This document shows, piece by piece, positions 1 through 64,000 of a stretch of 64,000 bases of DNA (its first letter is position 1; each line of letters starts with the position of its first letter). The notes below the pieces were generated by a model. The model was not told where the DNA came from. It did no database searches and worked only from the letters and a program-made list of their open reading frames with translations. Where the stretch lies: positions 414,841 through 478,840 of IMG/VR virus record IMGVR_UViG_3300044957_000763; one strand, given 5' to 3'. The position numbers were made by a program, and so were the translations under genes.

Positions 1-55
1 ACATTGTTTCTGTTGGAGTTCAAAATATTAGACAAGGTACAGAACAAATTCAGGA

Positions 56-820
56 ATGAACAAGCACTGGCCTATTGTTATCTACCCAGAGGTCGCTGCA
101 GCGGCGCTCAAAGCCAAAGTGCACGCCGCATATGCGGTATTCATAATTGTCAAAGTTTATGACTCACACAGAGGTGGTTCAGGTCTTGTATCTATCCGCG
201 AACTTGTCGAGATAGCGCAGAAAACACTTGGCGTTAGCAAAAGCCAGGCATATCGAGTCATTTCAGGTGGTATTGGTGTGTTTTGGAGGGAACCCAGGCA
301 CAAGACCGTGGGTTTGTTTTCTCACCTCAGGGCATATTACAATCTCGGTATTGAAATGTTTTCATCCAAGCCAATTCGTCTAACTGTTGCACAAATTGGA
401 TATGATTCAGAAAATTATAGTGGGTCTTACATTAAAGACCTGATGGTGAGTTGCGTGGCTTCTTGGGACAGCGGTTGTTCGGCAATTGCTGTTGAAACCA
501 TCGCGGAACTTACAGGGATTTCAACCAGAACAATACGGAGACAAATCAAGTATATGTCATGTCGCTCTAGTGGAATTGTCCTTGATGTTTCAACATGTTA
601 CAAAGTAAAGTGCGATAATATCAATCAGACAGAGGCCAACGCACGTGTTCAGCAATTGAATTCAAGCGGGATGGTTAAATATCATTCGGCCCCAAAAGAC
701 GGCAAGTTTGTAATACTTGAAAGAACTGGCAATCTATATAGTTTGAGTGGTGTGGAGCGACTTGGGAGGAGGCGCAGACACAGGCATCTGAAACATGTGT
801 CAAACTGGAGAAAAGACTAA
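56..820 (+). CDS. Putative DNA-binding protein with two HTH-like segments
   Basis: 254 aa ORF with two HTH-like stretches (SIRELVEIAQKTLGVSKSQAYRVI; AVETIAELTGISTRTIRRQIK) and a basic C-terminus; directly upstream of dnaE. Confidence 0.45.
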   Translation: MNKHWPIVIYPEVAAAALKAKVHAAYAVFIIVKVYDSHRGGSGLVSIRELVEIAQKTLGVSKSQAYRVISGGIGVFWREPRHKTVGLFSHLRAYYNLGIEMFSSKPIRLTVAQIGYDSENYSGSYIKDLMVSCVASWDSGCSAIAVETIAELTGISTRTIRRQIKYMSCRSSGIVLDVSTCYKVKCDNINQTEANARVQQLNSSGMVKYHSAPKDGKFVILERTGNLYSLSGVERLGRRRRHRHLKHVSNWRKD

Positions 821-821
821 C

Positions 822-3800
822 ATGTGTAACAGCAAACAGAATTTCGTACATCTGCACAACCACACTTGGTATTCAGTCCAGGACGCATTACCTTCACCGA
901 CTGACCTTGCAATGACCGCAAGAAAGGAGGGTTTTCCAGCCGTTGCTATCACAGACCATGGTCGAATGGGCGGATGTATTGAGTTCTTTGAGGCATGCAA
1001 CAAACCCGTTGACGGGTTAGACCCAATTAAGCCCATTCTTGGTTGTGAAATGTACGTTGTTCCAGACCGGTTTGATAAAGACATGGTCATTGATGAATAC
1101 GGTAACAAGCGAAGGAGAAAGACATGGCACTTGACCATGTTGGCCAAGAACCAAACTGGATACCGTAATCTACTAGCACTAAGCCGTCTTGGTGCAGAGC
1201 AAGACGCTTATCACTATTTTCCTCGAATTGACTGGGACATTATTACCCAGCACAGCGAGGGCGTTATATGCATGAGTGGATGCTTGGGTTCTGAGGTCAA
1301 TCAACAGTTATCTCGAGAAGATATTGATGGTGCAAGAGAGACGATGCGCCGATACAAAGAGGTATTTGGAGATGACTATTATGGTGAATTGCAGTATCAC
1401 GGTATTGATTTACAAAAACACAACTTGCCATTATTGCTTGATTTGTGCAAGGAATTAGACATCAAGACCGCATGCTCTAATGACATACACTATCTACAAA
1501 AAGAGCAGTGGGAACTGCACGATGTCTTGATTCATATGCGCGAATCGCTTACCAAGGATAATTCAGAGGTAAAGGAAAGCGGCAAGCGTGAAGCATACGG
1601 AAGCCACGAATTCTACATGAAAACAGAAGCACAAATGCGCAAGATGTTCGGCAAGGTAGAAGAATGCGTGGACAACACACTTGAAATTGCTGATAAAGTC
1701 GAGAATTTCATGCAAGCCAACGTGCCGCACATGTTGCCCAGTGCAGAGATTCCATTCAATGACCAAATGTTCAATGATTTCAAATCAAAGCACTATCCAT
1801 ACCACAGGCCAAACGAGGCATACTTGGCTTATCTTTCCATCACTGGACTAAAAGCACTTGGTTTAGCTGACAATCCTGTTTACAAGGCACGACTGAAGTA
1901 TGAGTTGACTACGGTCTGGAATATGGGTGTAACTGACTACTTCTTGATTCAGCGCGAGCTGGCTGAATTTATGAAACAGGCGCATATTCGATTTGGTATT
2001 CGTGGTTCTGGGGTCGCGAGCTTAATCAATTACTGCCTTGGAATCAGTGACATTGACCCGGTGCGCTGGAATCTTATGTTTGAGAGATTCCTCAATCCAG
2101 GTCGCGGCACTAAATACAAACTTGAATTCCCAGAAAAGCCAACAAAAGAATGGTTTGATGAACATGGCAAGCAACCTCAAGAAGAGGCGTGTGAAAGAAT
2201 CAAGACTGTTGCTAAGCAAGCAATAGCAGAAAACGCCGAACTCCGGCCGCTACAACCACAAATCCAAAAGGAAATCTGGGCGCTGGAAGGCCAAAAACTA
2301 GCCTCATATGTCTGCGACCTGGCCGATTCTGGTTTCAAAACCGACAAAAACACCCCGAATCTTTGGAGTGCGTATTTCTTGGGTATTACGCCAGAAAAAC
2401 CCAATGGTGATATGGTGGTTGGTCAGGTTGCGACGTTACCTGACGTTGATACTGACATTGATGACCGATATCGAGATACTGCCATTGAGTGGGCAAGAAG
2501 AAGGTTCGGAGACGAACATGTTGCCATTGTTGGTAACTGGGGTACATACGCAATCAAAGCCGCTGTTACTGCTTGTTTGAAGAGCTCGAAGAAGTTCCAG
2601 CAACGATATGGTGAAAAGTCGCATATTGTAGCACAATCAATCTCAAAATCTATTCCGGTTCAACCGGCTCACACGGAAGACCCAGAAGAGCCACTGGAGT
2701 TTGCGATTAAGCAAAACCCTGACTTGAACCAATATGTTAAGCAGTTCCCAGATGAGTTTGAGTCTGCCAGAAGATTGATAGGTGTAGTTTCCAATCTTGG
2801 CGTCCACGCTTCGGCTGTTGTTATTGCAAGCCAACCCATTAACTGGCACACACCACTTGAGCGCTCAAACAAAGGCGTGGTCACAGCCTACGACATGAAT
2901 GATGTTGAAAAGATAGGGATGGTCAAATACGACTTTCTGGGTTTGGCTATGCATCAAAAGATTGAACGTGCTTTGAAGTACATCAAGGAACGACACGGCA
3001 AAGACATTGACTTGCGCAACATTCCAATGGACGACAAAAAGGTCTTAAATCTCTTTAATGAAAAGAAAACCACCACGCTCTTCCAATTTGGCAGTGATGG
3101 CATGAAGGATTCTTTGAGCAAGGTACAAGTTAGCGATGTCGAAGACTTGATTGCCGTTGTGTCTTTGTTTAGACCAGGGCCACTTCAGTTTATTCCTGAC
3201 TATGCGTCATACAAGCGCAATCCTAATACTGTGCGCTATCCGCACGAAATCATCAAGCGACATCTTGGGGTTACATATGGCATTCCTGTATATCAAGAAC
3301 AAGTCATGCTTGTTTGCCGGGATATGGCAAATTTTGACCATGACGAGGTCGATAGCATGCGCAAAGCAGTGTCAAAGAAGAATCCTGTAGCTTTTGAAAA
3401 ATGCTGTAAGTTGTTTAAGGAAAAGGCCACCAAGGCAGGCATTGACGGAAAAATTGTTGACATGACACTGGAAAGCTGGAAGGGATTTGCAGGATACGCA
3501 TTTAACCGAGCGCATGCTGCGTCATATGCCATTTTGGCTTACCGTGGTGCATATCTAAGAGCGTACTATCCTGTTGAGTGGCTCGCAGCGTGTATACAGA
3601 CAGATATTACAGGAAACAAACAAGACAGGGTTGGAGACCATATTCATGAATGTGAATCAGAGCGACCACGAATTGTAGTATCTGGGCCAGATGTTAATAT
3701 ATCTAAACTCGAGGTATCAATTACTGAAAATGATGTCATAGTTCTACCACTCACATATATTAAGGGTATTGGTGCCAATGGATGTGAGTTCATGGACGGT

Positions 3801-4121
3801 GCTCCATACGAAGATGTCAAAGATTTCATCATACGTGGCGAACCGTCAAGAACGATGCTTCGCAACCTGGTAGAATCAGGTGCGCTCAGAAGTTTTCCTG
3901 ACTACAAAGGTGGCGACATTGATAGATTTATGGAACGTGTTGAGCCATATTATGTAGAACTAGACAGTATAAAACGTGAGGCAAAGAAGGCCGAGAAGCA
4001 ACGATACACCTCAATGTCACCATTGCAAAAAACCAGCACTGTAACCGCGAGGCCACTTCGGGCCGCCGGCAAGCCATTTAGGCCTAAGTCTAAGCCATCA
4101 ATTTTAGATAGTTTTGAGTGA
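822..4121 (+). CDS. dnaE: DNA polymerase III alpha subunit (family C), phage-encoded
   Basis: PHP motifs HLHNHTWYSVQD, AITDHG, GCEMY, CSNDIHY; IRGSGVAS; FERFLNP; catalytic PDVDTD; KYDFLGL; GIPVYQEQVM; YAFNRAHAASY. ORF track starts at 795; ATG 822 has GGAG at 807-810 and follows the stop at 820. Confidence 0.97.
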   Translation: MCNSKQNFVHLHNHTWYSVQDALPSPTDLAMTARKEGFPAVAITDHGRMGGCIEFFEACNKPVDGLDPIKPILGCEMYVVPDRFDKDMVIDEYGNKRRRKTWHLTMLAKNQTGYRNLLALSRLGAEQDAYHYFPRIDWDIITQHSEGVICMSGCLGSEVNQQLSREDIDGARETMRRYKEVFGDDYYGELQYHGIDLQKHNLPLLLDLCKELDIKTACSNDIHYLQKEQWELHDVLIHMRESLTKDNSEVKESGKREAYGSHEFYMKTEAQMRKMFGKVEECVDNTLEIADKVENFMQANVPHMLPSAEIPFNDQMFNDFKSKHYPYHRPNEAYLAYLSITGLKALGLADNPVYKARLKYELTTVWNMGVTDYFLIQRELAEFMKQAHIRFGIRGSGVASLINYCLGISDIDPVRWNLMFERFLNPGRGTKYKLEFPEKPTKEWFDEHGKQPQEEACERIKTVAKQAIAENAELRPLQPQIQKEIWALEGQKLASYVCDLADSGFKTDKNTPNLWSAYFLGITPEKPNGDMVVGQVATLPDVDTDIDDRYRDTAIEWARRRFGDEHVAIVGNWGTYAIKAAVTACLKSSKKFQQRYGEKSHIVAQSISKSIPVQPAHTEDPEEPLEFAIKQNPDLNQYVKQFPDEFESARRLIGVVSNLGVHASAVVIASQPINWHTPLERSNKGVVTAYDMNDVEKIGMVKYDFLGLAMHQKIERALKYIKERHGKDIDLRNIPMDDKKVLNLFNEKKTTTLFQFGSDGMKDSLSKVQVSDVEDLIAVVSLFRPGPLQFIPDYASYKRNPNTVRYPHEIIKRHLGVTYGIPVYQEQVMLVCRDMANFDHDEVDSMRKAVSKKNPVAFEKCCKLFKEKATKAGIDGKIVDMTLESWKGFAGYAFNRAHAASYAILAYRGAYLRAYYPVEWLAACIQTDITGNKQDRVGDHIHECESERPRIVVSGPDVNISKLEVSITENDVIVLPLTYIKGIGANGCEFMDGAPYEDVKDFIIRGEPSRTMLRNLVESGALRSFPDYKGGDIDRFMERVEPYYVELDSIKREAKKAEKQRYTSMSPLQKTSTVTARPLRAAGKPFRPKSKPSILDSFE

Positions 4122-4125
4122 TATT

Positions 4126-4806
4126 ATGAGCGAATTAGAAACAGAACCAGTTATTGAAGTTGAAATCCCACAAGATTTCAAATCATTGATTCATGTTGAC
4201 TCAACGGCTTTAATAGCTCATATTATGAGTCTGGATGGAGTTAAAGACTTCAATGAAGAGTTCATGATGTGGCAAGAGTATTTGTCGCGTTTGGAGCCAT
4301 ATGACGACGATACAATTAGTGAAAAATTAAGAAATGTAGACTTAACCAATCTTATGCCACCAGAGCGTAGCAACAGCGTAGACAACGCGTATCAAGCGTA
4401 TTACCGACTTGTTGAAACCCAAAGATACCTTTACAGTCTTCAAAAACCGGTATGGAATAGAGCCGAAATGCTCAAGGATGCCATCAAGTCACTAAGGTCT
4501 GCCGCGAGGGGAATGTTTAAGGGCACAGACAAAGACAAAGAGGCTCACTCAGACAGAATGGTTCGTAATTTTACAGCAGAACTAAGCAGAGCAAAATGTT
4601 TGCTTGGTGCAATCAATTCATCAATTGAAACCGTTGAGTTTGCGGCCATGCAAGCCTCCAGGGTTATCAAGGAAAAAGAATTTGAACTAAAGGTCAATGG
4701 CTCGTATGCTTCTCAGGGTCAGTCAAGTATCTACAATAGACATTTGCAAGCTGAAGAAGAAGACGATGACAGTCCGGTTCCATCAAAATATCGCAGACAA
4801 ACATGA
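4126..4806 (+). CDS. Helical/coiled-coil protein, possibly a UvsY-like recombination mediator
   Basis: Predicted all-helical with an acidic tail; sits just before the gp32-like SSB and RecA. Resemblance to UvsY is by pattern and context only. ATG 4126 preferred over TTG 4114. Confidence 0.35.
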   Translation: MSELETEPVIEVEIPQDFKSLIHVDSTALIAHIMSLDGVKDFNEEFMMWQEYLSRLEPYDDDTISEKLRNVDLTNLMPPERSNSVDNAYQAYYRLVETQRYLYSLQKPVWNRAEMLKDAIKSLRSAARGMFKGTDKDKEAHSDRMVRNFTAELSRAKCLLGAINSSIETVEFAAMQASRVIKEKEFELKVNGSYASQGQSSIYNRHLQAEEEDDDSPVPSKYRRQT

Positions 4807-4819
4807 ATTTCCTGATGCG

Positions 4820-4835
4820 ATGTGCGATAAGTAAA
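4820..4835 (+). promoter_or_regulatory. 16-bp element ATGTGCGATAAGTAAA, copy 1 (ssb leader)
   Basis: Identical copy at 11623-11638. Confidence 0.65.
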
Positions 4836-4982
4836 TTGTAGGCGAAAAAAGTCTACAAAGTCGGCAAGTCGAAGAGATTTCTTCAGAAAATCTTGTATAA
4901 GACTAACGGCACGAAATAGACAGATTAGGAAATGCGGATGAATTCCAAAAGCCATTTCCACTGCACATAGCCAGGAGAAAAC

Positions 4983-5984
4983 ATGTCATATAGCAACACA
5001 AACCAACGCATTGCCCAGGGTCAAATGGGCGGCAACAATCGCAACAGCCTAAAAGATGGCTACGTCGACCTTAAGGTCAGCAAGGATGCAACAGAAAAGG
5101 AAGTTTGCGTCCGTCTCATTGGTCTCCCCTACGCATTTACCCAACATCAGGCTAAGGTGTACAACGAGGAGCTCAAAAAGCGAGTGGATTTTCCATTCCC
5201 AGACCACGACGAAAAGCAAAAGTTCTCAAGAAACTGGCTCAGTCCAGACGCAAAAGATGACCGTTATCCAGACGTCAACCCATGGGCTGAGGCTGGGTAT
5301 CCTGGGTCTCTTCGGTATGCACAAAACGTGCTACTCAGGAATCCTGATGGTTCATTTAGTGTTAAGATTCTTGAGAAGGGCAAGATGCTCTTCGACCAAT
5401 TCACCGACATCGAAAAAATGAACATGCGTCGCAATGAGCAACGCAAGAACAACAACTTGGTCACATGTCTTGGTGGTGAAATCACTCACGACATCTACGT
5501 GCTGGCCCAGTTCAACCCAAAGAAGCCGTTGATTCCAGACCTCAAGGTGTCTCTTGAGACTGAAACCTGCGAAATCACAGATGAAGAAATCGAGGCATTA
5601 AAGAAAATCGGATACCCAACCGAAGAAGAACTCGAAGAGATGTTTGCTCGAGAGCCGTTTCTCGAAGAACTGCCTCGTTGGTTCTGGTATGGTTACCAGC
5701 TTCATCGCATCTACAAGCCAGACCTGTTCCCAGGTTCTGAAGAGGTAACTGGTCGCGCAACTACATCTCGCGGCGAGCTTGATATGAGCAATGCCACGAA
5801 TGATGACGAAGATGAAGAGGAAGCAAAGCCAGCGGCAAGGTCTACTCGTTCATCTTCGACAGCAACCGCCGTGGCTGCAAAACCAGTCTCCAAGCCAGCA
5901 ACCGCCAAGGCACCAAAGGTTGATGAAGAATCAGAGGACGAAAGCGCCTTTGAGTCCGAAGAACCCAGCGAAGACGACTGGTAA
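4983..5984 (+). CDS. gp32-like single-stranded DNA-binding protein
   Basis: 333 aa; YAQNVLLRNPDGSFSVKILEKGKMLFDQF core, Ala/Lys/Pro linker, very acidic tail ending EEPSEDDW; strong RBS (AGGAG); between dnaE and recA. Confidence 0.75.
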   Translation: MSYSNTNQRIAQGQMGGNNRNSLKDGYVDLKVSKDATEKEVCVRLIGLPYAFTQHQAKVYNEELKKRVDFPFPDHDEKQKFSRNWLSPDAKDDRYPDVNPWAEAGYPGSLRYAQNVLLRNPDGSFSVKILEKGKMLFDQFTDIEKMNMRRNEQRKNNNLVTCLGGEITHDIYVLAQFNPKKPLIPDLKVSLETETCEITDEEIEALKKIGYPTEEELEEMFAREPFLEELPRWFWYGYQLHRIYKPDLFPGSEEVTGRATTSRGELDMSNATNDDEDEEEAKPAARSTRSSSTATAVAAKPVSKPATAKAPKVDEESEDESAFESEEPSEDDW

Positions 5985-5998
5985 TCTCGACACAAATC

Positions 5999-6027
5999 TA
6001 AGGGTGCTGTTTCCAACAGCACCCTTA
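5999..6027 (+). terminator. Perfect 13-bp hairpin between ssb and recA (weak U-tract)
   Basis: taagggtgctgtt-tcc-aacagcaccctta. Confidence 0.6.
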
Positions 6028-6050
6028 CTTGCCCAAAATGCACCAAAATT

Positions 6051-7289
6051 ATGTCAAAAAATAACGAAAAGAAAGAAAGCCAAGACTTGGCACAGCGCAT
6101 AGAGGAGCGGAGAAAGGTCGTTGAGGCTCGCCAGAAGAAATTCGGAATCCCAAAGAGTACACTGTTGGTAGGCGGAGAGCACGAGAAGTATGATTTTGTA
6201 CCACTTGGTATTTCAGAAATCGACTCTAAACTCAAAACCAAAGCCATTACCGGAGAAGAGCAATTTGGACTATTGCGTGGCACTATAGTAGAGTTTTGCG
6301 GACCATCTATGTCTGGCAAAACATACGCCGCATATCATTTGGCCAAAGAGCATCAGAAACTTGGTCTTAGGGTACTCTTTGTAGATATTGAGCGCGGTTA
6401 CTATGAACCACGGGCTGTCCAGCTTGGGGTGAATATTGAAGACCCAGACCTTTGGGAAGTCCAGAAGGTTACATTTGCTGCAGGTACAGTTGGCGACTAT
6501 GTCGTTGAATGTGTCAATAGCGGCGATTACGGACTCATTATTGTTGACTCAATTGCCACTCTTATTCCAGATGCTGACTTTGAAAAGTCACTAGAAGACA
6601 ACGCTAAGGTGGGTGCTCACGCCATGTTCATGGGGCAGTTTTTGAGAAAACTTGTCTCGAGCAAAATGGAGGAGAACTTGACCACTGTAGTACTCATCAA
6701 CCAGTTCCGAACAGGTTCTGGTGCCATGCCAAACAGCTTTACAGACAAATCGTCTGGTGGCAAGGCTGTAGAATACTGGTCTCGTATCAGACTGTGGTTT
6801 GCCAGAATTGGCGGCAAAGATGGATGGGTAATAGACGGCAAGGGCAATCGCATTGGTGGTCGGTCTAGATGCACCATTTACAAAACAAAAACCGGAGGTC
6901 AGGACGAAATCGCAGAGTTCCCTGTGTATTTTGTGCCGGCTGACAATGATTTGGTAGGAGAGTTCCTTCACAGGACAATCAACAACAAGGACTTTGAGGG
7001 CATTGTAACACACACTGCACCTCGTGGCAGCCGCGAAAAGCTGTTCCGATATGTTGATGAGACTACTGGTGAACTTATTGCCACACCAAATAAGTATGAG
7101 TTCTGTATTGCGATGATGCACGCTAGTCCTCCCGAAAAGCGGCCGCGTACTGATAAATCAGATACTATGTTTGAGTACATGTGTGCTAGGCTGAAACTTA
7201 AAGAAGACCAGGTGGAAGCACTTGTAGAGCGCATCAAAAACCCGCCTGCTGATGACAATGACTCAGGTCTTGACAGTGAATCAGACTAA
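6051..7289 (+). CDS. recA: RecA/UvsX-family recombinase
   Basis: Walker A GPSMSGKT, Walker B LIIVDSIATL, VVLINQFR, SGGKAVEYWSRIRL. Confidence 0.93.
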   Translation: MSKNNEKKESQDLAQRIEERRKVVEARQKKFGIPKSTLLVGGEHEKYDFVPLGISEIDSKLKTKAITGEEQFGLLRGTIVEFCGPSMSGKTYAAYHLAKEHQKLGLRVLFVDIERGYYEPRAVQLGVNIEDPDLWEVQKVTFAAGTVGDYVVECVNSGDYGLIIVDSIATLIPDADFEKSLEDNAKVGAHAMFMGQFLRKLVSSKMEENLTTVVLINQFRTGSGAMPNSFTDKSSGGKAVEYWSRIRLWFARIGGKDGWVIDGKGNRIGGRSRCTIYKTKTGGQDEIAEFPVYFVPADNDLVGEFLHRTINNKDFEGIVTHTAPRGSREKLFRYVDETTGELIATPNKYEFCIAMMHASPPEKRPRTDKSDTMFEYMCARLKLKEDQVEALVERIKNPPADDNDSGLDSESD

Positions 7290-8037
7290 TGTCAATGGAC
7301 AGTCAATGATGGCATCTTTCTGCCAGTCGCTATCCCGTTCTCAGGGCGGGATGGCATATTTGGCAGAAAGAAACATTCCTGAATCGTTGGTTGAACAAGG
7401 AATGCTCGGATACATACCGCCATATTCCAGTCACTGGTTCCCATTATTGAAGGGCAGGCTAGTTACACCGATTTGCGATGCCACAGGCAACATCAAGGCA
7501 TTGGCAGGAAGACAGTTGCCGTTTGCAAGAGATTCTGTTGCCAAAGCATATCGAGAGTACAACTCAAGCAAACACGCGCAAGAACTGATTGACAAATGGG
7601 ACCGTGCAAAATGGATAAATGAACCATATCCAAAACGCAAACTGCTTTACAACCTGCACCGAGCCAAGAGTTTTGCGCGAGAGCGCGGATATATCAATCT
7701 GGTAGAGGGGTATCTAGACGCAGGGGTTTTGTCGTGTAAGCATATGGAAAACACAGCGGCTTTATGTGGCATCTCGTTAACAGAACATCATGCTGCGATA
7801 ATATCTAGATATTGCGATACCGTTGTGTTGCTTTATGATGGTGACCAAGCTGGTGTAGACGCCGGGGCTGAATCCAGAAGAGTTGCAGAACAATATGATT
7901 TGAAATGTCATGCAGTTTTGTTGCCAACTGGGTGGGACCCTGATGATTTTGTAGTGAAAAAGGGCGGCAAAAATTTACGCCGGGCTATTGAGGGGATGAT
8001 AGAAAGAAATGAGTATGAACTCGAAATCAAAATCTAA
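7252..8037 (+). CDS. dnaG: DnaG-type primase catalytic core (Toprim), lacking the zinc-binding domain
   Basis: YLAERNI, GRLVTPI..ALAGR, KWINEP, LYNLHRAK, LVEGYLD, AALCG, LLYDGDQAG, DPDDF; no CHC2 zinc ribbon. Start position uncertain. Confidence 0.88.
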   Translation: MTMTQVLTVNQTNVNGQSMMASFCQSLSRSQGGMAYLAERNIPESLVEQGMLGYIPPYSSHWFPLLKGRLVTPICDATGNIKALAGRQLPFARDSVAKAYREYNSSKHAQELIDKWDRAKWINEPYPKRKLLYNLHRAKSFARERGYINLVEGYLDAGVLSCKHMENTAALCGISLTEHHAAIISRYCDTVVLLYDGDQAGVDAGAESRRVAEQYDLKCHAVLLPTGWDPDDFVVKKGGKNLRRAIEGMIERNEYELEIKI

Positions 8038-9751
8038 AACAAAACTCCCGACCGAGTGGGTTTACAAAGATGCCGACTATGGCACCACGTTGCGACTTGC
8101 CAAAGACCTAAGAATGGTCAGGCCTGTGGCTGAAATCCTTGCTGGAAGGGGTTTTGAAGATGCGCACCAAGTGCGTGAATTCACCGAGTTTAACATTAGT
8201 CAGTTGCACAACCCGATGTTGCTACCAGACATGAAGCCTGCGCTCGATAGACTTGAGGCCGCTCTGGACGCAGAAGAAAGCATCTTTGTTTGGGGTGATT
8301 ATGATGTTGACGGAATCACATCAACTGCCATCATCATTCATGGAATCAGAATGCTAGGCGGAGAGGTTCATTATTACATACCACACCGCATTAAGGACGG
8401 CTATGACATTAAGCCAAAGGCAGTTGATATGGCATTAAGCAACAATTGTGGATTGTTGATGTCGGTTGATTGTGGGATTAAGGCATTAGAAGTTGGTGAA
8501 TATGCCAAAGAAAAAGGAATAGATTTGATTATTACTGACCACCACCACGCACGCACAGATGGGTTGATTCCTGAATGCATAGCAGTAATCAACCCAAATA
8601 GAATTGATGCAACATATCCTTTCAAGGGAATGGCTGGTTGTGGTATTGCGTTCAAGCTAATGGCTCAATTAGCCAAGAGAAGAAAGTTCAGTGTGCAAAA
8701 GATTTGCACTGAACTTTTAGAATATGTTGCACTAGGAACCATAGCAGACGTTGCTCCAATGTTAGATGAAAACCGATATATGGTTCATACAGGCTTGACG
8801 CTTATGGGTGATACGCAAAAAGCCGGCATGCGTGCTTTGTTAGATGAAGCCAATGTGAAGAACAGCGTCGACACAATGGCGGTGGGTTTCAGGCTTGGTC
8901 CGCGACTCAACGCAATGGGTCGAATTGGAGATGCCACAGATTCACTGCATTTAATTCTCGAACAAAACCCACATCATGCACGAAGACTTGCAGAACAGGC
9001 TAGTCGTCTAAACAAGAATCGCCAAAGCATGCAAGAGCAACAATTGCGCGAAGCTATTGCGCTAGTTGAAGAAGAACAGTTGGATAATGACATTATTGTT
9101 GTATCAAGCAACAATTGGCATCTTGGTGTTGTTGGTCTTATCGCGAGCCAACTAACACAAACATTTGGTCGACCGGCCATGGTTGGTGTTGATATGCCAA
9201 ATGGAGAAACGAAGGGTTCCTGTCGTTCATATAGAGATTTCCATATTCTCAATGCAATGGAGTCAGAAAATGTTCGAGGATTGTTTGTCAAGTACGGTGG
9301 CCACGCAATGGCTGCCGGATTTTCAATCAAGACTGACAAGATGCCAGAGCTTGTGGCTAATATCAATCAATATGCAAATGGTCAAGTCCCGGAAGAAAAA
9401 GCCAGAGTGATTGAAATTGACGCTGAAGTTATGTTCAATGAAGTTAACAACGCTTTGTACCTGGACTCCAAGAGGCTAGAACCATATGGCAACGGTCACT
9501 CATCTCCAATATTTGGGTGTGTTGAGGCATTGATTCACAAAATTGATACCATTGGTGAAAAACATTTGAAGTTGATATTCAAGGAACCCAATGGAAATCA
9601 AACCATTCAAGCAAGATGGTGGGGCAATGGGGCAAGAGTTAGTGAGTTTCCAGTAGGCAGTAAGGTCACAATTGCGTTCAAATTAGAGCATAGTGACTTC
9701 GGCGGTCAGGACTTTTTACAAATGACTGTTGAAGATATGAAATTGTTGTAG
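8009..9751 (+). CDS. recJ: ssDNA exonuclease RecJ (DHH family)
   Basis: GDYDVDG, SVDCGI, ITDHHH, LGTIADVAP, GPRLNAMGRI, KGSCRS, GGHAMAAG, LEPYGNG. Confidence 0.97.
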   Translation: MSMNSKSKSKTKLPTEWVYKDADYGTTLRLAKDLRMVRPVAEILAGRGFEDAHQVREFTEFNISQLHNPMLLPDMKPALDRLEAALDAEESIFVWGDYDVDGITSTAIIIHGIRMLGGEVHYYIPHRIKDGYDIKPKAVDMALSNNCGLLMSVDCGIKALEVGEYAKEKGIDLIITDHHHARTDGLIPECIAVINPNRIDATYPFKGMAGCGIAFKLMAQLAKRRKFSVQKICTELLEYVALGTIADVAPMLDENRYMVHTGLTLMGDTQKAGMRALLDEANVKNSVDTMAVGFRLGPRLNAMGRIGDATDSLHLILEQNPHHARRLAEQASRLNKNRQSMQEQQLREAIALVEEEQLDNDIIVVSSNNWHLGVVGLIASQLTQTFGRPAMVGVDMPNGETKGSCRSYRDFHILNAMESENVRGLFVKYGGHAMAAGFSIKTDKMPELVANINQYANGQVPEEKARVIEIDAEVMFNEVNNALYLDSKRLEPYGNGHSSPIFGCVEALIHKIDTIGEKHLKLIFKEPNGNQTIQARWWGNGARVSEFPVGSKVTIAFKLEHSDFGGQDFLQMTVEDMKLL

Positions 9752-9817
9752 TTTTTAGGTCTCTGTATAAACTATCTCCACAGACACTATTAAAGTGTAG
9801 GCGACGCACTGTAGCGT

Positions 9818-10789
9818 TTGGAGATATCAGTGGCAACAAAAACAAAAAGCAACAATGAGACCGTTGCTACGGCATACTATGACCATGCTGAGCTAGAGTC
9901 TAAAATCTTAGCATACCAACAATCTCTTGTGGACAAAGACACAGTTTCACAGGAGCATTATTTCAAGAGCGTTTGTGATATTTACAAACCACATGAGTAC
10001 ATATCTAAGTGGTATGCACATTACAAGCATCTCTATGATTCACTAGAGGACTTCGAACAAGATTACATGCGTGTATTTTGTACCACGCTTGCGGCATGGA
10101 AGCCACGTCATTTACGCAAGCCGTCAAGGTATGGCGGTAAGGGTCATTTTCAGAATTTCTTCTGGGGTGCATTGTCTCACGCATACATTAACGGAGTTAA
10201 GTCAGAGGCTGCTGCTAAACGAAATCTTCAACAACAATGTCCGATATGCGGTGATTGGTGTAATCCTTTATCAACCCACTTGCTCAACAACCACATAGAC
10301 CTTCTGTGGGAGCGATTGAATGAAATGGGATATTCAATGACAGAATTAACTGGATGTCCATTTTGTCGTTCGTTCAAATTACCAAAACGCCAAGGACTTA
10401 GTGATGCAGAGTATAGAGAAAAAATTACTTCAACTCTGCGGAAACATATGGCATCAATGCACAGTTCTGTATTGTTCGAGACATTTCATGAAAAATTTCC
10501 TGAACATCTTACAGTAAGTGCAAAGGCTGTTTCTGTTTATATTCATGACTCAGATAATGAAGAGGAATCAAATGCATATGATGGATTTGAGTCTAGACCA
10601 GGCATAGACAATCTGATGTCGCTAGATTTGACACCACTGCAGATATTGATTATTGAGCGCATTCTAAATGAGGGATTGGTGAATTTACACTATGATGCGC
10701 ATTATGAATGCACAGAAGAAGAATTTCAAGATGCATTGAGCGGTCTGCAAGATGCATTAGTTATAGCCGGCATTGACACGGGTGTATAA
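9818..10789 (+). CDS. Sigma-70 region 2-like protein with two C2H2-type zinc fingers
   Basis: EDFEQDYMRVFCTTLAAWKP...GHFQNFFWGALSHAYINGVK resembles sigma region 2.2-2.4; CPIC-x9-H-x4-H and CPFC...H-x4-H; C-terminal LTPLQILIIERILNEG resembles the start of region 4. Confidence 0.5.
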   Translation: MEISVATKTKSNNETVATAYYDHAELESKILAYQQSLVDKDTVSQEHYFKSVCDIYKPHEYISKWYAHYKHLYDSLEDFEQDYMRVFCTTLAAWKPRHLRKPSRYGGKGHFQNFFWGALSHAYINGVKSEAAAKRNLQQQCPICGDWCNPLSTHLLNNHIDLLWERLNEMGYSMTELTGCPFCRSFKLPKRQGLSDAEYREKITSTLRKHMASMHSSVLFETFHEKFPEHLTVSAKAVSVYIHDSDNEEESNAYDGFESRPGIDNLMSLDLTPLQILIIERILNEGLVNLHYDAHYECTEEEFQDALSGLQDALVIAGIDTGV

Positions 10790-10791
10790 AT

Positions 10792-11190
10792 ATGAAAATA
10801 ATGACAAATCCTGAAAACAGCATTTCAGAAATTGAAGAGACCCCGGCAGTTGAACCAGGGCCAGGAAAAGACCCACAGGTCATAAGGGTTCGCGCAGGTG
10901 ACCCAAGAAGTGATGACCCTGACAAAAGACCAACAAATCCAGAAGGTCTATCCAGAAGTATATTGCATGTATTGAAAAAACATGACTACGTGCAAGTTTA
11001 CTCGGTAGGCCCAAAGGCACTGAATATCACCATGGCTGGATATCGTGGGGCCAAGGAGCGATTTACCAAGGTCTTAGATGGTTGGGTTTTGGTTTGTTCA
11101 CAATCAGAATATGTTGCTGAAATTGGTGGCAAAACCACGCTCGGAATCTGCACTCGAATTTATCCAATTCCAATCAAATTTGCTCAATAA
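10792..11190 (+). CDS. spoVS: SpoVS-family (Alba-like fold) protein
   Basis: VIRVRA...TNPEGLSRSILHVLKKHDYVQVYSVGPKALN...LVCSQSEYVAEIGG matches the SpoVS pattern (vlkVs..snp.svAgaia.vl....veiqaiGagAlNq...lic.p.f..ieidg). Confidence 0.75.
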   Translation: MKIMTNPENSISEIEETPAVEPGPGKDPQVIRVRAGDPRSDDPDKRPTNPEGLSRSILHVLKKHDYVQVYSVGPKALNITMAGYRGAKERFTKVLDGWVLVCSQSEYVAEIGGKTTLGICTRIYPIPIKFAQ

Positions 11191-11265
11191 ATTGAGAGCA
11201 ATCAGAAGGATTACATTGCCAAACCGGATAAAAAGGTTGATAAGCCAATAGCCCGCTGAGAACCA

Positions 11266-11562
11266 TTGAGTGTATGCGGTCAAAATGGTGAAAACGTATT
11301 CTTCAGCCAATGGCTGAGGGTTATCGAGAGCACAAAAATGCGCCAGCTACCCAAAGAACTTCAAGCAATTGATTGCCCTGACTTGCAACGAGCAATCAAA
11401 GAGTGTGTCGAGGTAGCCGCTACTAATTGGGGCATGGATGCAAGTGAAGCATCTGATATAGTGATTGACCGCCTCAAAAGTAACTTAATGTCTCGAAAGT
11501 CCCTGGTTTCCGCACGTAGACATCTGAGAGAAATTCCAGAACAAGACTACGGAGACTATTAA
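11266..11562 (+). CDS. Hypothetical protein
   Basis: Short helical ORF filling the gap; start could be GTG 11266 or ATG 11338; followed by a terminator. Confidence 0.45.
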   Translation: MSVCGQNGENVFFSQWLRVIESTKMRQLPKELQAIDCPDLQRAIKECVEVAATNWGMDASEASDIVIDRLKSNLMSRKSLVSARRHLREIPEQDYGDY

Positions 11563-11564
11563 CC

Positions 11565-11604
11565 ATGGTCTGGATGCGCTAATGCGCGATTCAGGCCATT
11601 TTTC
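11565..11604 (+). terminator. Intrinsic terminator upstream of nrdJ
   Basis: atggtctggatgcgc-taat-gcgcgattcaggccat (imperfect stem) followed by ttttt. Confidence 0.6.
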
Positions 11605-11622
11605 ATATATCAAAGCGGCTTT

Positions 11623-11638
11623 ATGTGCGATAAGTAAA
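11623..11638 (+). promoter_or_regulatory. 16-bp element ATGTGCGATAAGTAAA, copy 2 (nrdJ leader)
   Basis: Identical copy at 4820-4835; lies just after a terminator. Confidence 0.65.
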
Positions 11639-11695
11639 AAGAACACAACGCAATAGCGAGCTCGCAATGGAGCAAAAAAAGAAGTGATAAAAACA

Positions 11696-14389
11696 ATGCC
11701 TACAGAATCTGAATCATCAACCCAGTCATATGCGCATCACCCTGTGCCGCAATTTACTATAGCGCAAGTACTTGCAAGTAGTATTGAGTATTTTGGTGGT
11801 GACGAAATGGCCGCCACCACATTCGCCAACAAATATGCACTACAGACCAGTCTTGGTGGTGCTACGCCATATTGTGAACTTAACCCCAACGATATGCATG
11901 ACCGAATTGCTCGAGAATTACATCGTGTAGAGAGCAAATATCCTAACCCAAGAAATTACAAAGAGTTTCGAGATGCCCTTCAGGGGTTTGAGAAAATTGT
12001 ACCTCAGGGTTCTCCAATGTACGGAATTGGCAACCCATACGCTATTGTGTCTTTATCAAACTGTGTTGTTGTAGAAAGCCCAGAAGACAACATGTCGTCA
12101 ATTTTTGAGGCCGGTAAGGAGCTGGCTAATCTCTATAAGCGACGTGCTGGTGTAGGCTTGTCGCTTGATACGTTGCGGCCGGAGAATGCGCCTGTTAGCA
12201 ATGCTGCTAAGGCGTCTACCGGTGCGTGGTCGTTTGCAGATTTCTATTCTAATGTCACAAGAATGGTTGGTCAAGCAGGCCGGCGCGGTGCGTTGATGTT
12301 AACGATGAACATGTTGCACCCAGACGTGCACAAGTTTATTGGCATGAAACAAGACATCAGTAATGTGACCGGCGCTAATGTTTCAGTAATGCTTGGCGAC
12401 TCATTCATGAATGCGGCGACTACGCCTGGTGCGGAATGGATTACCAGATGGTCTCAGGATAAAAATATCCAAATGACCGATGAAGAAGTTGAAGAATTGC
12501 TTGCTCTCGGAGGAGAGTGGGTTTATGCAGGGGTGTCAGTGCCGACATTGCGCGACACTGATGAGGCGCATCCAATCTTGAACACATGGACGTGGAAGTC
12601 ATCCAGTCCTGATTTTCCAAGACTCACTTCATTTAGAAAGTTTGTAGCTTCTGAACTGTGGGAGTTTCTCAATCGTTGTGCCAGAAATACTGCAGAACCA
12701 GGATTGCTTTTCTGGGACAACTATGGCAGAGAACTCCCTGCTAACTATTACCCAGGATTCAAGAGCACGTCTACCAATCCATGTAGTGAAATCGCCCTGA
12801 GCCCATACGACTCTTGTCGATTAACTTCTTTGAACCTTAAAGGATTTGTAAAGAATCCATTTACTCCAGATGCGTACTTTGATTTTGAGGAGTTTTCAAA
12901 TTACGTGCGACTTGGCATGAGGGTCATGGACAACATTGTTGACCTTGAAATTGAGTGCCTGCAGAATATCATTAACATGATATCTGAAGAGGATGAAAAG
13001 GTTCTATGGGGCAAGTTACTTAGTGCCGCAAAGAACGGTCGAAGAACTGGCCTTGGAACGCATGCACTTGGTGACACATTGGCCTGCCTTTGCTTGAGAT
13101 ATGACAGCGATGAGGCGATTGCACAAGTTAACAGCATTTACAATTGTTTGAGAGACAACGCGTATCGAGAAAGCGTAAATCTAGCCAAAGAGCGCGGGTG
13201 CTTCCCGGTTTATGATTGGGAGACAGAAAAGAACTGTCCGTTTATTCAAAGGTTGCCAAGTGACATCAATGAAGATATGAGACAACATGGCCGTCGAAAC
13301 ATTAGCTTGTTGACCAATGCGCCAACTGGTAGCGTGTCTATTGTTTCGCGCACAAGTTCTGGTATTGAGCCGACATTCAGGCACTTCTATGTGCGACGAC
13401 AGAAAATCAATCCAAACGACGCTGATGCTCGAGTGGATTTCAAGGACGCAAGCGGTGATTCTTGGCAACACTTTGATGTGTTTGAGCGCAATATGCAAGA
13501 ATTCTTTGAATTCAATCCAGAAATAAAGGCTAAGTGGAATGAAGTTTATCAGAAGTCACCGCACAAGGATTTTGCTGACAACATGCAGTTCTGGACGGAT
13601 GAACTGAACAAAATCTTGCCAGATTACTTTGTTTATGCAGAGATGATTGACCCGCTTCAGCGAGTTAGATTACAAGGCGTGCTCCAATCATATATTGACC
13701 ACGGTGTTTCATCTACAATCAATATGAACCAAGACGTAACATCAGACTACGTTCGTGGGATTTACGAAGAAGCGTGGCGATGTGGTCTGAAGGGGGTTAC
13801 TGTCTATAGAGACAAATCACGAAGCGGCGTTCTGGTTACCAGTACAGACAGCAAAGCACCAACCGGAATTGTGGAACATGATGCTCCGAAGCGACCGGAA
13901 ATTCTACCGTGTCACATTGAGCGCGCCACAGTAGAAGGTGAAAAATGGACTATCTTTGTTGGTTTACTTGATGGCAAGCCATATGAAATTTTTGGTGGAT
14001 TGGCAGAAAACATTGAGATTCCAAAGAAGTATACTACTGGCTACATTCGCAAACGCAAGTGTGAAAAACGAGAAAACACAGACGAAAATTCTAAGCGAAA
14101 AGCATGTTATGACCTTGTCGCCGGCGACGAAGACGACCCACTGGTTATCAAAGATGTAGTTGTCAACTTCAATGATGACAAATATGGTTGGGGCACCAGG
14201 ATGCTATCGACCATGTTGCGCCACGGTGTACCACTTAAGTACATTGTTGAACAACTACGGCGCAGTTATGCCACATCGTTGCATTCGTTTAACAAGGCCA
14301 TGGCAAGGGTATTGGCAAAATACGACGATGTTGGTGGTATTGGTGAAATCGAAAGACCAGACAACTGCAGAACAGGAAACTGCGAGTAA
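11696..14389 (+). CDS. nrdJ: Class II (adenosylcobalamin-dependent) ribonucleotide reductase
   Basis: SLSNCVV, RRGALM, GANVSV, TNPCSEI, RRTGLG, NAPTGSVS, SGIEP, HGVSSTIN; C-terminal KRPEILPC..GKPYEIF (TSCPD-like) domain; no NrdB-like gene in the window. Confidence 0.88.
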   Translation: MPTESESSTQSYAHHPVPQFTIAQVLASSIEYFGGDEMAATTFANKYALQTSLGGATPYCELNPNDMHDRIARELHRVESKYPNPRNYKEFRDALQGFEKIVPQGSPMYGIGNPYAIVSLSNCVVVESPEDNMSSIFEAGKELANLYKRRAGVGLSLDTLRPENAPVSNAAKASTGAWSFADFYSNVTRMVGQAGRRGALMLTMNMLHPDVHKFIGMKQDISNVTGANVSVMLGDSFMNAATTPGAEWITRWSQDKNIQMTDEEVEELLALGGEWVYAGVSVPTLRDTDEAHPILNTWTWKSSSPDFPRLTSFRKFVASELWEFLNRCARNTAEPGLLFWDNYGRELPANYYPGFKSTSTNPCSEIALSPYDSCRLTSLNLKGFVKNPFTPDAYFDFEEFSNYVRLGMRVMDNIVDLEIECLQNIINMISEEDEKVLWGKLLSAAKNGRRTGLGTHALGDTLACLCLRYDSDEAIAQVNSIYNCLRDNAYRESVNLAKERGCFPVYDWETEKNCPFIQRLPSDINEDMRQHGRRNISLLTNAPTGSVSIVSRTSSGIEPTFRHFYVRRQKINPNDADARVDFKDASGDSWQHFDVFERNMQEFFEFNPEIKAKWNEVYQKSPHKDFADNMQFWTDELNKILPDYFVYAEMIDPLQRVRLQGVLQSYIDHGVSSTINMNQDVTSDYVRGIYEEAWRCGLKGVTVYRDKSRSGVLVTSTDSKAPTGIVEHDAPKRPEILPCHIERATVEGEKWTIFVGLLDGKPYEIFGGLAENIEIPKKYTTGYIRKRKCEKRENTDENSKRKACYDLVAGDEDDPLVIKDVVVNFNDDKYGWGTRMLSTMLRHGVPLKYIVEQLRRSYATSLHSFNKAMARVLAKYDDVGGIGEIERPDNCRTGNCE

Positions 14390-14431
14390 TCAAAACAAGA
14401 GTGCCGGAGCAATCCGGCACTCTTGTTTTGA
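14390..14431. terminator. Bidirectional-type intrinsic terminator after nrdJ
   Basis: 19-bp perfect stem tcaaaacaagagtgccgga-gcaa-tccggcactcttgttttga with a GNRA loop. Confidence 0.85.
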
Positions 14432-14434
14432 ACT

Positions 14435-14441
14435 TGTATAA
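14435..14441 (+). promoter_or_regulatory. TGTATAA -10-like element
   Basis: Follows a terminator; TATAA starts 13 nt before the SD-less ATG 14450; also at 4894, 9764, 10783, 20085, 26655. Confidence 0.5.
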
Positions 14442-14449
14442 AACGCATC

Positions 14450-14890
14450 ATGGCTCATAAAACAATCAAGGCAGTCATTATAGACGCTATGTTCTCTGAA
14501 GCGTATGTAGAAACACCTAGTGGCGAACAATTTTTGGGTTCTATTGAACTACAAATTAGAGACATTGCATCAGATGATATTTATATCAAGAAGCTCACAG
14601 AGGCGGATTTGTGCGAAATTTCTGGCATTGACAAGGCATTCTCGCCACTTGAAATCATCAAAGTTGCCGAGCACTTGCGAAGATTTACTCAACCTATTGA
14701 ACTAGATGTAGATGACAGGACTCATTTGATTAGCAACGCTATGATTAAGGGCGATACTGTAACAAAAGAGCCGCCTGCGACTACGGTTCGCAAAAACCGA
14801 CCAGCAACGAAGTCAAATTTTGGATTCAGTCCAGAAAAAGCGGGGGAGGCAATGGCTTCTCGCAAACGAAAACCAAAACCTCAGGCATAA
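14450..14890 (+). CDS. Hypothetical protein
   Basis: 146 aa ORF after a terminator; no SD; TGTATAA immediately upstream. Confidence 0.6.
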   Translation: MAHKTIKAVIIDAMFSEAYVETPSGEQFLGSIELQIRDIASDDIYIKKLTEADLCEISGIDKAFSPLEIIKVAEHLRRFTQPIELDVDDRTHLISNAMIKGDTVTKEPPATTVRKNRPATKSNFGFSPEKAGEAMASRKRKPKPQA

Positions 14891-14896
14891 TAATGT

Positions 14897-15388
14897 ATGC
14901 CCAAATCTGAAACAACATATCGAGAATCTGTTAACCTATATACACTTGCTCGTCAATTACAAGAGCGGTATTACATGCATCTTGGATATATTGACATGGA
15001 CGCGATATATTTCGCTGATAAAATTGGGGATAAGCCTCAAAAATCTTCGATAATTGATTTAAGCGGAGTTCGAAGTCAATGGGTGCGTCAAGTTCTTAGC
15101 CACACGTCAAACAATAAATTGTATTGTATTGCGGCTTGGTTTACCGAATGGAGCGAGTTGCCATACAATCAGCAAGAGTGGTTGATGTTTGACACACTGT
15201 ATTCTATTGGTGTTGAAAACGACGGCAAGATGCGTGCTAAAGATGTGTTTGAGCATGGAATTATTGCAGACTTTCTTGGCGTATATTGGCGCAAAGACAA
15301 CGAAATTCCGTCATTGCTCAACTCCAAAGAACCACTGCCAATTCCACCACCGCCTTCGCTTCATGAAGATGAAGGCAGTACTCTATAG
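14897..15388 (+). CDS. Phage metallopeptidase-like protein, apparently lacking the HExxH motif
   Basis: Layout W..l...qq.wl.F-DTLYS-I......m..KDVFEH..I....G.yW matches small phage metallopeptidase-like proteins, but the HELxH position reads DTLYS. Confidence 0.45.
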   Translation: MPKSETTYRESVNLYTLARQLQERYYMHLGYIDMDAIYFADKIGDKPQKSSIIDLSGVRSQWVRQVLSHTSNNKLYCIAAWFTEWSELPYNQQEWLMFDTLYSIGVENDGKMRAKDVFEHGIIADFLGVYWRKDNEIPSLLNSKEPLPIPPPPSLHEDEGSTL

Positions 15389-15454
15389 TCAAGAAGGCAC
15401 AAGTCACTCAAGATATCTGGTATGATACACAGACTGGTATCTTGAGATTTTAAT

Positions 15455-16558
15455 ATGTCTACCACATCACTTTACAACAAATACAGACCATATCAGTTCG
15501 GTCAAGTCAAACAAAACTTCGTGTCGCGAGTACTGCGCTCACAAGTATCAGCAGACAAGTATCCGAATGCATATTTGCTTCAGGGCCCCGCCGGCACTGG
15601 AAAAACCACCCTGGCCAGGATTATGGCGGCCGCTATGCTGTGCGCCAGTCAAAATCAGGATGGTGAACCATGTGGCGAGTGTCAGTCTTGTAAATTAACG
15701 CGCAATGGGAAGAACCGTGATGTCATGGAAGAAAACTGTGCGGACAACAGTGGTATTGACGATATTCGTGCAATCATTGATGAACGATTGCGTATTGCGC
15801 CTTCGATTGGAAAGTACAGAATTTTCATCTTAGATGAAGTCCAGCGACTATCTCGAGATGCGCAGGGCGCAATGCTCAAACACTTGGAGGAACCTCCGGC
15901 ATATGTCAAGTTTTTCTTATGCACAACAGACCCTGAAAAATTGTTGCCTGCTTTGCAAACTCGTTGCCAGAGACATGTATTAAAACCGCTCTCTGAAGAC
16001 GACCTGGTTGATTTGCTCACAGATGTAAGTAACCAAGAAGGCATTGTGTATGACAACGATGGATTGCGCATGATTGCGGAATCATCTCAAGGAAGCGCAA
16101 GGCAAGCCTTGGTATATTTAGAACACGCCGCCACGATTGAGTCTGCCACAACAGATACAGTGGGGCAAGTTCTAGGCAGAGGGCCAGTTGGGTTTTGTCG
16201 AGATTTATTGAATCATGTGATTGATTGTGAAGATGTTGCTATTCTGCAAATGCTAGATGTGGTCAAGACAGAAGGGCTAGACCGGGTTGCAATTGCTTCT
16301 GAATGCCTAAGATTGCTAATGTCAGTACAGCGTGCTAAAACACTTGGTGAGTCTCTGGAAAGCAATCCAATTCTTGAACCATTAGCACAAAAATACAAAA
16401 AGGGTTCAATTAATGCGGTTGCACAATACTTAGTCGAATCTTTGACCCATATGCGTGGGGGTGGCGTTGTAGACGACGCCGTGTTGCAGATGAACTTGTT
16501 GCGTGCGTCTGAGTTTGTGCGTGTTAAACGCGCCGAAGCCGCAACGAAGAGCAAATAA
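15455..16558 (+). CDS. dnaX: Clamp loader ATPase, DNA polymerase III gamma/tau (short gamma-like form)
   Basis: SLYNKYRP, Walker A GPAGTGKTT, zinc module CASQ..PCGECQSC, DEVQ, TRCQ, GSARQAL; 367 aa. Confidence 0.95.
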   Translation: MSTTSLYNKYRPYQFGQVKQNFVSRVLRSQVSADKYPNAYLLQGPAGTGKTTLARIMAAAMLCASQNQDGEPCGECQSCKLTRNGKNRDVMEENCADNSGIDDIRAIIDERLRIAPSIGKYRIFILDEVQRLSRDAQGAMLKHLEEPPAYVKFFLCTTDPEKLLPALQTRCQRHVLKPLSEDDLVDLLTDVSNQEGIVYDNDGLRMIAESSQGSARQALVYLEHAATIESATTDTVGQVLGRGPVGFCRDLLNHVIDCEDVAILQMLDVVKTEGLDRVAIASECLRLLMSVQRAKTLGESLESNPILEPLAQKYKKGSINAVAQYLVESLTHMRGGGVVDDAVLQMNLLRASEFVRVKRAEAATKSK

Positions 16559-16575
16559 ACCTGCAAACAGGACAC

Positions 16576-16612
16576 AAGCACTCATGGTGAGAAAAACTCA
16601 TCATGAGTGCTT
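16576..16612 (+). promoter_or_regulatory. Hairpin covering the start codon of the GNAT gene
   Basis: aagcactcatggtgag-aaaaa-ctcatcatgagtgctt, 16 bp with one G-U pair; ATG 16603 lies in the 3' arm. Confidence 0.55.
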
Positions 16613-17043
16613 GTGATTTTATGAACGACCTTAGTAAGTCATACAACGTTACCAAAGCATACGCACAAACGATTGTATGGATGAATTCAGTTGAGATTAA
16701 CTTTCTTTATGGTCGAGCGCCCAATGTTGTTTATATTGACAGCATTATAGCCAAGCAACCAGGTCAGAAAATGGGCACAATGGCAATCAAAGAACTTACA
16801 TACTACGCAGATAAACATAACGTAGTACTTTGGCTTGAGGTCAAACCAATTCCACACATGTATGGCAATAAGCCGGCATTGACCGAAGACAAGCTAGTTG
16901 AGATATACAAACGATTTGGCTTTAATCAAATTAGTTTCGGGAATCGCACCGAACTAGGTGGATTTATAGACATGCTTAGACATCCAAAATCCGTACAAAC
17001 CCTAACTTTTGAAGTTTTGTGTACAAGTGTTATTACGCAGTAA
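16603..17043 (+). CDS. GNAT-family acetyltransferase-like protein
   Basis: VYIDSIIAKQPGQKMGTMAIKEL (motif A, Q/RxxGxG-like) and LVEIYKRFGF (motif B). Confidence 0.7.
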   Translation: MSACDFMNDLSKSYNVTKAYAQTIVWMNSVEINFLYGRAPNVVYIDSIIAKQPGQKMGTMAIKELTYYADKHNVVLWLEVKPIPHMYGNKPALTEDKLVEIYKRFGFNQISFGNRTELGGFIDMLRHPKSVQTLTFEVLCTSVITQ

Positions 17044-17135
17044 TGCGTATGACCCGAATAACACAGACGACGCCGCCTGCTCTGCGCAGCCGAAGATAAA
17101 TACTGAAGACACTCCGGGTCAAGAGTGGGGTTTAT

Positions 17136-17804
17136 TTGAATTACGACGAAACACGTCTGATGTTATTGGTAAATAGGGCTCGTGGTGGCGACGAAGCGGC
17201 TTTTAATGAATTAATGCGCATTTTTGAACCTGAACTGCGCATGATTGCACAGAGGCTTTATATTGCTGGGTCGGATATTAATGATGTATTGCAAGAAACA
17301 TACATAGGACTCTGGCGTGCCGTCCTTGATTATCGAGACGACGCAGGTACATCATTCCACAACTTCGCCATAAATGTTTGTTGTAAACGCAGGGTCTACA
17401 CTGCCATTAAGGCAAGTAACGGCAAAAAGTTCAAAATCCACAACACGGCTGAAAGTCTTGACAGGTCTATAGTCACAGACGATGACGACAGTGGCCAAAC
17501 CCTGGCAGATTTCATTGTTGACCATAGTCCATCGCCGTTAGATATGATTGTCAACAAGTTAGAATATACGGATAATGTTTCAGAACTGCATTCAAAGATG
17601 ACTGGCATGGAGCAAACTGTATTCGACAGTTTCACAAAAGACCACACTTACGAAGAAATTGGTAAAGAATTAGACATTAAACCCAAAGCAGCAGACAATG
17701 CACTTATGCGCATCAGAAAGAAGGCTGCAAAAATCTACACAGAGTACAATTCAGAAGAACCCAACCCTGTCAAAAAGCCGAGGCGAAAAAACAAGTCAAA
17801 ATAG
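17136..17804 (+). CDS. sigH: SigH (Spo0H)-like RNA polymerase sigma factor
   Basis: ARGGDEAAFNEL, DINDVLQETYIGLWRAVLDY, SFHNFA..CCKRRVYTAIKASNGKK..HNTAESLD, YEEIGKEL..KPKAADNALMRIRKK: close to the SigH pattern (incl. IDNALQRVKRK). TTG start. Confidence 0.85.
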   Translation: MNYDETRLMLLVNRARGGDEAAFNELMRIFEPELRMIAQRLYIAGSDINDVLQETYIGLWRAVLDYRDDAGTSFHNFAINVCCKRRVYTAIKASNGKKFKIHNTAESLDRSIVTDDDDSGQTLADFIVDHSPSPLDMIVNKLEYTDNVSELHSKMTGMEQTVFDSFTKDHTYEEIGKELDIKPKAADNALMRIRKKAAKIYTEYNSEEPNPVKKPRRKNKSK

Positions 17805-17814
17805 CTATTCGAGA

Positions 17815-17823
17815 TGCGATAAT
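17815..17823 (+). promoter_or_regulatory. TGCGATAAT element upstream of dnaN
   Basis: Same core as the 16-bp element; also at 611-619 upstream of dnaE. Confidence 0.5.
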
Positions 17824-17866
17824 CCATATTGGATATCAGGTATATTGAATCTCGGAGAAATCATCA

Positions 17867-19018
17867 GTGAAGTTTTTCATTCAACGTAGCATCGTTTTGC
17901 CACTATTGGCGCAAGCACTGGAAACATGCAGTGCCACAAGCAAGCAACATTCTTACACCGACTTCCTTATCGAACTTGGGGAAGGAAAGCTGCGCGTAAC
18001 TAGCATCAATAACTATGCGCAACAATCCATTGTTGTTGATGTCAAAAACATGGACGGAGATGCAACTGCGTCTTTTACGGTTATCGGAAAGAATTTAGTC
18101 GACCTGCTCCGACAGACGCAAGATGAAGAACTCGAGTGCACATACAGCGAAAAGAAACACGCCCTAAAAATTGCCTCGACCACTCGTAAAATGGAGTATG
18201 TTTTCGTAACCGGAAATCCTGAAGAGTTTCAGCCAATTACATTTCAGCCTGGCAAGAAGACGTTTTCTATGCCAGGCGTTGTTTTAGCACAGGCATTTGG
18301 GTACACATATCCTTCCACCAACAAAGAAAGTTCACAGAGACCTTTCACTGCGGTAAAGCTCATTATCAGTAATGACAAACTCGTTGCCGAGTCGACAGAC
18401 CGAAACCGAATCGCTATTTATGATTGCGAAATTCAAGACACAGGTACAGATAACTTTGAGGTTCTTATTCCAAGAGAAGTCGCAGAGTCTGTTTCAAAGA
18501 TTGTTTCTGGCATCGAAAGCGTAACGGTTCGTCCGTGTAATCGACATGTGGTGTTTGAATGGGAAGACACTGAGTTTGTTACATCGCTTGAAACCGATGA
18601 ACAAAATGAATTTATTTCACTGAAAGACTTCTTTGAAAATCCTGTAGTGGCCTCATGTCATATTAGTCGTGAAGACCTGATTCGCTCAATGAAGCTGGCT
18701 GCATTGCTAGATTCAGATGCTGAAATTTATGTTTCTTGTGGTGCAGATGGCCTTGAACTCAGGACAGTTGAGAACGAAATCGGGGCTGGTATTGACACCC
18801 TGCCTGCAAAGGACGTTGAGGGAGAGTCAATGTGCTGTCTGCCACTAAAGCATCTACAGAAGGCGGTAGAGTCATGCGATGAAGCATGGATTACCGTTCA
18901 TTGGTCTCAGCTTGAGAATGGTGAAATTGGTTGTGGAATTGAAGACGGCAATGGTTCTTTGAGATTCTACGTATTTCCTGTTAGAAGCAAGGATTATGAA
19001 GAAGAAATCGAAAACTGA
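17867..19018 (+). CDS. dnaN: DNA polymerase III beta sliding clamp
   Basis: 383 aa three-domain size; ESTDRNRIA (cf. ATDGHRLA), VLIPREV; between dnaX and holA-like genes. Confidence 0.85.
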   Translation: MKFFIQRSIVLPLLAQALETCSATSKQHSYTDFLIELGEGKLRVTSINNYAQQSIVVDVKNMDGDATASFTVIGKNLVDLLRQTQDEELECTYSEKKHALKIASTTRKMEYVFVTGNPEEFQPITFQPGKKTFSMPGVVLAQAFGYTYPSTNKESSQRPFTAVKLIISNDKLVAESTDRNRIAIYDCEIQDTGTDNFEVLIPREVAESVSKIVSGIESVTVRPCNRHVVFEWEDTEFVTSLETDEQNEFISLKDFFENPVVASCHISREDLIRSMKLAALLDSDAEIYVSCGADGLELRTVENEIGAGIDTLPAKDVEGESMCCLPLKHLQKAVESCDEAWITVHWSQLENGEIGCGIEDGNGSLRFYVFPVRSKDYEEEIEN

Positions 19019-20084
19019 TGTCATTGGCATATGGTCTAAAGTCTACGTTATTGAGGGCGAACCCACTGGGTGCGCCCTTGCTTTAGAAGAGCTCAAAGAC
19101 ACGCTTAACAGCAAAATAGTGCGTGTGTCTGATGCGGAAACACTCAGGGCTACATGTCAGGCATTTCAATTTGGTGGGACTGGTACTATTGTATTGGTTC
19201 AATCCCCTAAAGCCGAAATGCTTGCCTCAATGTTGGATATTTCTAATGCACCAGGAGCGCGTTGTACCGCACTGATAGCTTATTATCCTGGTGCATACGC
19301 CGACCGCAGAACGTCATTTGTTTCTGAGGCCAACAATCGAAATCGCATTTACGAATACGCTTATCACATTGTTAATGAGCCAGAAGAACTTCGCAAACAG
19401 TTAACAGACTGGGAGTCTCGGTCTGGTGTCAAGATTGCTGTAAAAGCCAAACCATGGCTTATAGAACACGCTCCAGTTAATAAAGCGAGTGTCAAAGGCC
19501 CAAAAGGCGCAAAAGAAGAACTTGTCTATGACATACCATCGCTAGAGTCAGACTTAAACAAGTTAGCGGAACTTGCAATCTCAGAAGGAAGAGATATCTT
19601 ATCTGTCGATGACTTGGAGATGGGTGTTTACACTACATCAATAGACAGTCAGTGGGATTATTGTGATGCCTTCATTATTGGAAATGAAGGCATTTTGAAC
19701 ATGGAACCACCAGAACAAAATTACGTTGGTGCCACCAGAATGCTTGCTTCACAGTGTCAGTTTGCTGCTCAAATAAAGGCGTATGGAGACAGTGCAATTA
19801 ACAACTCAGATTCGGTGGCGACGCACATTGGCGGTGCTGAAATGGCTGCCAAATATACGTTCCTTGGCGGGACTGGAGAAGGGTATAAAAAGGCACACCC
19901 ATTCAGGGTCAAAATGGCGGCTCGAAAATTCAAAAATGTTTCTTTGCAGCGCATAGTGAGTTTAATAGAATTGTGTGATGTCGCAACTAAAGATATGCTT
20001 AGTGGATACGCTCATCAAACGGTATACAATATGATGATATTGGCCTCTTTGAATCAAATGCAATACTGTAAGTTCACCAAATAA
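18996..20084 (+). CDS. holA: Clamp loader delta subunit-like protein
   Basis: VYVIEGEP N-terminus, LESDLNKL, C-terminal collar with HPFRVKMA; adjacent to dnaN. Confidence 0.6.
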   Translation: MKKKSKTDVIGIWSKVYVIEGEPTGCALALEELKDTLNSKIVRVSDAETLRATCQAFQFGGTGTIVLVQSPKAEMLASMLDISNAPGARCTALIAYYPGAYADRRTSFVSEANNRNRIYEYAYHIVNEPEELRKQLTDWESRSGVKIAVKAKPWLIEHAPVNKASVKGPKGAKEELVYDIPSLESDLNKLAELAISEGRDILSVDDLEMGVYTTSIDSQWDYCDAFIIGNEGILNMEPPEQNYVGATRMLASQCQFAAQIKAYGDSAINNSDSVATHIGGAEMAAKYTFLGGTGEGYKKAHPFRVKMAARKFKNVSLQRIVSLIELCDVATKDMLSGYAHQTVYNMMILASLNQMQYCKFTK

Positions 20085-20108
20085 TGTATAAGTTCACTGA
20101 GGCTTTCA

Positions 20109-20720
20109 GTGAGAACAAGGCACTACGAATACATAGATGAGTTAGTTGTACGCGCAAAAAATGGCGACGATAACGCCTTGTTGTTGATTATTGACTTCTA
20201 TCAACCGCTACTCAAAACATCCATAAAGTATTGTGTCTCTAGATACCCGCTCGCCGCGAGATACACTGAAGACATTGAGGCAGACCTATATCTCATAATG
20301 CGCGAATTAGTTCGGCAATATGATGCAGAACTGTCATTTTTTTCCTACTTCTTGTCAACTCGTATTGACTTCGTGCTTCAAACACATGTGCGTAAAAATT
20401 ATCTCGACAGCAGTGTTGGCGGAAGGAGGCCTAGTGAAATTTTCATCGAGGATATGCCAGAAGACTGGGAACCATTCGTAGACCAAGACCCGGTTGGCAA
20501 AATTATTGCAAGTGCTGATATTTCTTCAGCGCTTTTGAAACTTGAAGACAGGTATAGAACTGCGGTTCAGTTGTACTTTTTTGAGGGTATGAACCAGCAA
20601 CAAGCGGCTGAACACTTATCCATTACACAGTCTTCATTTTCAAAAAGGCTTAACAAGGCACTAGAGCAATTAAGAGATTTTATGACTGATTTCGAAAAAA
20701 CTCTTATCACAAAGGAATAA
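20109..20720 (+). CDS. Sigma-70 family RNA polymerase sigma factor (regions 2 and 4 only)
   Basis: LVVRAKNGDDNAL, EDIEADLYL...YDAELSFFSY; region 4 LEDRYRTAVQLYFFEGMNQQQAAEHLSITQSSFSKRLNKALEQLR. Confidence 0.88.
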   Translation: MRTRHYEYIDELVVRAKNGDDNALLLIIDFYQPLLKTSIKYCVSRYPLAARYTEDIEADLYLIMRELVRQYDAELSFFSYFLSTRIDFVLQTHVRKNYLDSSVGGRRPSEIFIEDMPEDWEPFVDQDPVGKIIASADISSALLKLEDRYRTAVQLYFFEGMNQQQAAEHLSITQSSFSKRLNKALEQLRDFMTDFEKTLITKE

Positions 20721-20811
20721 TATCAACATCTGCATAATACTATATAATTAGGCTTCTCATATGTGTCACTGTCGGCACTACTTAGTACGCGCGTGTATTA
20801 AGGTATTTTTG

Positions 20812-21552
20812 ATGAAGCCACACGAGGACAATAAAGTGGCCACTCAGTCTGAAGAATTTCTTTACAATTGGAACAATCAACTAGCTTCGGGTACCCAGCG
20901 TGAGCGACAAACTCTATTGATACGCGAGGCACAATCATTACGAAAGGCAGGCTATGAGCAACGAGAAGCCCTTGATATGCTCTTGGCTGACCATCAAGAT
21001 GTTGTTGCAGTCGAAGGTGCAATTGGGTATGTCTTTGCTGACGCAAAGACAGAAAATGTGAAAGAGGTTTCCGCAGAGGCGGTCGTACCGACTTCATACA
21101 AGGATATTGCATCCATTATTGAAAGCCGATTGGCAGAAATGGGCCCAGAAAAGTTCATTAAAACATTGTGTGATGCTGCATATCCGATTGTTCGCACGTC
21201 ACAGCATGGTCGAGAGTCATTAGTTCGCCTGGCTAATTCTGCACTGAATATGCGTCATGCAATGAGCCTGCTGCATGAAACACTGGCACCGTATTTTGAA
21301 ACCGCAATGCTTGATTCTGTATTGTTGGCAAACAAGTTGGAAACCAGGGTTGCTGAAAAGCAAGCAGGTGTTTACGATTGTGAAACCAATAAAGGTTCGG
21401 TAACTGTAGACATTCGACAAGCCTCTAGTACAAGCGATAGATTCGTAGGTGGAAACTTTGCTGAATTTGGATTGGCTTGCGAATACATGGTCAAAGTAGC
21501 GGATTGTATTTCTCCGCATGAGAGGCTGAGAAAAGCTGTAAATTCAAAGTAA
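20812..21552 (+). CDS. Hypothetical protein with a degenerate SWIM-like C-terminus
   Basis: ATG 20812 with AAGG preferred over 20761; C-terminal VTVDIRQASSTSDRF...LACEYMVKV resembles a SWIM finger with lost ligands. Confidence 0.45.
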   Translation: MKPHEDNKVATQSEEFLYNWNNQLASGTQRERQTLLIREAQSLRKAGYEQREALDMLLADHQDVVAVEGAIGYVFADAKTENVKEVSAEAVVPTSYKDIASIIESRLAEMGPEKFIKTLCDAAYPIVRTSQHGRESLVRLANSALNMRHAMSLLHETLAPYFETAMLDSVLLANKLETRVAEKQAGVYDCETNKGSVTVDIRQASSTSDRFVGGNFAEFGLACEYMVKVADCISPHERLRKAVNSK

Positions 21553-21582
21553 GTCGCTACCAGCTTACTTTATAAGTAACGT

Positions 21583-22290
21583 ATGGCCGAAAATAAAGAT
21601 AAACAGGTCGTTAGTTCAATAGTGGTTCCCGGAATGCGAAAGGCATTTCGTGACTTGCCAGTAGAACAGCGTAAATATATTCAGGATTTGAAAGGGGACG
21701 AGCAGCCTTTTTATCCTTTGCCACCTGACCCATATGATGGTGTCACTTATGTTACTTTTCATGAGCCAAAATGTTCTATTTGCTCGTCCCCTTACAAAAC
21801 CCAACTTGAACATGTGTTTCTAGCCAATGGAGAAAGTCCTAGTGCGGTTTCTCAGTATTTCTGGTATTACTATGGCGTAATGGTCAACCCCGCTGCAATT
21901 AAGCAGCACATGAACAAACACTGCGTACTCAATGAAATAACAACATCGGGTTTGGCACAACTTCAGAAACGTGCCGAGGAGTTTGACTGGTGGCGATTGC
22001 GCAGAAGCGAACTGGTAATCACAGGGTTATTGTCGCAAATTGACCGTATTGAAGGTATACGCACAAAGGGCAACCCAGACCTTGAACTAAAGAAATCATC
22101 AGAAATGCGCGCGTTGCTTGCATCATACTCTACAGCACAAAAACAATTTGAAGAAGAAGCCAATGAGGTCATTAGCGTTCGTCATGTCTTGGCAGACATT
22201 ATGAACCTATTGACTGATGAATCTAGTAAAGAAATCATTCGCAAATACGTCAATGACCTCAGAACCAAAATTCGAGGGGATATGTCGTAA
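21583..22290 (+). CDS. Putative terminase small subunit
   Basis: CSIC...HTH-like...HMNKH N-terminal region plus a helical C-terminus; its stop overlaps the terL start. Confidence 0.55.
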   Translation: MAENKDKQVVSSIVVPGMRKAFRDLPVEQRKYIQDLKGDEQPFYPLPPDPYDGVTYVTFHEPKCSICSSPYKTQLEHVFLANGESPSAVSQYFWYYYGVMVNPAAIKQHMNKHCVLNEITTSGLAQLQKRAEEFDWWRLRRSELVITGLLSQIDRIEGIRTKGNPDLELKKSSEMRALLASYSTAQKQFEEEANEVISVRHVLADIMNLLTDESSKEIIRKYVNDLRTKIRGDMS

Positions 22291-25200
22291 TGGCAAAAGA
22301 TAAAAAACAAGACAATTTGCAACAAAAAGAAGACCTGTTGCGAGAATTGACAGAATTCAGCCAAGTTTTTAATACCGATGCTGAGATTGCAGAAGAAGAG
22401 ACATTATTTACGTTTACTTCTCAAGCACGCAGCGAGACACCAGCACCACCTGAGCCTCCGAAATCTCCCAAGAATCCATATGGATTGCATGATATTATCA
22501 CATTTTGTGAGCACCCATATTTTCTTGGTCAAACCCTCACACCAATGCAGAAAATAATCCTAAAGGCATGGTGTATGGGTTCTGAGGGCAACCAACATTT
22601 GACACTGACCAATGAAGTCACGTCAGATTGTTCTGGATGTGCATGGGATTACGTCCGAACCAAAGAAGAAGAACTGTCCAAGATTACGCTTGGAGATGGT
22701 GTTTACAAGTTGCCACCTGGCAGAGTGCCGTCTGAAAATGCGCCGTGTCTAAATTGTACTAGATTCTGCCCTGTTACAAGAGCAAAGCGATTTGAGCAAC
22801 TCAAATACGAAACCATTAATGATTTTGAATTGGAAGATGTTAAACAACGAGAAGAGGCAGAATTAGTTGACCGTTTTGAAACGGAAATGATGATGCTCGA
22901 AAGAGAAGGCATCCCGGTTAAAACCAAAGACCAAATTGTAAGAAAACTCGGTCGTGCTTTCACAGAAATGATTTTGGTAATGGGGCGTCGTAGCGGAAAG
23001 GCACTTGAACTCAATACGCCGGTGTTGACAACTAATGGATGGTCGACCATGGGCGAGTTAAAAGTCGGTGATTATGTATACGGAGAAGACGGTAGACCAA
23101 CTAAGGTTATTGCAGTCAGTCCAGTGTGGGAAAATAGGGAGTGCTTTGAAGTTGAGTTTACAACTGGCGAAGTTATTATTGCAGATGCTGCTCATGAATG
23201 GACTGTATCAGATAAAAATGCCAGAAAACACAAAGACAGATACCATGGAGTTGTTAAAACCAAAACATTAGAAACTAGAGAACTGGCTCAAAAAGTTAAA
23301 ATTGGCAAAGAATACAACTGGGCAATTGATGTGGCAAAGCCGTTAGAAAAAGAGTCTGTTGAATTACCAATTAATCCATATACTATGGGTGTTTGGCTAG
23401 GAGATGGTACTTCTCAAAACGGTTTTATCACATGCCACGAACATGAAATCATGCAACGAATTCTTGCCACTGGTGAATTTGAAAAAGTAGAACAGCATGC
23501 AAGTAATCCAAATCTATGGACATGCTTCGGTCTCAAAATAAAACTAAGAGGACTAGATGTGCTTGAGAACAAGCATATCCCAGATGTGTATTTTTGCGGG
23601 TCTTTAGAGCAAAGGTTAGAATTGCTTCGTGGGTTGGTTGATACAGATGGACATGTAGATGCGCAAGGACATGTAGAAATTGTCAGTGTGAACGAGCGGC
23701 TTGCTAGTGATATATATGCACTAGTGGCATCTGTTGGTGCAAAAGTAAAACTTTACAAAGACCGAGCAATGCTCAATGGAGTAGATTGTGGTCCTCGATA
23801 TCGCGTGTCTTTTTGTCCTCGTGGCGATATAAAAATCGCGCACCTTAAACGCAAACAAAGTAATTGTAAACCAACAGTGCACACATTGCATTCATCTCAC
23901 AGAATTCGAGATATTAGACCGTGCAACGAAAAACACAATACTGTATGTATTGAAGTGGATAATCAATCACACCTATTTCTTGTTGGTCGCTCAATGATAC
24001 CAACACACAACAGCTATCTTGTTGCAATTTTGGCACTATATGCCGTATATCGCTTGATTAAAATGGAGCATCCGCAAAAGGCATATGGTCTGATGGATTT
24101 CGATATTATTACGGTGTTGAATGTTGCTAAATCAGAAGACCAGGCAAAAGGTGCGGTTTTTGAGAAAATCTTTTCTCTGGTTCTTACGTCTCCGTTTTTT
24201 GGACCGTTCGTAGCACACTACACTCAAACCACGCTACACTTTATGACCCCAAGAGACTTGGAGGAGCACGAACGCAGAAAGCGACGTGGAATCACAGAGA
24301 AAAAAGGAACAATCAATCTGATATCCGGTCACTCCAATTCTAGCTCTCTTGTTGGTAAAACAGTTATCGTTCTCATTATTGACGAGATGGCCGAAATGGC
24401 CGGTAAAAAGGGTGACGACGGCAAAGATAAAGAGCTTTACGAAAAGCTGAAGAAATCACTTGCGACATTCGGCTCTGATGGTAAAACAATCTTGCTGTCT
24501 AACCCACTGTACGAAACGGGGGAATTTTATCGTCTGTATGAAACTTCGTTTTCTCGAGAACATGTATTGATGTTTCAGGTTCCAACTGAAATATGTAACC
24601 CAACTGTTGAAAAGTCTTATCTCGAACAAGAGCGCAAAGATAGTCCAGAATCATATTCTATGCATTTTGAGGCCCAATTCGCATCAAGTAGTAAAGACCC
24701 ATTTTTGCCACCCGATATTGTGTCCGCTGCATTTTTCAGACTTGAAAATCAAGGCCGAACAGAAATAGGAAAGCCTGGAGTCAGTTATTTTGTTCATCTT
24801 GACCCTGCATATAACTCAGATATGTACGCTCTAGCCTTAGTACATGCAGAACCAATGAAAGACAAGAAAGACAAAGATGGTCGACCATTGATGGAAGTCA
24901 TTGTCGACCATATTCATATTTGGAAGCCAAAAGACAAACACAACCCAGTCAATCCAGAAATAGTAAATCAATATGTAATTGATTTATCAAAGCGATTCAA
25001 CATAGTTCAGGTTACATATGACCACTGGAATAGCGAGTCGTCTATTTGGATTCTCAAAAGCCATGGTATCAATGCCGAGAAACGCGTGTTCTCGCCTGGA
25101 TATCAAGATATGATTTTCCAAAATATCAAAGACTTAATGATGGGAGAGCGCATACACTTTTATGGCATAGATACATGGGCACAGGATAAAAATGGAGTTG

Positions 25201-25409
25201 TGTGTGTGCGGGAAATCACTGAGGCAAAGAAGCAGTTCACATATTTAGAAAGAGTCATCAAACACAACAGACCTAAAATACAAGCACCATATGGCATCAA
25301 TGATGACGTAGTTGATGCAGTTGTGGCCGCGGCTTTTGAGTGTATCAACACTAAACAATACAAAACAACAGCAAGGCCTCGCGGTGTCAGAATGCCAAGG
25401 GCATTTTAA
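22290..25409 (+). CDS. terL: Terminase large subunit, intein-containing
   Basis: Walker A GRRSGK/S split by an intein; Walker B LIIDEMA; coupling motif LLSNP; RNase H-like nuclease VHLDPA...DDVVDAV. Confidence 0.93.
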   Translation: MAKDKKQDNLQQKEDLLRELTEFSQVFNTDAEIAEEETLFTFTSQARSETPAPPEPPKSPKNPYGLHDIITFCEHPYFLGQTLTPMQKIILKAWCMGSEGNQHLTLTNEVTSDCSGCAWDYVRTKEEELSKITLGDGVYKLPPGRVPSENAPCLNCTRFCPVTRAKRFEQLKYETINDFELEDVKQREEAELVDRFETEMMMLEREGIPVKTKDQIVRKLGRAFTEMILVMGRRSGKALELNTPVLTTNGWSTMGELKVGDYVYGEDGRPTKVIAVSPVWENRECFEVEFTTGEVIIADAAHEWTVSDKNARKHKDRYHGVVKTKTLETRELAQKVKIGKEYNWAIDVAKPLEKESVELPINPYTMGVWLGDGTSQNGFITCHEHEIMQRILATGEFEKVEQHASNPNLWTCFGLKIKLRGLDVLENKHIPDVYFCGSLEQRLELLRGLVDTDGHVDAQGHVEIVSVNERLASDIYALVASVGAKVKLYKDRAMLNGVDCGPRYRVSFCPRGDIKIAHLKRKQSNCKPTVHTLHSSHRIRDIRPCNEKHNTVCIEVDNQSHLFLVGRSMIPTHNSYLVAILALYAVYRLIKMEHPQKAYGLMDFDIITVLNVAKSEDQAKGAVFEKIFSLVLTSPFFGPFVAHYTQTTLHFMTPRDLEEHERRKRRGITEKKGTINLISGHSNSSSLVGKTVIVLIIDEMAEMAGKKGDDGKDKELYEKLKKSLATFGSDGKTILLSNPLYETGEFYRLYETSFSREHVLMFQVPTEICNPTVEKSYLEQERKDSPESYSMHFEAQFASSSKDPFLPPDIVSAAFFRLENQGRTEIGKPGVSYFVHLDPAYNSDMYALALVHAEPMKDKKDKDGRPLMEVIVDHIHIWKPKDKHNPVNPEIVNQYVIDLSKRFNIVQVTYDHWNSESSIWILKSHGINAEKRVFSPGYQDMIFQNIKDLMMGERIHFYGIDTWAQDKNGVVCVREITEAKKQFTYLERVIKHNRPKIQAPYGINDDVVDAVVAAAFECINTKQYKTTARPRGVRMPRAF
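23001..24011 (+). mobile_element. Class 3 intein (337 aa) with LAGLIDADG homing endonuclease
   Basis: Starts Ala (ALELNTPVLT), ends IPTHN before Ser+1; block B AAHEW (Trp), block F TVCIEV (Cys), block G THN (Thr); endonuclease blocks GVWLGDG and LRGLVDTDG. Confidence 0.92.
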
Positions 25410-25412
25410 TCG

Positions 25413-25441
25413 TAGGTGTATCACGATGTCTTGCTTAAAAT
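25413..25441 (+). promoter_or_regulatory. Putative phage promoter TAGGTG-N17-TAAAAT
   Basis: Intergenic, upstream of 25450; same spacing as at 28372, 37596, 49375, 55015. Confidence 0.65.
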
Positions 25442-25449
25442 AGAGTCTG

Positions 25450-26652
25450 ATGAGTGAGTTTGCTCGATATCTGGATGCTGAGCTAAATCGCTTTTTGTCA
25501 CGAGAAGCGCAATTTGGTGGTCGAGGAGGCCATCCACAACCATGGATGACAGGTTTTGGTGTTGGCTCGCTTGGTCACGAGCGCCGCACAGGACCCGGCG
25601 GCCAGAATAATTTTGCGCCAAATATGAGTCTTGATAGTATCATGGGTCGAACTCGTCGCAATCTTGATGATGCAGATATTCCAGATATTAATATGGAAAG
25701 GTGGTTAGAAGGCTCACACAGTGACGTTGAGAGCGATAGAAGAGGATATGACCTAAGTCCAGAAGAAAGACAAATGCAGAACACTCGTGAGAAAATGCGT
25801 CGCAGAGAAATGTTCTTGGACTCAGAAAGAAATCCAGAAAAGCCAGTTGATGTTCCAAAGAAATTCAAAGACGGCAGCAATAAAGAACAGCATCAAACAC
25901 TTGAGTCTACGCTTGAGCACAGACATGAAAATGACGGCAAGGAATACAGTGACCAGGCTTCGCCACAAATACAGCCCACACGCACATTTGGTTATGCAAG
26001 CACGTATCAACGTATGCTGAGGCTTGCAACCAAGTCGATATTTGACCAAAACAAAAACTCCCGCGAAGTAAAACGCACACATACCAGTACAGAGGCTACG
26101 CCGGTTATCACATCAAACGAAGAAGCTGACCCAATGAGTGCAGAAGAAGTGTCTAAAAAGATGCCTGCGCTTGGCAAAATGACTACCACATTAAACCCAG
26201 GGGGGATTCCAACATCTAGGTCTGATTTTGAAAGGGCCATAGATGAATTAGCACTAGATGACGCTGGAAAATCAGACTTGGGTATGCATAATGAGGGCAA
26301 TACATGGGGTGAGCGAACTCTGACATTTGACTTGCCGGCGGCAGATGAAGTTGGCGACCATTCTGGTAGCAAGATTCTGCACAAAGACATGCTTGTTGAT
26401 ATGGATAGTGATTTGGATGCATTTCTTTCTAAAGAACCAGATGAATCAGCCACAACACTAGAGGAACAGCTTGAAAAAACGCGGCCGAAACGCAAGTTTA
26501 GATTGCAAGACACAGACCAGGTTGACGGTTTCAGTGAGACAGAAGCAAAGCACTTAACAGACCCCAATTTCCCACATGTTCCTTGGGGATTATCAGACTA
26601 CTACAACGGTGGTGCGTTTGCTGACCATGGCGTACCACTGCCTAAGATATAG
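25450..26652 (+). CDS. Hypothetical head-associated protein
   Basis: 400 aa, acidic and probably disordered; contains SREAQ, TLESTLEHRH and TLEEQLEKTR motifs shared with other head-region ORFs. Confidence 0.55.
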   Translation: MSEFARYLDAELNRFLSREAQFGGRGGHPQPWMTGFGVGSLGHERRTGPGGQNNFAPNMSLDSIMGRTRRNLDDADIPDINMERWLEGSHSDVESDRRGYDLSPEERQMQNTREKMRRREMFLDSERNPEKPVDVPKKFKDGSNKEQHQTLESTLEHRHENDGKEYSDQASPQIQPTRTFGYASTYQRMLRLATKSIFDQNKNSREVKRTHTSTEATPVITSNEEADPMSAEEVSKKMPALGKMTTTLNPGGIPTSRSDFERAIDELALDDAGKSDLGMHNEGNTWGERTLTFDLPAADEVGDHSGSKILHKDMLVDMDSDLDAFLSKEPDESATTLEEQLEKTRPKRKFRLQDTDQVDGFSETEAKHLTDPNFPHVPWGLSDYYNGGAFADHGVPLPKI

Positions 26653-26671
26653 CGTGTATAACCCGCTATAT
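26647..26671 (+). promoter_or_regulatory. TGTATAA in the loop of a hairpin overlapping the glf start codon
   Basis: atatagcg-tgtataacc-cgctatat; the 3' arm includes the AT of ATG 26670. Confidence 0.5.
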
Positions 26672-27797
26672 GGGACTAAAAAAGTACGACTTTCTAATTG
26701 TTGGTGCCGGACTTTTCGGTGCAACATTTGCAAGACACGCAAAAGACAGTGGCAAAAAGGTTCTCGTTATAGACAAGCGAGAACACATTGCCGGTAATTG
26801 TTACGATGAGAAAAAAGAGGAAGTGTATGTCGGATTGTATGGTCCTCATTTTTTACATTGCCCAGATAAAGAAACCTGGGGGTTTGTCAATCGGTTTAGT
26901 GAATTCAATAATGTCCGAGCCAGACCAAAAGTGAACTATCAAGGGCAAATTTACAGTTTCCCAATCAATTTGATGACATTTAGTCAAGTATGGGGTGTCA
27001 CAACACCGGCAGAAGCCAGGGCGAAGATTGAGGAAGAGCGGATTTTAATTGAAAACCCGGCTAATTTTGAGGAGTTTGTGCTTTCTAAAGTGGGTCGGCA
27101 AATCTACGAAATGTTCTTTGAGGGATATACAACAAAGCAATGGGGCAGACATCCGTCAGAACTACCGGCGTCTATTGCGAAAAGAATCCCAATTAGATTC
27201 ACCTATGATGATAACTACTTTCCAGACAGTCATGTCTACCAGGGAATTCCAACACAAGGATATACTAATATGTTCAAAAATATGCTAGACGGAATTGAAG
27301 TTGAACTAGGTGTTGATTATATTTCTAACAGAAAATCATTAAGTAAAATAGCCAAGCAAGTACTGTATACCGGCCCGCTTGATGCTTTGTATCATTACAG
27401 ATACGGCAAACTTGCATATCGCAGTTTAAGATTTGAAACCGAAAGAGTTAACGGTGATTTTCAAGGAAATAGTGTAATCAATTACACAGACATCAATGTT
27501 CCATACACCAGAATCACCGAATGGAAGCACAAATACAATATGGATTGTGAATATTCATATATCACACGTGAGTATCCGGCTTCTTATGAAGAGACCGGTG
27601 AAGCGTACTACCCAATAAATGACAGCGCAAATAATGCACTACACAAAAAATACCAACAACTAGCCGACGCAGACTTGTTGTTGACTGGCGGAAGAAATGC
27701 TGACTATAAGTACTATGATATGAACATGGTTATTCCGGCCGCCAGCCGGCTTGCGGAAAAAGCCATTGGGGTAGGTAAGCGCAGCTTAAGTGTGTAA
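26670..27797 (+). CDS. glf: UDP-galactopyranose mutase
   Basis: LIVGAGLFG FAD motif, HIAGNCYD, YGPHFLH, YTTKQWG, RIPIRFTYDDNYF, YQGIP, YRSLRFE, YTRITEWKH, YYPIND, GRNADYKYYDM. Confidence 0.95.
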   Translation: MGLKKYDFLIVGAGLFGATFARHAKDSGKKVLVIDKREHIAGNCYDEKKEEVYVGLYGPHFLHCPDKETWGFVNRFSEFNNVRARPKVNYQGQIYSFPINLMTFSQVWGVTTPAEARAKIEEERILIENPANFEEFVLSKVGRQIYEMFFEGYTTKQWGRHPSELPASIAKRIPIRFTYDDNYFPDSHVYQGIPTQGYTNMFKNMLDGIEVELGVDYISNRKSLSKIAKQVLYTGPLDALYHYRYGKLAYRSLRFETERVNGDFQGNSVINYTDINVPYTRITEWKHKYNMDCEYSYITREYPASYEETGEAYYPINDSANNALHKKYQQLADADLLLTGGRNADYKYYDMNMVIPAASRLAEKAIGVGKRSLSV

Positions 27798-27800
27798 AGA
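27772..27800 (+). promoter_or_regulatory. Putative phage promoter TAGGTA-N17-TAAAGA
   Basis: Upstream of 27801; predicted +1 falls on the in-frame GTG 27807. Confidence 0.5.
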
Positions 27801-28349
27801 ATGACTGTGAACGCGGAAATCCTGTCACAAATTACCAGACTAGCCAGCGCATATGATGCGCATGGTCAATTAGAGACTGCAGACATTTTAGACGCAGTTC
27901 TAATACGCGTTGCACAGGCCACCGGACCATTCAACATGAATACACCGATGGAAGGTCGTATGCAAAAATATGACCGTTATCACGAAAAAGAGCTTGATGG
28001 TGTTGAACAAGACCGTCAAAAACACCCGAGATTAAGACCCACAGATTATGTCGATGATGGCACTACAGACGAAGACATCGGCAAAGACGAGGTAGTTCCG
28101 ACTGTTCCAAAGCGCAAGAAATTCAAAAAACCTGACAGTGAAACAATTTTTAGCATGGATGATACAGACCCAAAGAAGGGCGGAAACCCGTTCAGAATGC
28201 ACGACAAGGGCACTGCTGGTTGGGGATTCATCACATATGCACCGGATAGTGCGGGTATGTCTGGATTAGACAAATTTACTTGGGAAAACAAGCGTGGAAT
28301 TTATGACAATGCATCTGACAGATATAAACTCTTGTTGCCGCAGACTTAA
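27801..28349 (+). CDS. Hypothetical head-associated protein (N-terminal AxxLDxxG..AD motif)
   Basis: RLASAYDAHGQLETADILDAVL followed by IRVAQ; start may be the in-frame GTG at 27807. Confidence 0.55.
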   Translation: MTVNAEILSQITRLASAYDAHGQLETADILDAVLIRVAQATGPFNMNTPMEGRMQKYDRYHEKELDGVEQDRQKHPRLRPTDYVDDGTTDEDIGKDEVVPTVPKRKKFKKPDSETIFSMDDTDPKKGGNPFRMHDKGTAGWGFITYAPDSAGMSGLDKFTWENKRGIYDNASDRYKLLLPQT

Positions 28350-28371
28350 TGTGGAAACTTTCAAAAAATCG

Positions 28372-28400
28372 TAGGTGTTGTAAACACAAATTCCTAAAGG
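28372..28400 (+). promoter_or_regulatory. Putative phage promoter TAGGTG-N17-TAAAGG
   Basis: Intergenic, upstream of 28430; shares AATCGTAGGTGT with 25408-25419. Confidence 0.65.
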
Positions 28401-28429
28401 CATAGCAACACCTAGCGAGGTAAAACATT

Positions 28430-28951
28430 ATGCCCACACCAATTGGTCTAGTATCACAACAATCATCTTGGGATTACTTGACTCAAGGCCACGACAACTT
28501 TAGTCTTTCTGACATTCAAAAGAACCTGCTTGAAATGAGTGGTGTTCCCATTCGAGAAGCGTCTAAAACTGACCCAAGAATTGTTGTTGCGCTTGAGATG
28601 ATTCTCAAGAATGAATCACAGGATTTGACCGCTCTGGCAGAAGCGGTTGGTAAACCGCGACACGTATATAGCGTGCCGAGCGAAATTAGCGACTATGAAT
28701 TGATTAGCCTCAAGACTGCTGGATTAGTCCAGGGTCATGGTCGCGCAGTCAGTATTACTGACAAAGGCAAAGAAGCCATTCGTATTTATTGGCTTAACTC
28801 AAGCAATAAATACAAGGATTCTAAGTCCGCTGAGTTTGTACATCCATGGAGCAAGCAAGCGTCAAATACTGACGAAAACATTAGGACTGCATCTGTGCGC
28901 CGGCGAAAATTTGCCGATAGCAATTATCGCAAATTCCAAAACGAGGAATAA
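28430..28951 (+). CDS. Hypothetical protein with a winged-helix-like segment
   Basis: ELISLKTAGLVQGHGRAVSITDKGKEAI resembles a wHTH recognition helix plus wing; C-terminal IRTAS and RKFAD. Confidence 0.5.
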   Translation: MPTPIGLVSQQSSWDYLTQGHDNFSLSDIQKNLLEMSGVPIREASKTDPRIVVALEMILKNESQDLTALAEAVGKPRHVYSVPSEISDYELISLKTAGLVQGHGRAVSITDKGKEAIRIYWLNSSNKYKDSKSAEFVHPWSKQASNTDENIRTASVRRRKFADSNYRKFQNEE

Positions 28952-28952
28952 C

Positions 28953-29726
28953 ATGAAGTCTACACTCCATGCGCAAGCAAAAGAAATTGCTAAGGTAATG
29001 CATCGCATTGCTGCGTGGAGTAACGACTATCCAGAGCGCAAAAAGAAGAGTGCCAACCTTATCAAGCTGCCACCAGTGTTTCTTGGCGGAGACAGTGGTG
29101 AGCCGATTGATGGAAGAAAAAACCTTGAGGCTATGATAAAGGTTTTGGCAGATTATCAGGTTAGCGGTCTAACACTCAACGAATTGCCCCAACGATACGC
29201 GTCTTATGGTGGAACTGTTAAAGGCGAAGAAATAGGAACCAGACGAATTCATAACTGGATGCATCAAGTTGCATTCGGAATTCGCGCGGCGATGATTGAA
29301 ATGAACGATGACGAAGGCGACGAGGCCATACGGGTGGCATCAAACGTCGTTGAAGTTCTCGAGCAGTATCCGCTTGTATTTGTGGCAAGAGAGGGCAATG
29401 AATACCGGCCACTGAGATACGCTTCTAGAGATGCCAAAGAACGATGGTTATGCGAAGAAGTAGTACAACAAAGACTCGGTACAAACTACAACAGTTATGG
29501 CGCACAAATCACTGATGATGAATGGTGTCAAAACGGAGTTGGTATGCAGTACCGAGTGGCACACTCGTCACTCAAAAGTAGCATTGAAAAATTGGTGAAA
29601 CAGGCCCAAAAACTAGACCAACTTGGTCAGTATACAGAAGCTGACACCATAGATGAGGCTTTGTCTAAGATTCAACGAGGAAGCAACGTCTTAGATACAT
29701 TTAACAACACACAGGAAGCGAATTAA
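28953..29726 (+). CDS. Hypothetical protein (C-terminal AxxLDxxG..AD motif)
   Basis: ATG 28953 with GAGG at 28943 (the track start 28737 overlaps the previous gene); KLVKQAQKLDQLGQYTEADTIDEAL near the C-terminus. Confidence 0.6.
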   Translation: MKSTLHAQAKEIAKVMHRIAAWSNDYPERKKKSANLIKLPPVFLGGDSGEPIDGRKNLEAMIKVLADYQVSGLTLNELPQRYASYGGTVKGEEIGTRRIHNWMHQVAFGIRAAMIEMNDDEGDEAIRVASNVVEVLEQYPLVFVAREGNEYRPLRYASRDAKERWLCEEVVQQRLGTNYNSYGAQITDDEWCQNGVGMQYRVAHSSLKSSIEKLVKQAQKLDQLGQYTEADTIDEALSKIQRGSNVLDTFNNTQEAN

Positions 29727-29727
29727 C

Positions 29728-32700
29728 GTGAATATTAAGAATCTGCTTGGTAAGTTAAGCATTGGTCGTGCTGGGGTATCCACCAGCACAGGTAACATTG
29801 TGCGCACAGGTGCGCCAGAAGATGCATTTCGTTCTGGTGCTTATGAGTTTATTCGCAAAGCACAAACTGAATCCGTTGAACCCACAAAATCCAATATTGC
29901 CAAAAAGCGCATGACACATCCGGTTGTACTTGTGTCTCGATTCAAATACCCATATGTCAAAACCAAGAAAGTACCAGGCGCTGAAGAGGGCGACAAAGAT
30001 ACCAGAGTTGAAACTGGAGAAATTGGCTGGAAGACGACCGTAAACAAAGATGTTGCAGATGAAGCAGTTAATCAATTGTATGCATATGAATTGTATCTGT
30101 ATCATGACACACAAACTGGTCAAGACCTAATTATTGGACAACCAATTGAAGAATATCTTGCAAAATCACAAGCCAAGAGTCAGCAACCAGCGTTTGACTT
30201 AAATGCACCAAGTACTCCAATGGAAGAGCCTGAGTGGCGCACAGAACAAAAAGCAAAGGCAAAGGCAAAGGCAAAGCGTGCAAATAAAGCAGATATTGAT
30301 GCACTAATGCGAAGATTCTCTGCTGGAGAAGCTGCAGAAATGGATATTCCAACTGGAGATTTTTCACAAGATAGAGAAAATGAGCCAGAAAGATACCAAT
30401 TCAAAGGCAAGATTACAAGGTTTACTACACAGCCCAATGACCCAGAGGGTCAAGCTGCTAAACTGGGTGCCAAAGTCGTGCCAGCTTCTGAATTTGGTTA
30501 TCGCGCATATGAAGTAATGCCAAGTCCGGTCGCGGGCGATTTATACACAGAGCCAAACGGCGAAGATGAATCAAAAATACCAACTTGGACAAAGGGTATT
30601 CATATACCAACTGAAGAGTCTCCGTCCGCATATGGGACAAGTTTCAGATATCGGTTCTCTAATGGCGAACCGGTCCCAACACTTAACGGTGCGAAACACG
30701 TGTTGTCTGAGTTATTAAGTGTTAATGGAGAGAAGGCCGCGAAAGACCCAGGTATGAATGCAGATTTCAATATTTATGAATTCATGACTGCAAACAATCT
30801 TTGGGACCAAATGGATAATTCCGGCCGCTTGCCAGAAGGCACAAAAGCCCAAATTGATAATACCGAAGCACAAATTGAATCAATACCAGAGCTAGAACAC
30901 TTCACGCTTGGCGGCGGCTCGCTGGTAAATCTTGGTGGCAAGAAAGATTCTATTATGTCAGAAGAGAATCTTTTGGCAAGAGCACTGTGGCGATTGACGA
31001 ATCCATCTGTTTTCACTTACATCAACAATGATGGAACCGCTGCATTTAGCCCCAAGAACCCAGATGACAAAAACATTAGTCCATTGGTTGCGCTCGACAA
31101 GCAACTCCATGCTGCGCGTCAGGCGTATGTTGAACTGTTTGATTCACTTAGTCCGGCAGAAAGAAAGGTAAGTCCAGAGCTTATTGAGGCGGCAGACAAG
31201 GCCAACAAACTTGGTATCAAGTTTGTTGACACAATGGCAGCCAAATACCCGTCTAAGTTGCGCGAATTTGTACTTAAACAACCATTTGTGGGTCACGCGC
31301 CCGCTGGTCGATATGGCAAACCTGGTGAAAAAGTAGAGAGCGAATATGCGCTCAGCACTACATCACACTTATCAGACAATGGTCGAACTATTGCTACATA
31401 TGAATCAGGTGGCGGACTTCAAAAACTGAATGACGATGACAGAAAGCTGTATGCTCTTGTCAAGGCATTTGAGCGCAATGCAGACACTGCATTAAACAAT
31501 CAGGCAAGAACGCTCCATAGTCAACATCATGCCAAGTTGGAAGATTTTACATCTAAAGACGATAAATCATACAAAATTCCCACACCAAGGTCGGCTGACG
31601 GAGAGTGGTCTGAACCAGCCGGTAAGTCTATTGACTTTATTGAGCAACACTGGCTTGCAAATCACTTGTTAAGTACGGAAGACAAAAATGCAATTTCAGA
31701 ACTTCGGAAAAGCCTAGCTGCTACAGGTAAGAAATATACCTGGGGACAGGCAGCAATGGCGTATCTCAAAAATCAAGACAGATTAAAAGTAAAGAAATAC
31801 ACACAAGGTGCTGGTATGTTGGGTTCAACAGACCACTTCTTGTCGCAAGGACCTTTTACGTTTGAGATTCCTTCGTCCAATGAAGACGAAGGCGAAAATG
31901 AGCTCATAACACTAAACAGGTTTACACCACAGTCTGAAACCGCAGAAAAACTCAAGCATGAAGTGCTCAAACAGCATTTGTTTAATAAACAAGAAGTAGA
32001 ACTTGCAGAGTATTTGGCCGGTAGAGTGCCGTTTGAAAATGAAGACGATGCGCTATTTTCAATTTGGGCCAACTGGTTAATAAAGGCCAAACGCACTGAG
32101 TCAGCCAATAGGGCTGAAAAAGCTCTTGCCGCTCAAGAAGCCAAAGAAAAGTCTAAATCAGAAAATGCCAGGGGTAAACCAAGTGGCTGGCCTTATGCTT
32201 TGACATCTCAAAAATTTAGCGATGAAGAGCGCGAACAATTTGCTGGCAATCTAGAAGATTTTGTCAATACGATTAAAAACCAAGCCGGTGCGGTAATAGA
32301 CCACCATCGAAAAATGGTCTATATCAACCCAGATGGTTCTCAAGTTGAGTTGCCAAGTGCCTTGCCAGTGCAACTACCGGAAGGCGCAAGAGTTCCAATG
32401 CCAGTAAGTATGCTGAAGAGAATCAAGGACGATGATGTATTGGCACAATATGGTTTTGTGAGAATTAAAAACGCTCTATACAGTGCTGTAAACAGCCAGC
32501 CTGTAACAATGCAAGATGGCGTATTGGCTATTGGCGATGAATTGGTTCCTGTTGAATCACTGAACAATATGACGCCTAGCGACATTGTCAAAAACTACAA
32601 TATTTTCATGCGAGATGGTAAGTACTATCACGTATCTGAAAAAAATAGGGTGAGCAGTCCTGTTGTAGAGGTTATTGCACGCGGTGGTGAAAAAATTTCA

Positions 32701-35700
32701 TTGCCATCTGAGAACCTGGGTGAAAGCGGGTTGCAATTGCTTGTTAAATACGTCGAACAAACAACTCGTCAAAAGCTCGCCGGAGGACAAGTGCACGCAT
32801 TCGAATCTGATGATGACAAAATCAAGATGAATGATGTATATACTGCGATGCTTGAGAATGGAGCGTCCCCAAAAAATGCGTATCTGGAATCTAAAAAGGC
32901 TGTAATGCACGAAAAACTCAATAGTGTTGCGGTGCAGTGCTTGTCTAACGGCAAGGATGCAAGTCCACAACATATGAAAGCTGCGGAGGTTTGGATACCA
33001 AAAATAATTGAGACACTTCTCAAGGATGGTAACAAACAGTCAGTCGAAATTATCGCAGATAACTACGATGGATTGGATAATTTGATGAATGCTGCTCGGG
33101 CTGGCCGCCTAGATGTTGATGATGCTCAATATCTAGTAAATACCTACAATAATTTAACCGGAACAACCCCGCAACAAGGCGCATACATCAAACCAATAAT
33201 GCAAGCTGTTTTACTGCATGGATATCAAAAAGAATCTGTTCCTGGTTTGCCGAACAACAAATTCTGGCACATGCTAATGTCCAACGCAGGTAAGAGATTT
33301 GTAGACCGCGCGATTGATACTGAATCTGGAAATGACTTAAGTGCCCAGGCAATGTTACACTTAATGGAAAAACCGGAGTCTCCACTTGAGGGTTATGATT
33401 TGGGCAGAATTTTGCCCAAATCCACAGTATCATTGCTTGAAAAAACACTTAAGGCCGATGAGCGAAGAATGCAACGCGCAAATGGTCGATACAAGACAGG
33501 GAAAAGAACCGTTGTCGAAGAATGGCAGGCTATGCCTTTGCCAAAACTGTTGGCTAATCATATGGATTGGATTACTAATCCACAGATTTTTGGTCAAGAA
33601 ATGATTGACAATGCACACGAACTTGCTGATACAGAACTGGTTAATCAAGAACGCAAAAGACTATTCCCAGCATCATTAGAACATTTGTCTCCTGCTGATG
33701 CCAAACGATTGGAGAATATACAAAGAAATGCCACTGCAATGTATATTCTATTACAACGCCAGGCTTCTAAGCTAGAAAAGTATCCTCAACAAGACGTATG
33801 GGATATTATCATGAGCGAACCCGGCCTTGATACAAGTTCACCTGAGTGGCATGCAAAACACAAGCTAGCTCAACATGAAGCTCGTATAGAAAAAACTTCT
33901 GACTCTTTGCAAGAACAAGCCAAATTAAGAGAGCAACTATCAATCAGAAGCATGTTCGATGTTCCTGAAAATGAGCCAGTTATTAAACTTAGTAACAAAG
34001 ATGCCGAGTCTATTATTGACCAACCCATGGTTAATGCCCTGGCGTCTTCGTTAATGCATGCGCAAGATAGAGACAGGGTTAGTATTTGGGGCAGAGTTAA
34101 TCGTGCCTTTGTAGAAGAGGCAAAAAGCCAAAAGAGCAATCATGCCAAAGGGGTTGTTTATCCTAAGCATTCCGTAGCACTCACAGACACTTCGCCAATC
34201 ATGATAACAGACGACGATGGCAAAGAGCGAGATGTAACTGGATATACGCCTGAAGAGTACGAAAACATTAATAACACAGATACCAAATCGCTTTACAGTG
34301 ATGACAAGGTGTTGCCTGCTGAAATATTGGCTCGAATTAACAAAAACACACGTAGCATATTGTCTGGCAGTAGTGATGGCAATTCAAAAACTCTATTGGG
34401 CGAATTCAGACAGAAGCTAAACGAAGACCTTATGGGAGAAAACCAGGGTCAGATTACTCGTGCACAACGAGCAGAAGCCATGTACACAAAAATCTACACT
34501 ATGGTGTCCAGGCTGAGACGAAGTGTGTTAGAAGACAAAGAAACTCTGGCACACATGGATGCACGTGGTGCCAAGAAGGCATTGCTCAATAAATTGAAAT
34601 CAAATATTGAGAACGACACCAATATCTTGGCAATGGTCGAATCATATAACGTGTTTGAACACCTGGCCAAGATGATTCATTTTGGTAAGGAATTTGGCAA
34701 GAACATTGACAGGCTTACAAAATTAGACTTAGAAGAAAAATCCATTGTAGACAGACTAAAAGACATATACCCAAGTGCGCAACAATCTCCGATGGCTTCT
34801 GCAAAAATGTATGAGCCGGAAATTGCAGATAGACTTATAGAGATAGGCAAAATAAGAACTGGACTTTGCTATATGGCACAAAATAATGCAATGTCTTATG
34901 ATGAAAGTGCTAAAGAATTGTGGAACTTTGTTACTAGAACCACATACATGGACAAACGCAATATTGTGAAAGGAGAAGCCAATGATTTTGGCGTTAATAT
35001 CAGTAACGAAATCGCCAAAAATGAATCCAGGCTTTCTCAAGATGACCGAGACGAGGTTGCTAACATGGTGTTTGACAAACTTGATAAACATGCAAGATGG
35101 TTCGAAGCACCTAGTAACGAAGTGCCGGCATACGAAAGCAGTGCTATAAGGGTTAGAAACCTGAAAAACATTGAGCCACTTACCAGCGAAGACAAAGAAA
35201 TAACCAGTGATATTGATGCTGATGAATTAGCAAGATTCTTGGGTAGGCGCGGTGTGTTGTTTGCTTTAGAAATGGGCAAATTGGACGCAATTTCTGGCAG
35301 ACAAAAGACAGCCAATGTTGATTTTGGGGACGATAGCAAAGCCAGGGTTAAATACACCCAGGACTTCACGCAACCAAAAGACATGTCTTGGTTTATTCAC
35401 AACTGGCTGGAGAATGCATCGGTTTCAGATGAAGCCACTGTGCCGGGAAGAAACGGGTTAAGTGCACTTGACACTGCAATGTGCGAACTCGAAAGGAAGT
35501 TCGCCAAGCCAGGTGGTATTTATTGGACTACTAATGGAGCAGAAAACCCGCTTATTCAATACGCAAATCCGCATGCAATGGGTTACAGTTTGTTCGCAAA
35601 GTATGTTGATATGACGTCTCGTGTAACCCCTGCACCTTTAGAACAATTAATGACAGATGCGTGTAATAAGATTTCACAAGATGTTGACAGCATTCGAGCA

Positions 35701-37236
35701 AGCATTAATTACGACCAGTTGCCAGATAATTCAAAACAAAAGGTTGATGAAGCAATTTTGATTGCATCTAACGCTTACAAAAACCAAGGAATGAAATCTG
35801 CATTAATAGCAGACTACACTAAAAAGAACAATCCAACAAAGTTTGTAGGAACAGACCCACAAGTCTTTACAGATGCTAAAAATGCAGTATCTATACAAAT
35901 GGCTAATCATTATGTGATTGATGACTTAGTGCGACGGGCCTCTGAAAATCAATTGTTTGTTAACAATGGCTCCGAATGGAGGTTCTCAGAAAAGGAAACG
36001 ATAGCTTATATTGCGCACACCGTTGCATCAGAAGTTGTTTCATCAATCAAACATCTTGAGACTCCTGGCCATTGGGAATTAGCGCCGCTATCACCAGTTC
36101 AACTGTACACAGGTATTAAGCCTGGTGAAGTACTTAATACAGATGAAATTCAAGGATATATGTCGCATAGACTACTTGAATTCAAAAAAATGTTGACAGA
36201 GCAATGGAAAGTGGAAACGGTTAGTGACTTAAGCGGAACAAGTTCACATATGATAAAAATTGACCGCATTATCAATACGGCTCAAGATATACTTGATGGC
36301 TTATTGCACTCGAGCATGGGCGGAGATGGTAATGATATTGAATTACCAATGGCACAAGCCATGCAGTCGCTACATGCCAAGTCACAAACCGTTAACACTG
36401 CGTTTCAAGAAGACCTTGATGAAAAAATCAATGACCCAAGAACAAACCTAACGCAGTTCCATGATACACATGTGTTGCCGGCATTGCTTAATTCCGGGCA
36501 AGGAAATATTGAACTTGCGGCGGCAAGGGCTATGCGTCAATTGTCATCTGGTGAATCGACATGGCCAATTGTGTCAATTGGAGTCAAGTCTAAGGTCAGA
36601 CAGCGCAAGGCTGACGAGACACAAGAAGATTATGATGCGTTTCTCAATGCAGAGGCTAAGAAGGCTAAGAAAAGCGTTTCATCCTTGACTTCATACGGTC
36701 CAAAGGACATCAAGCGTATAAATTCTGATGCACTTCGAGACAATGTTATGTCTCAGAGAGTTCATGCCGTGCTTTCAAAGCAAATCTTTGATAGACTAGG
36801 GAGCTTGAAAAATGGTGGCGATTACAATTCTGCCGTTAAGAACAGTGACAGGGCGCACTTCGATAAATTGAAATCCAAAGGATATTATGGTCATTTGGAC
36901 GAGGCACCCACTGGCACTGCTGACTTCGTTCATGGAAATATTGGTGTGCTAAACCTTGATGTTTTGCATCCATTATATGAGCGACTGACTGTCGGACATC
37001 AAGTGGGAATTAGAGGTCTTACACAAGAGCAAAAAAATCAAAGAAAGCCGATAACCGAAAATGCGCCAGAGCCTTTGGCACAACCTGAAACTGTTGTAGA
37101 CGCGCAGACCCCCAGCACGCAGGCGGCAGTTATTGATAAACTAGTGCGCTATGCGACCAGGTTAGACGCAAGAGGCAGATTTGCAGAGGCCGATTTGGTT
37201 GATTCATTAATCCATAAGCTAGAGGTGGGTGTGTGA
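29728..37236 (+). CDS. Giant 2502-aa helical protein, putative internal head/ejection protein
   Basis: 7.5 kb uninterrupted ORF in the head cluster; charged and helix-rich; N-terminal IRKAQ, C-terminal RYATRLDARGRFAEADLVDSL. Confidence 0.6.
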   Translation: MNIKNLLGKLSIGRAGVSTSTGNIVRTGAPEDAFRSGAYEFIRKAQTESVEPTKSNIAKKRMTHPVVLVSRFKYPYVKTKKVPGAEEGDKDTRVETGEIGWKTTVNKDVADEAVNQLYAYELYLYHDTQTGQDLIIGQPIEEYLAKSQAKSQQPAFDLNAPSTPMEEPEWRTEQKAKAKAKAKRANKADIDALMRRFSAGEAAEMDIPTGDFSQDRENEPERYQFKGKITRFTTQPNDPEGQAAKLGAKVVPASEFGYRAYEVMPSPVAGDLYTEPNGEDESKIPTWTKGIHIPTEESPSAYGTSFRYRFSNGEPVPTLNGAKHVLSELLSVNGEKAAKDPGMNADFNIYEFMTANNLWDQMDNSGRLPEGTKAQIDNTEAQIESIPELEHFTLGGGSLVNLGGKKDSIMSEENLLARALWRLTNPSVFTYINNDGTAAFSPKNPDDKNISPLVALDKQLHAARQAYVELFDSLSPAERKVSPELIEAADKANKLGIKFVDTMAAKYPSKLREFVLKQPFVGHAPAGRYGKPGEKVESEYALSTTSHLSDNGRTIATYESGGGLQKLNDDDRKLYALVKAFERNADTALNNQARTLHSQHHAKLEDFTSKDDKSYKIPTPRSADGEWSEPAGKSIDFIEQHWLANHLLSTEDKNAISELRKSLAATGKKYTWGQAAMAYLKNQDRLKVKKYTQGAGMLGSTDHFLSQGPFTFEIPSSNEDEGENELITLNRFTPQSETAEKLKHEVLKQHLFNKQEVELAEYLAGRVPFENEDDALFSIWANWLIKAKRTESANRAEKALAAQEAKEKSKSENARGKPSGWPYALTSQKFSDEEREQFAGNLEDFVNTIKNQAGAVIDHHRKMVYINPDGSQVELPSALPVQLPEGARVPMPVSMLKRIKDDDVLAQYGFVRIKNALYSAVNSQPVTMQDGVLAIGDELVPVESLNNMTPSDIVKNYNIFMRDGKYYHVSEKNRVSSPVVEVIARGGEKISLPSENLGESGLQLLVKYVEQTTRQKLAGGQVHAFESDDDKIKMNDVYTAMLENGASPKNAYLESKKAVMHEKLNSVAVQCLSNGKDASPQHMKAAEVWIPKIIETLLKDGNKQSVEIIADNYDGLDNLMNAARAGRLDVDDAQYLVNTYNNLTGTTPQQGAYIKPIMQAVLLHGYQKESVPGLPNNKFWHMLMSNAGKRFVDRAIDTESGNDLSAQAMLHLMEKPESPLEGYDLGRILPKSTVSLLEKTLKADERRMQRANGRYKTGKRTVVEEWQAMPLPKLLANHMDWITNPQIFGQEMIDNAHELADTELVNQERKRLFPASLEHLSPADAKRLENIQRNATAMYILLQRQASKLEKYPQQDVWDIIMSEPGLDTSSPEWHAKHKLAQHEARIEKTSDSLQEQAKLREQLSIRSMFDVPENEPVIKLSNKDAESIIDQPMVNALASSLMHAQDRDRVSIWGRVNRAFVEEAKSQKSNHAKGVVYPKHSVALTDTSPIMITDDDGKERDVTGYTPEEYENINNTDTKSLYSDDKVLPAEILARINKNTRSILSGSSDGNSKTLLGEFRQKLNEDLMGENQGQITRAQRAEAMYTKIYTMVSRLRRSVLEDKETLAHMDARGAKKALLNKLKSNIENDTNILAMVESYNVFEHLAKMIHFGKEFGKNIDRLTKLDLEEKSIVDRLKDIYPSAQQSPMASAKMYEPEIADRLIEIGKIRTGLCYMAQNNAMSYDESAKELWNFVTRTTYMDKRNIVKGEANDFGVNISNEIAKNESRLSQDDRDEVANMVFDKLDKHARWFEAPSNEVPAYESSAIRVRNLKNIEPLTSEDKEITSDIDADELARFLGRRGVLFALEMGKLDAISGRQKTANVDFGDDSKARVKYTQDFTQPKDMSWFIHNWLENASVSDEATVPGRNGLSALDTAMCELERKFAKPGGIYWTTNGAENPLIQYANPHAMGYSLFAKYVDMTSRVTPAPLEQLMTDACNKISQDVDSIRASINYDQLPDNSKQKVDEAILIASNAYKNQGMKSALIADYTKKNNPTKFVGTDPQVFTDAKNAVSIQMANHYVIDDLVRRASENQLFVNNGSEWRFSEKETIAYIAHTVASEVVSSIKHLETPGHWELAPLSPVQLYTGIKPGEVLNTDEIQGYMSHRLLEFKKMLTEQWKVETVSDLSGTSSHMIKIDRIINTAQDILDGLLHSSMGGDGNDIELPMAQAMQSLHAKSQTVNTAFQEDLDEKINDPRTNLTQFHDTHVLPALLNSGQGNIELAAARAMRQLSSGESTWPIVSIGVKSKVRQRKADETQEDYDAFLNAEAKKAKKSVSSLTSYGPKDIKRINSDALRDNVMSQRVHAVLSKQIFDRLGSLKNGGDYNSAVKNSDRAHFDKLKSKGYYGHLDEAPTGTADFVHGNIGVLNLDVLHPLYERLTVGHQVGIRGLTQEQKNQRKPITENAPEPLAQPETVVDAQTPSTQAAVIDKLVRYATRLDARGRFAEADLVDSLIHKLEVGV

Positions 37237-37634
37237 GCCATAGACTAGCAGTTAGATTTGTCGCAGATTGCGATGAAACACGAACTCGAGGACTGATGTT
37301 CGCGAGTCCACTTGACCAAAACGAAATTGCTCTATTCGTGTTCCCACGAGCTGAGCGACACGCGTTTTGGAATAAGAACGTCGAGTTCCCATTGGACTTG
37401 GCGTTCCTCGATGAGAATGGCAAGGTCGTAGACTTCAAACATTTGGACGCACAGTCCGAATCAAGTGTACGGCCTGCTAGTCCGGCGCGTTTCGTAGTAG
37501 AGGCCGCCAAGGGCACATTCGACCGTTTGAACGTTGCTATGGGCGACTATCTTCTCTATGAAGGTTCAAACATGACAGTTGTGCGTACTAATCAGCAGGT
37601 GAATGCTAGGCAGGCGTATAAGATAATCAATTAA
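37233..37634 (+). CDS. DUF192 family protein
   Basis: RTRGLMF...LFVF...FWNKNVEFPLDLAFLDENGKV...RFVVE pattern. Confidence 0.85.
   Translation: MSHRLAVRFVADCDETRTRGLMFASPLDQNEIALFVFPRAERHAFWNKNVEFPLDLAFLDENGKVVDFKHLDAQSESSVRPASPARFVVEAAKGTFDRLNVAMGDYLLYEGSNMTVVRTNQQVNARQAYKIIN
37596..37624 (+). promoter_or_regulatory. Putative phage promoter CAGGTG-N17-TAAGAT
   Basis: In the 3' end of the DUF192 gene, upstream of 37660. Confidence 0.6.
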
Positions 37635-37659
37635 GCATCCGTGGAGGATACATAGAAAA

Positions 37660-38907
37660 ATGGCAGACCGCATATTTATCAACAAAGACTCAGGTCAATA
37701 CAGTGAGCGAGAACTCAATCGTATTGACTGGAGCCAGGTTCGAGACGGCATGGTCAAGGCTCGAAAGGCTGCGAATGCTGGCAAAAACCTAAACCCGTTC
37801 GGTATGGTTACCGGACTACTTGACACTAGGCTGGCACAGCTTGAGGGAGGCAAAGTTTTCGAGTCTCCTGTAATGGACATGCCAGAAGAACCAGGCGATG
37901 AATCACGCATTCAAATGATTGCTGATGCAGTTGCAACTGGTCAAGACCTTGACACAGAGGACGCACAATTTGGTCTCGACAATGTTGAGTCTGTTGCAGC
38001 TAAAGCTGGCTTGGAGCCAGAAGAGGTTGCAGCTACGCTTCAAGATTATGTTGGGCTAAACATAGACGAGGTTCCTGCGGAAGAGGGTGGCATAGAGGAT
38101 TCAACTTCGGAAGATGGGTCTGCTATGGAAACCTTCGCCTCTCGCATAGCTAAGAAAAAGCTACCTGCTGCTTTGGAAAAATTCAAATTCAAGCAAAAAG
38201 GCGGCGACAACCCAGAGAAGCACAAGGGTAAAGACAAAGAAGAAAAGGACGATGACGAAGATGGAGCAGAGGCTATGCTTCGCAAGGGCAATGAACACTC
38301 TGATGAAAAAGTAAAGGTCAGCCGCAAAATCGTATTCACCAGTCCTGCTCAATTGAGCGCGGCCGCTGTTGAGGCCGCTCGCGCTGCTGGTGACGAAGAG
38401 TTGGTTCGTGCAACATTGGCTGCACGTGCAGAACGACGAGTTGCCATTGGTCAACTTGCCGCTGAAGCAACTCTTGAGCAAATCACTCGAGAGGCAAAAA
38501 GCAGACGCCGAGCCGCCACTGCGACCAAGGTGGAAAAACCAAAAGAGGTAAAAGCTAACGTGAAAACAGACAAAACAACAACCGGCGAAGACTTTGTCAA
38601 GCCCACAGAACTTAGCACAGGTCAAAAATCGGCATTTGCAAGCAAGGCTCGTGAACTCGGTTTCCCTGAGAGGTACATCACCGCATTGTTAGGCACTCGC
38701 AACGCGAACACTGTCACAGAAGACGACGTTCGCAATATTGCAGAAGGTCCTGGCAAATACCAAGAAAAGGTAGAGCGTGTGGCCGCGATGATTCGCGAAG
38801 CAAAGCTCGATGAAGCTAATCGAAACCGAATCGTCAAGTTCTGGGTTGAAGAACTCGGATACCCGGCTGACTACATCAGCAAGATGGTTGAAGATTACCA
38901 AGCGTAA
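37660..38907 (+). CDS. Hypothetical head structural protein
   Basis: 415 aa, acidic and Ala-rich; GGAGG RBS; several R-x-A motifs (TRLAQ, SRIAK, TREAK, IREAK); followed by a hairpin. Confidence 0.6.
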   Translation: MADRIFINKDSGQYSERELNRIDWSQVRDGMVKARKAANAGKNLNPFGMVTGLLDTRLAQLEGGKVFESPVMDMPEEPGDESRIQMIADAVATGQDLDTEDAQFGLDNVESVAAKAGLEPEEVAATLQDYVGLNIDEVPAEEGGIEDSTSEDGSAMETFASRIAKKKLPAALEKFKFKQKGGDNPEKHKGKDKEEKDDDEDGAEAMLRKGNEHSDEKVKVSRKIVFTSPAQLSAAAVEAARAAGDEELVRATLAARAERRVAIGQLAAEATLEQITREAKSRRRAATATKVEKPKEVKANVKTDKTTTGEDFVKPTELSTGQKSAFASKARELGFPERYITALLGTRNANTVTEDDVRNIAEGPGKYQEKVERVAAMIREAKLDEANRNRIVKFWVEELGYPADYISKMVEDYQA

Positions 38908-38927
38908 CCTTTAACTCCACGATGCTA

Positions 38928-38959
38928 TCTGGGCACAGATTCTGTCAACTGTGCCCAGA
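38928..38959 (+). terminator. 11-bp hairpin after 37660..38907
   Basis: tctgggcacag-attctgtcaa-ctgtgcccaga; no clear U-tract. Confidence 0.45.
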
Positions 38960-38986
38960 ACCAAACCAGACAGGCAGTAAAACAAA

Positions 38987-39202
38987 ATGTTGAAAACAAA
39001 CAGAGTACAAAGGGTTGACGCAGGCGATATGAGCGCATTGGTTGAGGCTGTCAAAAAACAGATGAGCAACCAAGGCGATGCTTTGAGCAAAGACGCCTCT
39101 AAGTTATTAGATGGGCGAAATGGCTGTAATGGCTATAGTGCCGATGGCACATCGCAACCCGCCACAATGACTGGTAACGGCATTGTAATTTCAGAATTGT
39201 AA
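38987..39202 (+). CDS. Small hypothetical protein
   Basis: 71 aa ORF filling the gap between 38907 and 39215. Confidence 0.45.
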   Translation: MLKTNRVQRVDAGDMSALVEAVKKQMSNQGDALSKDASKLLDGRNGCNGYSADGTSQPATMTGNGIVISEL

Positions 39203-39214
39203 GAGGACAGAACA

Positions 39215-40084
39215 ATGAGAAGAGCATTCCAAAAAGTATCGGAGCAAAATCAAGCACCTGATTATGTGTTGAAGCGTTTTGCTGCCACTGAAGACAATCT
39301 TGAAGTAGACCCATATGAGGGCCTGCGACAACGTGCTGCCGAGAACCAACAAAGAATTGCACATGATGAATTGGTGTACGGTCGACCTGAAGCACCAAAG
39401 CCGGCGCGAGAGTGGGAACAGGAAAGAATTGCAGACACTTATCGACCACGACAAATGAGCCGGACTGCAGACAGTTTTGAGCCAGAAGACCTTAGTAGAC
39501 GTTCTGTGAGGCGTGTTGAAACCGCAGAATCACACAATACTGGCTATCGCCCAATGGAAAGCTATAATAGCGGCGGCAACGAACTTTACGTTACACGAAT
39601 GGACGCTGAACGAATGCTATACAATGGCGAGTCGTTCTTTGACCCACAGTTGGCAGAAATCACGTCAACAATTGCAGAACGAGACATGCGAAGGAAAGCA
39701 GAACAGGCAATGCGCGACAAGCAGTCATTGGTTGGAAGCAAATGGGAAAGCCAGGCATCTGGTCGCGCTAAACGCGAGCACAAGCGTGTACTCGACAGGT
39801 GGAGCAATTTCGACGCAGTAAATGGCGGATTTACTCGAGTGGCCAACGAACGAGAGACCGCGAGCCGATTTGGCATGACAGACCCAACTGCAGCATTACA
39901 GCGAGATATGCTTCGGCAAGAGGCTGTTCAAGAGCGAATGCAAAGAAAGGCGGCAATCAAGGGAATTGACCATGAAACACCGGCACAACGAAATTCATGG
40001 GAAGACGAAGTACAACTGATGGCAGGCACAGTGCAACAAGACCACTCAATGTCTTGGATTAGTGACTTCTTCAAAGGTAAGTAA
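39215..40084 (+). CDS. Hypothetical head-associated protein
   Basis: 289 aa, Arg/Glu-rich; GAGG RBS; LKRFAA motif. Confidence 0.6.
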   Translation: MRRAFQKVSEQNQAPDYVLKRFAATEDNLEVDPYEGLRQRAAENQQRIAHDELVYGRPEAPKPAREWEQERIADTYRPRQMSRTADSFEPEDLSRRSVRRVETAESHNTGYRPMESYNSGGNELYVTRMDAERMLYNGESFFDPQLAEITSTIAERDMRRKAEQAMRDKQSLVGSKWESQASGRAKREHKRVLDRWSNFDAVNGGFTRVANERETASRFGMTDPTAALQRDMLRQEAVQERMQRKAAIKGIDHETPAQRNSWEDEVQLMAGTVQQDHSMSWISDFFKGK

Positions 40085-40086
40085 GA

Positions 40087-41025
40087 ATGGACGGGATGCT
40101 TTTGAATTCGCCTGGTGGTTCCGACGGGCTTGTTGATTACGACAAGCTCAAAGCCACTTTGCGCGATGTACAAAATGCGCCCAGCGAGAATGTTGCTGTT
40201 GTAATACAACAGCTTCCACAAAGTACTGGAGATGAATTCCTAGATTCTAAGATTGAGGTAGTCAAATATTTGGCGGGGCCAACCGGAAAAGTTAAGAGTG
40301 ATGGCGATGGCAACATGAGCGATGTTATCAATGAAATACAGATGTACATTGATAATAAGTCTCAAGAGTCAAAATCACAAAATGGAGTAGCTATGGCAGA
40401 TAATGCGTTTAATTGGGTTAGATATTGCCAACAGAAGAAAGAAACTGAAACAAGTCCTTCTGCTAAGAAAAAGAAGAAGACTAAAGCAAATCCGTTTCGA
40501 GTTTTAATGGGTATGGTTGGAAAATTGCTTGACCATGGTGTACCCAAGCCCACTGTTGTCCGACACGTAACAAAGAATACTAGCTTTGATGAACCAACAG
40601 TTGACCGGGCTGTGGACATTGTGCGTGAATATAACCGAAAACAACAGCGACGTGACGATGTTGAGCCAGAAATTGATATGGAACAAGGCGAAAAGCCAGA
40701 AAAGCGCGACGTTGATGCAACTTTTAACTATGTTAAGTACGTCAAAGCACAGAAAGCATCGTCTGCAGGTGAAAGCAGAGAACTATACAACGCAGAACCT
40801 CAATGGGAGAAGCGTTCTACTGCTGAGTTGTTCTCGCGTCTTGGATGGTTAAATTCGCTTATGGGCTATGACAGCGGCATGCCAATGGGAGACGGCAAAA
40901 AAGCAGCAGATAAGCAGGGCGCTAATGGGCAGATAGACAAAATTACATCAGAACTGCAACGTCGTGGGTTTAATCAAGAAGAGATTGACTCCCTGTTGCA
41001 GGTTAGGGGCGCAACCAAGGGATAG
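40087..41025 (+). CDS. Hypothetical head-associated protein
   Basis: 312 aa; internally repeated FNWVRYCQ / FNYVKYVKAQ segments. Confidence 0.6.
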   Translation: MDGMLLNSPGGSDGLVDYDKLKATLRDVQNAPSENVAVVIQQLPQSTGDEFLDSKIEVVKYLAGPTGKVKSDGDGNMSDVINEIQMYIDNKSQESKSQNGVAMADNAFNWVRYCQQKKETETSPSAKKKKKTKANPFRVLMGMVGKLLDHGVPKPTVVRHVTKNTSFDEPTVDRAVDIVREYNRKQQRRDDVEPEIDMEQGEKPEKRDVDATFNYVKYVKAQKASSAGESRELYNAEPQWEKRSTAELFSRLGWLNSLMGYDSGMPMGDGKKAADKQGANGQIDKITSELQRRGFNQEEIDSLLQVRGATKG

Positions 41026-41027
41026 TC

Positions 41028-42179
41028 ATGAGCAAAGAGCATAAGAAGACTGATAAAGAAAAGGCGCCAAAGAAAACAAACATTGAAGATTTTGTTTGCG
41101 AGATGCTGGAAAGGCTTCACGGCACACTGAAGCAAATGAAAAAATCGGTTGAGCACGAACCGATAGATTTGCCCGATGCGATTGGTCCGGCTACCGATGG
41201 TGTACTCAAGGATATTGCCGATAGCGGGCCTGTGACCAGGGTGCGTAAGCTCATTATCATTCCTGGTGGCGACAAGAGCAAAGTAGAAGAACTCATGGGT
41301 AAATTGATGTCAGCGCGAGAGGCTGATATCAATAACGGATTGCGCACCGTATTTGCTCAGGTGCACAAGGCAAAAACAAGCGGAGAAGTTGCGTATCAAA
41401 TGCACGCCGTTCGCAATCTGGATACCTTGATTAGAGAAGCAAACGGCGATACAAGAGAAGCATTAACCAAAGTGCGAAGCCTGGTGTTGTCGGGAGACCA
41501 AGCACAACTTGACGCTGCTAATTTTAGATTGCGCAATGTATTCGCGTCTATAGTTAGCACAGAACCCAATACTCGACTTGCATACACATCATTGTCGACT
41601 CAATTTGGAGAAGGCTATCAACTATGTCCAAAATCTGTACACCAAATTGGGAAAGCTATTCCTATGGAGATATCTAAGTGTCGCGACAACTGTATAGATT
41701 GTCGTGTTACACGTGATGGTGCAGTAACTTGTGCATATGCAGATTGGCTTAGAAAGTCTGCTGACAATCACGAATTAGTCGAAGCTCGTTTGGAACGAGT
41801 AAAGCACAACCTAAATGGAACAACACTCAATAAAATTGGTGCTCCAGACCCAATTAAGAACTGGGAAGGGCAATTAGAAGAAATTCATGACAGGTACCCA
41901 GAGGTTAAAGAAACATCAATGGAAACTGCACTTGGTGACACAGACAAGGGCCTGTTCGGTCACCAAGGAGAGACCATCAAGCGAATACAAGAACTGCTAG
42001 AATCCAAGAAAGATTCAGGCAAGACTCGAGAAGAATCACTTGAAAATGACCGCACCAATGCAGATTATGATGATGAGACGCTTGAACAGATGCTTGATGA
42101 CGAACGAGAGCCGTTCAACGAGCAAGAGCTCGACATGATGATTGAAGAGCTGCTATCAGACTCAAGAAACAAGGAGTAA
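41028..42179 (+). CDS. Hypothetical head-associated protein with a Cys-rich domain
   Basis: Cys cluster CP..C..C..C...C; C-terminal repeats of ExxLE helices. Confidence 0.6.
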   Translation: MSKEHKKTDKEKAPKKTNIEDFVCEMLERLHGTLKQMKKSVEHEPIDLPDAIGPATDGVLKDIADSGPVTRVRKLIIIPGGDKSKVEELMGKLMSAREADINNGLRTVFAQVHKAKTSGEVAYQMHAVRNLDTLIREANGDTREALTKVRSLVLSGDQAQLDAANFRLRNVFASIVSTEPNTRLAYTSLSTQFGEGYQLCPKSVHQIGKAIPMEISKCRDNCIDCRVTRDGAVTCAYADWLRKSADNHELVEARLERVKHNLNGTTLNKIGAPDPIKNWEGQLEEIHDRYPEVKETSMETALGDTDKGLFGHQGETIKRIQELLESKKDSGKTREESLENDRTNADYDDETLEQMLDDEREPFNEQELDMMIEELLSDSRNKE

Positions 42180-42185
42180 GTAGCA

Positions 42186-42518
42186 GTGTGGTACAAATTC
42201 GCCAACCAATACGGTGAACCAACGCCATTTATTCCAGAACCAACTCGTGAATTGGGTTCTAATGAGCAAGAGGCCTTGGCTGACGACACACCTGCATTAG
42301 ATAAGCGAATCAAAGAGTTAGCAAATCCAAAGAAAGACCCATACCAGCAAACAATTGAAGGTCAGCTTACTTCTTTGCATCACGAGAATAAAAACATGCT
42401 AGACCCTAACGGAGAGGAGCCAGATGCCTTGTGGCGTGGTTGGGGGATTAAGGCGCAAAGTGATGCAACATCGCCAGATAAGAACTGGCCAGCGGCTTTG
42501 AGCAAGGTACAAGTTTAA
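42186..42518 (+). CDS. Small hypothetical head-associated protein
   Basis: AAGGAG RBS, GTG start; N-terminal WYKFAN; TIEGQLTSLH. Confidence 0.55.
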   Translation: MWYKFANQYGEPTPFIPEPTRELGSNEQEALADDTPALDKRIKELANPKKDPYQQTIEGQLTSLHHENKNMLDPNGEEPDALWRGWGIKAQSDATSPDKNWPAALSKVQV

Positions 42519-42539
42519 TCTTGCTGTACAAGTTGTATC

Positions 42540-44939
42540 ATGAGGAAAGACGGACAAAATGCACCGCGCCTACAGAGTGTTATTACTGAAGCTGTAGAAA
42601 GAGTCAGCAACATACAACCGAGAAACACCGTTGGTGCTCGAGAACACCCTACTATTCGCAGTGCTCGCTCATCATCAGATGTAAAGAGAGACATTCGTGC
42701 GAGATATGCATTTGTTAGTGGTAGCCAAAACACCATTACAACAGCGCCTAATTTTTACACTCCGTTCACGACACCAAGTTCTTTTCAGATTCCCACAAAC
42801 AGAATTGAAGAGTATTTGTGGGCGCAATGGTTTTTTGATAATGAACCTGCCGTTGCGGCATCTATTGAGTTTTACACAGACTTTCCGCTTTCTGGTTTCG
42901 AACTAGAATGTGGGAACTCTAAGGTTCTTGAGTTTTATCAGCAAATGGTCAAAGATTTGGATTTTGCCAGATTGCTTCCGTTGATTAGTCAAGAATACCA
43001 TCTTCGCGGCGATGTATTTGTTTATGCCTCTCTTGATTGCGAGCATTGCGGAGGAACAGGCGTCGACCAAGACACTCATGAGCCTTGCGAACACCTAGGT
43101 GCTAAATGGAAAAGCATCACGCTGCTAAACCCCACACAGGTAGAACTTAGTCCATCAATGATGGACATGCAACCAATTTACTATTACATGCCAGACGAAG
43201 GCATGAAAAAGGTTGTTCAAGAAAGAAAGCCAATTGCAACATACAAGTCAATTCCAGATGCAATTAAGGCTTATATCATGAAAAATGAGCCAATTCCGCT
43301 AGACCCAGTGTGTATCCACCACTTTAAGAGAGGTGCGGCGCCTTGGCAACCATTCGGCCGAAGTATGGTACGAAGGCTTTTTCCCACGCTTGTATACAAG
43401 GATAAGTTACGACAAGCACAGTATTTGGTTGCAGAAAGGCATATTTTACCATTCAAGATTGCCAAGTTAGGCAATGACGACCGACCAGCCAGCGAACAAG
43501 ACCTTCAAATGATTGCGGAAGAAATCGCTAATGTCGCAAACGACCCTTTGATGACAATGATTGCACCGCATACATTTGAAATTGATTATGTTGGCGCAAG
43601 TGGAAAAGTACTACAACTCACAAACGAATTCGAACTTATCAACCAAGATATTTTCGATGGATTCATGCTTAACAAAGCATTGCTCAACGGAGAAGGTCCT
43701 TCCTATGCCAATGCACAAGTTGGTCTGCTTAGTATGGGCCAGCGCCTCAATAAATTGCGCGGAGAAATCGCGCACTGGATTGAAGAAAATCTATTCAAAC
43801 CAGTTGCTGAATGGAATGGATTTGAGGTTGATAATAAGCGTGGTGGAACTAAGTTGGTTTACCCAACAGTGAAATGGGATGATTTGCAATTGCGTGATAA
43901 CACCAATCTGCTGCAAATTGCCATGCAAGCGCGACAAGCCGGAGACCTTTCCTCACAGACAATGCTCGGACTCATGGATATCAACTACGACCAAGAAATT
44001 GAAAGACTACGTATGGAAAACAGCTATGCCGTATCTACGTCTCCAATGTTGCCTGCTGGCGAAATGGGCAATGGATATCGTGGACCAATGGGTGGCGGAA
44101 TGCCGCCGATGGGTGGCGGAATGCCACCAATGGGTGGCGGAATGCCACCAATGGGTGGTGGAATGCCGCCAATGGACGGAGGAATGGGCATGCCGCCAGC
44201 ACCTGGCGGCATGCCACCGATGCCAATGGCTTCAAATAATACCCCAGAAGAAAACTATCGAGAAGCCGTGTCGTTTACCAACGCAGTACATGACAGTGTG
44301 CGCACAAGTTTCTACAATCACACACGTCAGGTTTATGCCAGCAAGTACAAATCTGAAGCACATCGGAACTTTGTTGAATCACAGTGTCCAATTGATGGAA
44401 CTGGATTCCGGGGTGTATTGGCCTCAGAAATGAGTCCATTGATTGACCCGCTAGATGATTATGGACAATATCATGGCGGAGATGAGTCTGTTCCTATGAA
44501 CCCGCTTGCAATGCAAGAACGGCAAAGTGATGTGTCAAACGGTTGGGTTCGCGAAGCAAGAAAGCCATCAAAAGATGAGGACATCAGACCAAGTCCATAT
44601 CAGAAGTTTACAAGTTGGGAAAACAAACTGTACGGAATTGTTCTGAGCATTAACCCTCCATTGCCATTCTATGCACAATACGCGGCAGGGCCTGATGACC
44701 AGTACAGGCTCGATGGTGCGTTCCCTGATATTCAACTGGGTGTTGAGGCAGATAGTGAAACCTATCATTCAACTCCAGAATATATTGAAAGAGACCGTTA
44801 CCGGGATTCACAACTAGCGGCCCAAGGATGGACTTTGTTGCGATTTACAGAAAATGAACTTAAAGAAAGACCGGACGAGGTCCAGACGTTGATTATGCGT
44901 ACAATCCAACATCTAATCAAACGCAAACTCGGGAACTAA
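42540..44939 (+). CDS. Portal protein with a Pro/Met/Gly linker and C-terminal DUF559-like nuclease-fold domain
   Basis: WFFDNEPAVAASIEFYTDFP, PFGRSMVRRLF, AERHILP.KIAKLG, WIEENLFKPVAE, VKWDDLQL portal-type pattern directly before the protease; C-terminal YRLDGAF...VEADSETYH...RDSQLAAQGWTLLRFTE. Confidence 0.75.
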   Translation: MRKDGQNAPRLQSVITEAVERVSNIQPRNTVGAREHPTIRSARSSSDVKRDIRARYAFVSGSQNTITTAPNFYTPFTTPSSFQIPTNRIEEYLWAQWFFDNEPAVAASIEFYTDFPLSGFELECGNSKVLEFYQQMVKDLDFARLLPLISQEYHLRGDVFVYASLDCEHCGGTGVDQDTHEPCEHLGAKWKSITLLNPTQVELSPSMMDMQPIYYYMPDEGMKKVVQERKPIATYKSIPDAIKAYIMKNEPIPLDPVCIHHFKRGAAPWQPFGRSMVRRLFPTLVYKDKLRQAQYLVAERHILPFKIAKLGNDDRPASEQDLQMIAEEIANVANDPLMTMIAPHTFEIDYVGASGKVLQLTNEFELINQDIFDGFMLNKALLNGEGPSYANAQVGLLSMGQRLNKLRGEIAHWIEENLFKPVAEWNGFEVDNKRGGTKLVYPTVKWDDLQLRDNTNLLQIAMQARQAGDLSSQTMLGLMDINYDQEIERLRMENSYAVSTSPMLPAGEMGNGYRGPMGGGMPPMGGGMPPMGGGMPPMGGGMPPMDGGMGMPPAPGGMPPMPMASNNTPEENYREAVSFTNAVHDSVRTSFYNHTRQVYASKYKSEAHRNFVESQCPIDGTGFRGVLASEMSPLIDPLDDYGQYHGGDESVPMNPLAMQERQSDVSNGWVREARKPSKDEDIRPSPYQKFTSWENKLYGIVLSINPPLPFYAQYAAGPDDQYRLDGAFPDIQLGVEADSETYHSTPEYIERDRYRDSQLAAQGWTLLRFTENELKERPDEVQTLIMRTIQHLIKRKLGN
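44085..44186 (+). repeat. 21-bp coding tandem repeat (PMGGGMP)n in the portal gene
   Basis: About 4.5 near-identical units of ccaatgggtggcggaatgccN. Confidence 0.9.
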
Positions 44940-44940
44940 T

Positions 44941-44972
44941 AAATTGGCGACAGAAGTCGCCAATTTCATTTA
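44941..44972 (+). terminator. Terminator-like hairpin after the portal gene
   Basis: aaattggcgac-agaa-gtcgccaattt followed by cattta. Confidence 0.7.
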
Positions 44973-45069
44973 TTCCAGACGATTTTTTGAAAACAAGTAG
45001 GTCTAAGGGCAAACATTGCCGAACGCACATATAGACGTTAACTTTTCAAAAAGTTGTTTTGGAGCGAGC

Positions 45070-48000
45070 ATGTTACGAAAGGGTATATCAGGAAACCTAA
45101 TTGGGCGCAATCAAATAGAGTTCATTGACCCGGCCGAAGCTCGGCGGGTCATCATTGCTGCCAAAAATGGCAAACAAAGCCTATATGCAGACCCAGCAGA
45201 TGTGCTCAATCGAGACGTTGAAGGCGATTTTGATTTATTGAAAGAAATGAATGACCGCCAGGGATACAATCTCTTGTGGGTCAGATGTCGTGCTATTGAC
45301 GCTGATACGATTAATGCCAATGGTGATTATTTCTCAGCAGAAGAGCTTCTTAAAGAAGTCATTCACCATGGAAAAAAGGTTCCGGCTTATAAAACCTTTG
45401 AAGGTTGTCCAATCCACACTAATCACGATAACAAAGACATCACCAAGGCTAAAGGCGAGGTCGTATATGCAGAGTGGGATGATAAAAACCAGTGCGTGTG
45501 GTGCACGTTCTATATATCAGAAGACGCATACCCAGAAATTGCCAATGGTATTCGCATTGGTATGATGAGCGATGTCTCAATGGGATGTACTGTTGAGAGC
45601 GGCTTGTGTTCTGTTTGTGGAAAAGAGGCCGTTCGTGTTGATGACTACTGCGAACACCTTAAAAAATACAAAGGCAAGAAATTGCCTGGTGCGAACAGTA
45701 AGGTGTATGAAAAAAACAAGGGTATCAAGTTCATTGAACTGTCTCTGGTTAATGATGGTGCATTTGACAGTTGTGCAATTAGCGAACTCTATGACCAAGA
45801 CGAACTAACTCAAAAAGCACTTGAATTCAACCGAAGAGTTGCTGAGATTCGAAATCATGTTTTGACAGCGGGTCACCTTACTGCTGAAATGACGCCTTCT
45901 GTGCGCAATGCATATGAGGGCATGCTAAGAACTGTTGTGAGCACAACCACAACTGCTGTTAGAGTGGCGCAGACCCAAGTAGACAATCCACAGTTACTTG
46001 CAACTAATGGTGCAAATGCCAATTCTACCGTTGCTGGAATTTTGAAGGCACTTGGAATGGACGCAAGACAACAACTTAACGTGCTTGACTTGCTAAATGT
46101 TGCGCTTAACTTCCTTGAAGTCGCAATTATGCAGATGTTCACTCGCAAAGATAATGTTGATTTACAACACGTATCAAAGATTGCCAAAGCTATGTCTGAC
46201 CTTCAAGGAACCATGCAAGACTTAATTGACGATGGTGTTGATTCACCAGTAGGTGCCATTGCCGGTACTGGTGGTGCTGCAGGAACATTGCTAAATCCAG
46301 GCGGCGGACAAACAGGACAAACCTCTGTAGCACAGGCACCAGGCCAAGCACAAGCACCCGTACAACCATATAATCCGGCAGAAGGCGGAGTCGGACAAAT
46401 GATGTCACCTGTTCAAGTAAGTGAAAGGTCATTTACTACTGAAAAACCACTCAACCCATTATTAGGCGAAAGCAATAGACGCCAATTGGTATGGGCAAAC
46501 AAAGATAGTTCAGAGGAGCGAGAAGTATACGCATCGCGCAAATCTAGAGCCAATAACATAGAACGATTTGGTCAAAGCCTATTAGCTTTGGCTGAAAGCG
46601 TTGGGGCTGGCCCACTGGCGGCACCAATGTCTACACGTGCCGCTAATAACGAGCAACCAGTGAGAAGTACTAAAACAGTGCAAAATAACGGAGACACAAC
46701 CAAGATGAAAAACCCATTCCAGAGAATCGCAAGTAAATTGCGTGAAAGGAAGCCACTCGAGGTCTCATTCTCAGCAGAGGCTCACAGTCCTGATACAAAC
46801 CACAGAATTGTAGTTTCAACGAAAGGAGACATCGAAGGCTACTATATGAACCGGCTTGCCAATTGGCAACCGCAACTCAACGACCACCTTATTAGTGCAA
46901 TCGAGCAAGAGAACCTTGATTATGCGCTTCCTGTTTTAATGGAAGACTTTCAAAATCATGTTCGAAACGCACAGACTAAAAACATTGACATTTGGTCAGA
47001 TATTGACCTTGAACCAGAGGGTGAAAAGGATGTCAAGGAAAATGCACTTGAGGGTGAACGACACCCGGTAAAGGGCGATGGTGAAATCATTGACAGCTAT
47101 GTCAAGACAAAGCGAACAAACCCTGCTGGTGACACAACCATAGAGGACGAACTTGAAGCCAAAAGAACAGGCACGGATTCTAAGGCTAAAGAAGAGTTGC
47201 TCGAAAATGCTGGTCTGTATGCACGTCGAGATAATGGTCAGGAAGTACATGACTTCCTGGTTGACGATGCACGTTGTGGATGCCCTGACGAACATATTGA
47301 AGAGAGGCTCAAGGGTCGACACGGTCGCAATGACAAGGTGGAAACACGCAAACTTGCAAGCAATATCGCCACCGAACTCGGCCGCGCTGCTTATGCTGCT
47401 CGTGTGACACCAGAAGAGATTATCGAAGTCTCTACAAAAATTGCACAACGAGAAGACCTTGAGGAACTTATCGCTCTGGCATCTCTGGGTACAGATACCA
47501 GAGAGCGAACTGCACAAAGACACGCTTTCTTTAACAACTCATCTGTAATGTTGGGTGCTGAAAATGCTATCTATCACGGTCTTGGCAAAATCGTCAGCGA
47601 TGACATTAAAGCCGGTGACGTTGTAGACGGTCTTCGTGCTGTAATTAGCGAGCGAGAACTTGCTGGAAAATTGATTACTCGAATTGCAAAAACAATGGTT
47701 GAGAATGCACCAACAACTTATGCTGATGTTGTGGTTAAAGCATCTCGCGAAGAACAACTGCGAACTGCTTTGAATTCTCTTGCAGATGGCGAGACTGAAA
47801 CCAGTCGGGGTCATCTCAAGGCTGTGCTTTGCGCTCTAGCAGGAGCTGCAGATGAGTGCCAAGCCGCGCCTGAAGAGGTTATCAATGTAATTGCATCACG
47901 CAATTCTGGTGAAATCTTCGAAACACTCGGCATGTACAACAGCGCAAGTGCACGAGAGGCCAGAAATACTCTTAGACAAAGAGAAGAGTTCTATGGCAAG

Positions 48001-49302
48001 CGAATGGCATCTAAGAAAGATGTCGAGCACACCGTGTTCGGCTGGATGTCAGATTTTGTCCACGATGGTCAAATCGACAGCTACGCGCTTGCCGAAGCGG
48101 CAAGCCTTCTCGGAGCTCGACCTGTTGCTGCGACTAATTTACTTGGTCGACTGCTCGAACGCCAGGCGGCAATTTCGGTTACAGATGAAAAGTGCACAAC
48201 CAAGAGACTGACAGCAACTGTTAGTGACTTTGAAGACCTAGACCCCAAGTCAAATGACTTCGACCAACAGTTTAGAATGCGTGCAATGGACATCTTCCGA
48301 CAAGCTGGTTACGATGTTGACGATGGCACATTCAACCTAACTAGTTTGAGTGTTGACCAGTCTGGAAACATTCAAGCTGAAGTCTCCGCACGACTCACCA
48401 AGACATTCTGTGTCGAAGGAAGTAAAGTTGGCGCGGGCATGGATGCGGTAAACGAACTTCCAGTTGAAGCCACACTTGCAGAAAACACACCAATGGAAGA
48501 TGAATCTGGAAATCTCTACACTGTTTCGGCCATGGATGTGCTTGGAATGGAGCGAACTGCTCAAGCCGCACCAGGAATGGGTGGCGGAATGGGAATGGGA
48601 ATGCCGCCGGCTGCACCAGCGGGTGGTGGTGTTGACCCGTTGGCCGGGGCTACCGACCCAATGGGCGGAGGCTTTGCTTCAATGACAGTACCTAGTGAAT
48701 CAGGGGCGCCAGGAACTGAACCAGTTACCGACACTGTAAACGCAGACGATATGTCAGAACCGGGCACAAAACAACCATGGGGGACAGTGTGTCCTGTCTG
48801 TGGTTCAAAGGACGTTAGCATTGCTAACGGCGAAGGTGAGTGCCAGAGCTGTGGTACACAATTGAAATTCAAGCTGATGGTCGAGGCCGCTCCGAGCACC
48901 GATGATGCTGGCGGCGGAGACGAGGGTGCCGATGCTGGAGTGGATGACATGGGTGCAATGCCTGGTGGTGACATGGGCGCTGCACCAGCCATGCCTGCGG
49001 CTGGGGCACCAACAGACCCAATGATGATGCAAGCAAGTTGGACAAGTTCGCCGCTGGTATGGCAACGATTTGCTGCGGCTGGTCAAGGCGTTTCTGAAAA
49101 AGAAGCAACCAAAGCCAGACAAGCAATGAAACAATTACCAGTCGGACATGTTTGCCCTGGCTGTGGCGACCGTGAACAAATCGAGAAGATTCGAAATAAG
49201 ACTATTTGTACTGCTTGCGGTACGGTGGCTGTTTCCAAGGTTGCGGCAGTAGAAGGACAGCCTAATCTGTTGTCCAATACCATCTACTGGATACTCGAAT
49301 AA
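45070..49302 (+). CDS. Prohead (capsid maturation) protease with a ~1150-aa C-terminal extension
   Basis: N-terminal NANGDYF..EEL, HTNHD (His), VSMGC (Ser), FIELSLV HK97/assemblin-type pattern; C-terminal CPVCG..CQSCG and CPGCG..CTACG zinc ribbons; ATG 45070 with GGAG at 45061. Confidence 0.75.
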   Translation: MLRKGISGNLIGRNQIEFIDPAEARRVIIAAKNGKQSLYADPADVLNRDVEGDFDLLKEMNDRQGYNLLWVRCRAIDADTINANGDYFSAEELLKEVIHHGKKVPAYKTFEGCPIHTNHDNKDITKAKGEVVYAEWDDKNQCVWCTFYISEDAYPEIANGIRIGMMSDVSMGCTVESGLCSVCGKEAVRVDDYCEHLKKYKGKKLPGANSKVYEKNKGIKFIELSLVNDGAFDSCAISELYDQDELTQKALEFNRRVAEIRNHVLTAGHLTAEMTPSVRNAYEGMLRTVVSTTTTAVRVAQTQVDNPQLLATNGANANSTVAGILKALGMDARQQLNVLDLLNVALNFLEVAIMQMFTRKDNVDLQHVSKIAKAMSDLQGTMQDLIDDGVDSPVGAIAGTGGAAGTLLNPGGGQTGQTSVAQAPGQAQAPVQPYNPAEGGVGQMMSPVQVSERSFTTEKPLNPLLGESNRRQLVWANKDSSEEREVYASRKSRANNIERFGQSLLALAESVGAGPLAAPMSTRAANNEQPVRSTKTVQNNGDTTKMKNPFQRIASKLRERKPLEVSFSAEAHSPDTNHRIVVSTKGDIEGYYMNRLANWQPQLNDHLISAIEQENLDYALPVLMEDFQNHVRNAQTKNIDIWSDIDLEPEGEKDVKENALEGERHPVKGDGEIIDSYVKTKRTNPAGDTTIEDELEAKRTGTDSKAKEELLENAGLYARRDNGQEVHDFLVDDARCGCPDEHIEERLKGRHGRNDKVETRKLASNIATELGRAAYAARVTPEEIIEVSTKIAQREDLEELIALASLGTDTRERTAQRHAFFNNSSVMLGAENAIYHGLGKIVSDDIKAGDVVDGLRAVISERELAGKLITRIAKTMVENAPTTYADVVVKASREEQLRTALNSLADGETETSRGHLKAVLCALAGAADECQAAPEEVINVIASRNSGEIFETLGMYNSASAREARNTLRQREEFYGKRMASKKDVEHTVFGWMSDFVHDGQIDSYALAEAASLLGARPVAATNLLGRLLERQAAISVTDEKCTTKRLTATVSDFEDLDPKSNDFDQQFRMRAMDIFRQAGYDVDDGTFNLTSLSVDQSGNIQAEVSARLTKTFCVEGSKVGAGMDAVNELPVEATLAENTPMEDESGNLYTVSAMDVLGMERTAQAAPGMGGGMGMGMPPAAPAGGGVDPLAGATDPMGGGFASMTVPSESGAPGTEPVTDTVNADDMSEPGTKQPWGTVCPVCGSKDVSIANGEGECQSCGTQLKFKLMVEAAPSTDDAGGGDEGADAGVDDMGAMPGGDMGAAPAMPAAGAPTDPMMMQASWTSSPLVWQRFAAAGQGVSEKEATKARQAMKQLPVGHVCPGCGDREQIEKIRNKTICTACGTVAVSKVAAVEGQPNLLSNTIYWILE

Positions 49303-49304
49303 GG

Positions 49305-49395
49305 TTTGCCGCGAACCCATCGCGGCAAATTATTCCCTCTTAAGGGACTTTTTTAAGAATCTCGCTCACTTTCGTAGGTGAGCGAGATTCTTTTT
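49305..49395 (+). terminator. Three consecutive hairpins between protease and scaffold genes
   Basis: tttgccgcga/tcgcggcaaa (49305-49329); tccct/aggga plus T6 (49334-49354); aagaatctcgctcac/gtgagcgagattctt plus T-run (49355-49395). Confidence 0.75.
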
Positions 49396-49403
49396 CATAA
49401 GAA
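49375..49403 (+). promoter_or_regulatory. Putative phage promoter TAGGTG-N17-TAAGAA
   Basis: Overlaps the third terminator hairpin; upstream of the scaffold-decoration-capsid operon. Confidence 0.65.
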
Positions 49404-49473
49404 GCCAGATAGACGAAGTGTTGGCAAAAGCCGATACCCCACCCAAATCATAAATTAGGGAGCAAATCTGACT

Positions 49474-51384
49474 ATGGCTACAACAAAACAAGAAGGAGGA
49501 CTGGACGCACGCACCAAAGCGGTTCGCTTGGCAATGCTACAGGAATCCGACGCGGACGATTTTCGACAATGCGTTCGTGAAGTGCAAGCCAGCACAGGAC
49601 TTTCCGCAGCGGAAGCTCGGATTGTTGCTGGAGCACTTAGAAGTGAAATGCTTCCCAAAGTTGCTGAATCTCTCGGACTAGAGGAGGATGACATTGCAGA
49701 TTTTGCAAACAAACTTCCAGACGAAGAAGATGATGTAGACGGGGAGCAACCGACCACAGATTTCGCTGACGACAAGGTTGAAGACGAAGATGACTTCGTT
49801 GAAGAACCACAAGATGATACAGCCGCCATTCGAGGGGATGCTCTCGATATGGGTGGTGAAGACGCCATCGAAGACGACATGAGCGATGAAGACGACTTGG
49901 GTACAGAACAGACCCTTGAGATTCAGGTGCCTACGGGCAAGGTAGACGAGATTCAAGAAGCGATTCGTTCGATTCTTGGAGACGATGCTTTTGGCCTTGG
50001 CGGAGATTCTGAATTCAATTTCGAAGATGACGAAGAGGGAGATTTTGGAGATGAAAATTTCGAAGATAAACCTTGGGGAGACGACGACGATTTGAATTTA
50101 GAAGATGAAAACATTGGGGAAGAAGCCCCGAACATAGGAAAACAGGTGATTAGCATGTCCAACAAGCAAAAGGCTGGCCGTGAAGTCAGGGCTGCTGATG
50201 AGCAGGTGAAACCAAAAGACCGAGGTCTTGGAAGTGACACTAGCCACGGAGGCAAACCTTTCCAATATGCGGCAGATGCCCAATATCAGGGTGAAGACAC
50301 ACGACCTGGCATGACTCTTGAGGACAGTGCCGGCAATTCACTCCGCGACCAAAACCCGACTTTCGCAGATGCGACAGTCCCCGCCAAAAACCCCGAGAGA
50401 CTTCAGTTGAAGAATTCGTACAAAACCTTCACATACGAAGGTGCCGATGGTGACATCGAGTACGACATGAGCAGCGAAGTTTTCGAAGTCCCCTCTGCTG
50501 GCGAAAAAGCCGGCGGCGAATTTGAAGTTCCGACTCAAATGACCAGTACTCTTGACCGCAAGACTACTGTGGCCACTTTGAACAGTAACGTCGAAAGAGT
50601 AGCTGGGGAAAAAGCAACCGACGACAGTGATTATGTCACTGCAAACAACGAAGAGCTTTATGTTACTTCTGACAATCGCACCGTAGGTCGCGATGAATTC
50701 GAAGAGCATGTCATTGACACCTTGGTGGCAAGTGGCATGACTGAGAAAGAAGTACTTGCAATGTCATTCGCAGAAGGGCTCGAGCTATACGGCAATATTG
50801 TCGAACAGCGCACTGCTGCAAGCAATGCAATGGGAGAAATTACCCGCGCACATGCCGAAAGGCAGGCTCGTATCAACAAACTGGCAGCCGACCTTACGGT
50901 CGAGATTACTGGTGGAACTGAAGAGCCAGATGGTACAGAAGAGACACTTGAGGAAGCCCTTAAGGAATCTCGAGAGGCCATGAGAGACACATTCATCCGC
51001 GAGGCTGAATTGTTCAAAAAGCGCGTTAAAGCCGCTTATGGCGTAACTACTCGACTCGTAATCGCTGGAATTATCAACGATAACGAGGTCGACAATCACG
51101 TAGACACTTGGCTCAAGGACAACCTGAGCGTGGGTGCCATGCTTAAGCAAGGCAACTTCATGCTGAGGGCTGCGTCCAAGACGACCGACCGAACCGTACA
51201 AAGTGGCAACAGTGGCAACACTCGAACTGCTGGAGTATCGGTAAACCCTGCCCTTGTAACACCGAATCTCGGTAGCACACAGGAGGTTAAGGACCGTCTC
51301 GCCAATCTTTTCACTGTTGGTGGTATCCCACGTAATGCATTTGATGCTTACAAAGATAACGACAACAACAGCAGGGACTTTTAA
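49474..51384 (+). CDS. Putative capsid scaffold protein
   Basis: 636 aa, very acidic, coiled-coil C-terminal third; between the protease and the decoration/capsid genes. Confidence 0.6.
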   Translation: MATTKQEGGLDARTKAVRLAMLQESDADDFRQCVREVQASTGLSAAEARIVAGALRSEMLPKVAESLGLEEDDIADFANKLPDEEDDVDGEQPTTDFADDKVEDEDDFVEEPQDDTAAIRGDALDMGGEDAIEDDMSDEDDLGTEQTLEIQVPTGKVDEIQEAIRSILGDDAFGLGGDSEFNFEDDEEGDFGDENFEDKPWGDDDDLNLEDENIGEEAPNIGKQVISMSNKQKAGREVRAADEQVKPKDRGLGSDTSHGGKPFQYAADAQYQGEDTRPGMTLEDSAGNSLRDQNPTFADATVPAKNPERLQLKNSYKTFTYEGADGDIEYDMSSEVFEVPSAGEKAGGEFEVPTQMTSTLDRKTTVATLNSNVERVAGEKATDDSDYVTANNEELYVTSDNRTVGRDEFEEHVIDTLVASGMTEKEVLAMSFAEGLELYGNIVEQRTAASNAMGEITRAHAERQARINKLAADLTVEITGGTEEPDGTEETLEEALKESREAMRDTFIREAELFKKRVKAAYGVTTRLVIAGIINDNEVDNHVDTWLKDNLSVGAMLKQGNFMLRAASKTTDRTVQSGNSGNTRTAGVSVNPALVTPNLGSTQEVKDRLANLFTVGGIPRNAFDAYKDNDNNSRDF

Positions 51385-51403
51385 GCAAACAGGAGAAATA
51401 GCA

Positions 51404-52150
51404 ATGGCAATTTACGAGCTTCAAAGCGTAGTCCACCTTCAATATGATAGCAAAGCCGACGCAAACGTCCAGAATCTCTGGCACGCAGGTCAGGTCCTCG
51501 CTATGGAATGGGCGGCTTCCGCTAATAACACAACACAAGGCTTGGTCCGCCTCGCAAACCGTGGTGACAGTTGGACAGGAAACTCGTCCGGTGTACTTGA
51601 CAACCCCGGTACCGAGGTCCGAGCTAACATCGTAGGTCTTTCTGCCGACGACACGTCGAGAACTGGCAACACCGGCATTTATGTCGACCCAGTCGGTTCA
51701 ACATTTGTCGGCACAGGTGTGGGTTCTGCCGCAACATTTACTGACAACACCAATGGCTTCTATTCAGCAGCCAAGCGTGCTCTCGGTGACTATCAGGACG
51801 AGCGCATCACCAATGTCACAAACTTGACTGACTCGAATTCCGGTTACGCCGGACCGAGACGAGAAGTCGCCGTTTATGCAACACCGTCTGCGCAGTTCAT
51901 CGTGGATAACACAGCATTCGTGTCAGCACAAACAGCCACAACCAACGGTACGTATCTGGACCAATCTCTTGGTACAGCGTTCGCCCCTGGCGACATTCTT
52001 ACAGTTGGAGCAGGCGTGTTTGCGAGCGTAAGTAACTTCGGTTGCTTGGTTCGACGCACAGCGGCTGCCGATGGTACTGCTATCGCCCGATTGGACGAGT
52101 ACAACAGCACAAGCGGCCTGATGAAAATTACACTCTTGATGAGTCTGTAA
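51404..52150 (+). CDS. Putative capsid decoration/cement protein
   Basis: AGGAG RBS at 51391; Gly/Thr/Ala-rich beta-type sequence; immediately before the capsid gene. Confidence 0.55.
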   Translation: MAIYELQSVVHLQYDSKADANVQNLWHAGQVLAMEWAASANNTTQGLVRLANRGDSWTGNSSGVLDNPGTEVRANIVGLSADDTSRTGNTGIYVDPVGSTFVGTGVGSAATFTDNTNGFYSAAKRALGDYQDERITNVTNLTDSNSGYAGPRREVAVYATPSAQFIVDNTAFVSAQTATTNGTYLDQSLGTAFAPGDILTVGAGVFASVSNFGCLVRRTAAADGTAIARLDEYNSTSGLMKITLLMSL

Positions 52151-52174
52151 ACAGGGGTATAGGAGATAACTAAT

Positions 52175-53035
52175 ATGAGCAACATCCGAAACGTATATGG
52201 CATTGACGAGCAAAACGAAGAGTTTCTCGCAGCCGCTATGGACACCCCCGAAGGTCGCGTCGCACTTGCGCAGGCAATGGTTGAGCCCATCAAAACATCT
52301 TTGATGTACCAGGGCGTTGGCCGAAAACTGCTGATGGTTGACGAACTACCGCAGGGTGCCCTTCCTCGCTACGAGCGAGACATCGCAGTTAAGTCTTACG
52401 TAATGAGTAAGCGTGGCTCAGTTCCAACGTCTATCGTTGAAGCTGAAGAGTTGATGGTGCCGGTTCTTGAAATCGCTTGTAACCCAACCGTTAAACTCAA
52501 CGAAATCCGTGCACGACGATTCTACATTGTAGACCGAGCACAGGTTCGTGCGAAGGACTCATTGCAACGACAAGAGGATGCAGAAGTCTTCCGTGTTATT
52601 AACGCGGCTGTACCTGCGGCACACAACATCACGGTTACTGGTTCACTCCAGCCCGAGAACATCAACCTCGCTCTGTCTCTCATTGAGGAACACGAGTTGA
52701 TTGGTGCGAAGATTGTTGTGCACCCTCAGCGCTACAAGGACATCCGAACATGGGGTAAGGAATTCTATGATGAAGCGACAACTCGCGACATCTTGATGAC
52801 CGGTCTCTTCGGCCACCTGTACTCTGCAGACATCCACGTCAGCACAATCGTTCCAAAGAACGCTGTCTACGTACTGGCACCTGCCGCCTTCGTTGGCGCG
52901 ATGCCTGTTCGCCAGGACATCACCGTTCTTCCGAGCGACGACCCTCGACGACTCCGCCTCGGCTGGGTCATCTTCGAGGAACTTGGCTTCGCCGTTATCA
53001 ACGACTACGCCACCGCTCGAATCATCGTTAGCTAA
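52175..53035 (+). CDS. Major capsid protein (HK97 fold, 286 aa)
   Basis: GRVALAQAMVEPI...GVGRKLLMVDELPQG...EIACNP.V...QEDAEVF...IVVHP..YKDI...GLFGHLYSADI; strong RBS; follows protease-scaffold-decoration genes; strong terminator after it. Confidence 0.85.
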   Translation: MSNIRNVYGIDEQNEEFLAAAMDTPEGRVALAQAMVEPIKTSLMYQGVGRKLLMVDELPQGALPRYERDIAVKSYVMSKRGSVPTSIVEAEELMVPVLEIACNPTVKLNEIRARRFYIVDRAQVRAKDSLQRQEDAEVFRVINAAVPAAHNITVTGSLQPENINLALSLIEEHELIGAKIVVHPQRYKDIRTWGKEFYDEATTRDILMTGLFGHLYSADIHVSTIVPKNAVYVLAPAAFVGAMPVRQDITVLPSDDPRRLRLGWVIFEELGFAVINDYATARIIVS

Positions 53036-53054
53036 GGTTAACGCTGAAAGACTT

Positions 53055-53089
53055 ACAAGCCCCGCCATCGGCGGGGCTTGTTTGTTTGT
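53055..53089 (+). terminator. Intrinsic terminator after the capsid gene
   Basis: acaagccccgcc-atc-ggcggggcttgt followed by ttgtttgt; also faces the convergent minus-strand island. Confidence 0.88.
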
Positions 53090-53187
53090 ACAAGGTCATG
53101 CAGGTATAAAGATATTCAGAAAATGGAAAGAGACTACGTCAACACAATACGAGAAAATTGCATCAATTACATGCGTAGTTATCTAGG

Positions 53188-53745
53188 TCATGACATCAAG
53201 TAATATTCAGAGACGTCTTGACCCATGGCCGCCTCACACTTGTCAACAATCTGAACGATATAATCAGCGATACTCTTGTGCGCGACCGAAGGCAATTTAG
53301 ACATTTCGCTTAACGTGTATGTCATTTCCTTAAATGACTCCATTCTGCGCTCATCCTGTGCCAATATTTGCTGACCAATTAGCACACCAAACATTTGAGG
53401 GTCTTGAACTCCAAAATCTTTACTGTGATATTTGATAGAGTGAATTGCACGGACTGCATGTAATGCATGCTCGAACTCTGTCAAACACCGAATCAAAGAA
53501 GTGTACAGGGCTGCCAATTCGCCAGTCATTTGAATTTCTCCAGACACCAATACAGGCAACAGACTGTATTGGACTGTTCTAATACACGCACTCATTTCTG
53601 CGTTTGGTTCAAATACCATATTGGATGGCATTTGGTCTGGCGACTCATTGAGTTGTTGTTGAATATTCGACGTGCTATTGTCGATTTTGCTCCGCTCAAT
53701 TTCGTTAATATCGTCTGGAATACTGGCCTTGCGGAATCGTCTCAT
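53188..53745 (-). CDS. Hypothetical protein
   Basis: 185 aa helical ORF; start overlaps the stop of 53742..54098; N-terminal RRFRKAS. Confidence 0.55.
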   Translation of the reverse strand: MRRFRKASIPDDINEIERSKIDNSTSNIQQQLNESPDQMPSNMVFEPNAEMSACIRTVQYSLLPVLVSGEIQMTGELAALYTSLIRCLTEFEHALHAVRAIHSIKYHSKDFGVQDPQMFGVLIGQQILAQDERRMESFKEMTYTLSEMSKLPSVAHKSIADYIVQIVDKCEAAMGQDVSEYYLMS

Positions 53746-54098
53746 TGTAGCGTCAATAGATACTTGAGTTTATTCATTGCAGCAAGCATCTCATCCCTAA
53801 GATTTAGTAAGTCTGAATCAGACTGCTCGAATACGTTGTTGAACTCTATCAGATATTCAATGCAGTGACCTATGAATTCGATAGGTTCAACATTGACAGA
53901 AAGCGATATGTTCAATTTGTCTTCGCGGATTCTGCCTTGGGATTTGCCTAAATACACTTCAACAAACTCATCAACAAGTTCATCTAGTGCCTCATAGGTT
54001 TTTCCAAACGCTTCGTGTTGCGCGAAACTTTGGGTCTGCCAGTGGAACACGCGAATTTGTTGTTGAATCGTGATTAGATTTCCAATTAGCTGACTCAT
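53742..54098 (-). CDS. Ferritin/Dps-like four-helix protein (DUF5856-like)
   Basis: QIRVFHWQT.SFAQHEAF...YEALDELVDEFVE...DLLNLRDEML..MNKLKYLL pattern. Confidence 0.75.
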   Translation of the reverse strand: MSQLIGNLITIQQQIRVFHWQTQSFAQHEAFGKTYEALDELVDEFVEVYLGKSQGRIREDKLNISLSVNVEPIEFIGHCIEYLIEFNNVFEQSDSDLLNLRDEMLAAMNKLKYLLTLQ

Positions 54099-54104
54099 AG
54101 TATA

Positions 54105-54133
54105 TTGTTAGTCATGAATTCAGCTATGTCCTT
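54105..54133 (-). promoter_or_regulatory. Putative phage promoter AAGGAC-N17-TAACAA (relaxed match)
   Basis: Minus strand; predicted +1 coincides with the ATG at 54098, which has no SD. Confidence 0.4.
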
Positions 54134-54162
54134 TTATTGGAGAATAAGTTCTTAATAGCTTG

Positions 54163-54459
54163 TTAGCCTTCGGTAGTGCTTGTGTGTGTGGTCTGAACAT
54201 TGGGCAAAAATATAATCTTGCCTGATTGTGGGTCAAATTCTGGCATCTCGCTTTCTTCCAATCCAAATGGGTCTACATAATATGCTTTGAAACCATCTGT
54301 CAGCTTTTTCTCAAAAAACTGTTTGGCGCGGTCTACATCATATTCATCACCGATGTTAAACTCAAATAAAGTGTCTCTACTCTCATTCAATTCGCGCATA
54401 ATCAGCCTACTGGTCACCTGTATGGATTCCATACATATTATAGCATAAGTTGGCGCCAA
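54163..54459 (-). CDS. Hypothetical protein
   Basis: Acidic ORF in the minus-strand island; true start probably internal. Confidence 0.45.
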   Translation of the reverse strand: MAPTYAIICMESIQVTSRLIMRELNESRDTLFEFNIGDEYDVDRAKQFFEKKLTDGFKAYYVDPFGLEESEMPEFDPQSGKIIFLPNVQTTHTSTTEG

Positions 54460-54998
54460 TCAGATGCAAACATAGCCCCAAGTAACCCAGCGGTATTCCA
54501 CGCGTCCCAGTCTGCACTGTGCTCTTGGCCCTCCCATACTAGCCCGAAAGCCTCTACAGCGCGTCGAAGACCTATATTTTTGTAGCTATTAAACGCCAAC
54601 TTTGTTAACGTTGCAACATCAATACACTCGTCAGACAGAAACATTTCGCAGTTTGCAAATTCGCATTCCTTTTTTACACATGCCCAGTCGTCTCCGTACA
54701 CAGCAGTAGCGTACTGCTTCATACCCATATTTGTCATACGAGCAGCAGTGGTTGCAAGCGACTGGCCACGGCGGAGAAGTGCCGGTGTAATACCAGTCAG
54801 GTCTGTACAATACGCACTGATGGTAGAGTTCTCTGGCTTGACGTACAATGCATCACGACCAGAGCGCTCGCCTGTTTTTGGGTTCAAAAAACACCATCCA
54901 ATTTGAATGATTTCAGGAAACATTCCATCTGGAGATGGCCCGTCCCAGCAAGTGAGTTCTAGGTCGAATACCAGCATTTTATCGGCACGACGAATCAT
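54438..54998 (-). CDS. DEDDh 3'-5' exonuclease (ERI1/KapD-like)
   Basis: VFDLELTCW (ExoI), EIIQIG, CTDLTGIT, EHSADWDAWNT (ExoIII); ATG 54998 preferred over 55034. Confidence 0.85.
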   Translation of the reverse strand: MIRRADKMLVFDLELTCWDGPSPDGMFPEIIQIGWCFLNPKTGERSGRDALYVKPENSTISAYCTDLTGITPALLRRGQSLATTAARMTNMGMKQYATAVYGDDWACVKKECEFANCEMFLSDECIDVATLTKLAFNSYKNIGLRRAVEAFGLVWEGQEHSADWDAWNTAGLLGAMFASDWRQLML

Positions 54999-55014
54999 TT
55001 TATTAAGATACCAG

Positions 55015-55043
55015 AAGGTGCGACAACAATGCAACCCTAAATA
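55015..55043 (+). promoter_or_regulatory. Putative phage promoter AAGGTG-N17-TAAATA
   Basis: In the divergent gap upstream of the tail operon (55077). Confidence 0.6.
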
Positions 55044-55076
55044 AAAAAACAGAGCTTATACTCGAGGCAATACAAC

Positions 55077-55472
55077 ATGGCAAACACTCTTTATGACAAA
55101 GGACGCGAAGCATTTCTAGCCGGCGATGCTGACTGGGATGCCAACACTATTAAGGTGAGCTTATTAAGCTCTTCTTACTCTTTTTCTCAAGCACATGACT
55201 TTTTTAACGACATTACTGGCGTTGTGGCCACGTCATCTGCACTTGCAAGCAAGACGGTAACTGACGGGGTAGCCGATGCTGCGGATATTACTTTTTCTGC
55301 TGTTAGCGGTTCTCAAGTTACTCAATTTATCATATGGGCAGATACTGGAACTCCAAGTACTAGTCGACTGCTGGTGTATTTTGATTCTGCAACCAACTTG
55401 CCGGTGACACCAAATGGTGGCGACATTACTATTCAGTGGTCAAACGGCTCAGATAAAATCTTCAAACTTTAA
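55077..55472 (+). CDS. Virion (tail-associated) structural protein
   Basis: MANTLYDKGREAFL..DWDANTIKV...SKTVTDGVADAADITFSAVSG...LPVTPNGGDITIQWSNG..KIFKL, a pattern common in phage tail regions; recognised by eye. Confidence 0.55.
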   Translation: MANTLYDKGREAFLAGDADWDANTIKVSLLSSSYSFSQAHDFFNDITGVVATSSALASKTVTDGVADAADITFSAVSGSQVTQFIIWADTGTPSTSRLLVYFDSATNLPVTPNGGDITIQWSNGSDKIFKL

Positions 55473-55482
55473 GGTGAAACAT

Positions 55483-55758
55483 ATGGCAGACTATAGTAAT
55501 TGGACAATGGAGCAAATTTTAGAGCTTAAGCGCAGCAAAGAGATTGAGGCGCAGGCATTGCGTGAAGAGATTCGCGCGCTTGCTCGAGCAGAAGAAAGAA
55601 TTGTAAGATACGAGGAACTAAGGCGTCGTATGGGAGACACGGTTACACCCGAAGACCTTGAAATGCTCTCGGAAATAATCAACACTCCTTCTGGACAAAG
55701 CGTCAGCGTTGATGGTGTTGGCTCCTCTGAGTCAATTGGAGAACCAGGTAAGGATTAA
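55483..55758 (+). CDS. Small coiled-coil protein
   Basis: ATG 55483 with AAGGTG RBS; LKRSKEIEAQALREEIRALAR. Confidence 0.55.
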   Translation: MADYSNWTMEQILELKRSKEIEAQALREEIRALARAEERIVRYEELRRRMGDTVTPEDLEMLSEIINTPSGQSVSVDGVGSSESIGEPGKD

Positions 55759-55761
55759 AGC

Positions 55762-55956
55762 ATGTTAGCTATTCATGCGGACACATTGGTAGAAACTGGT
55801 GGTGTACGGTATTACACAATCACAGGCGGTGATTACGAAGATACCGACTTAGTAGAGGTGTATCGAGAAGGCGATGAACAAAAAACATCAATTGGTGCTT
55901 TTCATGCACACTATATTGTACACGGATATCACATCGGAGAAACACCAACAGACTAA
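55762..55956 (+). CDS. Small hypothetical protein
   Basis: 64 aa ORF tiling between its neighbours, AAGGA upstream. Confidence 0.5.
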   Translation: MLAIHADTLVETGGVRYYTITGGDYEDTDLVEVYREGDEQKTSIGAFHAHYIVHGYHIGETPTD

Positions 55957-55968
55957 AGAGAGAGCAAT

Positions 55969-58407
55969 ATGGCTAGAGTTTCAGTAGAGCACAGATTTAC
56001 GGGAACCACGGGTCCAATTGATAGTTTATCTGCTCCAACAGTTAGTGTTACAAATATTGGTGTAACGGGTGCTACCACTTATGGATATAGGGTTTCTGCC
56101 ATTAATAGTGTCGGTGAAACCCTCGCTTCTAGTACAGTTACCACAACTACAGGTAACGCTGCTTTAACTGGCTCGAACTTTAACCGCATCTCTTGGACAC
56201 GTGTTCTCGGGGCAACCGGATACAAAGTTTATGGCAGAACTGCCAGTAGTGAGTTGCTGATGGCGACTCTTACTACTGCTAATCATTATGATGACACAGG
56301 CGCTGTCTCCCCTTCTGGTGCTTTACCCTCCACAAACACTACTGGTTATTCGTCAACGCGCACATCTATTGGCACTTTAATGAAACAGCAGACTGGTTCT
56401 GCTGATATTGACAAGTGGATTGGGCCGATGCCTGTTGGCATCAGCCGTCCGATGGAGGGCAGTACGGCTATTCCTGGTATTATGCCCCACGTCATTCGTT
56501 GGAGTACGGATATTGACTGGTTGTTTTTGGTTGATAATGCCGCCGCCACCACGAGCCGAAGAATTATTTTCTATGTCTATAACCGCGCAACCAATGTATT
56601 GGCATGGGAGGGGTTTATCACTGTCACTCACCCGTCTCTCACGAACGCCACGGTTCGTGGATTTAAGATGACATATGATACCTATACCACTGGTACTGCC
56701 AGTGCATCTGGTACATCAGTTACCGGAAGTGGAACAGCTTGGTCTGCCAACCGTATTGCTGTTGGTAGTCGTATAGGTTTTGGTTCGACAGACCCCAATT
56801 TTATCACTCGATGGTATGAAATTTCCGCAATTGGTAGCGACACGGGTATTACTCTTGCCGCTGCGGTGGATGCAACTGTTGCTGCAAACACCCCTTATGT
56901 AATTGAGGAGTTACGTGCTGTCATGGCACAAACAAACAGCACTGCTGCCTCTGGCGGACTTTTTGTTGCAAAAGGCTTAAGACCAGAGTTATTCATTACT
57001 TCTGGCACAACAATTGCCGCAGCAACCACTACTGACAGCCAACGCGCTTGTTATTGGCTTGCAGATGCGGCATCTGTTCTTAACCAAACTTCTCTTGGAT
57101 TAGCACTTCAAGCAAAAACATCATACACAGACCAAAATGTGTATGTGTTAGATGGGACTACTTCTTGTAGGGTTTATGTTTATAACATTCGCGCCGCGCT
57201 GTCGGGTTTGGCGTCAGGAAAATCAACATCTGCTATTAGATATTGGACAGGTACGCAGACCTTAACAGGTACTGCAAGTCAGGTGAATAATGCAAGGTTA
57301 GCAACTCTGAACCACGGACCTGGTGCTGGTGTTGAATGTTTGTATTTTAGCACAACCACACGTATTTATAGGGCTAGATTAACAGATATTGTTAACTTGT
57401 CTACTGTGTGGGTAGCCGACTGCATGGTTGAAATTCCACCTGGCAGCACGAACACGACTGCTTCTGCCAGCGTTATGAACACACCAGACTACATTGACAA
57501 TCTTGATAGATTGATTATTTCTAGTACAGGCGGTACTGCATCAAGACATTATGTAACTAGATATCAAACCAATGTAGAACAGTTCGATTTGATTTGGGGA
57601 GTTGATACTAGACAGCTTGACTCAACACTGGCCGATGTCAACGCGCCCATTTTGCCAGGTAACATCTTAGCTACCCCATTTACATTTTGGACTGAAAGTG
57701 GTTTAACATATATTGCTAGAGTGGGCGCTGCTACCACCTCAAACCATGTCTATGTGGTGCCATTCGGCGCTCACTGGGGGTTGCAAACCAACCAAAGAGT
57801 AATTACTCCAGAAATTAGCACACCAAACTGTGTATCATATCATAGAGCGTGCATGTCTTTTGTTAGAAAAGTAGGTGCTGATAAGTTTTCAGTATCACCC
57901 GAATCTATCAAAATGTATTATAGAACTAATGGTATCACTGATAATACTGGTACATGGTATGAGTTGGATGATTATGCAAGTTTATCAGGTGTAGCCCCCA
58001 GTTCAAGCATTCAGTTTATGTTTGAATTCAAAACTATTGGTACTTTTTGTTTACCAGGAAGGCTTTTGGATTGCGAGGTTATGTACGAAACGGAAGATAC
58101 TCTTCCATCTCATCTTCAATGGAATTTTGCAGATTCTAATAACTCAAATGGAACGATTGGTTTTATTCAAAAATCAACCTATGGTAGTGTTCCAAATTTG
58201 CAAATTGACTACTATCGAGCAGATAATGACATTAATCTTCTAACACAAGCCAGCACAGGTACCACAAATGGTACTTTTGAATATTGGACAGGAGCGGCAT
58301 GGGCGGCTGGTTTGGGTTCTGATGCGGTTGGACAAAGACGTAGATTCGTTCCGTCTGCCGGACTGCCAGCAAGCACAAATGTTTACGCGAAAATACAGGT
58401 GATTTAA
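55969..58407 (+). CDS. Tail/receptor-binding-like beta-rich protein, paralog 1 of 3
   Basis: 812 aa, Thr/Ser/Gly-rich; N-terminal FN3-like YRVSAINSVGETLAS; colinear with the next two ORFs. Confidence 0.6.
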   Translation: MARVSVEHRFTGTTGPIDSLSAPTVSVTNIGVTGATTYGYRVSAINSVGETLASSTVTTTTGNAALTGSNFNRISWTRVLGATGYKVYGRTASSELLMATLTTANHYDDTGAVSPSGALPSTNTTGYSSTRTSIGTLMKQQTGSADIDKWIGPMPVGISRPMEGSTAIPGIMPHVIRWSTDIDWLFLVDNAAATTSRRIIFYVYNRATNVLAWEGFITVTHPSLTNATVRGFKMTYDTYTTGTASASGTSVTGSGTAWSANRIAVGSRIGFGSTDPNFITRWYEISAIGSDTGITLAAAVDATVAANTPYVIEELRAVMAQTNSTAASGGLFVAKGLRPELFITSGTTIAAATTTDSQRACYWLADAASVLNQTSLGLALQAKTSYTDQNVYVLDGTTSCRVYVYNIRAALSGLASGKSTSAIRYWTGTQTLTGTASQVNNARLATLNHGPGAGVECLYFSTTTRIYRARLTDIVNLSTVWVADCMVEIPPGSTNTTASASVMNTPDYIDNLDRLIISSTGGTASRHYVTRYQTNVEQFDLIWGVDTRQLDSTLADVNAPILPGNILATPFTFWTESGLTYIARVGAATTSNHVYVVPFGAHWGLQTNQRVITPEISTPNCVSYHRACMSFVRKVGADKFSVSPESIKMYYRTNGITDNTGTWYELDDYASLSGVAPSSSIQFMFEFKTIGTFCLPGRLLDCEVMYETEDTLPSHLQWNFADSNNSNGTIGFIQKSTYGSVPNLQIDYYRADNDINLLTQASTGTTNGTFEYWTGAAWAAGLGSDAVGQRRRFVPSAGLPASTNVYAKIQVI

Positions 58408-60860
58408 TGAGCAAGGTGGTAGTAGAATCGTTATTCAATACCGCATCTAGAGTGCCTATTAACACCATAGGCACTCCATCTGGTGTAGTTGTCACAAACG
58501 TTGGCACTACTGGTGGCACAACATATGGTTATCGTATTTCTGCGGTTAATAACGCAGGTGAAACACTCGCGTCTTCAAGCACAGCCACCGCTACTGGCAA
58601 TGCGGCTTTAACGACATCTAACTTTAATCGCATCACTTGGAATAGGGTGGTGGAGGCTTCATCTTATAAAATTTACGGACGAACCAATGGTGCCGAATTA
58701 TATATGACTTCCACCACTGGACTTCATTTTGATGACACAGGTGCTATTTCTCCGTCAGGCGCTCTTCCCGGTTCTGATACCTCAGAATACGATTCAACAA
58801 AAGTGTCTATAGGCACAGCAATGAAATATGTTGCAGACGGAGGCATTGGTCCTTGGCCTGTCGCCATATCGCGTCCAGGCGAAACAAGCACGGTAGTTCC
58901 GGTTAACATGGTGCATGCAGTGACTTGGAGTGGAGACATCGACTGGATTTTTGCGGCCGATGCTGCTTCCGCCGCTGCTACTCGCAGAGTTGTAATGTAC
59001 GAATTCAACAAACGAACTGGTATTTTAATCTGGAAAGGATTTATTACGCTTACGTATCCGCCTAACACTAACCACACCATTCGAGGAATAGCCGCAGGAT
59101 ATGATGTTTACACCACAGGTAGCGTGGCAGTTTCGGGTACTGCAGTTACTGGCACTGGTACTACGTGGTTAGCCGACAGATTAGCGGTAGGTTCTCGTAT
59201 AGGCTTTGGCTCGACAGACCCATCTCAAATCACTCGATGGTATGAAATTTCCGCAATTGGTAGTGACACAAGTATTACTCTTGCTGTGACAGTGGATGCA
59301 ACTATTTCCGCTGGCTCTGCATATTGTATCGAAGACCTACGTATTTATACCGCAACCACTAATGCCACTGCCGCAAATGGAGGGCTGTTTGTGGCAAAAG
59401 GCTTAAGAGCAGAAATTTTTTCATTTGCGGGCACAACAATCACCAACGCAGTGTCGACAGACAATATCCGAGCGGTGATGTGGCTTGCTGATGCCTCAGT
59501 CGTAACTAACACTACCGCTTGTGGTGCGGTGCTGGTGGGAAAGAGTAGTTGGACATCCCAATTTTTATATGTGTTGAATGGTGGCGGTACTACAACAGCT
59601 AGATTTTTCAAGTACAACGTTCGAGCAGCATTAACTTTGGCTAGTGGAAAAGACACGACATCATTAAACTTGCAAACTGGAAACCAAGCAGTCAGTAACA
59701 ACTTGCAACAATTAGGCAGCACTGTTATAGCTACAACATCTCACGGTCCAGGAAGTGGTGCAGAGTGTATTTATTTCACAACTACGACCAGGGTACATCG
59801 TGCAGCAACCAGTGGTATTACAGCAGCAAGTACAACATTTATAAACGACAACATGACCGAGGTGCCACCAGGTGGCACAAACACATATGCCGCTACAAAT
59901 GCGCTACAGGGCATAGACTATATTCCTGGTATTGACAGGTTCGCTATATACACCACCAACACAGGCTCCACAAGACATTATGTTACTCAATATCAAACGG
60001 GCGGCAGTAACTACGATAGCATTTTTTGCGTAGATACCAAGCAAGTTGACCAGACATTAGCGAATCCAGAAATAGCACCACCATCCATTGTGAATAATAC
60101 AACATCGGGTCTTACTGTTACATCTTTTTCGCTCTACAATACGACCTATTTGATTAGAGGAAGTGCTACTGCTAATATTTGCTGGTTGCACGCTTGTAAT
60201 TTTGGTTCAGATTACACATTCTCAAGCATTACAGGCAATGACCAGTCTATTATAACTCCAGAAATGACATGCACTGATAATGTCATGTTTTATCGCGTTT
60301 ATGTAAACTATTTGCGAACACATGGTTCGGACAGGTATAATCATTATCCAGTAGAACCATATAAAATTTGGTATCGTACATCTGGTATTTCTGACAACAG
60401 TGGTGGTTGGACCGTTGTTCCAACTGGTGGTGTTTTAACTGCGGTTACTCCCACTTCATCAATACAATTTAGAATCAGATTCAAAACTATTGGCACTCAC
60501 TCGTTGCCAACTAGAATTTATAATGTATGTGTAGTGTACGAAAATTCTATAGATATTCCGGCACATCTAAAATGGAACTTCAATGATACGAATAATTCGA
60601 GCGGAAACGTCGGTTTTATTCAATGTTGTTATTATGGAAGTGTGCCAAATTTACAAATCGACTATTATCGGTCAGATACTGATGCCAATGTGTTGTCTCA
60701 AGCAAGCACGAGCAGTACAAATGGTGTTTTTGAGTATTGGGATGGCAGTACGTGGACATCTGGTTTGGGAACTGATACAATAGATATTAGACGAAGGTTT
60801 CGACCAACTGCGTCCCTGCCATCAGGTGTTAATTTATATACGAGGCTAAAGGTAATCTAA
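58407..60860 (+). CDS. Tail/receptor-binding-like beta-rich protein, paralog 2 of 3
   Basis: 817 aa; shared blocks SNFNRITW, GSRIGFGSTDP, GGLFVAKGL, EVPPGGT, YGSVPNLQIDYYR, GVFEYW; TAATG coupling. Confidence 0.6.
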   Translation: MSKVVVESLFNTASRVPINTIGTPSGVVVTNVGTTGGTTYGYRISAVNNAGETLASSSTATATGNAALTTSNFNRITWNRVVEASSYKIYGRTNGAELYMTSTTGLHFDDTGAISPSGALPGSDTSEYDSTKVSIGTAMKYVADGGIGPWPVAISRPGETSTVVPVNMVHAVTWSGDIDWIFAADAASAAATRRVVMYEFNKRTGILIWKGFITLTYPPNTNHTIRGIAAGYDVYTTGSVAVSGTAVTGTGTTWLADRLAVGSRIGFGSTDPSQITRWYEISAIGSDTSITLAVTVDATISAGSAYCIEDLRIYTATTNATAANGGLFVAKGLRAEIFSFAGTTITNAVSTDNIRAVMWLADASVVTNTTACGAVLVGKSSWTSQFLYVLNGGGTTTARFFKYNVRAALTLASGKDTTSLNLQTGNQAVSNNLQQLGSTVIATTSHGPGSGAECIYFTTTTRVHRAATSGITAASTTFINDNMTEVPPGGTNTYAATNALQGIDYIPGIDRFAIYTTNTGSTRHYVTQYQTGGSNYDSIFCVDTKQVDQTLANPEIAPPSIVNNTTSGLTVTSFSLYNTTYLIRGSATANICWLHACNFGSDYTFSSITGNDQSIITPEMTCTDNVMFYRVYVNYLRTHGSDRYNHYPVEPYKIWYRTSGISDNSGGWTVVPTGGVLTAVTPTSSIQFRIRFKTIGTHSLPTRIYNVCVVYENSIDIPAHLKWNFNDTNNSSGNVGFIQCCYYGSVPNLQIDYYRSDTDANVLSQASTSSTNGVFEYWDGSTWTSGLGTDTIDIRRRFRPTASLPSGVNLYTRLKVI

Positions 60861-63274
60861 TGGCTAAAATTGCAGTTGAACACGTATTTGGAAGCGAGAC
60901 AGTGCCGCTCGTGGCATTAGAAGAACCATCAGGTGTTTCGGTGGCTAATTTTGGCACACCTGGCGCTACAACATATACGTACTATGTTTCGGCTTACAAT
61001 GCCAGAGGAGAAACCCTCACCACAACCGCAGTTACAACCACGGGTAACTCAACTCTTTCATCGACAAATTTCAATCGCATTACATGGAACAAAGTGTGGG
61101 GCGCAACTGGATACTATGTTTATAACGCAACTGGTGCATGGGCTCCAACATCCAACCTACATCTTGATGATACTGGCACAAGTAGCACAGCTAGAAGCCA
61201 ACAGATAGAAAACACTACAGGATACAATCCACTGTATACCTCTATTGGCACGCTGATGTATCAATCGGGAGGTTCCATTGGACCGATGCCAGTAAAAGTT
61301 GCGCGACCAATGCAGGAATCAACAGCGTTTCAGTGTGCGTTTCCTGCTGTTATACCGTGGAGTCCAACAGTCGATTGGATATTCTTAATCGAGGGTTCCG
61401 CCGCTGCGCCCACACGGCGTGTCATGTTATATGAGTTTAACAGAGGCACAGATGCCTTTACCTGGAAAGGCTTTATTACGGTTACATTTCCACCAAACAC
61501 CAACCATACTGTTCGTGGTTTTTCGATGGCTTACGATGTGTACACCACTGGGACAGTAAGTGTGTCAGGCACAGCAGTTACTGGTACTGGTACTACATGG
61601 ACAACAGACCGATTAGCTGCTGGAAGTAGAATAGGTTTTGGTTCAACTGACCCAAATCAAATTAGTACATGGTATGAAATTTCAGCCATTGGAAGCAACA
61701 CCAGCATCACTTTAACCGGCAGTGCTGGAACAATTAATGCAAATTCAGTATATTGTATCGAGGAATTGAGGGCAGTGGTTGCAACGACTAACGTAACAGC
61801 TACTAACGGTGGACTGTTTGTTGCCAAAGGATTGAAATATGAAAATTTTGTATCTGGTGGAACAACAATTTCTGCTGCAACAACTACAGACAATATCCGA
61901 GCCGTATATTGGCTCGCAGATGCTGGCAGTGTGACAAATACTGTCGCCTGTGGTAATGCGCTTGATGACAAAGAAAGTTGGTTGACTCAATATTGTTATG
62001 TCATAGATACAGTCGCCACCCCAAAAGTTTATAGATACAACATTCGTGCATCTTTGTCTGGATTGGCGTCAGGGAAGTCCACATCAGCATTTACATTTGT
62101 TACAGGTACTCAATCTGTAACAGGAACAACATCACAGCAAAATAACGGCGAACTTATTACAGCCAATCATGGACCCGGTAAAGATAATAAATGTTTGTAT
62201 TTTGTTACTACTACACGAATTTATAGAGCAGATTTAGCTAATGTTGTAAACGCAAGTACGGTTTGGATATCTGATTGTGCTGTTGAAATTCCACCAGGTG
62301 GAACGACTACTTTTCCAGCTACTTCTGCTATGGCTTATGTTGAGCATGCAGATTTTATAGATTCGTTTATTGTCTACACAACTGGAGCAACATCATTTAG
62401 AAGTTATTTCACGAACTACAGCACCAATGTTGCTCCTTTGAACTCTATTATTGGTTATGATTCAAAACAACTAGACCAATCAACAGCAGATGTGAACTCT
62501 GCACCACACCCTTCGATTGGTGTCTCTCAGTTGATATCTTGGAATGAGGAAGGAATGCACTATGTATTAAGACAAAATTCATCCTCAACATTAAACCAAT
62601 TATATGCAGTGCCTCTTTCTGCTTGCTACACATATGGATGGGGAAGCGGATATGAACAATACGTTGTGACACCAGCATTGCCAACTCCAAATGGAGCAAC
62701 TTTATACAGAGCGTATGTTAACAATTTACTTGCGCATGGAGGAAGTGACGCCTTTGCCATATTACCAGAGAGTATACGAACTTGGTATCGAATCGAGGGA
62801 ATCTCAGACAACACGGGCACGTGGTATTTGTTGCCAGACAACGGTAGTTTGGCCGGTGTTGAGACTGGTAAAGACATTCAATTTAGATTGGATTTTAAGG
62901 TTATTGGCGGATATCAGTTGCCATCAAAAGCATATTCAGTCTGTGTCGTTTATGAAACAGACACAGATATTCCATCGCATTTGCAGTGGAATGTTGGAGA
63001 TTCAAGTTCTTCTACTGGTATTGTTGGATTTATTCAAAAAGGCACATACGGCAGTGTTCCCAATTTGCAAATTTCTTATTATCGCACAGACACAGACGAG
63101 CTTGTTTTAACACAGGCCAGTACAGGAAGTACTTACGGCACATTTGAGTACTGGAACGGCTCTATATGGACTTCTGGTCTTGGAACTGACACTAACGGAC
63201 TACGCCGAAGGTTCAACCCAACCATAGGTGTATTGACCGGAATTAACGTATATTGTAAATTGAAAGTGGTGTAA
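60860..63274 (+). CDS. Tail/receptor-binding-like beta-rich protein, paralog 3 of 3
   Basis: 804 aa; same blocks as paralogs 1 and 2; TAATG coupling. Confidence 0.6.
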   Translation: MAKIAVEHVFGSETVPLVALEEPSGVSVANFGTPGATTYTYYVSAYNARGETLTTTAVTTTGNSTLSSTNFNRITWNKVWGATGYYVYNATGAWAPTSNLHLDDTGTSSTARSQQIENTTGYNPLYTSIGTLMYQSGGSIGPMPVKVARPMQESTAFQCAFPAVIPWSPTVDWIFLIEGSAAAPTRRVMLYEFNRGTDAFTWKGFITVTFPPNTNHTVRGFSMAYDVYTTGTVSVSGTAVTGTGTTWTTDRLAAGSRIGFGSTDPNQISTWYEISAIGSNTSITLTGSAGTINANSVYCIEELRAVVATTNVTATNGGLFVAKGLKYENFVSGGTTISAATTTDNIRAVYWLADAGSVTNTVACGNALDDKESWLTQYCYVIDTVATPKVYRYNIRASLSGLASGKSTSAFTFVTGTQSVTGTTSQQNNGELITANHGPGKDNKCLYFVTTTRIYRADLANVVNASTVWISDCAVEIPPGGTTTFPATSAMAYVEHADFIDSFIVYTTGATSFRSYFTNYSTNVAPLNSIIGYDSKQLDQSTADVNSAPHPSIGVSQLISWNEEGMHYVLRQNSSSTLNQLYAVPLSACYTYGWGSGYEQYVVTPALPTPNGATLYRAYVNNLLAHGGSDAFAILPESIRTWYRIEGISDNTGTWYLLPDNGSLAGVETGKDIQFRLDFKVIGGYQLPSKAYSVCVVYETDTDIPSHLQWNVGDSSSSTGIVGFIQKGTYGSVPNLQISYYRTDTDELVLTQASTGSTYGTFEYWNGSIWTSGLGTDTNGLRRRFNPTIGVLTGINVYCKLKVV

Positions 63275-63290
63275 TTCACTGGGAAAATAA

Positions 63291-64000
63291 ATGGCAGATG
63301 GAGTTCAGCTAGGCGGAGGACCACTGCTTCTGGCCCCATCAATCACACTTGCGTTTAACGGTACGGTCACCAGCCCCGATGGCGCAGATACTATTGTTGG
63401 AACCGGGAGTCAGTCTGGAATTTCAGGAATCGTAACGATTCCTGAAGAATCGTTTAACATTGCTGGTGGTTCTGGAACCATATCGTTTCAGCCAGTATTT
63501 AGCAGTGGTTCAATCGTTCTAACCGGCATTGGAAGTGCAAACCAAACCATCACTCACACGAGTTTGGCCTCTGCTGCGGCCTATGGTACGCACACGTTGT
63601 CAGCAACTGCGACTATCACTCATACAAGTTTGCCATCTGCTGCGGCTTACGGTACTCACACGCTGGTTGCTGGAGCAGTGACTATCACTCATACGAGTTT
63701 GGGAACAAGCGCTGCTTATGGTACGCATACGTTGGTTCGTGGAGCAGTGACTATAACTCATACGAGTTTGGGTACAAGCGCTGCTTATGGTACTCACACA
63801 CTGGTTCGTGGAGCAGTGACTATAACTCATACGAGTTTGCCATCTGCTGCTGCTTATAGTACACATACGTTGGTTGCTGGAGCAGTGACTATCACTCATA
63901 CGAGTTTGGGAACAAGCGCTGCTTATGGTACGCATACGTTGGTTCGTGGAGCAGTGACTATAACTCATACGAGTTTGGGTACAAGCGCTGCTTATGGTAC
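63291..64000 (+). CDS. Repeat-containing tail fibre/surface protein, truncated by the window end
   Basis: Frame open from ATG 63291 to the window end (MADGVQLGGG...), ending in 22-23 aa repeats TITHTSLGTSAAYGTHTLVRGAV; not in the ORF track because it has no stop. Confidence 0.7.
   Translation, partial: MADGVQLGGGPLLLAPSITLAFNGTVTSPDGADTIVGTGSQSGISGIVTIPEESFNIAGGSGTISFQPVFSSGSIVLTGIGSANQTITHTSLASAAAYGTHTLSATATITHTSLPSAAAYGTHTLVAGAVTITHTSLGTSAAYGTHTLVRGAVTITHTSLGTSAAYGTHTLVRGAVTITHTSLPSAAAYSTHTLVAGAVTITHTSLGTSAAYGTHTLVRGAVTITHTSLGTSAAYG
63546..64000 (+). repeat. 69-bp coding tandem repeat with a 207-bp higher-order duplication
   Basis: gcagtgact at 63675, 63744, 63813, 63882, 63951 (period 69); first unit is 66 bp; unit 6 is identical to unit 3. 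Confidence 0.95.

What the first reader, a model, noticed from the sequence alone, without database searches (positions are those of the whole stretch)
42540..44939. Portal fused in frame to a DUF559/Vsr-like nuclease-fold domain
Seen: after the portal body come a (PMGGGMP)n tract, a ~120-aa spacer, the WVREAR motif (~44544) and a ~115-aa domain with RLD, VEAD, YH and RD..L...GW.LLRF residues of DUF559-type PD-(D/E)XK proteins. There is no stop or intein boundary. Established: portal C-termini face the capsid interior and contact DNA. Inference: 12 copies of a DNA-binding or nuclease domain are packaged and possibly released by the prohead protease, for DNA gripping, headful sensing, or delivery into the host.
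Basis: partly seen in the sequence, partly recalled or inferred. Interest (0 to 1): 0.7.

Follow-up and report, generated by a model that had tools for sequence, protein, structure and literature searches.

The report
Phage portal carrying a built-in nuclease
In a whole clade of giant lake-water phages, the portal protein (the ring through which DNA enters and leaves the capsid) is permanently fused, by a floppy tether, to a small DNA-cutting enzyme domain with an intact active site, so twelve copies of a nuclease should sit inside every capsid; what they cut is not known.

Summary
Window 42540..44939 (+) is one uninterrupted 799-aa ORF. It has a portal body (res ~76-500), a disordered Gly/Met/Pro tether (501-565, with 4.9 copies of a 21-bp repeat), a fast-evolving helical spacer (566-688) and a Vsr/DUF559-fold nuclease domain (689-794).

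Contigs from four sequencing runs span the gene with no differences. The genome is a 478,840-bp virus record with direct terminal repeats.

The fusion is ancient and fixed. About 110 clusters at 50% identity carry it, on viral contigs up to 488 kb. I found no nuclease-less member inside the clade. Sister portals at 30-35% identity, and Bacillus phage G, lack it.

The nuclease evolves as slowly as the portal core and co-diverges with it. It keeps the catalytic residues of Vsr and I-Bth0305I in 166-169 of 170 distinct sequences. In six relatives an intein sits inside its E-x-D motif.

The most likely function is a virion-carried DNase inside the capsid at the portal vertex, probably a cargo enzyme for the infected cell. 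Release by the prohead protease remains untested.

Rejected ideas: assembly artefact, mobile homing endonuclease, substitute for the terminase nuclease, and clade-wide pairing with C5 methylases.

I found no published description. It is a new variant of known kinds.

The parts
42540..44939 (+). Whole portal-nuclease fusion gene (799 aa plus stop codon)
   Evidence: Single ORF. Identical in contigs from four runs. More than 200 homologues have the same architecture.
42540..42764 (+). N-terminal region, res 1-75: poorly conserved and mostly disordered
   Evidence: pLDDT 37-67. Low column conservation. dN 0.243 against L006.
42765..44039 (+). Portal body, res 76-500 (wing, stem, clip, crown)
   Evidence: phrog_16240 E=2e-37 and PF06074. 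Foldseek matches solved portals, for example lambda, T4, G20c and HTV1. pLDDT mostly 80-95.
42909..43094 (+). Invariant Cys/His positions in the portal body (C124, C167, C170, C183, H185), possibly a metal-binding knuckle
   Evidence: Invariant columns in 44 sequences. Metal binding is an inference.
44040..44234 (+). Disordered Gly/Met/Pro-rich tether, res 501-565
   Evidence: pLDDT 31-39. Length varies and gaps reach 39%. Nuclease-less sister portals have similar G/P/M-rich tails.
44084..44186 (+). 21-bp tandem repeat x4.9 encoding (PMGGGMP)4
   Evidence: TRF score 157, 89% matches. Copy number differs among relatives at 92-96% identity: 4 here, 3 in P0001, 2 in P0004.
44235..44603 (+). Spacer, res 566-688: helices 569-599, 606-614 and 655-667, with conserved motifs (Y573, PVTGRG-like 617-625, G646, N654, A657, basic R-x-A-A-K-K patch 671-678)
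   Evidence: AF2 model. Conservation. Evolves fast: mean pairwise identity 0.32, dN 0.372.
44604..44921 (+). Vsr/DUF559-fold nuclease domain, res 689-794; predicted catalytic set E694, D725, E736, D738, H743, D752 (plus R755, D756, R768)
   Evidence: PF04480 and PF18741. pLDDT 90-98. VIA-align Z=12.4 to 3hrl, 12.1 to 3r3p, 10.3 to 1cw0. Residue mapping. Retained in 166-169 of 170 distinct sequences.
45016..49302 (+). Next gene, 1428 aa: N-terminal head-maturation-protease-like domain (res ~60-257), a long middle part, a G/M/P-rich tract and two C-terminal zinc ribbons. It is the candidate protease or scaffold of the same head module.
   Evidence: phrog_18299 E=3.5e-20. Weak zinc-ribbon Pfam hits. 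Syntenic in L003 and L006.
52175..53035 (+). Major head protein of the same module
   Evidence: phrog_2522 E=7.8e-69.
22290..25409 (+). Large terminase (1039 aa) interrupted by a LAGLIDADG intein (about res 243-650). The C-extein still matches terminase profiles through the nuclease region.
   Evidence: PHROG TerL hits. PF14528/Hom_end. phrog_2 E=6.5e-17 to profile positions 346-596 of 807. Atlas neighbours are TerL_nuclease/Terminase_6C clusters.

Best explanation
This is a genuine portal protein that carries a catalytically competent Vsr/DUF559-type (EDxHD) endonuclease as a permanent C-terminal appendage. The nuclease hangs on a disordered Gly/Met/Pro tether of about 65 residues plus a helical spacer of about 120 residues. 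Shown here: the single reading frame, the portal fold, the nuclease fold, the intact active-site residues, the clade-wide fixation and the strong purifying selection. From established portal topology (the chain continues after the crown helices): the appendage points into the capsid, so each virion should hold twelve nuclease domains at the portal vertex, next to the DNA end that leaves first. Inferred: fusion to the portal serves as a way of packaging the enzyme, and the enzyme works as a virion-carried DNase. My preferred version (about 0.4 on its own) is a cargo enzyme that is freed from the tether during head maturation or ejection, enters the cell with or ahead of the genome, and cuts host or competitor DNA. 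The second version (about 0.25) is that it stays tethered and processes or holds the phage's own DNA at the portal. The likely origin is capture of a free-standing EDxHD/DUF559 endonuclease gene lying just downstream of the portal gene, joined onto a flexible C-terminal tail that the portal already had. The confidence given (0.55) is for the general statement of a capsid-internal, active, virion-carried DNase, not for either sub-version.
For: One ORF with no artefact. Portal fold. Nuclease fold: Z=12.4, 12.1 and 10.3 to NGO0050, I-Bth0305I and Vsr-DNA. E736/D738/H743/D752 align to the I-Bth0305I residues E-x-N208...H213...D222, which correspond to Vsr H64/H69/D97. D725 aligns to the Asp of NGO0050's 'IVDF' strand, the position I take to be the essential metal-binding Asp (I-Bth0305I D196 / Vsr D51) named in PMC3239194. 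These residues are kept in 166-169 of 170 distinct domain sequences. Nuclease mean pairwise identity is 0.585 against 0.604 for the portal core, with Mantel r=0.74 and 0 of 2000 permutations reaching it. dN is 0.118 (nuclease) against 0.090 (core) and 0.372 (spacer), with dS saturated. About 110 representatives at 50% identity carry the domain, and complete relatives at 35% core identity or less lack it. No nuclease-less member was found within the clade in IMG/VR. The module is never found free-standing: both apparent cases are artefacts. Canonical inteins (C...HN|C) sit between the E and the D of the E-x-D motif in six representatives, which is typical of sites under strong functional constraint. 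Sister portals already end in G/P/M-rich tails. Free-standing phage DUF559 proteins of 200-300 aa with the nuclease at the C-terminus are common. Precedents for head-packaged enzymatic cargo attached to portal-associated proteins: MuF-toxin fusions (PMC3482391). The related nuclease module acts as the effector end of the Hhe defence protein.
Against: No nuclease activity, DNA binding, virion proteomics or cleavage data exist for any member, and no cultured phage has the fusion. No conserved protease-type cleavage motif was found in the tether or spacer. The protease-tail co-fold gave no answer. An active DNase stored next to 479 kb of phage DNA needs a self-protection mechanism that I could not identify. 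C5 methylation is not it across the clade, since 0 of 10 relatives have such a methylase. No conserved inhibitor gene lies upstream. Twelve copies is a low dose for an injected effector.
Confidence: 0.55

Rival explanations
1. The nuclease stays tethered and acts on the phage's own DNA at the inner face of the portal. It might trim, nick or hold a genome end during or after packaging, or at the end of ejection. This would be functionally comparable to the T4 gp4 head-completion nuclease or the DNA-binding, portal-bound SPP1 gp7.
For: Covalent attachment with no conserved cleavage motif. Portal topology puts it beside the DNA. A virion-associated REase-fold nuclease needed for packaging is known in T4-like phages (PMC7824862). 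The conserved basic patch just before the domain could contact DNA. SPP1 gp7 is cited from my own knowledge.
Against: The terminase appears to keep its own nuclease region, so no cutting step is obviously missing. Sister-clade huge phages, including phage G, package similar-sized genomes without it. An unregulated DNase inside the head would damage the genome.
Confidence: 0.25
2. It is a selfish homing endonuclease (EDxHD family) that happens to be fused to the 3' end of the portal gene. It acts in the cytoplasm to cut portal alleles that lack it and so spreads itself, without serving the virion.
For: The best structural match includes the I-Bth0305I homing endonuclease. The module's layout (helical N-part plus C-terminal nuclease, about 235 aa) resembles free-standing phage DUF559 endonucleases. 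These genomes are rich in mobile elements: an intein in TerL here and up to six inteins in relatives' portals.
Against: Presence is universal, not patchy, within a deep clade. It co-diverges with the portal core. It is constrained as strongly as the core, and its active site is retained in about 98% of sequences, whereas fixed homing endonucleases are expected to decay. No intron or intein surrounds it, and no NUMOD/HTH DNA-binding motif is detected. It is the only DUF559 copy in the genome. This probably describes its origin, not its present role.
Confidence: 0.1
3. The domain is a non-catalytic DNA- or RNA-binding or structural module, as in RAP domains and other inactivated PD-(D/E)XK folds. 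It would serve only to grip DNA or to organise the head interior.
For: The Vsr-like fold also occurs in RNA-binding RAP/FASTKD proteins. There is no biochemical evidence of activity.
Against: All acidic and His residues needed for metal-dependent catalysis are kept in 166-169 of 170 sequences. Binding-only derivatives usually lose them.
Confidence: 0.08
4. The portal nuclease replaces or complements a defective terminase nuclease for headful cutting.
For: No Terminase_6N, Terminase_6C or phage G TerL match was found at first in the genome.
Against: TerL is present (22290..25409). Its C-extein matches TerL profiles through the nuclease region, and its nearest atlas clusters are TerL_nuclease/Terminase_6C. 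The portal C-terminus is on the opposite, inner side from where terminase cuts.
Confidence: 0.03

Closest known systems
DUF559 proteins (PF04480), e.g. Neisseria gonorrhoeae NGO0050, PDB 3HRL
   Same: Same fold over the whole domain: 93 of 94 residues aligned, rmsd 1.8 A, Z=12.4, 29% identity. Pfam score is above the cut-off. Same conserved D...ExD..H...D..R...RF residues.
   Different: Those are small free-standing bacterial proteins of unknown function. Here the domain is the C-terminal end of a virion structural protein.
I-Bth0305I, prototype of the EDxHD homing endonucleases (PDB 3R3P; PMC3239194)
   Same: Catalytic domain superimposes (Z=12.1, 96 of 97 residues). The catalytic E, D, H and D residues are conserved. 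Like it, the domain lacks the Vsr zinc site. It is phage-encoded, with the nuclease at the C-terminus after a helical region.
   Different: I-Bth0305I sits in a group I intron, has NUMOD/HTH DNA-binding motifs and is mobile. The portal module has none of these, is fixed and is vertically inherited.
E. coli Vsr (very short patch repair endonuclease; PDB 1VSR, 1CW0)
   Same: Shared fold (Z=9.2-10.3) and active-site geometry: a metal-binding Asp, a His general base and a second Asp.
   Different: There are no Cys residues in res 689-794, so no Vsr-type zinc site. The N-terminal DNA-intercalating arm could not be recognised. There is no clade-wide link to C5 methylases. The automatic name 'very-short-patch-repair endonuclease' given to these portals is misleading.
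Mu-type / phage G-type portal proteins (PF06074, phrog_16240; Bacillus phage G gp14)
   Same: Homologous portal body: 28% identity to phage G gp14 over res 39-501. Same head-module neighbourhood with a protease or scaffold gene and the major head protein.
   Different: Phage G gp14 (648 aa) and sister-clade portals have no nuclease domain, only short or low-complexity tails.
MuF-domain polymorphic toxins / 'portal and MuF-like fusion' head proteins
   Same: Same logic: an enzymatic domain, sometimes a nuclease, is attached to a portal-associated head protein and so is predicted to be packaged in the capsid (PMC3482391). 'Portal and MuF-like fusion' as an annotation term is from my own knowledge.
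   Different: There is no MuF domain here. The C-terminal domain is not polymorphic, since it is the same domain throughout the clade. No adjacent immunity gene was seen.
T4 gp4 head-completion nuclease (REase/TnsA-like fold)
   Same: A PD-(D/E)XK-superfamily DNase associated with the portal vertex of a large myovirus and required for packaging or head completion (PMC7824862).
   Different: It is a separate protein from a different branch of the superfamily, and it acts from the outer, neck side. This one is covalently part of the portal and faces inward.
Hhe and PDC-S37 defence proteins (PADLOC)
   Same: Their C-terminal nuclease module matches res ~733-794 (E=1e-5 to 4e-7), so this is the same DUF559/MTES_1575 type of effector domain appended to a large carrier protein.
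   Different: The carrier is a bacterial defence protein (in Hhe a helicase, from my own knowledge). Here it is a phage portal.

Membership tests
Phage portal protein (Mu / phage G type, PF06074) | Sequence match to portal profiles above the curated threshold | tested here: met
   PF06074 33.6 bits against a 23.9 cut-off. phrog_16240 E=2e-37, plus five more portal PHROGs.
Phage portal protein (Mu / phage G type, PF06074) | Portal fold (wing, stem, clip, crown) | tested here: met
   AF2 model with pLDDT 80-95 over res 80-500. 143 PDB portal chains at E<0.001.
Phage portal protein (Mu / phage G type, PF06074) | Located in a head-morphogenesis module, and the only portal in the genome | tested here: met
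   Followed by a protease-like gene and the major head protein. Single match in the 478,840-bp genome.
Phage portal protein (Mu / phage G type, PF06074) | Forms a dodecameric ring at one capsid vertex | not testable with these tools
   Needs cryo-EM or biochemistry.
DUF559 / Vsr-like PD-(D/E)XK nucleases (PF04480, clan with PF03852 and PF18741) | Profile match above the curated threshold | tested here: met
   PF04480 29 bits against 20.6. PF18741 38.0 against 38.2, just under its cut-off. 33 bits in the six-frame search.
DUF559 / Vsr-like PD-(D/E)XK nucleases (PF04480, clan with PF03852 and PF18741) | Vsr-type alpha/beta fold | tested here: met
   Z=12.4, 12.1 and 10.3 to 3hrl, 3r3p and 1cw0. 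TM 0.85 by target.
DUF559 / Vsr-like PD-(D/E)XK nucleases (PF04480, clan with PF03852 and PF18741) | Catalytic residues (Vsr E25, D51, H64 position, H69, D97 = I-Bth0305I E170, D196, N208, H213, D222) | tested here: met
   E736, D738, H743 and D752 are placed by profile alignment to 3r3p. D725 is placed by alignment to 3hrl, and its equivalence to Vsr D51 is inferred. E694 is placed by its position in helix 1 (inferred). Retained in 166-169 of 170 sequences.
DUF559 / Vsr-like PD-(D/E)XK nucleases (PF04480, clan with PF03852 and PF18741) | Mg-dependent endonuclease activity | not testable with these tools
   Needs a biochemical assay.
Vsr proper (T:G mismatch nicking enzyme partnered with Dcm) | Structural zinc site (Cys/His) | tested here: not met
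   There is no Cys in res 689-794 (sequence). I-Bth0305I also lacks this site.
Vsr proper (T:G mismatch nicking enzyme partnered with Dcm) | Genomic association with a C5-cytosine methyltransferase | tested here: not met
   This genome has at least 3 PF00145 genes, but 0 of 10 large relatives with the fusion have any.
EDxHD homing endonucleases (I-Bth0305I family) | Encoded within an intron or intein, or as a mobile free-standing ORF with patchy distribution | tested here: not met
   Continuous with the portal ORF with no Hint domain. Universal in the clade and co-diverging with the portal.
EDxHD homing endonucleases (I-Bth0305I family) | N-terminal NUMOD/HTH DNA-binding region | tested here: inconclusive
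   No Pfam hit in res 566-688 at E up to 1. The spacer is helical, but no fold match was obtained for it.
MuF-type capsid-packaged polymorphic toxins | MuF domain carrier, variable C-terminal toxin and adjacent immunity gene | tested here: not met
   No MuF hit. The same C-terminal domain occurs in all members. The upstream small ORF is not conserved.

The most novel reading that the evidence does not exclude
The portal doubles as a delivery vehicle. Twelve active endonucleases are built into every capsid of a whole clade of 250-490 kb phages. They are released from a flexible tether and are the first phage molecules to enter the cell, where they cut host, plasmid or rival-phage DNA. This would be a virion-borne 'first-strike' nuclease and a new principle for loading enzymatic cargo, namely direct fusion to the portal instead of a capsid-targeting peptide or a MuF adaptor.
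Probability: 0.3. Interest if true: 0.8.

Novelty: new variant of a known kind. Interest (0 to 1): 0.62.

Why it matters
Portals are among the most conserved and best-studied parts of tailed phages and herpesviruses, and they are regarded as purely structural and mechanical. Here a portal carries a conserved enzyme with an intact active site, facing the packaged DNA, and it is fixed across a large, environmentally widespread clade of huge phages.

That raises concrete, testable questions:
- How is the genome protected from its own capsid-resident DNase?
- Is the enzyme released, and is it ejected?
- What does it cut?

If it is a delivered effector, it shows a simple way to load exactly twelve copies of an enzyme at the exit vertex, which could also be useful for engineering phage cargo.

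There is also a practical annotation point. Pipelines name these proteins 'very-short-patch-repair endonuclease' or 'DUF559 domain-containing protein', which hides the portal gene of these genomes.

Tried and rejected
1. Assembly or frameshift artefact: rejected (and the conserved homologues).

2. Free-standing versions of the spacer-plus-nuclease module: the only two hits are artefacts. P0121 results from a single frameshift at the start of the Gly-rich tract in L003. P0122 is an internal start call in a truncated or chimeric portal gene in L004.

3. Nuclease-less members inside the clade: 12 IMG/VR loci looked truncated. Eight have the tail in the same frame and four run off the contig end. 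P0066 has an unrelated C-terminus, which I did not pursue.

4. Portal nuclease as a substitute for a missing terminase nuclease. The first searches for TerL failed. TerL was then found with an intein and a C-extein that matches TerL profiles through the nuclease region. phmmer of that C-extein against PDB sequences found nothing.

5. Dcm-Vsr style pairing or 5mC self-protection: the genome has at least 3 C5 methylases, but 0 of 10 large relatives do. No N6/N4 methylase or thymidylate-synthase-type enzyme was found in this genome.

6. Conserved T4-type ([LIVM]xE) or phiKZ/SPN3US-type ([SAG]xE) cleavage motifs in the tether or spacer: none at 50% or more of sequences at an aligned position. This is a weak test, because the alignment there is unreliable and the protease's specificity is unknown. 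The protease domain has no PDB sequence match.

7. Protease-tail co-folding: no answer, so it counts neither way.

8. Upstream 110-aa ORF as a conserved inhibitor: not conserved in L003 or phage G.

9. dN/dS against L006: dS is saturated, so only dN values are usable.

10. Literature: four full-text searches of the held library found no description of a portal-DUF559/Vsr fusion, nor did the jumbo-phage comparative genomics paper.

Full report
WHAT IS THERE

Window 42540..44939 (+) is a single 799-aa ORF. The window is the last 64 kb of a 478,840-bp IMG/VR virus record with direct terminal repeats, judged complete. This is the record's only match to the protein. The gene lies in a head module. 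It is followed by a 1428-aa protein whose N-terminus matches head-maturation proteases (phrog_18299, E=3.5e-20), and then by the major head protein (phrog_2522, E=7.8e-69). The large terminase lies upstream at 22290..25409.

THE FIVE PARTS

- Res 1-75 are poorly conserved and disordered.
- Res 76-500 are a portal. Evidence: phrog_16240 E=2e-37, Pfam Portal_Mu above its cut-off, and an AF2 model that matches 143 solved portal chains at E<0.001. The nearest cultured relative is Bacillus phage G gp14, at 28% identity over res 39-501 only.
- Res 501-565 are a disordered Gly/Met/Pro tract (pLDDT 31-39). It contains a 21-bp repeat x4.9 at 44084..44186, and the copy number varies among relatives at 92-96% identity.
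- Res 566-688 are a partly helical spacer with a few conserved motifs. The conserved feature is a basic R-x-A-A-K-K patch.
- Res 689-794 are a Vsr/DUF559-fold domain. Evidence: PF04480 above its cut-off, pLDDT 90-98, Foldseek TM 0.85 to I-Bth0305I and NGO0050, and VIA-align Z=12.4, 12.1 and 10.3 to 3hrl, 3r3p and Vsr-DNA.

IS IT REAL?

Contigs assembled from four lake-water runs cover the gene and its flanks with no difference, gap or joint. These runs may include the sample the window was assembled from, so they test for artefact rather than give independent confirmation.

The same architecture recurs in more than 120 proteins at 41-96% identity. In an exhaustive search, about 110 representatives at 50% identity carry it. 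It occurs on IMG/VR contigs up to 488 kb.

Twelve IMG/VR loci looked truncated. Eight have the tail in frame and four run off the contig end. Two 'stand-alone' modules are artefacts, one a frameshift and one a wrong start call. Complete portals at 30-35% core identity, and phage G, lack the domain. They often end in a similar G/P/M-rich tail. The tether is therefore older than the nuclease, and the nuclease was gained once at the base of a clade of huge phages.

IS THE NUCLEASE FUNCTIONAL?

The profile alignment to the I-Bth0305I crystal sequence puts E736-x-D738 on E-x-N208, H743 on H213 and D752 on D222. The alignment to NGO0050 puts D725 on the Asp of its 'IVDF' strand. By the published correspondence (PMC3239194), the first set equals the Vsr H64 position, H69 (general base) and D97. 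I take D725 to be the equivalent of the essential metal-binding Asp (Vsr D51 / I-Bth0305I D196). E694 in the first helix is the likely equivalent of E25/E170 (inferred from position).

Across 170 distinct domain sequences these residues are kept in 166-169. The domain's mean pairwise identity (0.585) equals that of the portal core (0.604), and the two co-diverge (Mantel r=0.74, 0 of 2000 permutations). Against the closest nucleotide relative, dN is 0.118 for the nuclease, 0.090 for the core and 0.372 for the spacer, with dS saturated.

Six representatives carry a canonical intein (Cys start, His-Asn end, +1 Cys) exactly between the Glu and the Asp of the E-x-D motif. Inteins characteristically lodge in the most constrained sites of important proteins (established knowledge). 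All of this points to a working enzyme and not to a relic.

HOW IT PROBABLY WORKS

In the portal fold the chain ends in the crown, which faces the capsid interior (established). Here the crown helices (res 455-500) are followed directly by the tether. Twelve nuclease modules should therefore hang inside the head at the portal vertex. This follows from topology and was not observed.

I take fusion to the portal to be the loading mechanism for a virion-carried DNase. My preferred reading (about 0.4) is cargo that is freed and enters the cell with the DNA. The logic resembles MuF-toxin fusions (PMC3482391) and T4 internal proteins (own knowledge). The main rival (about 0.25) is that the domain stays tethered and acts on the phage's own DNA end, comparable to the virion-associated REase-fold nuclease T4 gp4 (PMC7824862).

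Giant-phage portals are known substrates of prohead proteases, but in SPN3US and phiKZ the trimming is N-terminal (PMC10052503). I found no conserved cleavage-type motif, and the co-folding job gave no answer. Release therefore remains open.

IDEAS TESTED AND DROPPED

- Substitute for the terminase nuclease: TerL has a LAGLIDADG intein, but its C-extein still matches terminase profiles through the nuclease region.
- Vsr-Dcm partnership or 5mC self-marking: three C5 methylases occur here but none in ten large relatives.
- Active homing endonuclease: the distribution is universal, the domain co-diverges with the portal, it is constrained, and it is the only DUF559 in the genome. Capture of a neighbouring DUF559 endonuclease gene is a plausible origin, since phages carry many such free-standing genes.
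- Upstream inhibitor gene: not conserved.

COMPARISON AND NOVELTY

Both halves belong to known families, and the membership tests are listed separately. The C-terminal domain is a DUF559/EDxHD-type member of the Vsr-like clan. It is not a Vsr proper: it has no zinc site and no clade-wide methylase link.

The combination is what is unusual: a portal with a conserved, active-site-intact enzyme on an internal tether. Four full-text searches of the held library and the main jumbo-phage comparative study returned no description of it. Public pipelines label these portals 'very-short-patch-repair endonuclease' or 'DUF559 domain-containing protein'.

I rate it a new variant of known kinds, with interest 0.62. 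The architecture is solid, but the function is inferred only.

Noticed in passing
window 22290..25409 (+): The large terminase (1039 aa) is interrupted by a LAGLIDADG-type intein at roughly res 243-650. Without splicing it out, Terminase_6N/6C searches and a phage G TerL search of the genome found nothing.
   Followed up: partly
P0124-P0235 (relatives of the portal): Portal genes of this clade are intein hot spots. Representatives of 1,100-3,000 aa match in 3-7 pieces. Recurrent insertion sites lie at about query res 95-115, 165, 345-355, 385-395 and inside the nuclease E-x-D motif. The copy in this window has none.
   Followed up: partly
window 45016..49302 (+): A 1428-aa protein with an N-terminal prohead-protease-like domain, a long uncharacterised middle, a Gly/Met/Pro-rich tract like the portal tether, and two C-terminal zinc-ribbon motifs. 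It is syntenic next to the portal in L003 and L006.
   Followed up: partly
window 42909..43094 (portal res 124-185): Invariant C124, C167-x2-C170 and C183-x-H185 in all 44 aligned portals. This suggests a metal-binding knuckle inserted in the portal body, which is unusual for portals.
   Followed up: no
G000:C1:173768-175257 and 398750-399985 (outside the window): At least three C5-cytosine DNA methyltransferase genes in this genome, two of them adjacent. None was found in ten large related genomes.
   Followed up: yes
L006 (GCA_018268375.1 contig JAFDWS010000002.1, 1.36 Mb); IMG/VR records behind L046, L075, L076, L077: A close relative of the whole head module (portal core 85% identical) lies on a 1.36-Mb contig of a MAG labelled Armatimonadetes, with an IS605/TnpB gene just after the major head protein. 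Four related IMG/VR records of 255-476 kb are classed 'provirus'. This is a host clue, an integrated giant prophage or a mis-binned contig; I did not resolve which.
   Followed up: no
window 29728..37236 (+): A 2502-aa ORF with no PHROG match, conserved in synteny upstream of the head module (a 2390-aa gene in L006).
   Followed up: no
L003 5890..5960: In one relative, a single frameshift at the start of the Gly-rich tract splits the gene into a 522-aa portal and a 260-aa 'DUF559 protein'. It is probably a sequencing error in the low-complexity repeat, but a real split or recoding event was not excluded.
   Followed up: partly
P0066: One homologue (784 aa, portal core 49% identical) has a C-terminal region that does not align with the nuclease domain. 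It may be a replacement, a frameshift or a chimera.
   Followed up: no
window 795..16558 (+): A replication module sits upstream of the head genes: a DNA polymerase (1108 aa; phage G's group is reported to use a Pol III-type enzyme), a RecJ-like exonuclease, a UvsX-like recombinase, the ribonucleotide reductase large subunit and a clamp loader.
   Followed up: no

What the first reader, a model, noticed from the sequence alone, without database searches (positions are those of the whole stretch)
45070..49302. 1410-aa prohead protease organised like a polyprotein
Seen: a protease domain of ~260 aa is followed by at least five R-x-A motifs that separate a helical block, a G/Q/P linker, four ExxLE helices, repeated helical units, an M/G/P-rich tract and two terminal zinc ribbons. 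Established: HK97-type proteases are usually about 200-300 aa, or are fused only to scaffold or capsid. Inference: it self-cleaves into several internal head proteins.
Basis: partly seen in the sequence, partly recalled or inferred. Interest (0 to 1): 0.6.

Follow-up and report, generated by a model that had tools for sequence, protein, structure and literature searches.

The report
Giant prohead protease with nested scaffold gene
In a 479-kb lake-water phage, the capsid-maturation protease is fused to a 93-kDa multi-domain protein that is probably also made alone from a conserved internal start site, a much enlarged version of the protease/scaffold gene pair known from lambda, Mu and herpesviruses.

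Summary
Window 45070-49302 (+) is one open 1410-aa gene lying between the portal and major capsid genes of a complete 478,840-bp phage related to Bacillus phage G.

- **Protease.** Residues ~35-245 form an assemblin/T4-gp21-fold protease. His119 and Ser170 are invariant and align with the catalytic His/Ser of T4 gp21 and HK97 gp4.
- **The rest.** The other ~1150 aa match no known fold. They comprise a conserved helical block, a disordered G/Q/P tether, an alpha/beta domain, acidic helices, an internally duplicated helical domain, a second alpha/beta domain, an M/G/P tract and two zinc ribbons.
Met546 (ATG 46705) is nearly invariant inside the variable tether. A Shine-Dalgarno motif precedes it in 27 of 27 non-redundant relatives, against 7% at other internal Met codons. 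This predicts a nested, co-terminal 865-aa acidic product, as in lambda C/Nu3 or herpesvirus UL26/UL26.5.
- **Cleavage motif.** [KR]-x-A is the a-x-b pattern most often conserved in linkers here. It is 3.7-fold enriched (z about 14) in the unalignable post-protease linkers of distant relatives, and it also occurs in the capsid and scaffold-like neighbours. It is a plausible cleavage site with Ala at P1, as in assemblins.

Cleavage, the fate of the products and scaffold function remain untested. I class this as a new variant of a known kind.

The parts
45061..45064 (+). Shine-Dalgarno (GGAG) of the full-length gene, 5 nt before ATG 45070
   Evidence: 81% of non-redundant relatives have an SD at this start
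45070..49302 (+). Full-length gene: 1410 aa, 152 kDa, protease fused to a core/scaffold-like protein
45172..45804 (+). Prohead protease domain (aa 35-245), assemblin/T4 gp21 fold
   Evidence: PHROG 18299 at 3e-20; 38% identity to phage G gp19; VIA Z 10.4 to 5jbl; Foldseek probability 0.99
45424..45426 (+). His119 codon, predicted catalytic His
   Evidence: Invariant; aligns with T4 gp21 His85 and HK97 gp4 His65
45577..45579 (+). Ser170 codon, predicted catalytic Ser. Relatives carry an intein at Cys173, three residues downstream
   Evidence: Invariant; aligns with T4 gp21 Ser140 and HK97 gp4 Ser114; intein junctions
45607..45657 (+). Cys180-x2-Cys183 ... Cys194-x-(Cys/His)196 zinc knuckle inside the protease domain
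   Evidence: C180, C183 and C194 invariant; same motif in phage G gp19 and Cali gp93
45835..45843 (+). Candidate release site R256-V-A258 just after the protease domain (family consensus L-E-K-K-A-S)
   Evidence: the same K-[VT]-A-[SG] motif recurs in this linker in distant relatives and in phage G gp19
45961..45972 (+). Candidate cleavage site R298-V-A-Q301, at a helix end before a low-confidence loop
   Evidence: [KR]-[LVI]-A-Q kept in 93% of relatives; pLDDT below 50 at 300-319
46024..46239 (+). Highly conserved helical block (aa 319-390), present only in the full-length product
   Evidence: also present in 73 of 87 large distant relatives
46255..46704 (+). Disordered G/Q/P-rich tether (aa 396-545), containing candidate site R523-A-A525
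   Evidence: pLDDT below 50; composition; site
46690..46693 (+). Internal Shine-Dalgarno (GGAG), 11 nt before ATG 46705
   Evidence: SD present in 27 of 27 non-redundant relatives while the encoded residues vary; the spacing equals that of the MCP, p636 and u415 starts
46705..49302 (+). Predicted nested in-frame gene: 865 aa (Met546-Glu1410), 92.9 kDa, pI 4.75, net charge -49
46771..46977 (+). Small alpha/beta domain (aa 568-636) ending in candidate site R632-N-A-Q635
   Evidence: AF2 pLDDT 74-85; site kept in 81% of relatives and followed by an indel-rich stretch
47002..47232 (+). Acidic helical stretch (aa 645-721) holding the three ExxLE motifs
   Evidence: pLDDT 42-51
47236..48168 (+). All-helical domain (aa 723-1033) built from an internal duplication (761-873 and 914-1029)
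   Evidence: AF2 pLDDT 78-92; hhalign 96%, E 2e-9; no credible structural match
48175..48411 (+). Second alpha/beta domain (aa 1036-1114)
   Evidence: AF2 pLDDT 77-85
48553..48564 (+). Candidate cleavage site R1162-T-A-Q1165, in a disordered region directly before the M/G/P tract
   Evidence: [RK]-x-A-Q kept in 98% of relatives
48565..48783 (+). M/G/P-rich disordered tract (aa 1166-1238)
48784..48882 (+). Zinc ribbon 1 (aa 1239-1271; C1241, C1244, C1258, C1261)
   Evidence: Invariant Cys; Pfam Zn_ribbon_RRN7 at 0.008; AF2
49018..49299 (+). Basic C-terminal domain (aa 1317-1410, pI 8.9) with zinc ribbon 2 (C1362, C1365, C1380, C1383)
   Evidence: The module is shared by 258 cluster representatives, most of them giant protease fusions
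42540..44939 (+). Portal protein (799 aa), upstream neighbour
   Evidence: PHROG 16240 at 2e-37; Pfam Portal_Mu; 29% identity to the phage G portal
49474..51384 (+). 636-aa very acidic protein (net -80), scaffold-like, with conserved [RK]-[LI]-A-E (18-21) and R-T-A-[SG] (584-587)
52175..53035 (+). Major capsid protein (286 aa), with conserved G-R-[VT]-A at residues 27-30
   Evidence: PHROG 2522 at 8e-69; 49% identity to phage G gp27, which also has the motif; the motif is 94% conserved

Best explanation
The gene encodes two co-terminal proteins.

1. The 152-kDa full-length protein carries the phage's only recognisable prohead protease (Ser170/His119, assemblin fold, with a zinc knuckle). A conserved helical block follows, then a ~150-aa disordered tether.
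2. An internal ribosome-binding site and ATG at codon 546 produce the C-terminal 865 aa alone. This is an acidic 93-kDa multi-domain protein: an alpha/beta domain, acidic helices, a duplicated helical domain, a second alpha/beta domain, an M/G/P spacer and two zinc ribbons.

By analogy with lambda C/Nu3, Mu I/Z and herpesvirus UL26/UL26.5, the short product would be a scaffold or core protein of the very large (phage-G-like) procapsid. The long product would co-assemble through the shared part and so bring a few protease molecules inside.

After assembly the protease would cut after Ala in [KR]-[VTIL]-A / [S,G,Q,N] sites placed in the linkers (about residues 258, 300, 525, 634 and 1164). It would also cut the 636-aa acidic neighbour and the N-arm of the capsid protein. 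This would free the protease and dismantle the core.

Shown here: the fold, the catalytic residues, the domain map, conservation of the internal SD+ATG, and conservation and enrichment of the motif. Inferred: use of the internal start, cleavage at the motif, the scaffold role and the fate of the fragments.
For: - Protease identity. Catalytic His/Ser alignment.
- This is the only prohead-protease hit in a complete genome with direct terminal repeats.
- In relatives, inteins sit at Cys173 and Cys194, inside the conserved active-site region.
- Gene order portal - this gene - acidic protein - 248-aa protein - MCP is conserved in 44-76 related loci.
- Internal start: Met546 is conserved in 27 of 27 relatives and an SD precedes it in 27 of 27. 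The figures are 81% at the annotated start, 7% at other internal Met codons and 6.6% at any codon. The residues encoded across the SD vary (GD, GG, RG, GS, EG, RS, EV, EE). The spacing equals that of neighbouring true starts. Distant relatives L078 and L079 have an equivalent SD+ATG at codons 532 and 552.
- Motif: [KR]-x-A is the top conserved a-x-b pattern in linkers, with 6 sites against 3 or fewer for any other pattern. In the linkers of 34 distant relatives there are 74 occurrences against 20 expected, with P2 V>T>A>I and P1' S>G>N. It is also conserved in p636 and the MCP and present in phage G gp19 and gp27.
- Assemblins cut after Ala at their R and M sites, and UL26.5 is nested in UL26 (PMC4498786; PMC11565193).
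- The nested product is acidic.
Against: - There is no expression, proteomic or biochemical data for this uncultured phage, and no RNA runs hold it.
- The C-terminal 1015 aa match no known scaffold or any other fold.
- A separate, very acidic 636-aa protein could be the real scaffold.
- Several conserved [KR]-x-A sites lie inside well-folded helices (898, 917, 978, 1031), so part of the enrichment may be structural.
- Family members are related, so the 27-of-27 count overstates independence.
- The complex prediction of MCP with the C-terminal domain gave no verdict.
Confidence: 0.6

Rival explanations
1. This is a pure self-cleaving polyprotein. Only the 1410-aa chain is made. It cuts itself at R-x-A sites into five or six pieces, which stay in the head as internal head proteins. 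The internal SD+ATG is not used for initiation.
For: Modular layout with disordered linkers. The motif is conserved at the borders. The fused state is strictly conserved, with no split genes in 76 loci.
Against: SD+ATG conservation of 27 of 27 at codon 546, with variable encoded residues and native spacing, is hard to explain without initiation. The acidic charge of the pieces does not suit DNA-associated internal proteins.
Confidence: 0.15
2. The C-terminal part is cargo rather than scaffold. It is packaged and ejected into the host as a pilot or effector protein, like the ejection proteins of phiKZ/SPN3US or the 'polyvalent proteins'. The protease domain would only serve to load and trim it.
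For: Zinc ribbons and a basic C-terminal domain could bind nucleic acid. The middle and C-terminal extensions vary widely across the superfamily of 1100-2700 aa, which suggests arms-race variability. Cali gp93 carries an unrelated inserted domain, PF25735.
Against: No enzymatic or effector domain was found by Pfam, PHROGs, sequence search against solved structures or fold searches. The overall charge is strongly acidic. Within the clade, length and layout are very stable at ~1390-1450 aa, unlike polymorphic effectors.
Confidence: 0.12
3. There is no processing. The protein stays intact as a giant structural core or size-determining protein, the protease domain acts only on other substrates, and the [KR]-x-A pattern reflects helix composition.
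For: Some conserved sites lie in folded helices. The protein is rich in Ala and Arg.
Against: The motif is most conserved where everything around it is variable or disordered. It is enriched with z about 14 in linkers that cannot be aligned between distant relatives. Assemblin-fold proteases characteristically release themselves.
Confidence: 0.08

Closest known systems
Herpesvirus UL26 / UL26.5 (assemblin-scaffold fusion with a nested scaffold gene)
   Same: N-terminal assemblin-fold Ser/His protease, a linker and a C-terminal assembly protein. A shorter co-terminal product comes from an internal in-frame start. The protease releases itself by cutting after Ala (R site YLQA/T, M site VQA/S; PMC4498786; also OsHV-1, PMC11565193). 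The model matches assemblins at Z 7-9.
   Different: Here the nested product is 865 aa with two zinc ribbons and a duplicated helical domain, against ~330 aa there. The internal start is a bacterial SD+ATG rather than a separate transcript. The candidate sites have Lys/Arg at P3. There is no sequence similarity outside the fold. The protease carries a zinc knuckle.
Lambda C/Nu3 and Mu I/Z protease-scaffold nested genes (from my own knowledge of the literature, not checked here); T4 gene 21 internal start (annotation)
   Same: A scaffold or shorter product is translated from an in-frame internal start of the protease gene, between the portal and capsid genes.
   Different: Those proteins are 360-440 aa in total, and lambda C belongs to a different protease class (ClpP/SppA-like). 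This gene is three to four times longer and has a long disordered tether.
Bacillus phage G gp19 (head maturation protease, 300 aa)
   Same: Closest characterised-phage relative of the protease domain: 38% identity, the same zinc knuckle, and K-[VIT]-A motifs flanking the domain. The capsid protein is 49% identical and the portal 29%.
   Different: gp19 stands alone. None of the 1150-aa extension has a detectable counterpart in phage G.
Giant 'capsid maturation protease' proteins of cluster C mycobacteriophages (Cali gp93, 1286 aa; Myrna gp97) and of Gordonia and Rhodococcus phages (Stormageddon gp13, Pupper gp94, E3 gp77)
   Same: The same protease domain at the N-terminus (32-37% identity), the same position between portal and capsid genes, low-complexity linkers, CxxC modules and [KR]-x-A enrichment. 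All five examined share a conserved internal Met preceded by an AGGA-type SD.
   Different: The C-terminal parts are unrelated in sequence. Their putative nested product is only ~390-450 aa. They are mostly annotated 'hypothetical' or, wrongly, 'tape measure'.
T4 gp21 / phiKZ gp175 / SPN3US gp245 prohead proteases with processed core and ejection proteins
   Same: Best structural match (5jbl, Z 10.4). These are jumbo-phage proteases that cut many head proteins (PMC10052503, PMC5694885; listed, not read).
   Different: By my recollection those enzymes cut after Glu (x-x-E); no conserved [LIASG]-x-E appears in the linkers here. Their substrates are separate genes, not fusions.
Polyvalent proteins of phages and plasmids (Iyer et al. 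2017, PMC5512222)
   Same: Very long multi-domain virion-associated proteins with an embedded peptidase proposed to release the domains.
   Different: Those carry recognisable effector enzymes and metallopeptidases. Here no effector domain was found and the peptidase is the head maturation protease.

Membership tests
Assemblin-fold prohead proteases (T4 gp21 / HK97 gp4 / herpes assemblin) | Assemblin-type beta-barrel fold | tested here: met
   AF2 model with pLDDT 85-95 over aa 40-240. VIA Z 10.4, rmsd 2.4 A, 129 of 165 residues to T4 gp21; Z 7-9 to six herpes proteases. Foldseek probability 0.96-1.0.
Assemblin-fold prohead proteases (T4 gp21 / HK97 gp4 / herpes assemblin) | Catalytic His and Ser at the homologous positions | tested here: met
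   His119 and Ser170 are invariant in 47 sequences. They align with T4 His85/Ser140 and HK97 His65/Ser114. The alignment probabilities are low (32% and 1%), and the residue numbers of the references come from my memory.
Assemblin-fold prohead proteases (T4 gp21 / HK97 gp4 / herpes assemblin) | Match to the curated sequence models (Pfam Peptidase_S78 or Peptidase_S77) | tested here: not met
   No Pfam protease hit at E up to 1, and none in the whole genome. Only PHROG 18299 and 2774 match. This is a divergent subfamily.
Assemblin-fold prohead proteases (T4 gp21 / HK97 gp4 / herpes assemblin) | Gene lies in the head module between portal and major capsid genes | tested here: met
Assemblin-fold prohead proteases (T4 gp21 / HK97 gp4 / herpes assemblin) | Proteolytic activity on head proteins | not testable with these tools
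   Needs expression of wild type against Ser170Ala.
Nested protease/scaffold gene pairs (lambda C/Nu3, Mu I/Z, UL26/UL26.5) | Conserved in-frame internal translation start giving a co-terminal product | tested here: met
   ATG546 with an SD in 27 of 27 relatives against a 7% background, variable encoded residues, native spacing. Actual use in vivo was not tested.
Nested protease/scaffold gene pairs (lambda C/Nu3, Mu I/Z, UL26/UL26.5) | The co-terminal product is a scaffold: helical, acidic, binds the capsid protein and is absent from virions | tested here: inconclusive
   It is helical and acidic. No similarity to known scaffolds was found. Complex prediction with the MCP gave no verdict. A second scaffold-like gene follows.
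Nested protease/scaffold gene pairs (lambda C/Nu3, Mu I/Z, UL26/UL26.5) | Self-release site between the protease and the rest | tested here: inconclusive
   Conserved [KR]-x-A sites at 256-258 and 298-300, and in the same linker of distant relatives. Cleavage has not been shown.
Polyvalent proteins / effector polyproteins | Several recognisable effector or enzymatic domains in one chain | tested here: not met
   None found by Pfam, PHROGs, sequence search against solved structures or the fold searches.
T4/phiKZ-type processing (cleavage after Glu) | Conserved [LIASG]-x-E motifs at the processing borders | tested here: not met
   No such pattern is among the conserved a-x-b motifs in linkers.

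The most novel reading that the evidence does not exclude
The nested protease/scaffold design, with self-release after Ala, may be a general and scalable solution for building very large (T about 52) capsids. Huge phages would have expanded the nested product into a 90-200-kDa multi-domain zinc-ribbon core protein. Both the P1-Ala specificity and the two-product gene logic would then be shared from these phages, through cluster C actinophages, to herpesviruses, implying inheritance from the common ancestor of Duplodnaviria rather than convergence.
Probability: 0.25. Interest if true: 0.75.

Novelty: new variant of a known kind. Interest (0 to 1): 0.55.

Why it matters
How phages with half-megabase genomes build and size their enormous capsids is largely unknown, and phage G is the only cultured example. 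This gene family has at least 258 clusters at 50% identity. Most members are 1100-2700-aa protease fusions from uncultured huge phages. It appears to be the central assembly and maturation factor of one large clade.

The work gives three concrete, testable predictions:
- two products from one gene;
- catalytic residues Ser170 and His119;
- a [KR]-x-A cleavage code that also marks the capsid protein and the neighbouring acidic protein.

If the code is right, it allows mature virion proteins to be predicted across these metagenomic phages. A similar internal start seems to exist in cluster C mycobacteriophages, which are cultured and genetically tractable, so the idea can be tested at the bench. 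It would also correct many 'hypothetical' and 'tape measure' annotations.

Tried and rejected
- **Phage records.** tblastn of aa 261-1410 against 50,697 phage records found no match. Megablast of the gene also found none.
- **Solved structures by sequence.** Profile searches with aa 1-400 and aa 396-1410 gave only noise and weak zinc-ribbon hits.
- **Fold searches of the aa 396-1410 model.** Foldseek against PDB and BFVD, VIA-align wide (best Z 5.2) and the ESM Atlas by shape (TM below 0.25) gave no credible match. The Atlas feature search of aa 720-1116 gave nothing usable.
- **Phage G neighbours.** hhalign of the extension or helical block against phage G gp15, gp20 and gp21 found nothing. 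p277 against the phage G decoration protein gp26 showed no similarity.
- **Complex prediction.** MCP with the C-terminal domain (aa 1316-1410) gave no verdict, score 0.00. This is not evidence either way.
- **Glu-type cleavage motif.** It is not conserved.
- **Gene fission at the predicted borders.** None was seen in 76 loci.
- **Cali gp93.** My guess that it holds an M15-type peptidase was not confirmed by Pfam; only PF25735 was found.
- **Relatives without the protease domain.** A subset of zinc-ribbon-module proteins lacks it and has no PHROG match.
- **RNA evidence.** Only lake-water DNA runs hold the gene; contigs cannot show starts.
- **Literature.** Four of the six paper searches looked for a prior description of these giant protease fusions or their nested start and found none.

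Full report
**1. What is there**

Window 45070-49302 (+) is a single open frame of 1410 codons. A GGAG lies 5 nt before its ATG. The window is the last 64 kb of a 478,840-bp virus record with direct terminal repeats, rated complete. Only lake-water metagenomes hold it.

The neighbours are head genes:
- a portal at 42540-44939 (PHROG 16240, 2e-37; 29% identical to the phage G portal);
- a 636-aa very acidic protein at 49474-51384;
- a 248-aa protein;
- a 286-aa major capsid protein at 52175-53035 (PHROG 2522, 8e-69; 49% identical to Bacillus phage G gp27).

This order is kept in 44-76 related IMG/VR loci.

**2. The N-terminal domain is a prohead protease**

- Residues 42-239 match PHROG 18299 'head maturation protease' (3e-20) and PHROG 2774 (4e-26). 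No Pfam protease model matches.
- The closest cultured relative is phage G gp19, a stand-alone 300-aa protein (38% identity).
- An AF2 model of aa 1-400 has pLDDT 85-95 across the domain. It superposes on T4 gp21 (Z 10.4, rmsd 2.4 A, 129 residues) and on herpesvirus assemblins (Z 7-9).
- His119 and Ser170 are invariant in 47 sequences. In profile alignments they fall on His85/Ser140 of T4 gp21 and His65/Ser114 of HK97 gp4. The alignment probabilities are low, and the reference residue numbers are from memory.
- Cys180, Cys183 and Cys194, plus Cys/His196, form a zinc knuckle. Phage G gp19 and mycobacteriophage Cali gp93 share it.
- About a dozen relatives carry inteins exactly at Cys173 or Cys194, a typical mark of an essential active-site region.
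- No other prohead protease is detectable in the genome.

**3. The family**

The word search found about 65 full-length relatives of 1373-1451 aa, or ~1770-1870 aa when an intein is present, down to 28% identity. All are metagenomic, on contigs up to 441 kb. IMG/VR holds 321 encoding stretches. The fused state and the length are strictly kept, with no split genes.

The exhaustive profile search with aa 396-1410 found 258 cluster representatives. Beyond the family itself, they share mainly the M/G/P-linker and double zinc-ribbon module. Of the large ones (1100-2700 aa), 71 of 87 have the same N-terminal protease and 73 of 87 the helical block. 'Protease + helical block + variable middle + zinc-ribbon module' is therefore a widespread design in uncultured large phages.

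**4. Domain map (AF2 of aa 396-1410; model numbering plus 395)**

| Residues | Feature |
|---|---|
| 243-305 | Long helices |
| 319-390 | Very highly conserved helical block |
| 396-567 | Disorder: G/Q/P-rich 396-450, with one weak helix at 496-510 |
| 568-636 | Alpha/beta domain |
| 645-721 | Low-confidence acidic helices holding three ExxLE motifs |
| 723-1033 | All-helical domain, pLDDT 78-92 |
| 1036-1114 | Alpha/beta domain |
| 1115-1238 | Disorder, including the M/G/P tract |
| 1239-1271 | Zinc ribbon 1 |
| 1272-1316 | Disorder |
| 1317-1410 | Basic domain containing zinc ribbon 2 |

The helical domain is an internal duplication: 761-873 is homologous to 914-1029 (hhalign 96%, E 2e-9). 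None of the folded parts has a credible match in PDB, BFVD or the ESM Atlas. The caveat is that the model was searched whole, not domain by domain.

**5. A conserved internal start**

Met546 is 98% conserved although it sits in the disordered, otherwise variable tether. At the DNA level, every one of 27 non-redundant relatives has GGAG, GAGG or AGGA 5-18 nt upstream of this ATG. The comparison figures are 81% at the annotated start, 0-19% at the 21 other conserved Met columns, 7% at all internal Met codons and 6.6% at any codon.

The residues encoded across the motif differ (G-D, G-G, R-G, G-S, E-G, R-S, E-V, E-E) while the nucleotides persist. That points to selection on the RNA rather than on the protein.

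In the window the GGAG (46690-46693) lies 11 nt from ATG 46705. This is the same spacing class as the MCP (9), p636 (11) and u415 (12) starts. Two distant relatives that cannot be aligned in this region have an equivalent GGAGA+ATG at codons 532 and 552.

I conclude that a nested, co-terminal 865-aa product is very probably made. It would be 92.9 kDa, pI 4.75, net charge -49.

**6. The R-x-A motif**

The protein has 19 R-x-A against 8.2 expected. In an unbiased scan of all a-x-b residue-class patterns, [KR]-x-A has the most conserved sites in linker and low-confidence regions, six against three or fewer for any other pattern.

The best sites sit at module borders, amid variable sequence:

| Position | Sequence in this protein | Conservation or family form |
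|---|---|---|
| 256-258 | R-V-A | Family consensus K-K-A-S |
| 298-301 | R-V-A-Q | 93% |
| 523-525 | R-A-A | 63% |
| 632-634 | R-N-A | Family K-T-A; 81%, followed by indels |
| 1162-1165 | R-T-A-Q | 98%, directly before the M/G/P tract |

In 34 distant cluster representatives, the short linker between the protease and the helical block cannot be aligned. It nevertheless holds 74 [KR]-x-A against 20 expected (maximum of 2000 shuffles: 35). K-x-A is the most enriched pair (z 14.4). P2 is V>T>A>I and P1' is S>G>N.

Elsewhere in the head module:
- The MCP has G-R-[VT]-A at residues 27-30, 94% conserved and also present in phage G gp27.
- The acidic p636 family has [RK]-[LI]-A-E at 18-21 and R-T-A-S in its disordered tail.
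- Phage G gp19 has K-V-A-S and K-I-A-S after its catalytic domain.

Herpesvirus assemblins, which have the same fold, cut after Ala at their release and maturation sites (PMC4498786). I therefore regard [KR]-[VTIL]-A followed by S, G, Q or N as the likely recognition site. Some conserved copies lie in folded helices (898, 917, 978, 1031) and may be structural, and no cleavage has been observed.

**7. Mechanism proposed**

The short acidic product, possibly together with p636, forms the assembly core of a phage-G-like very large procapsid. The long product co-assembles through the shared 865 aa and tethers the protease inside through a ~150-aa flexible linker. Once activated, the protease cuts the linker sites, the core proteins and the MCP N-arm. 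The acidic fragments then leave or are displaced by DNA.

This is the logic of UL26/UL26.5, lambda C/Nu3 and Mu I/Z (the phage cases are from my own knowledge; T4 gene 21 also has an annotated internal start). Here it is scaled up three- to four-fold and decorated with zinc ribbons.

Two roles remain open. The helical block 319-390 is present only in the long form and is the best-conserved segment after the protease. The basic C-terminal zinc-ribbon domain is the other. A test of the latter against the MCP gave no verdict.

**8. Comparison and novelty**

Giant proteins with this protease at the N-terminus already exist in cultured phages: cluster C mycobacteriophages, Gordonia Stormageddon and Pupper, and Rhodococcus E3, at 895-1286 aa. 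They are annotated as hypothetical, 'tape measure' or 'capsid maturation protease'. Their extensions are unrelated in sequence to this one.

In all five I examined, a conserved internal Met is preceded by an AGGA-type motif 7-9 nt upstream. It lies at Cali codon 889, Myrna 799, Stormageddon 675, Pupper 694 and E3 449. The sample is small and GC-rich, so this is only a lead.

Four of my six literature searches looked for a prior description of the nested start or of the cleavage code for any of these proteins and found none. The finding is thus a new, much enlarged variant of a known arrangement, not a new kind of system.

**9. Verdict**

- Observation: confirmed.
The protease, the modules and the motif hold. 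'Polyprotein yielding internal head proteins' is less likely than 'protease gene with a nested core/scaffold gene plus autoprocessing'.
- Confidence in the combined explanation is 0.6. By component: active protease about 0.9, nested product about 0.8, cleavage at [KR]-x-A about 0.5, scaffold role about 0.5.

Noticed in passing
window 42540-44939 (portal, aa 506-560 and 721-789): The portal protein carries a (GGMPPM)n-like M/G/P-rich tract resembling the tract in the giant protein. It also has a C-terminal DUF559/MTES_1575 endonuclease-like domain (Pfam 1e-6 to 2e-9). Portal length (~790 aa) and M/G/P-rich windows recur in related loci. The shared low-complexity tracts might mediate portal-core contact.
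   Followed up: partly
relatives P0012, P0017, P0022, P0025, P0027, P0053, P0058, P0061, P0063, P0064, P0066, P0072, P0077; corresponds to window 45586-45588 (Cys173) and 45649-45651 (Cys194): Inteins (LAGLIDADG_3 / Intein_splicing) are inserted in the protease domain at two sites: next to the catalytic Ser170 motif (Cys173) and in the zinc knuckle (Cys194).
   Followed up: partly
L002:6992-10852 (Cali gp93), L083:4974-8609 (Myrna gp97), L003:6953-10222, L084:4911-8159, L085:4932-7619: The giant protease proteins of cluster C mycobacteriophages and of Gordonia and Rhodococcus phages share a conserved internal Met (Cali 889, Myrna 799, Stormageddon 675, Pupper 694, E3 449). An AGGA/GGAG motif lies 7-9 nt upstream, suggesting a nested ~390-450-aa product in cultured, testable phages. 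In GenBank, Cali gp93 and Myrna gp97 carry a 'tape measure' note.
   Followed up: partly
window 49474-51384: This 636-aa protein has net charge -80 (pI 4.2), a D/E-rich disordered N-terminal half and a helical C-terminal part. It is weakly similar to phage G gp21 (E 0.007) and has conserved [RK]-x-A sites at both ends. It is probably a scaffold or core protein and a substrate of the protease.
   Followed up: partly
window 52175-53035 (MCP residues 27-30): G-R-[VT]-A in the capsid protein N-arm is 94% conserved in relatives and identical in phage G gp27. It is a candidate N-terminal maturation cleavage site for phage G-type capsids.
   Followed up: partly
proteins P0135, P0139, P0143, P0147, P0154, P0159, P0160, P0162, P0166, P0177, P0191, P0193, P0198: This subset of 1284-1796-aa metagenomic proteins shares the double zinc-ribbon module at about residues 480-750. 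They lack the protease and helical-block domains by my HMMs, and the four scanned (P0135, P0143, P0159, P0166) have no PHROG match. Their N-terminal parts are unidentified.
   Followed up: partly
window 37660-42518: Four conserved genes of unknown function (415, 289, 312 and 383 aa) lie directly upstream of the portal and are syntenic in 52-63 related loci. None has a Pfam or PHROG match.
   Followed up: no
L056 (IMGVR_UViG_3300013280_000231), locus coordinates 9938-14231: In this one relative the gene is read as two overlapping frames (1357 aa plus 239 aa) near the C-terminus. It could be a frameshift or an assembly error, and it is the only departure from the fused state.
   Followed up: no
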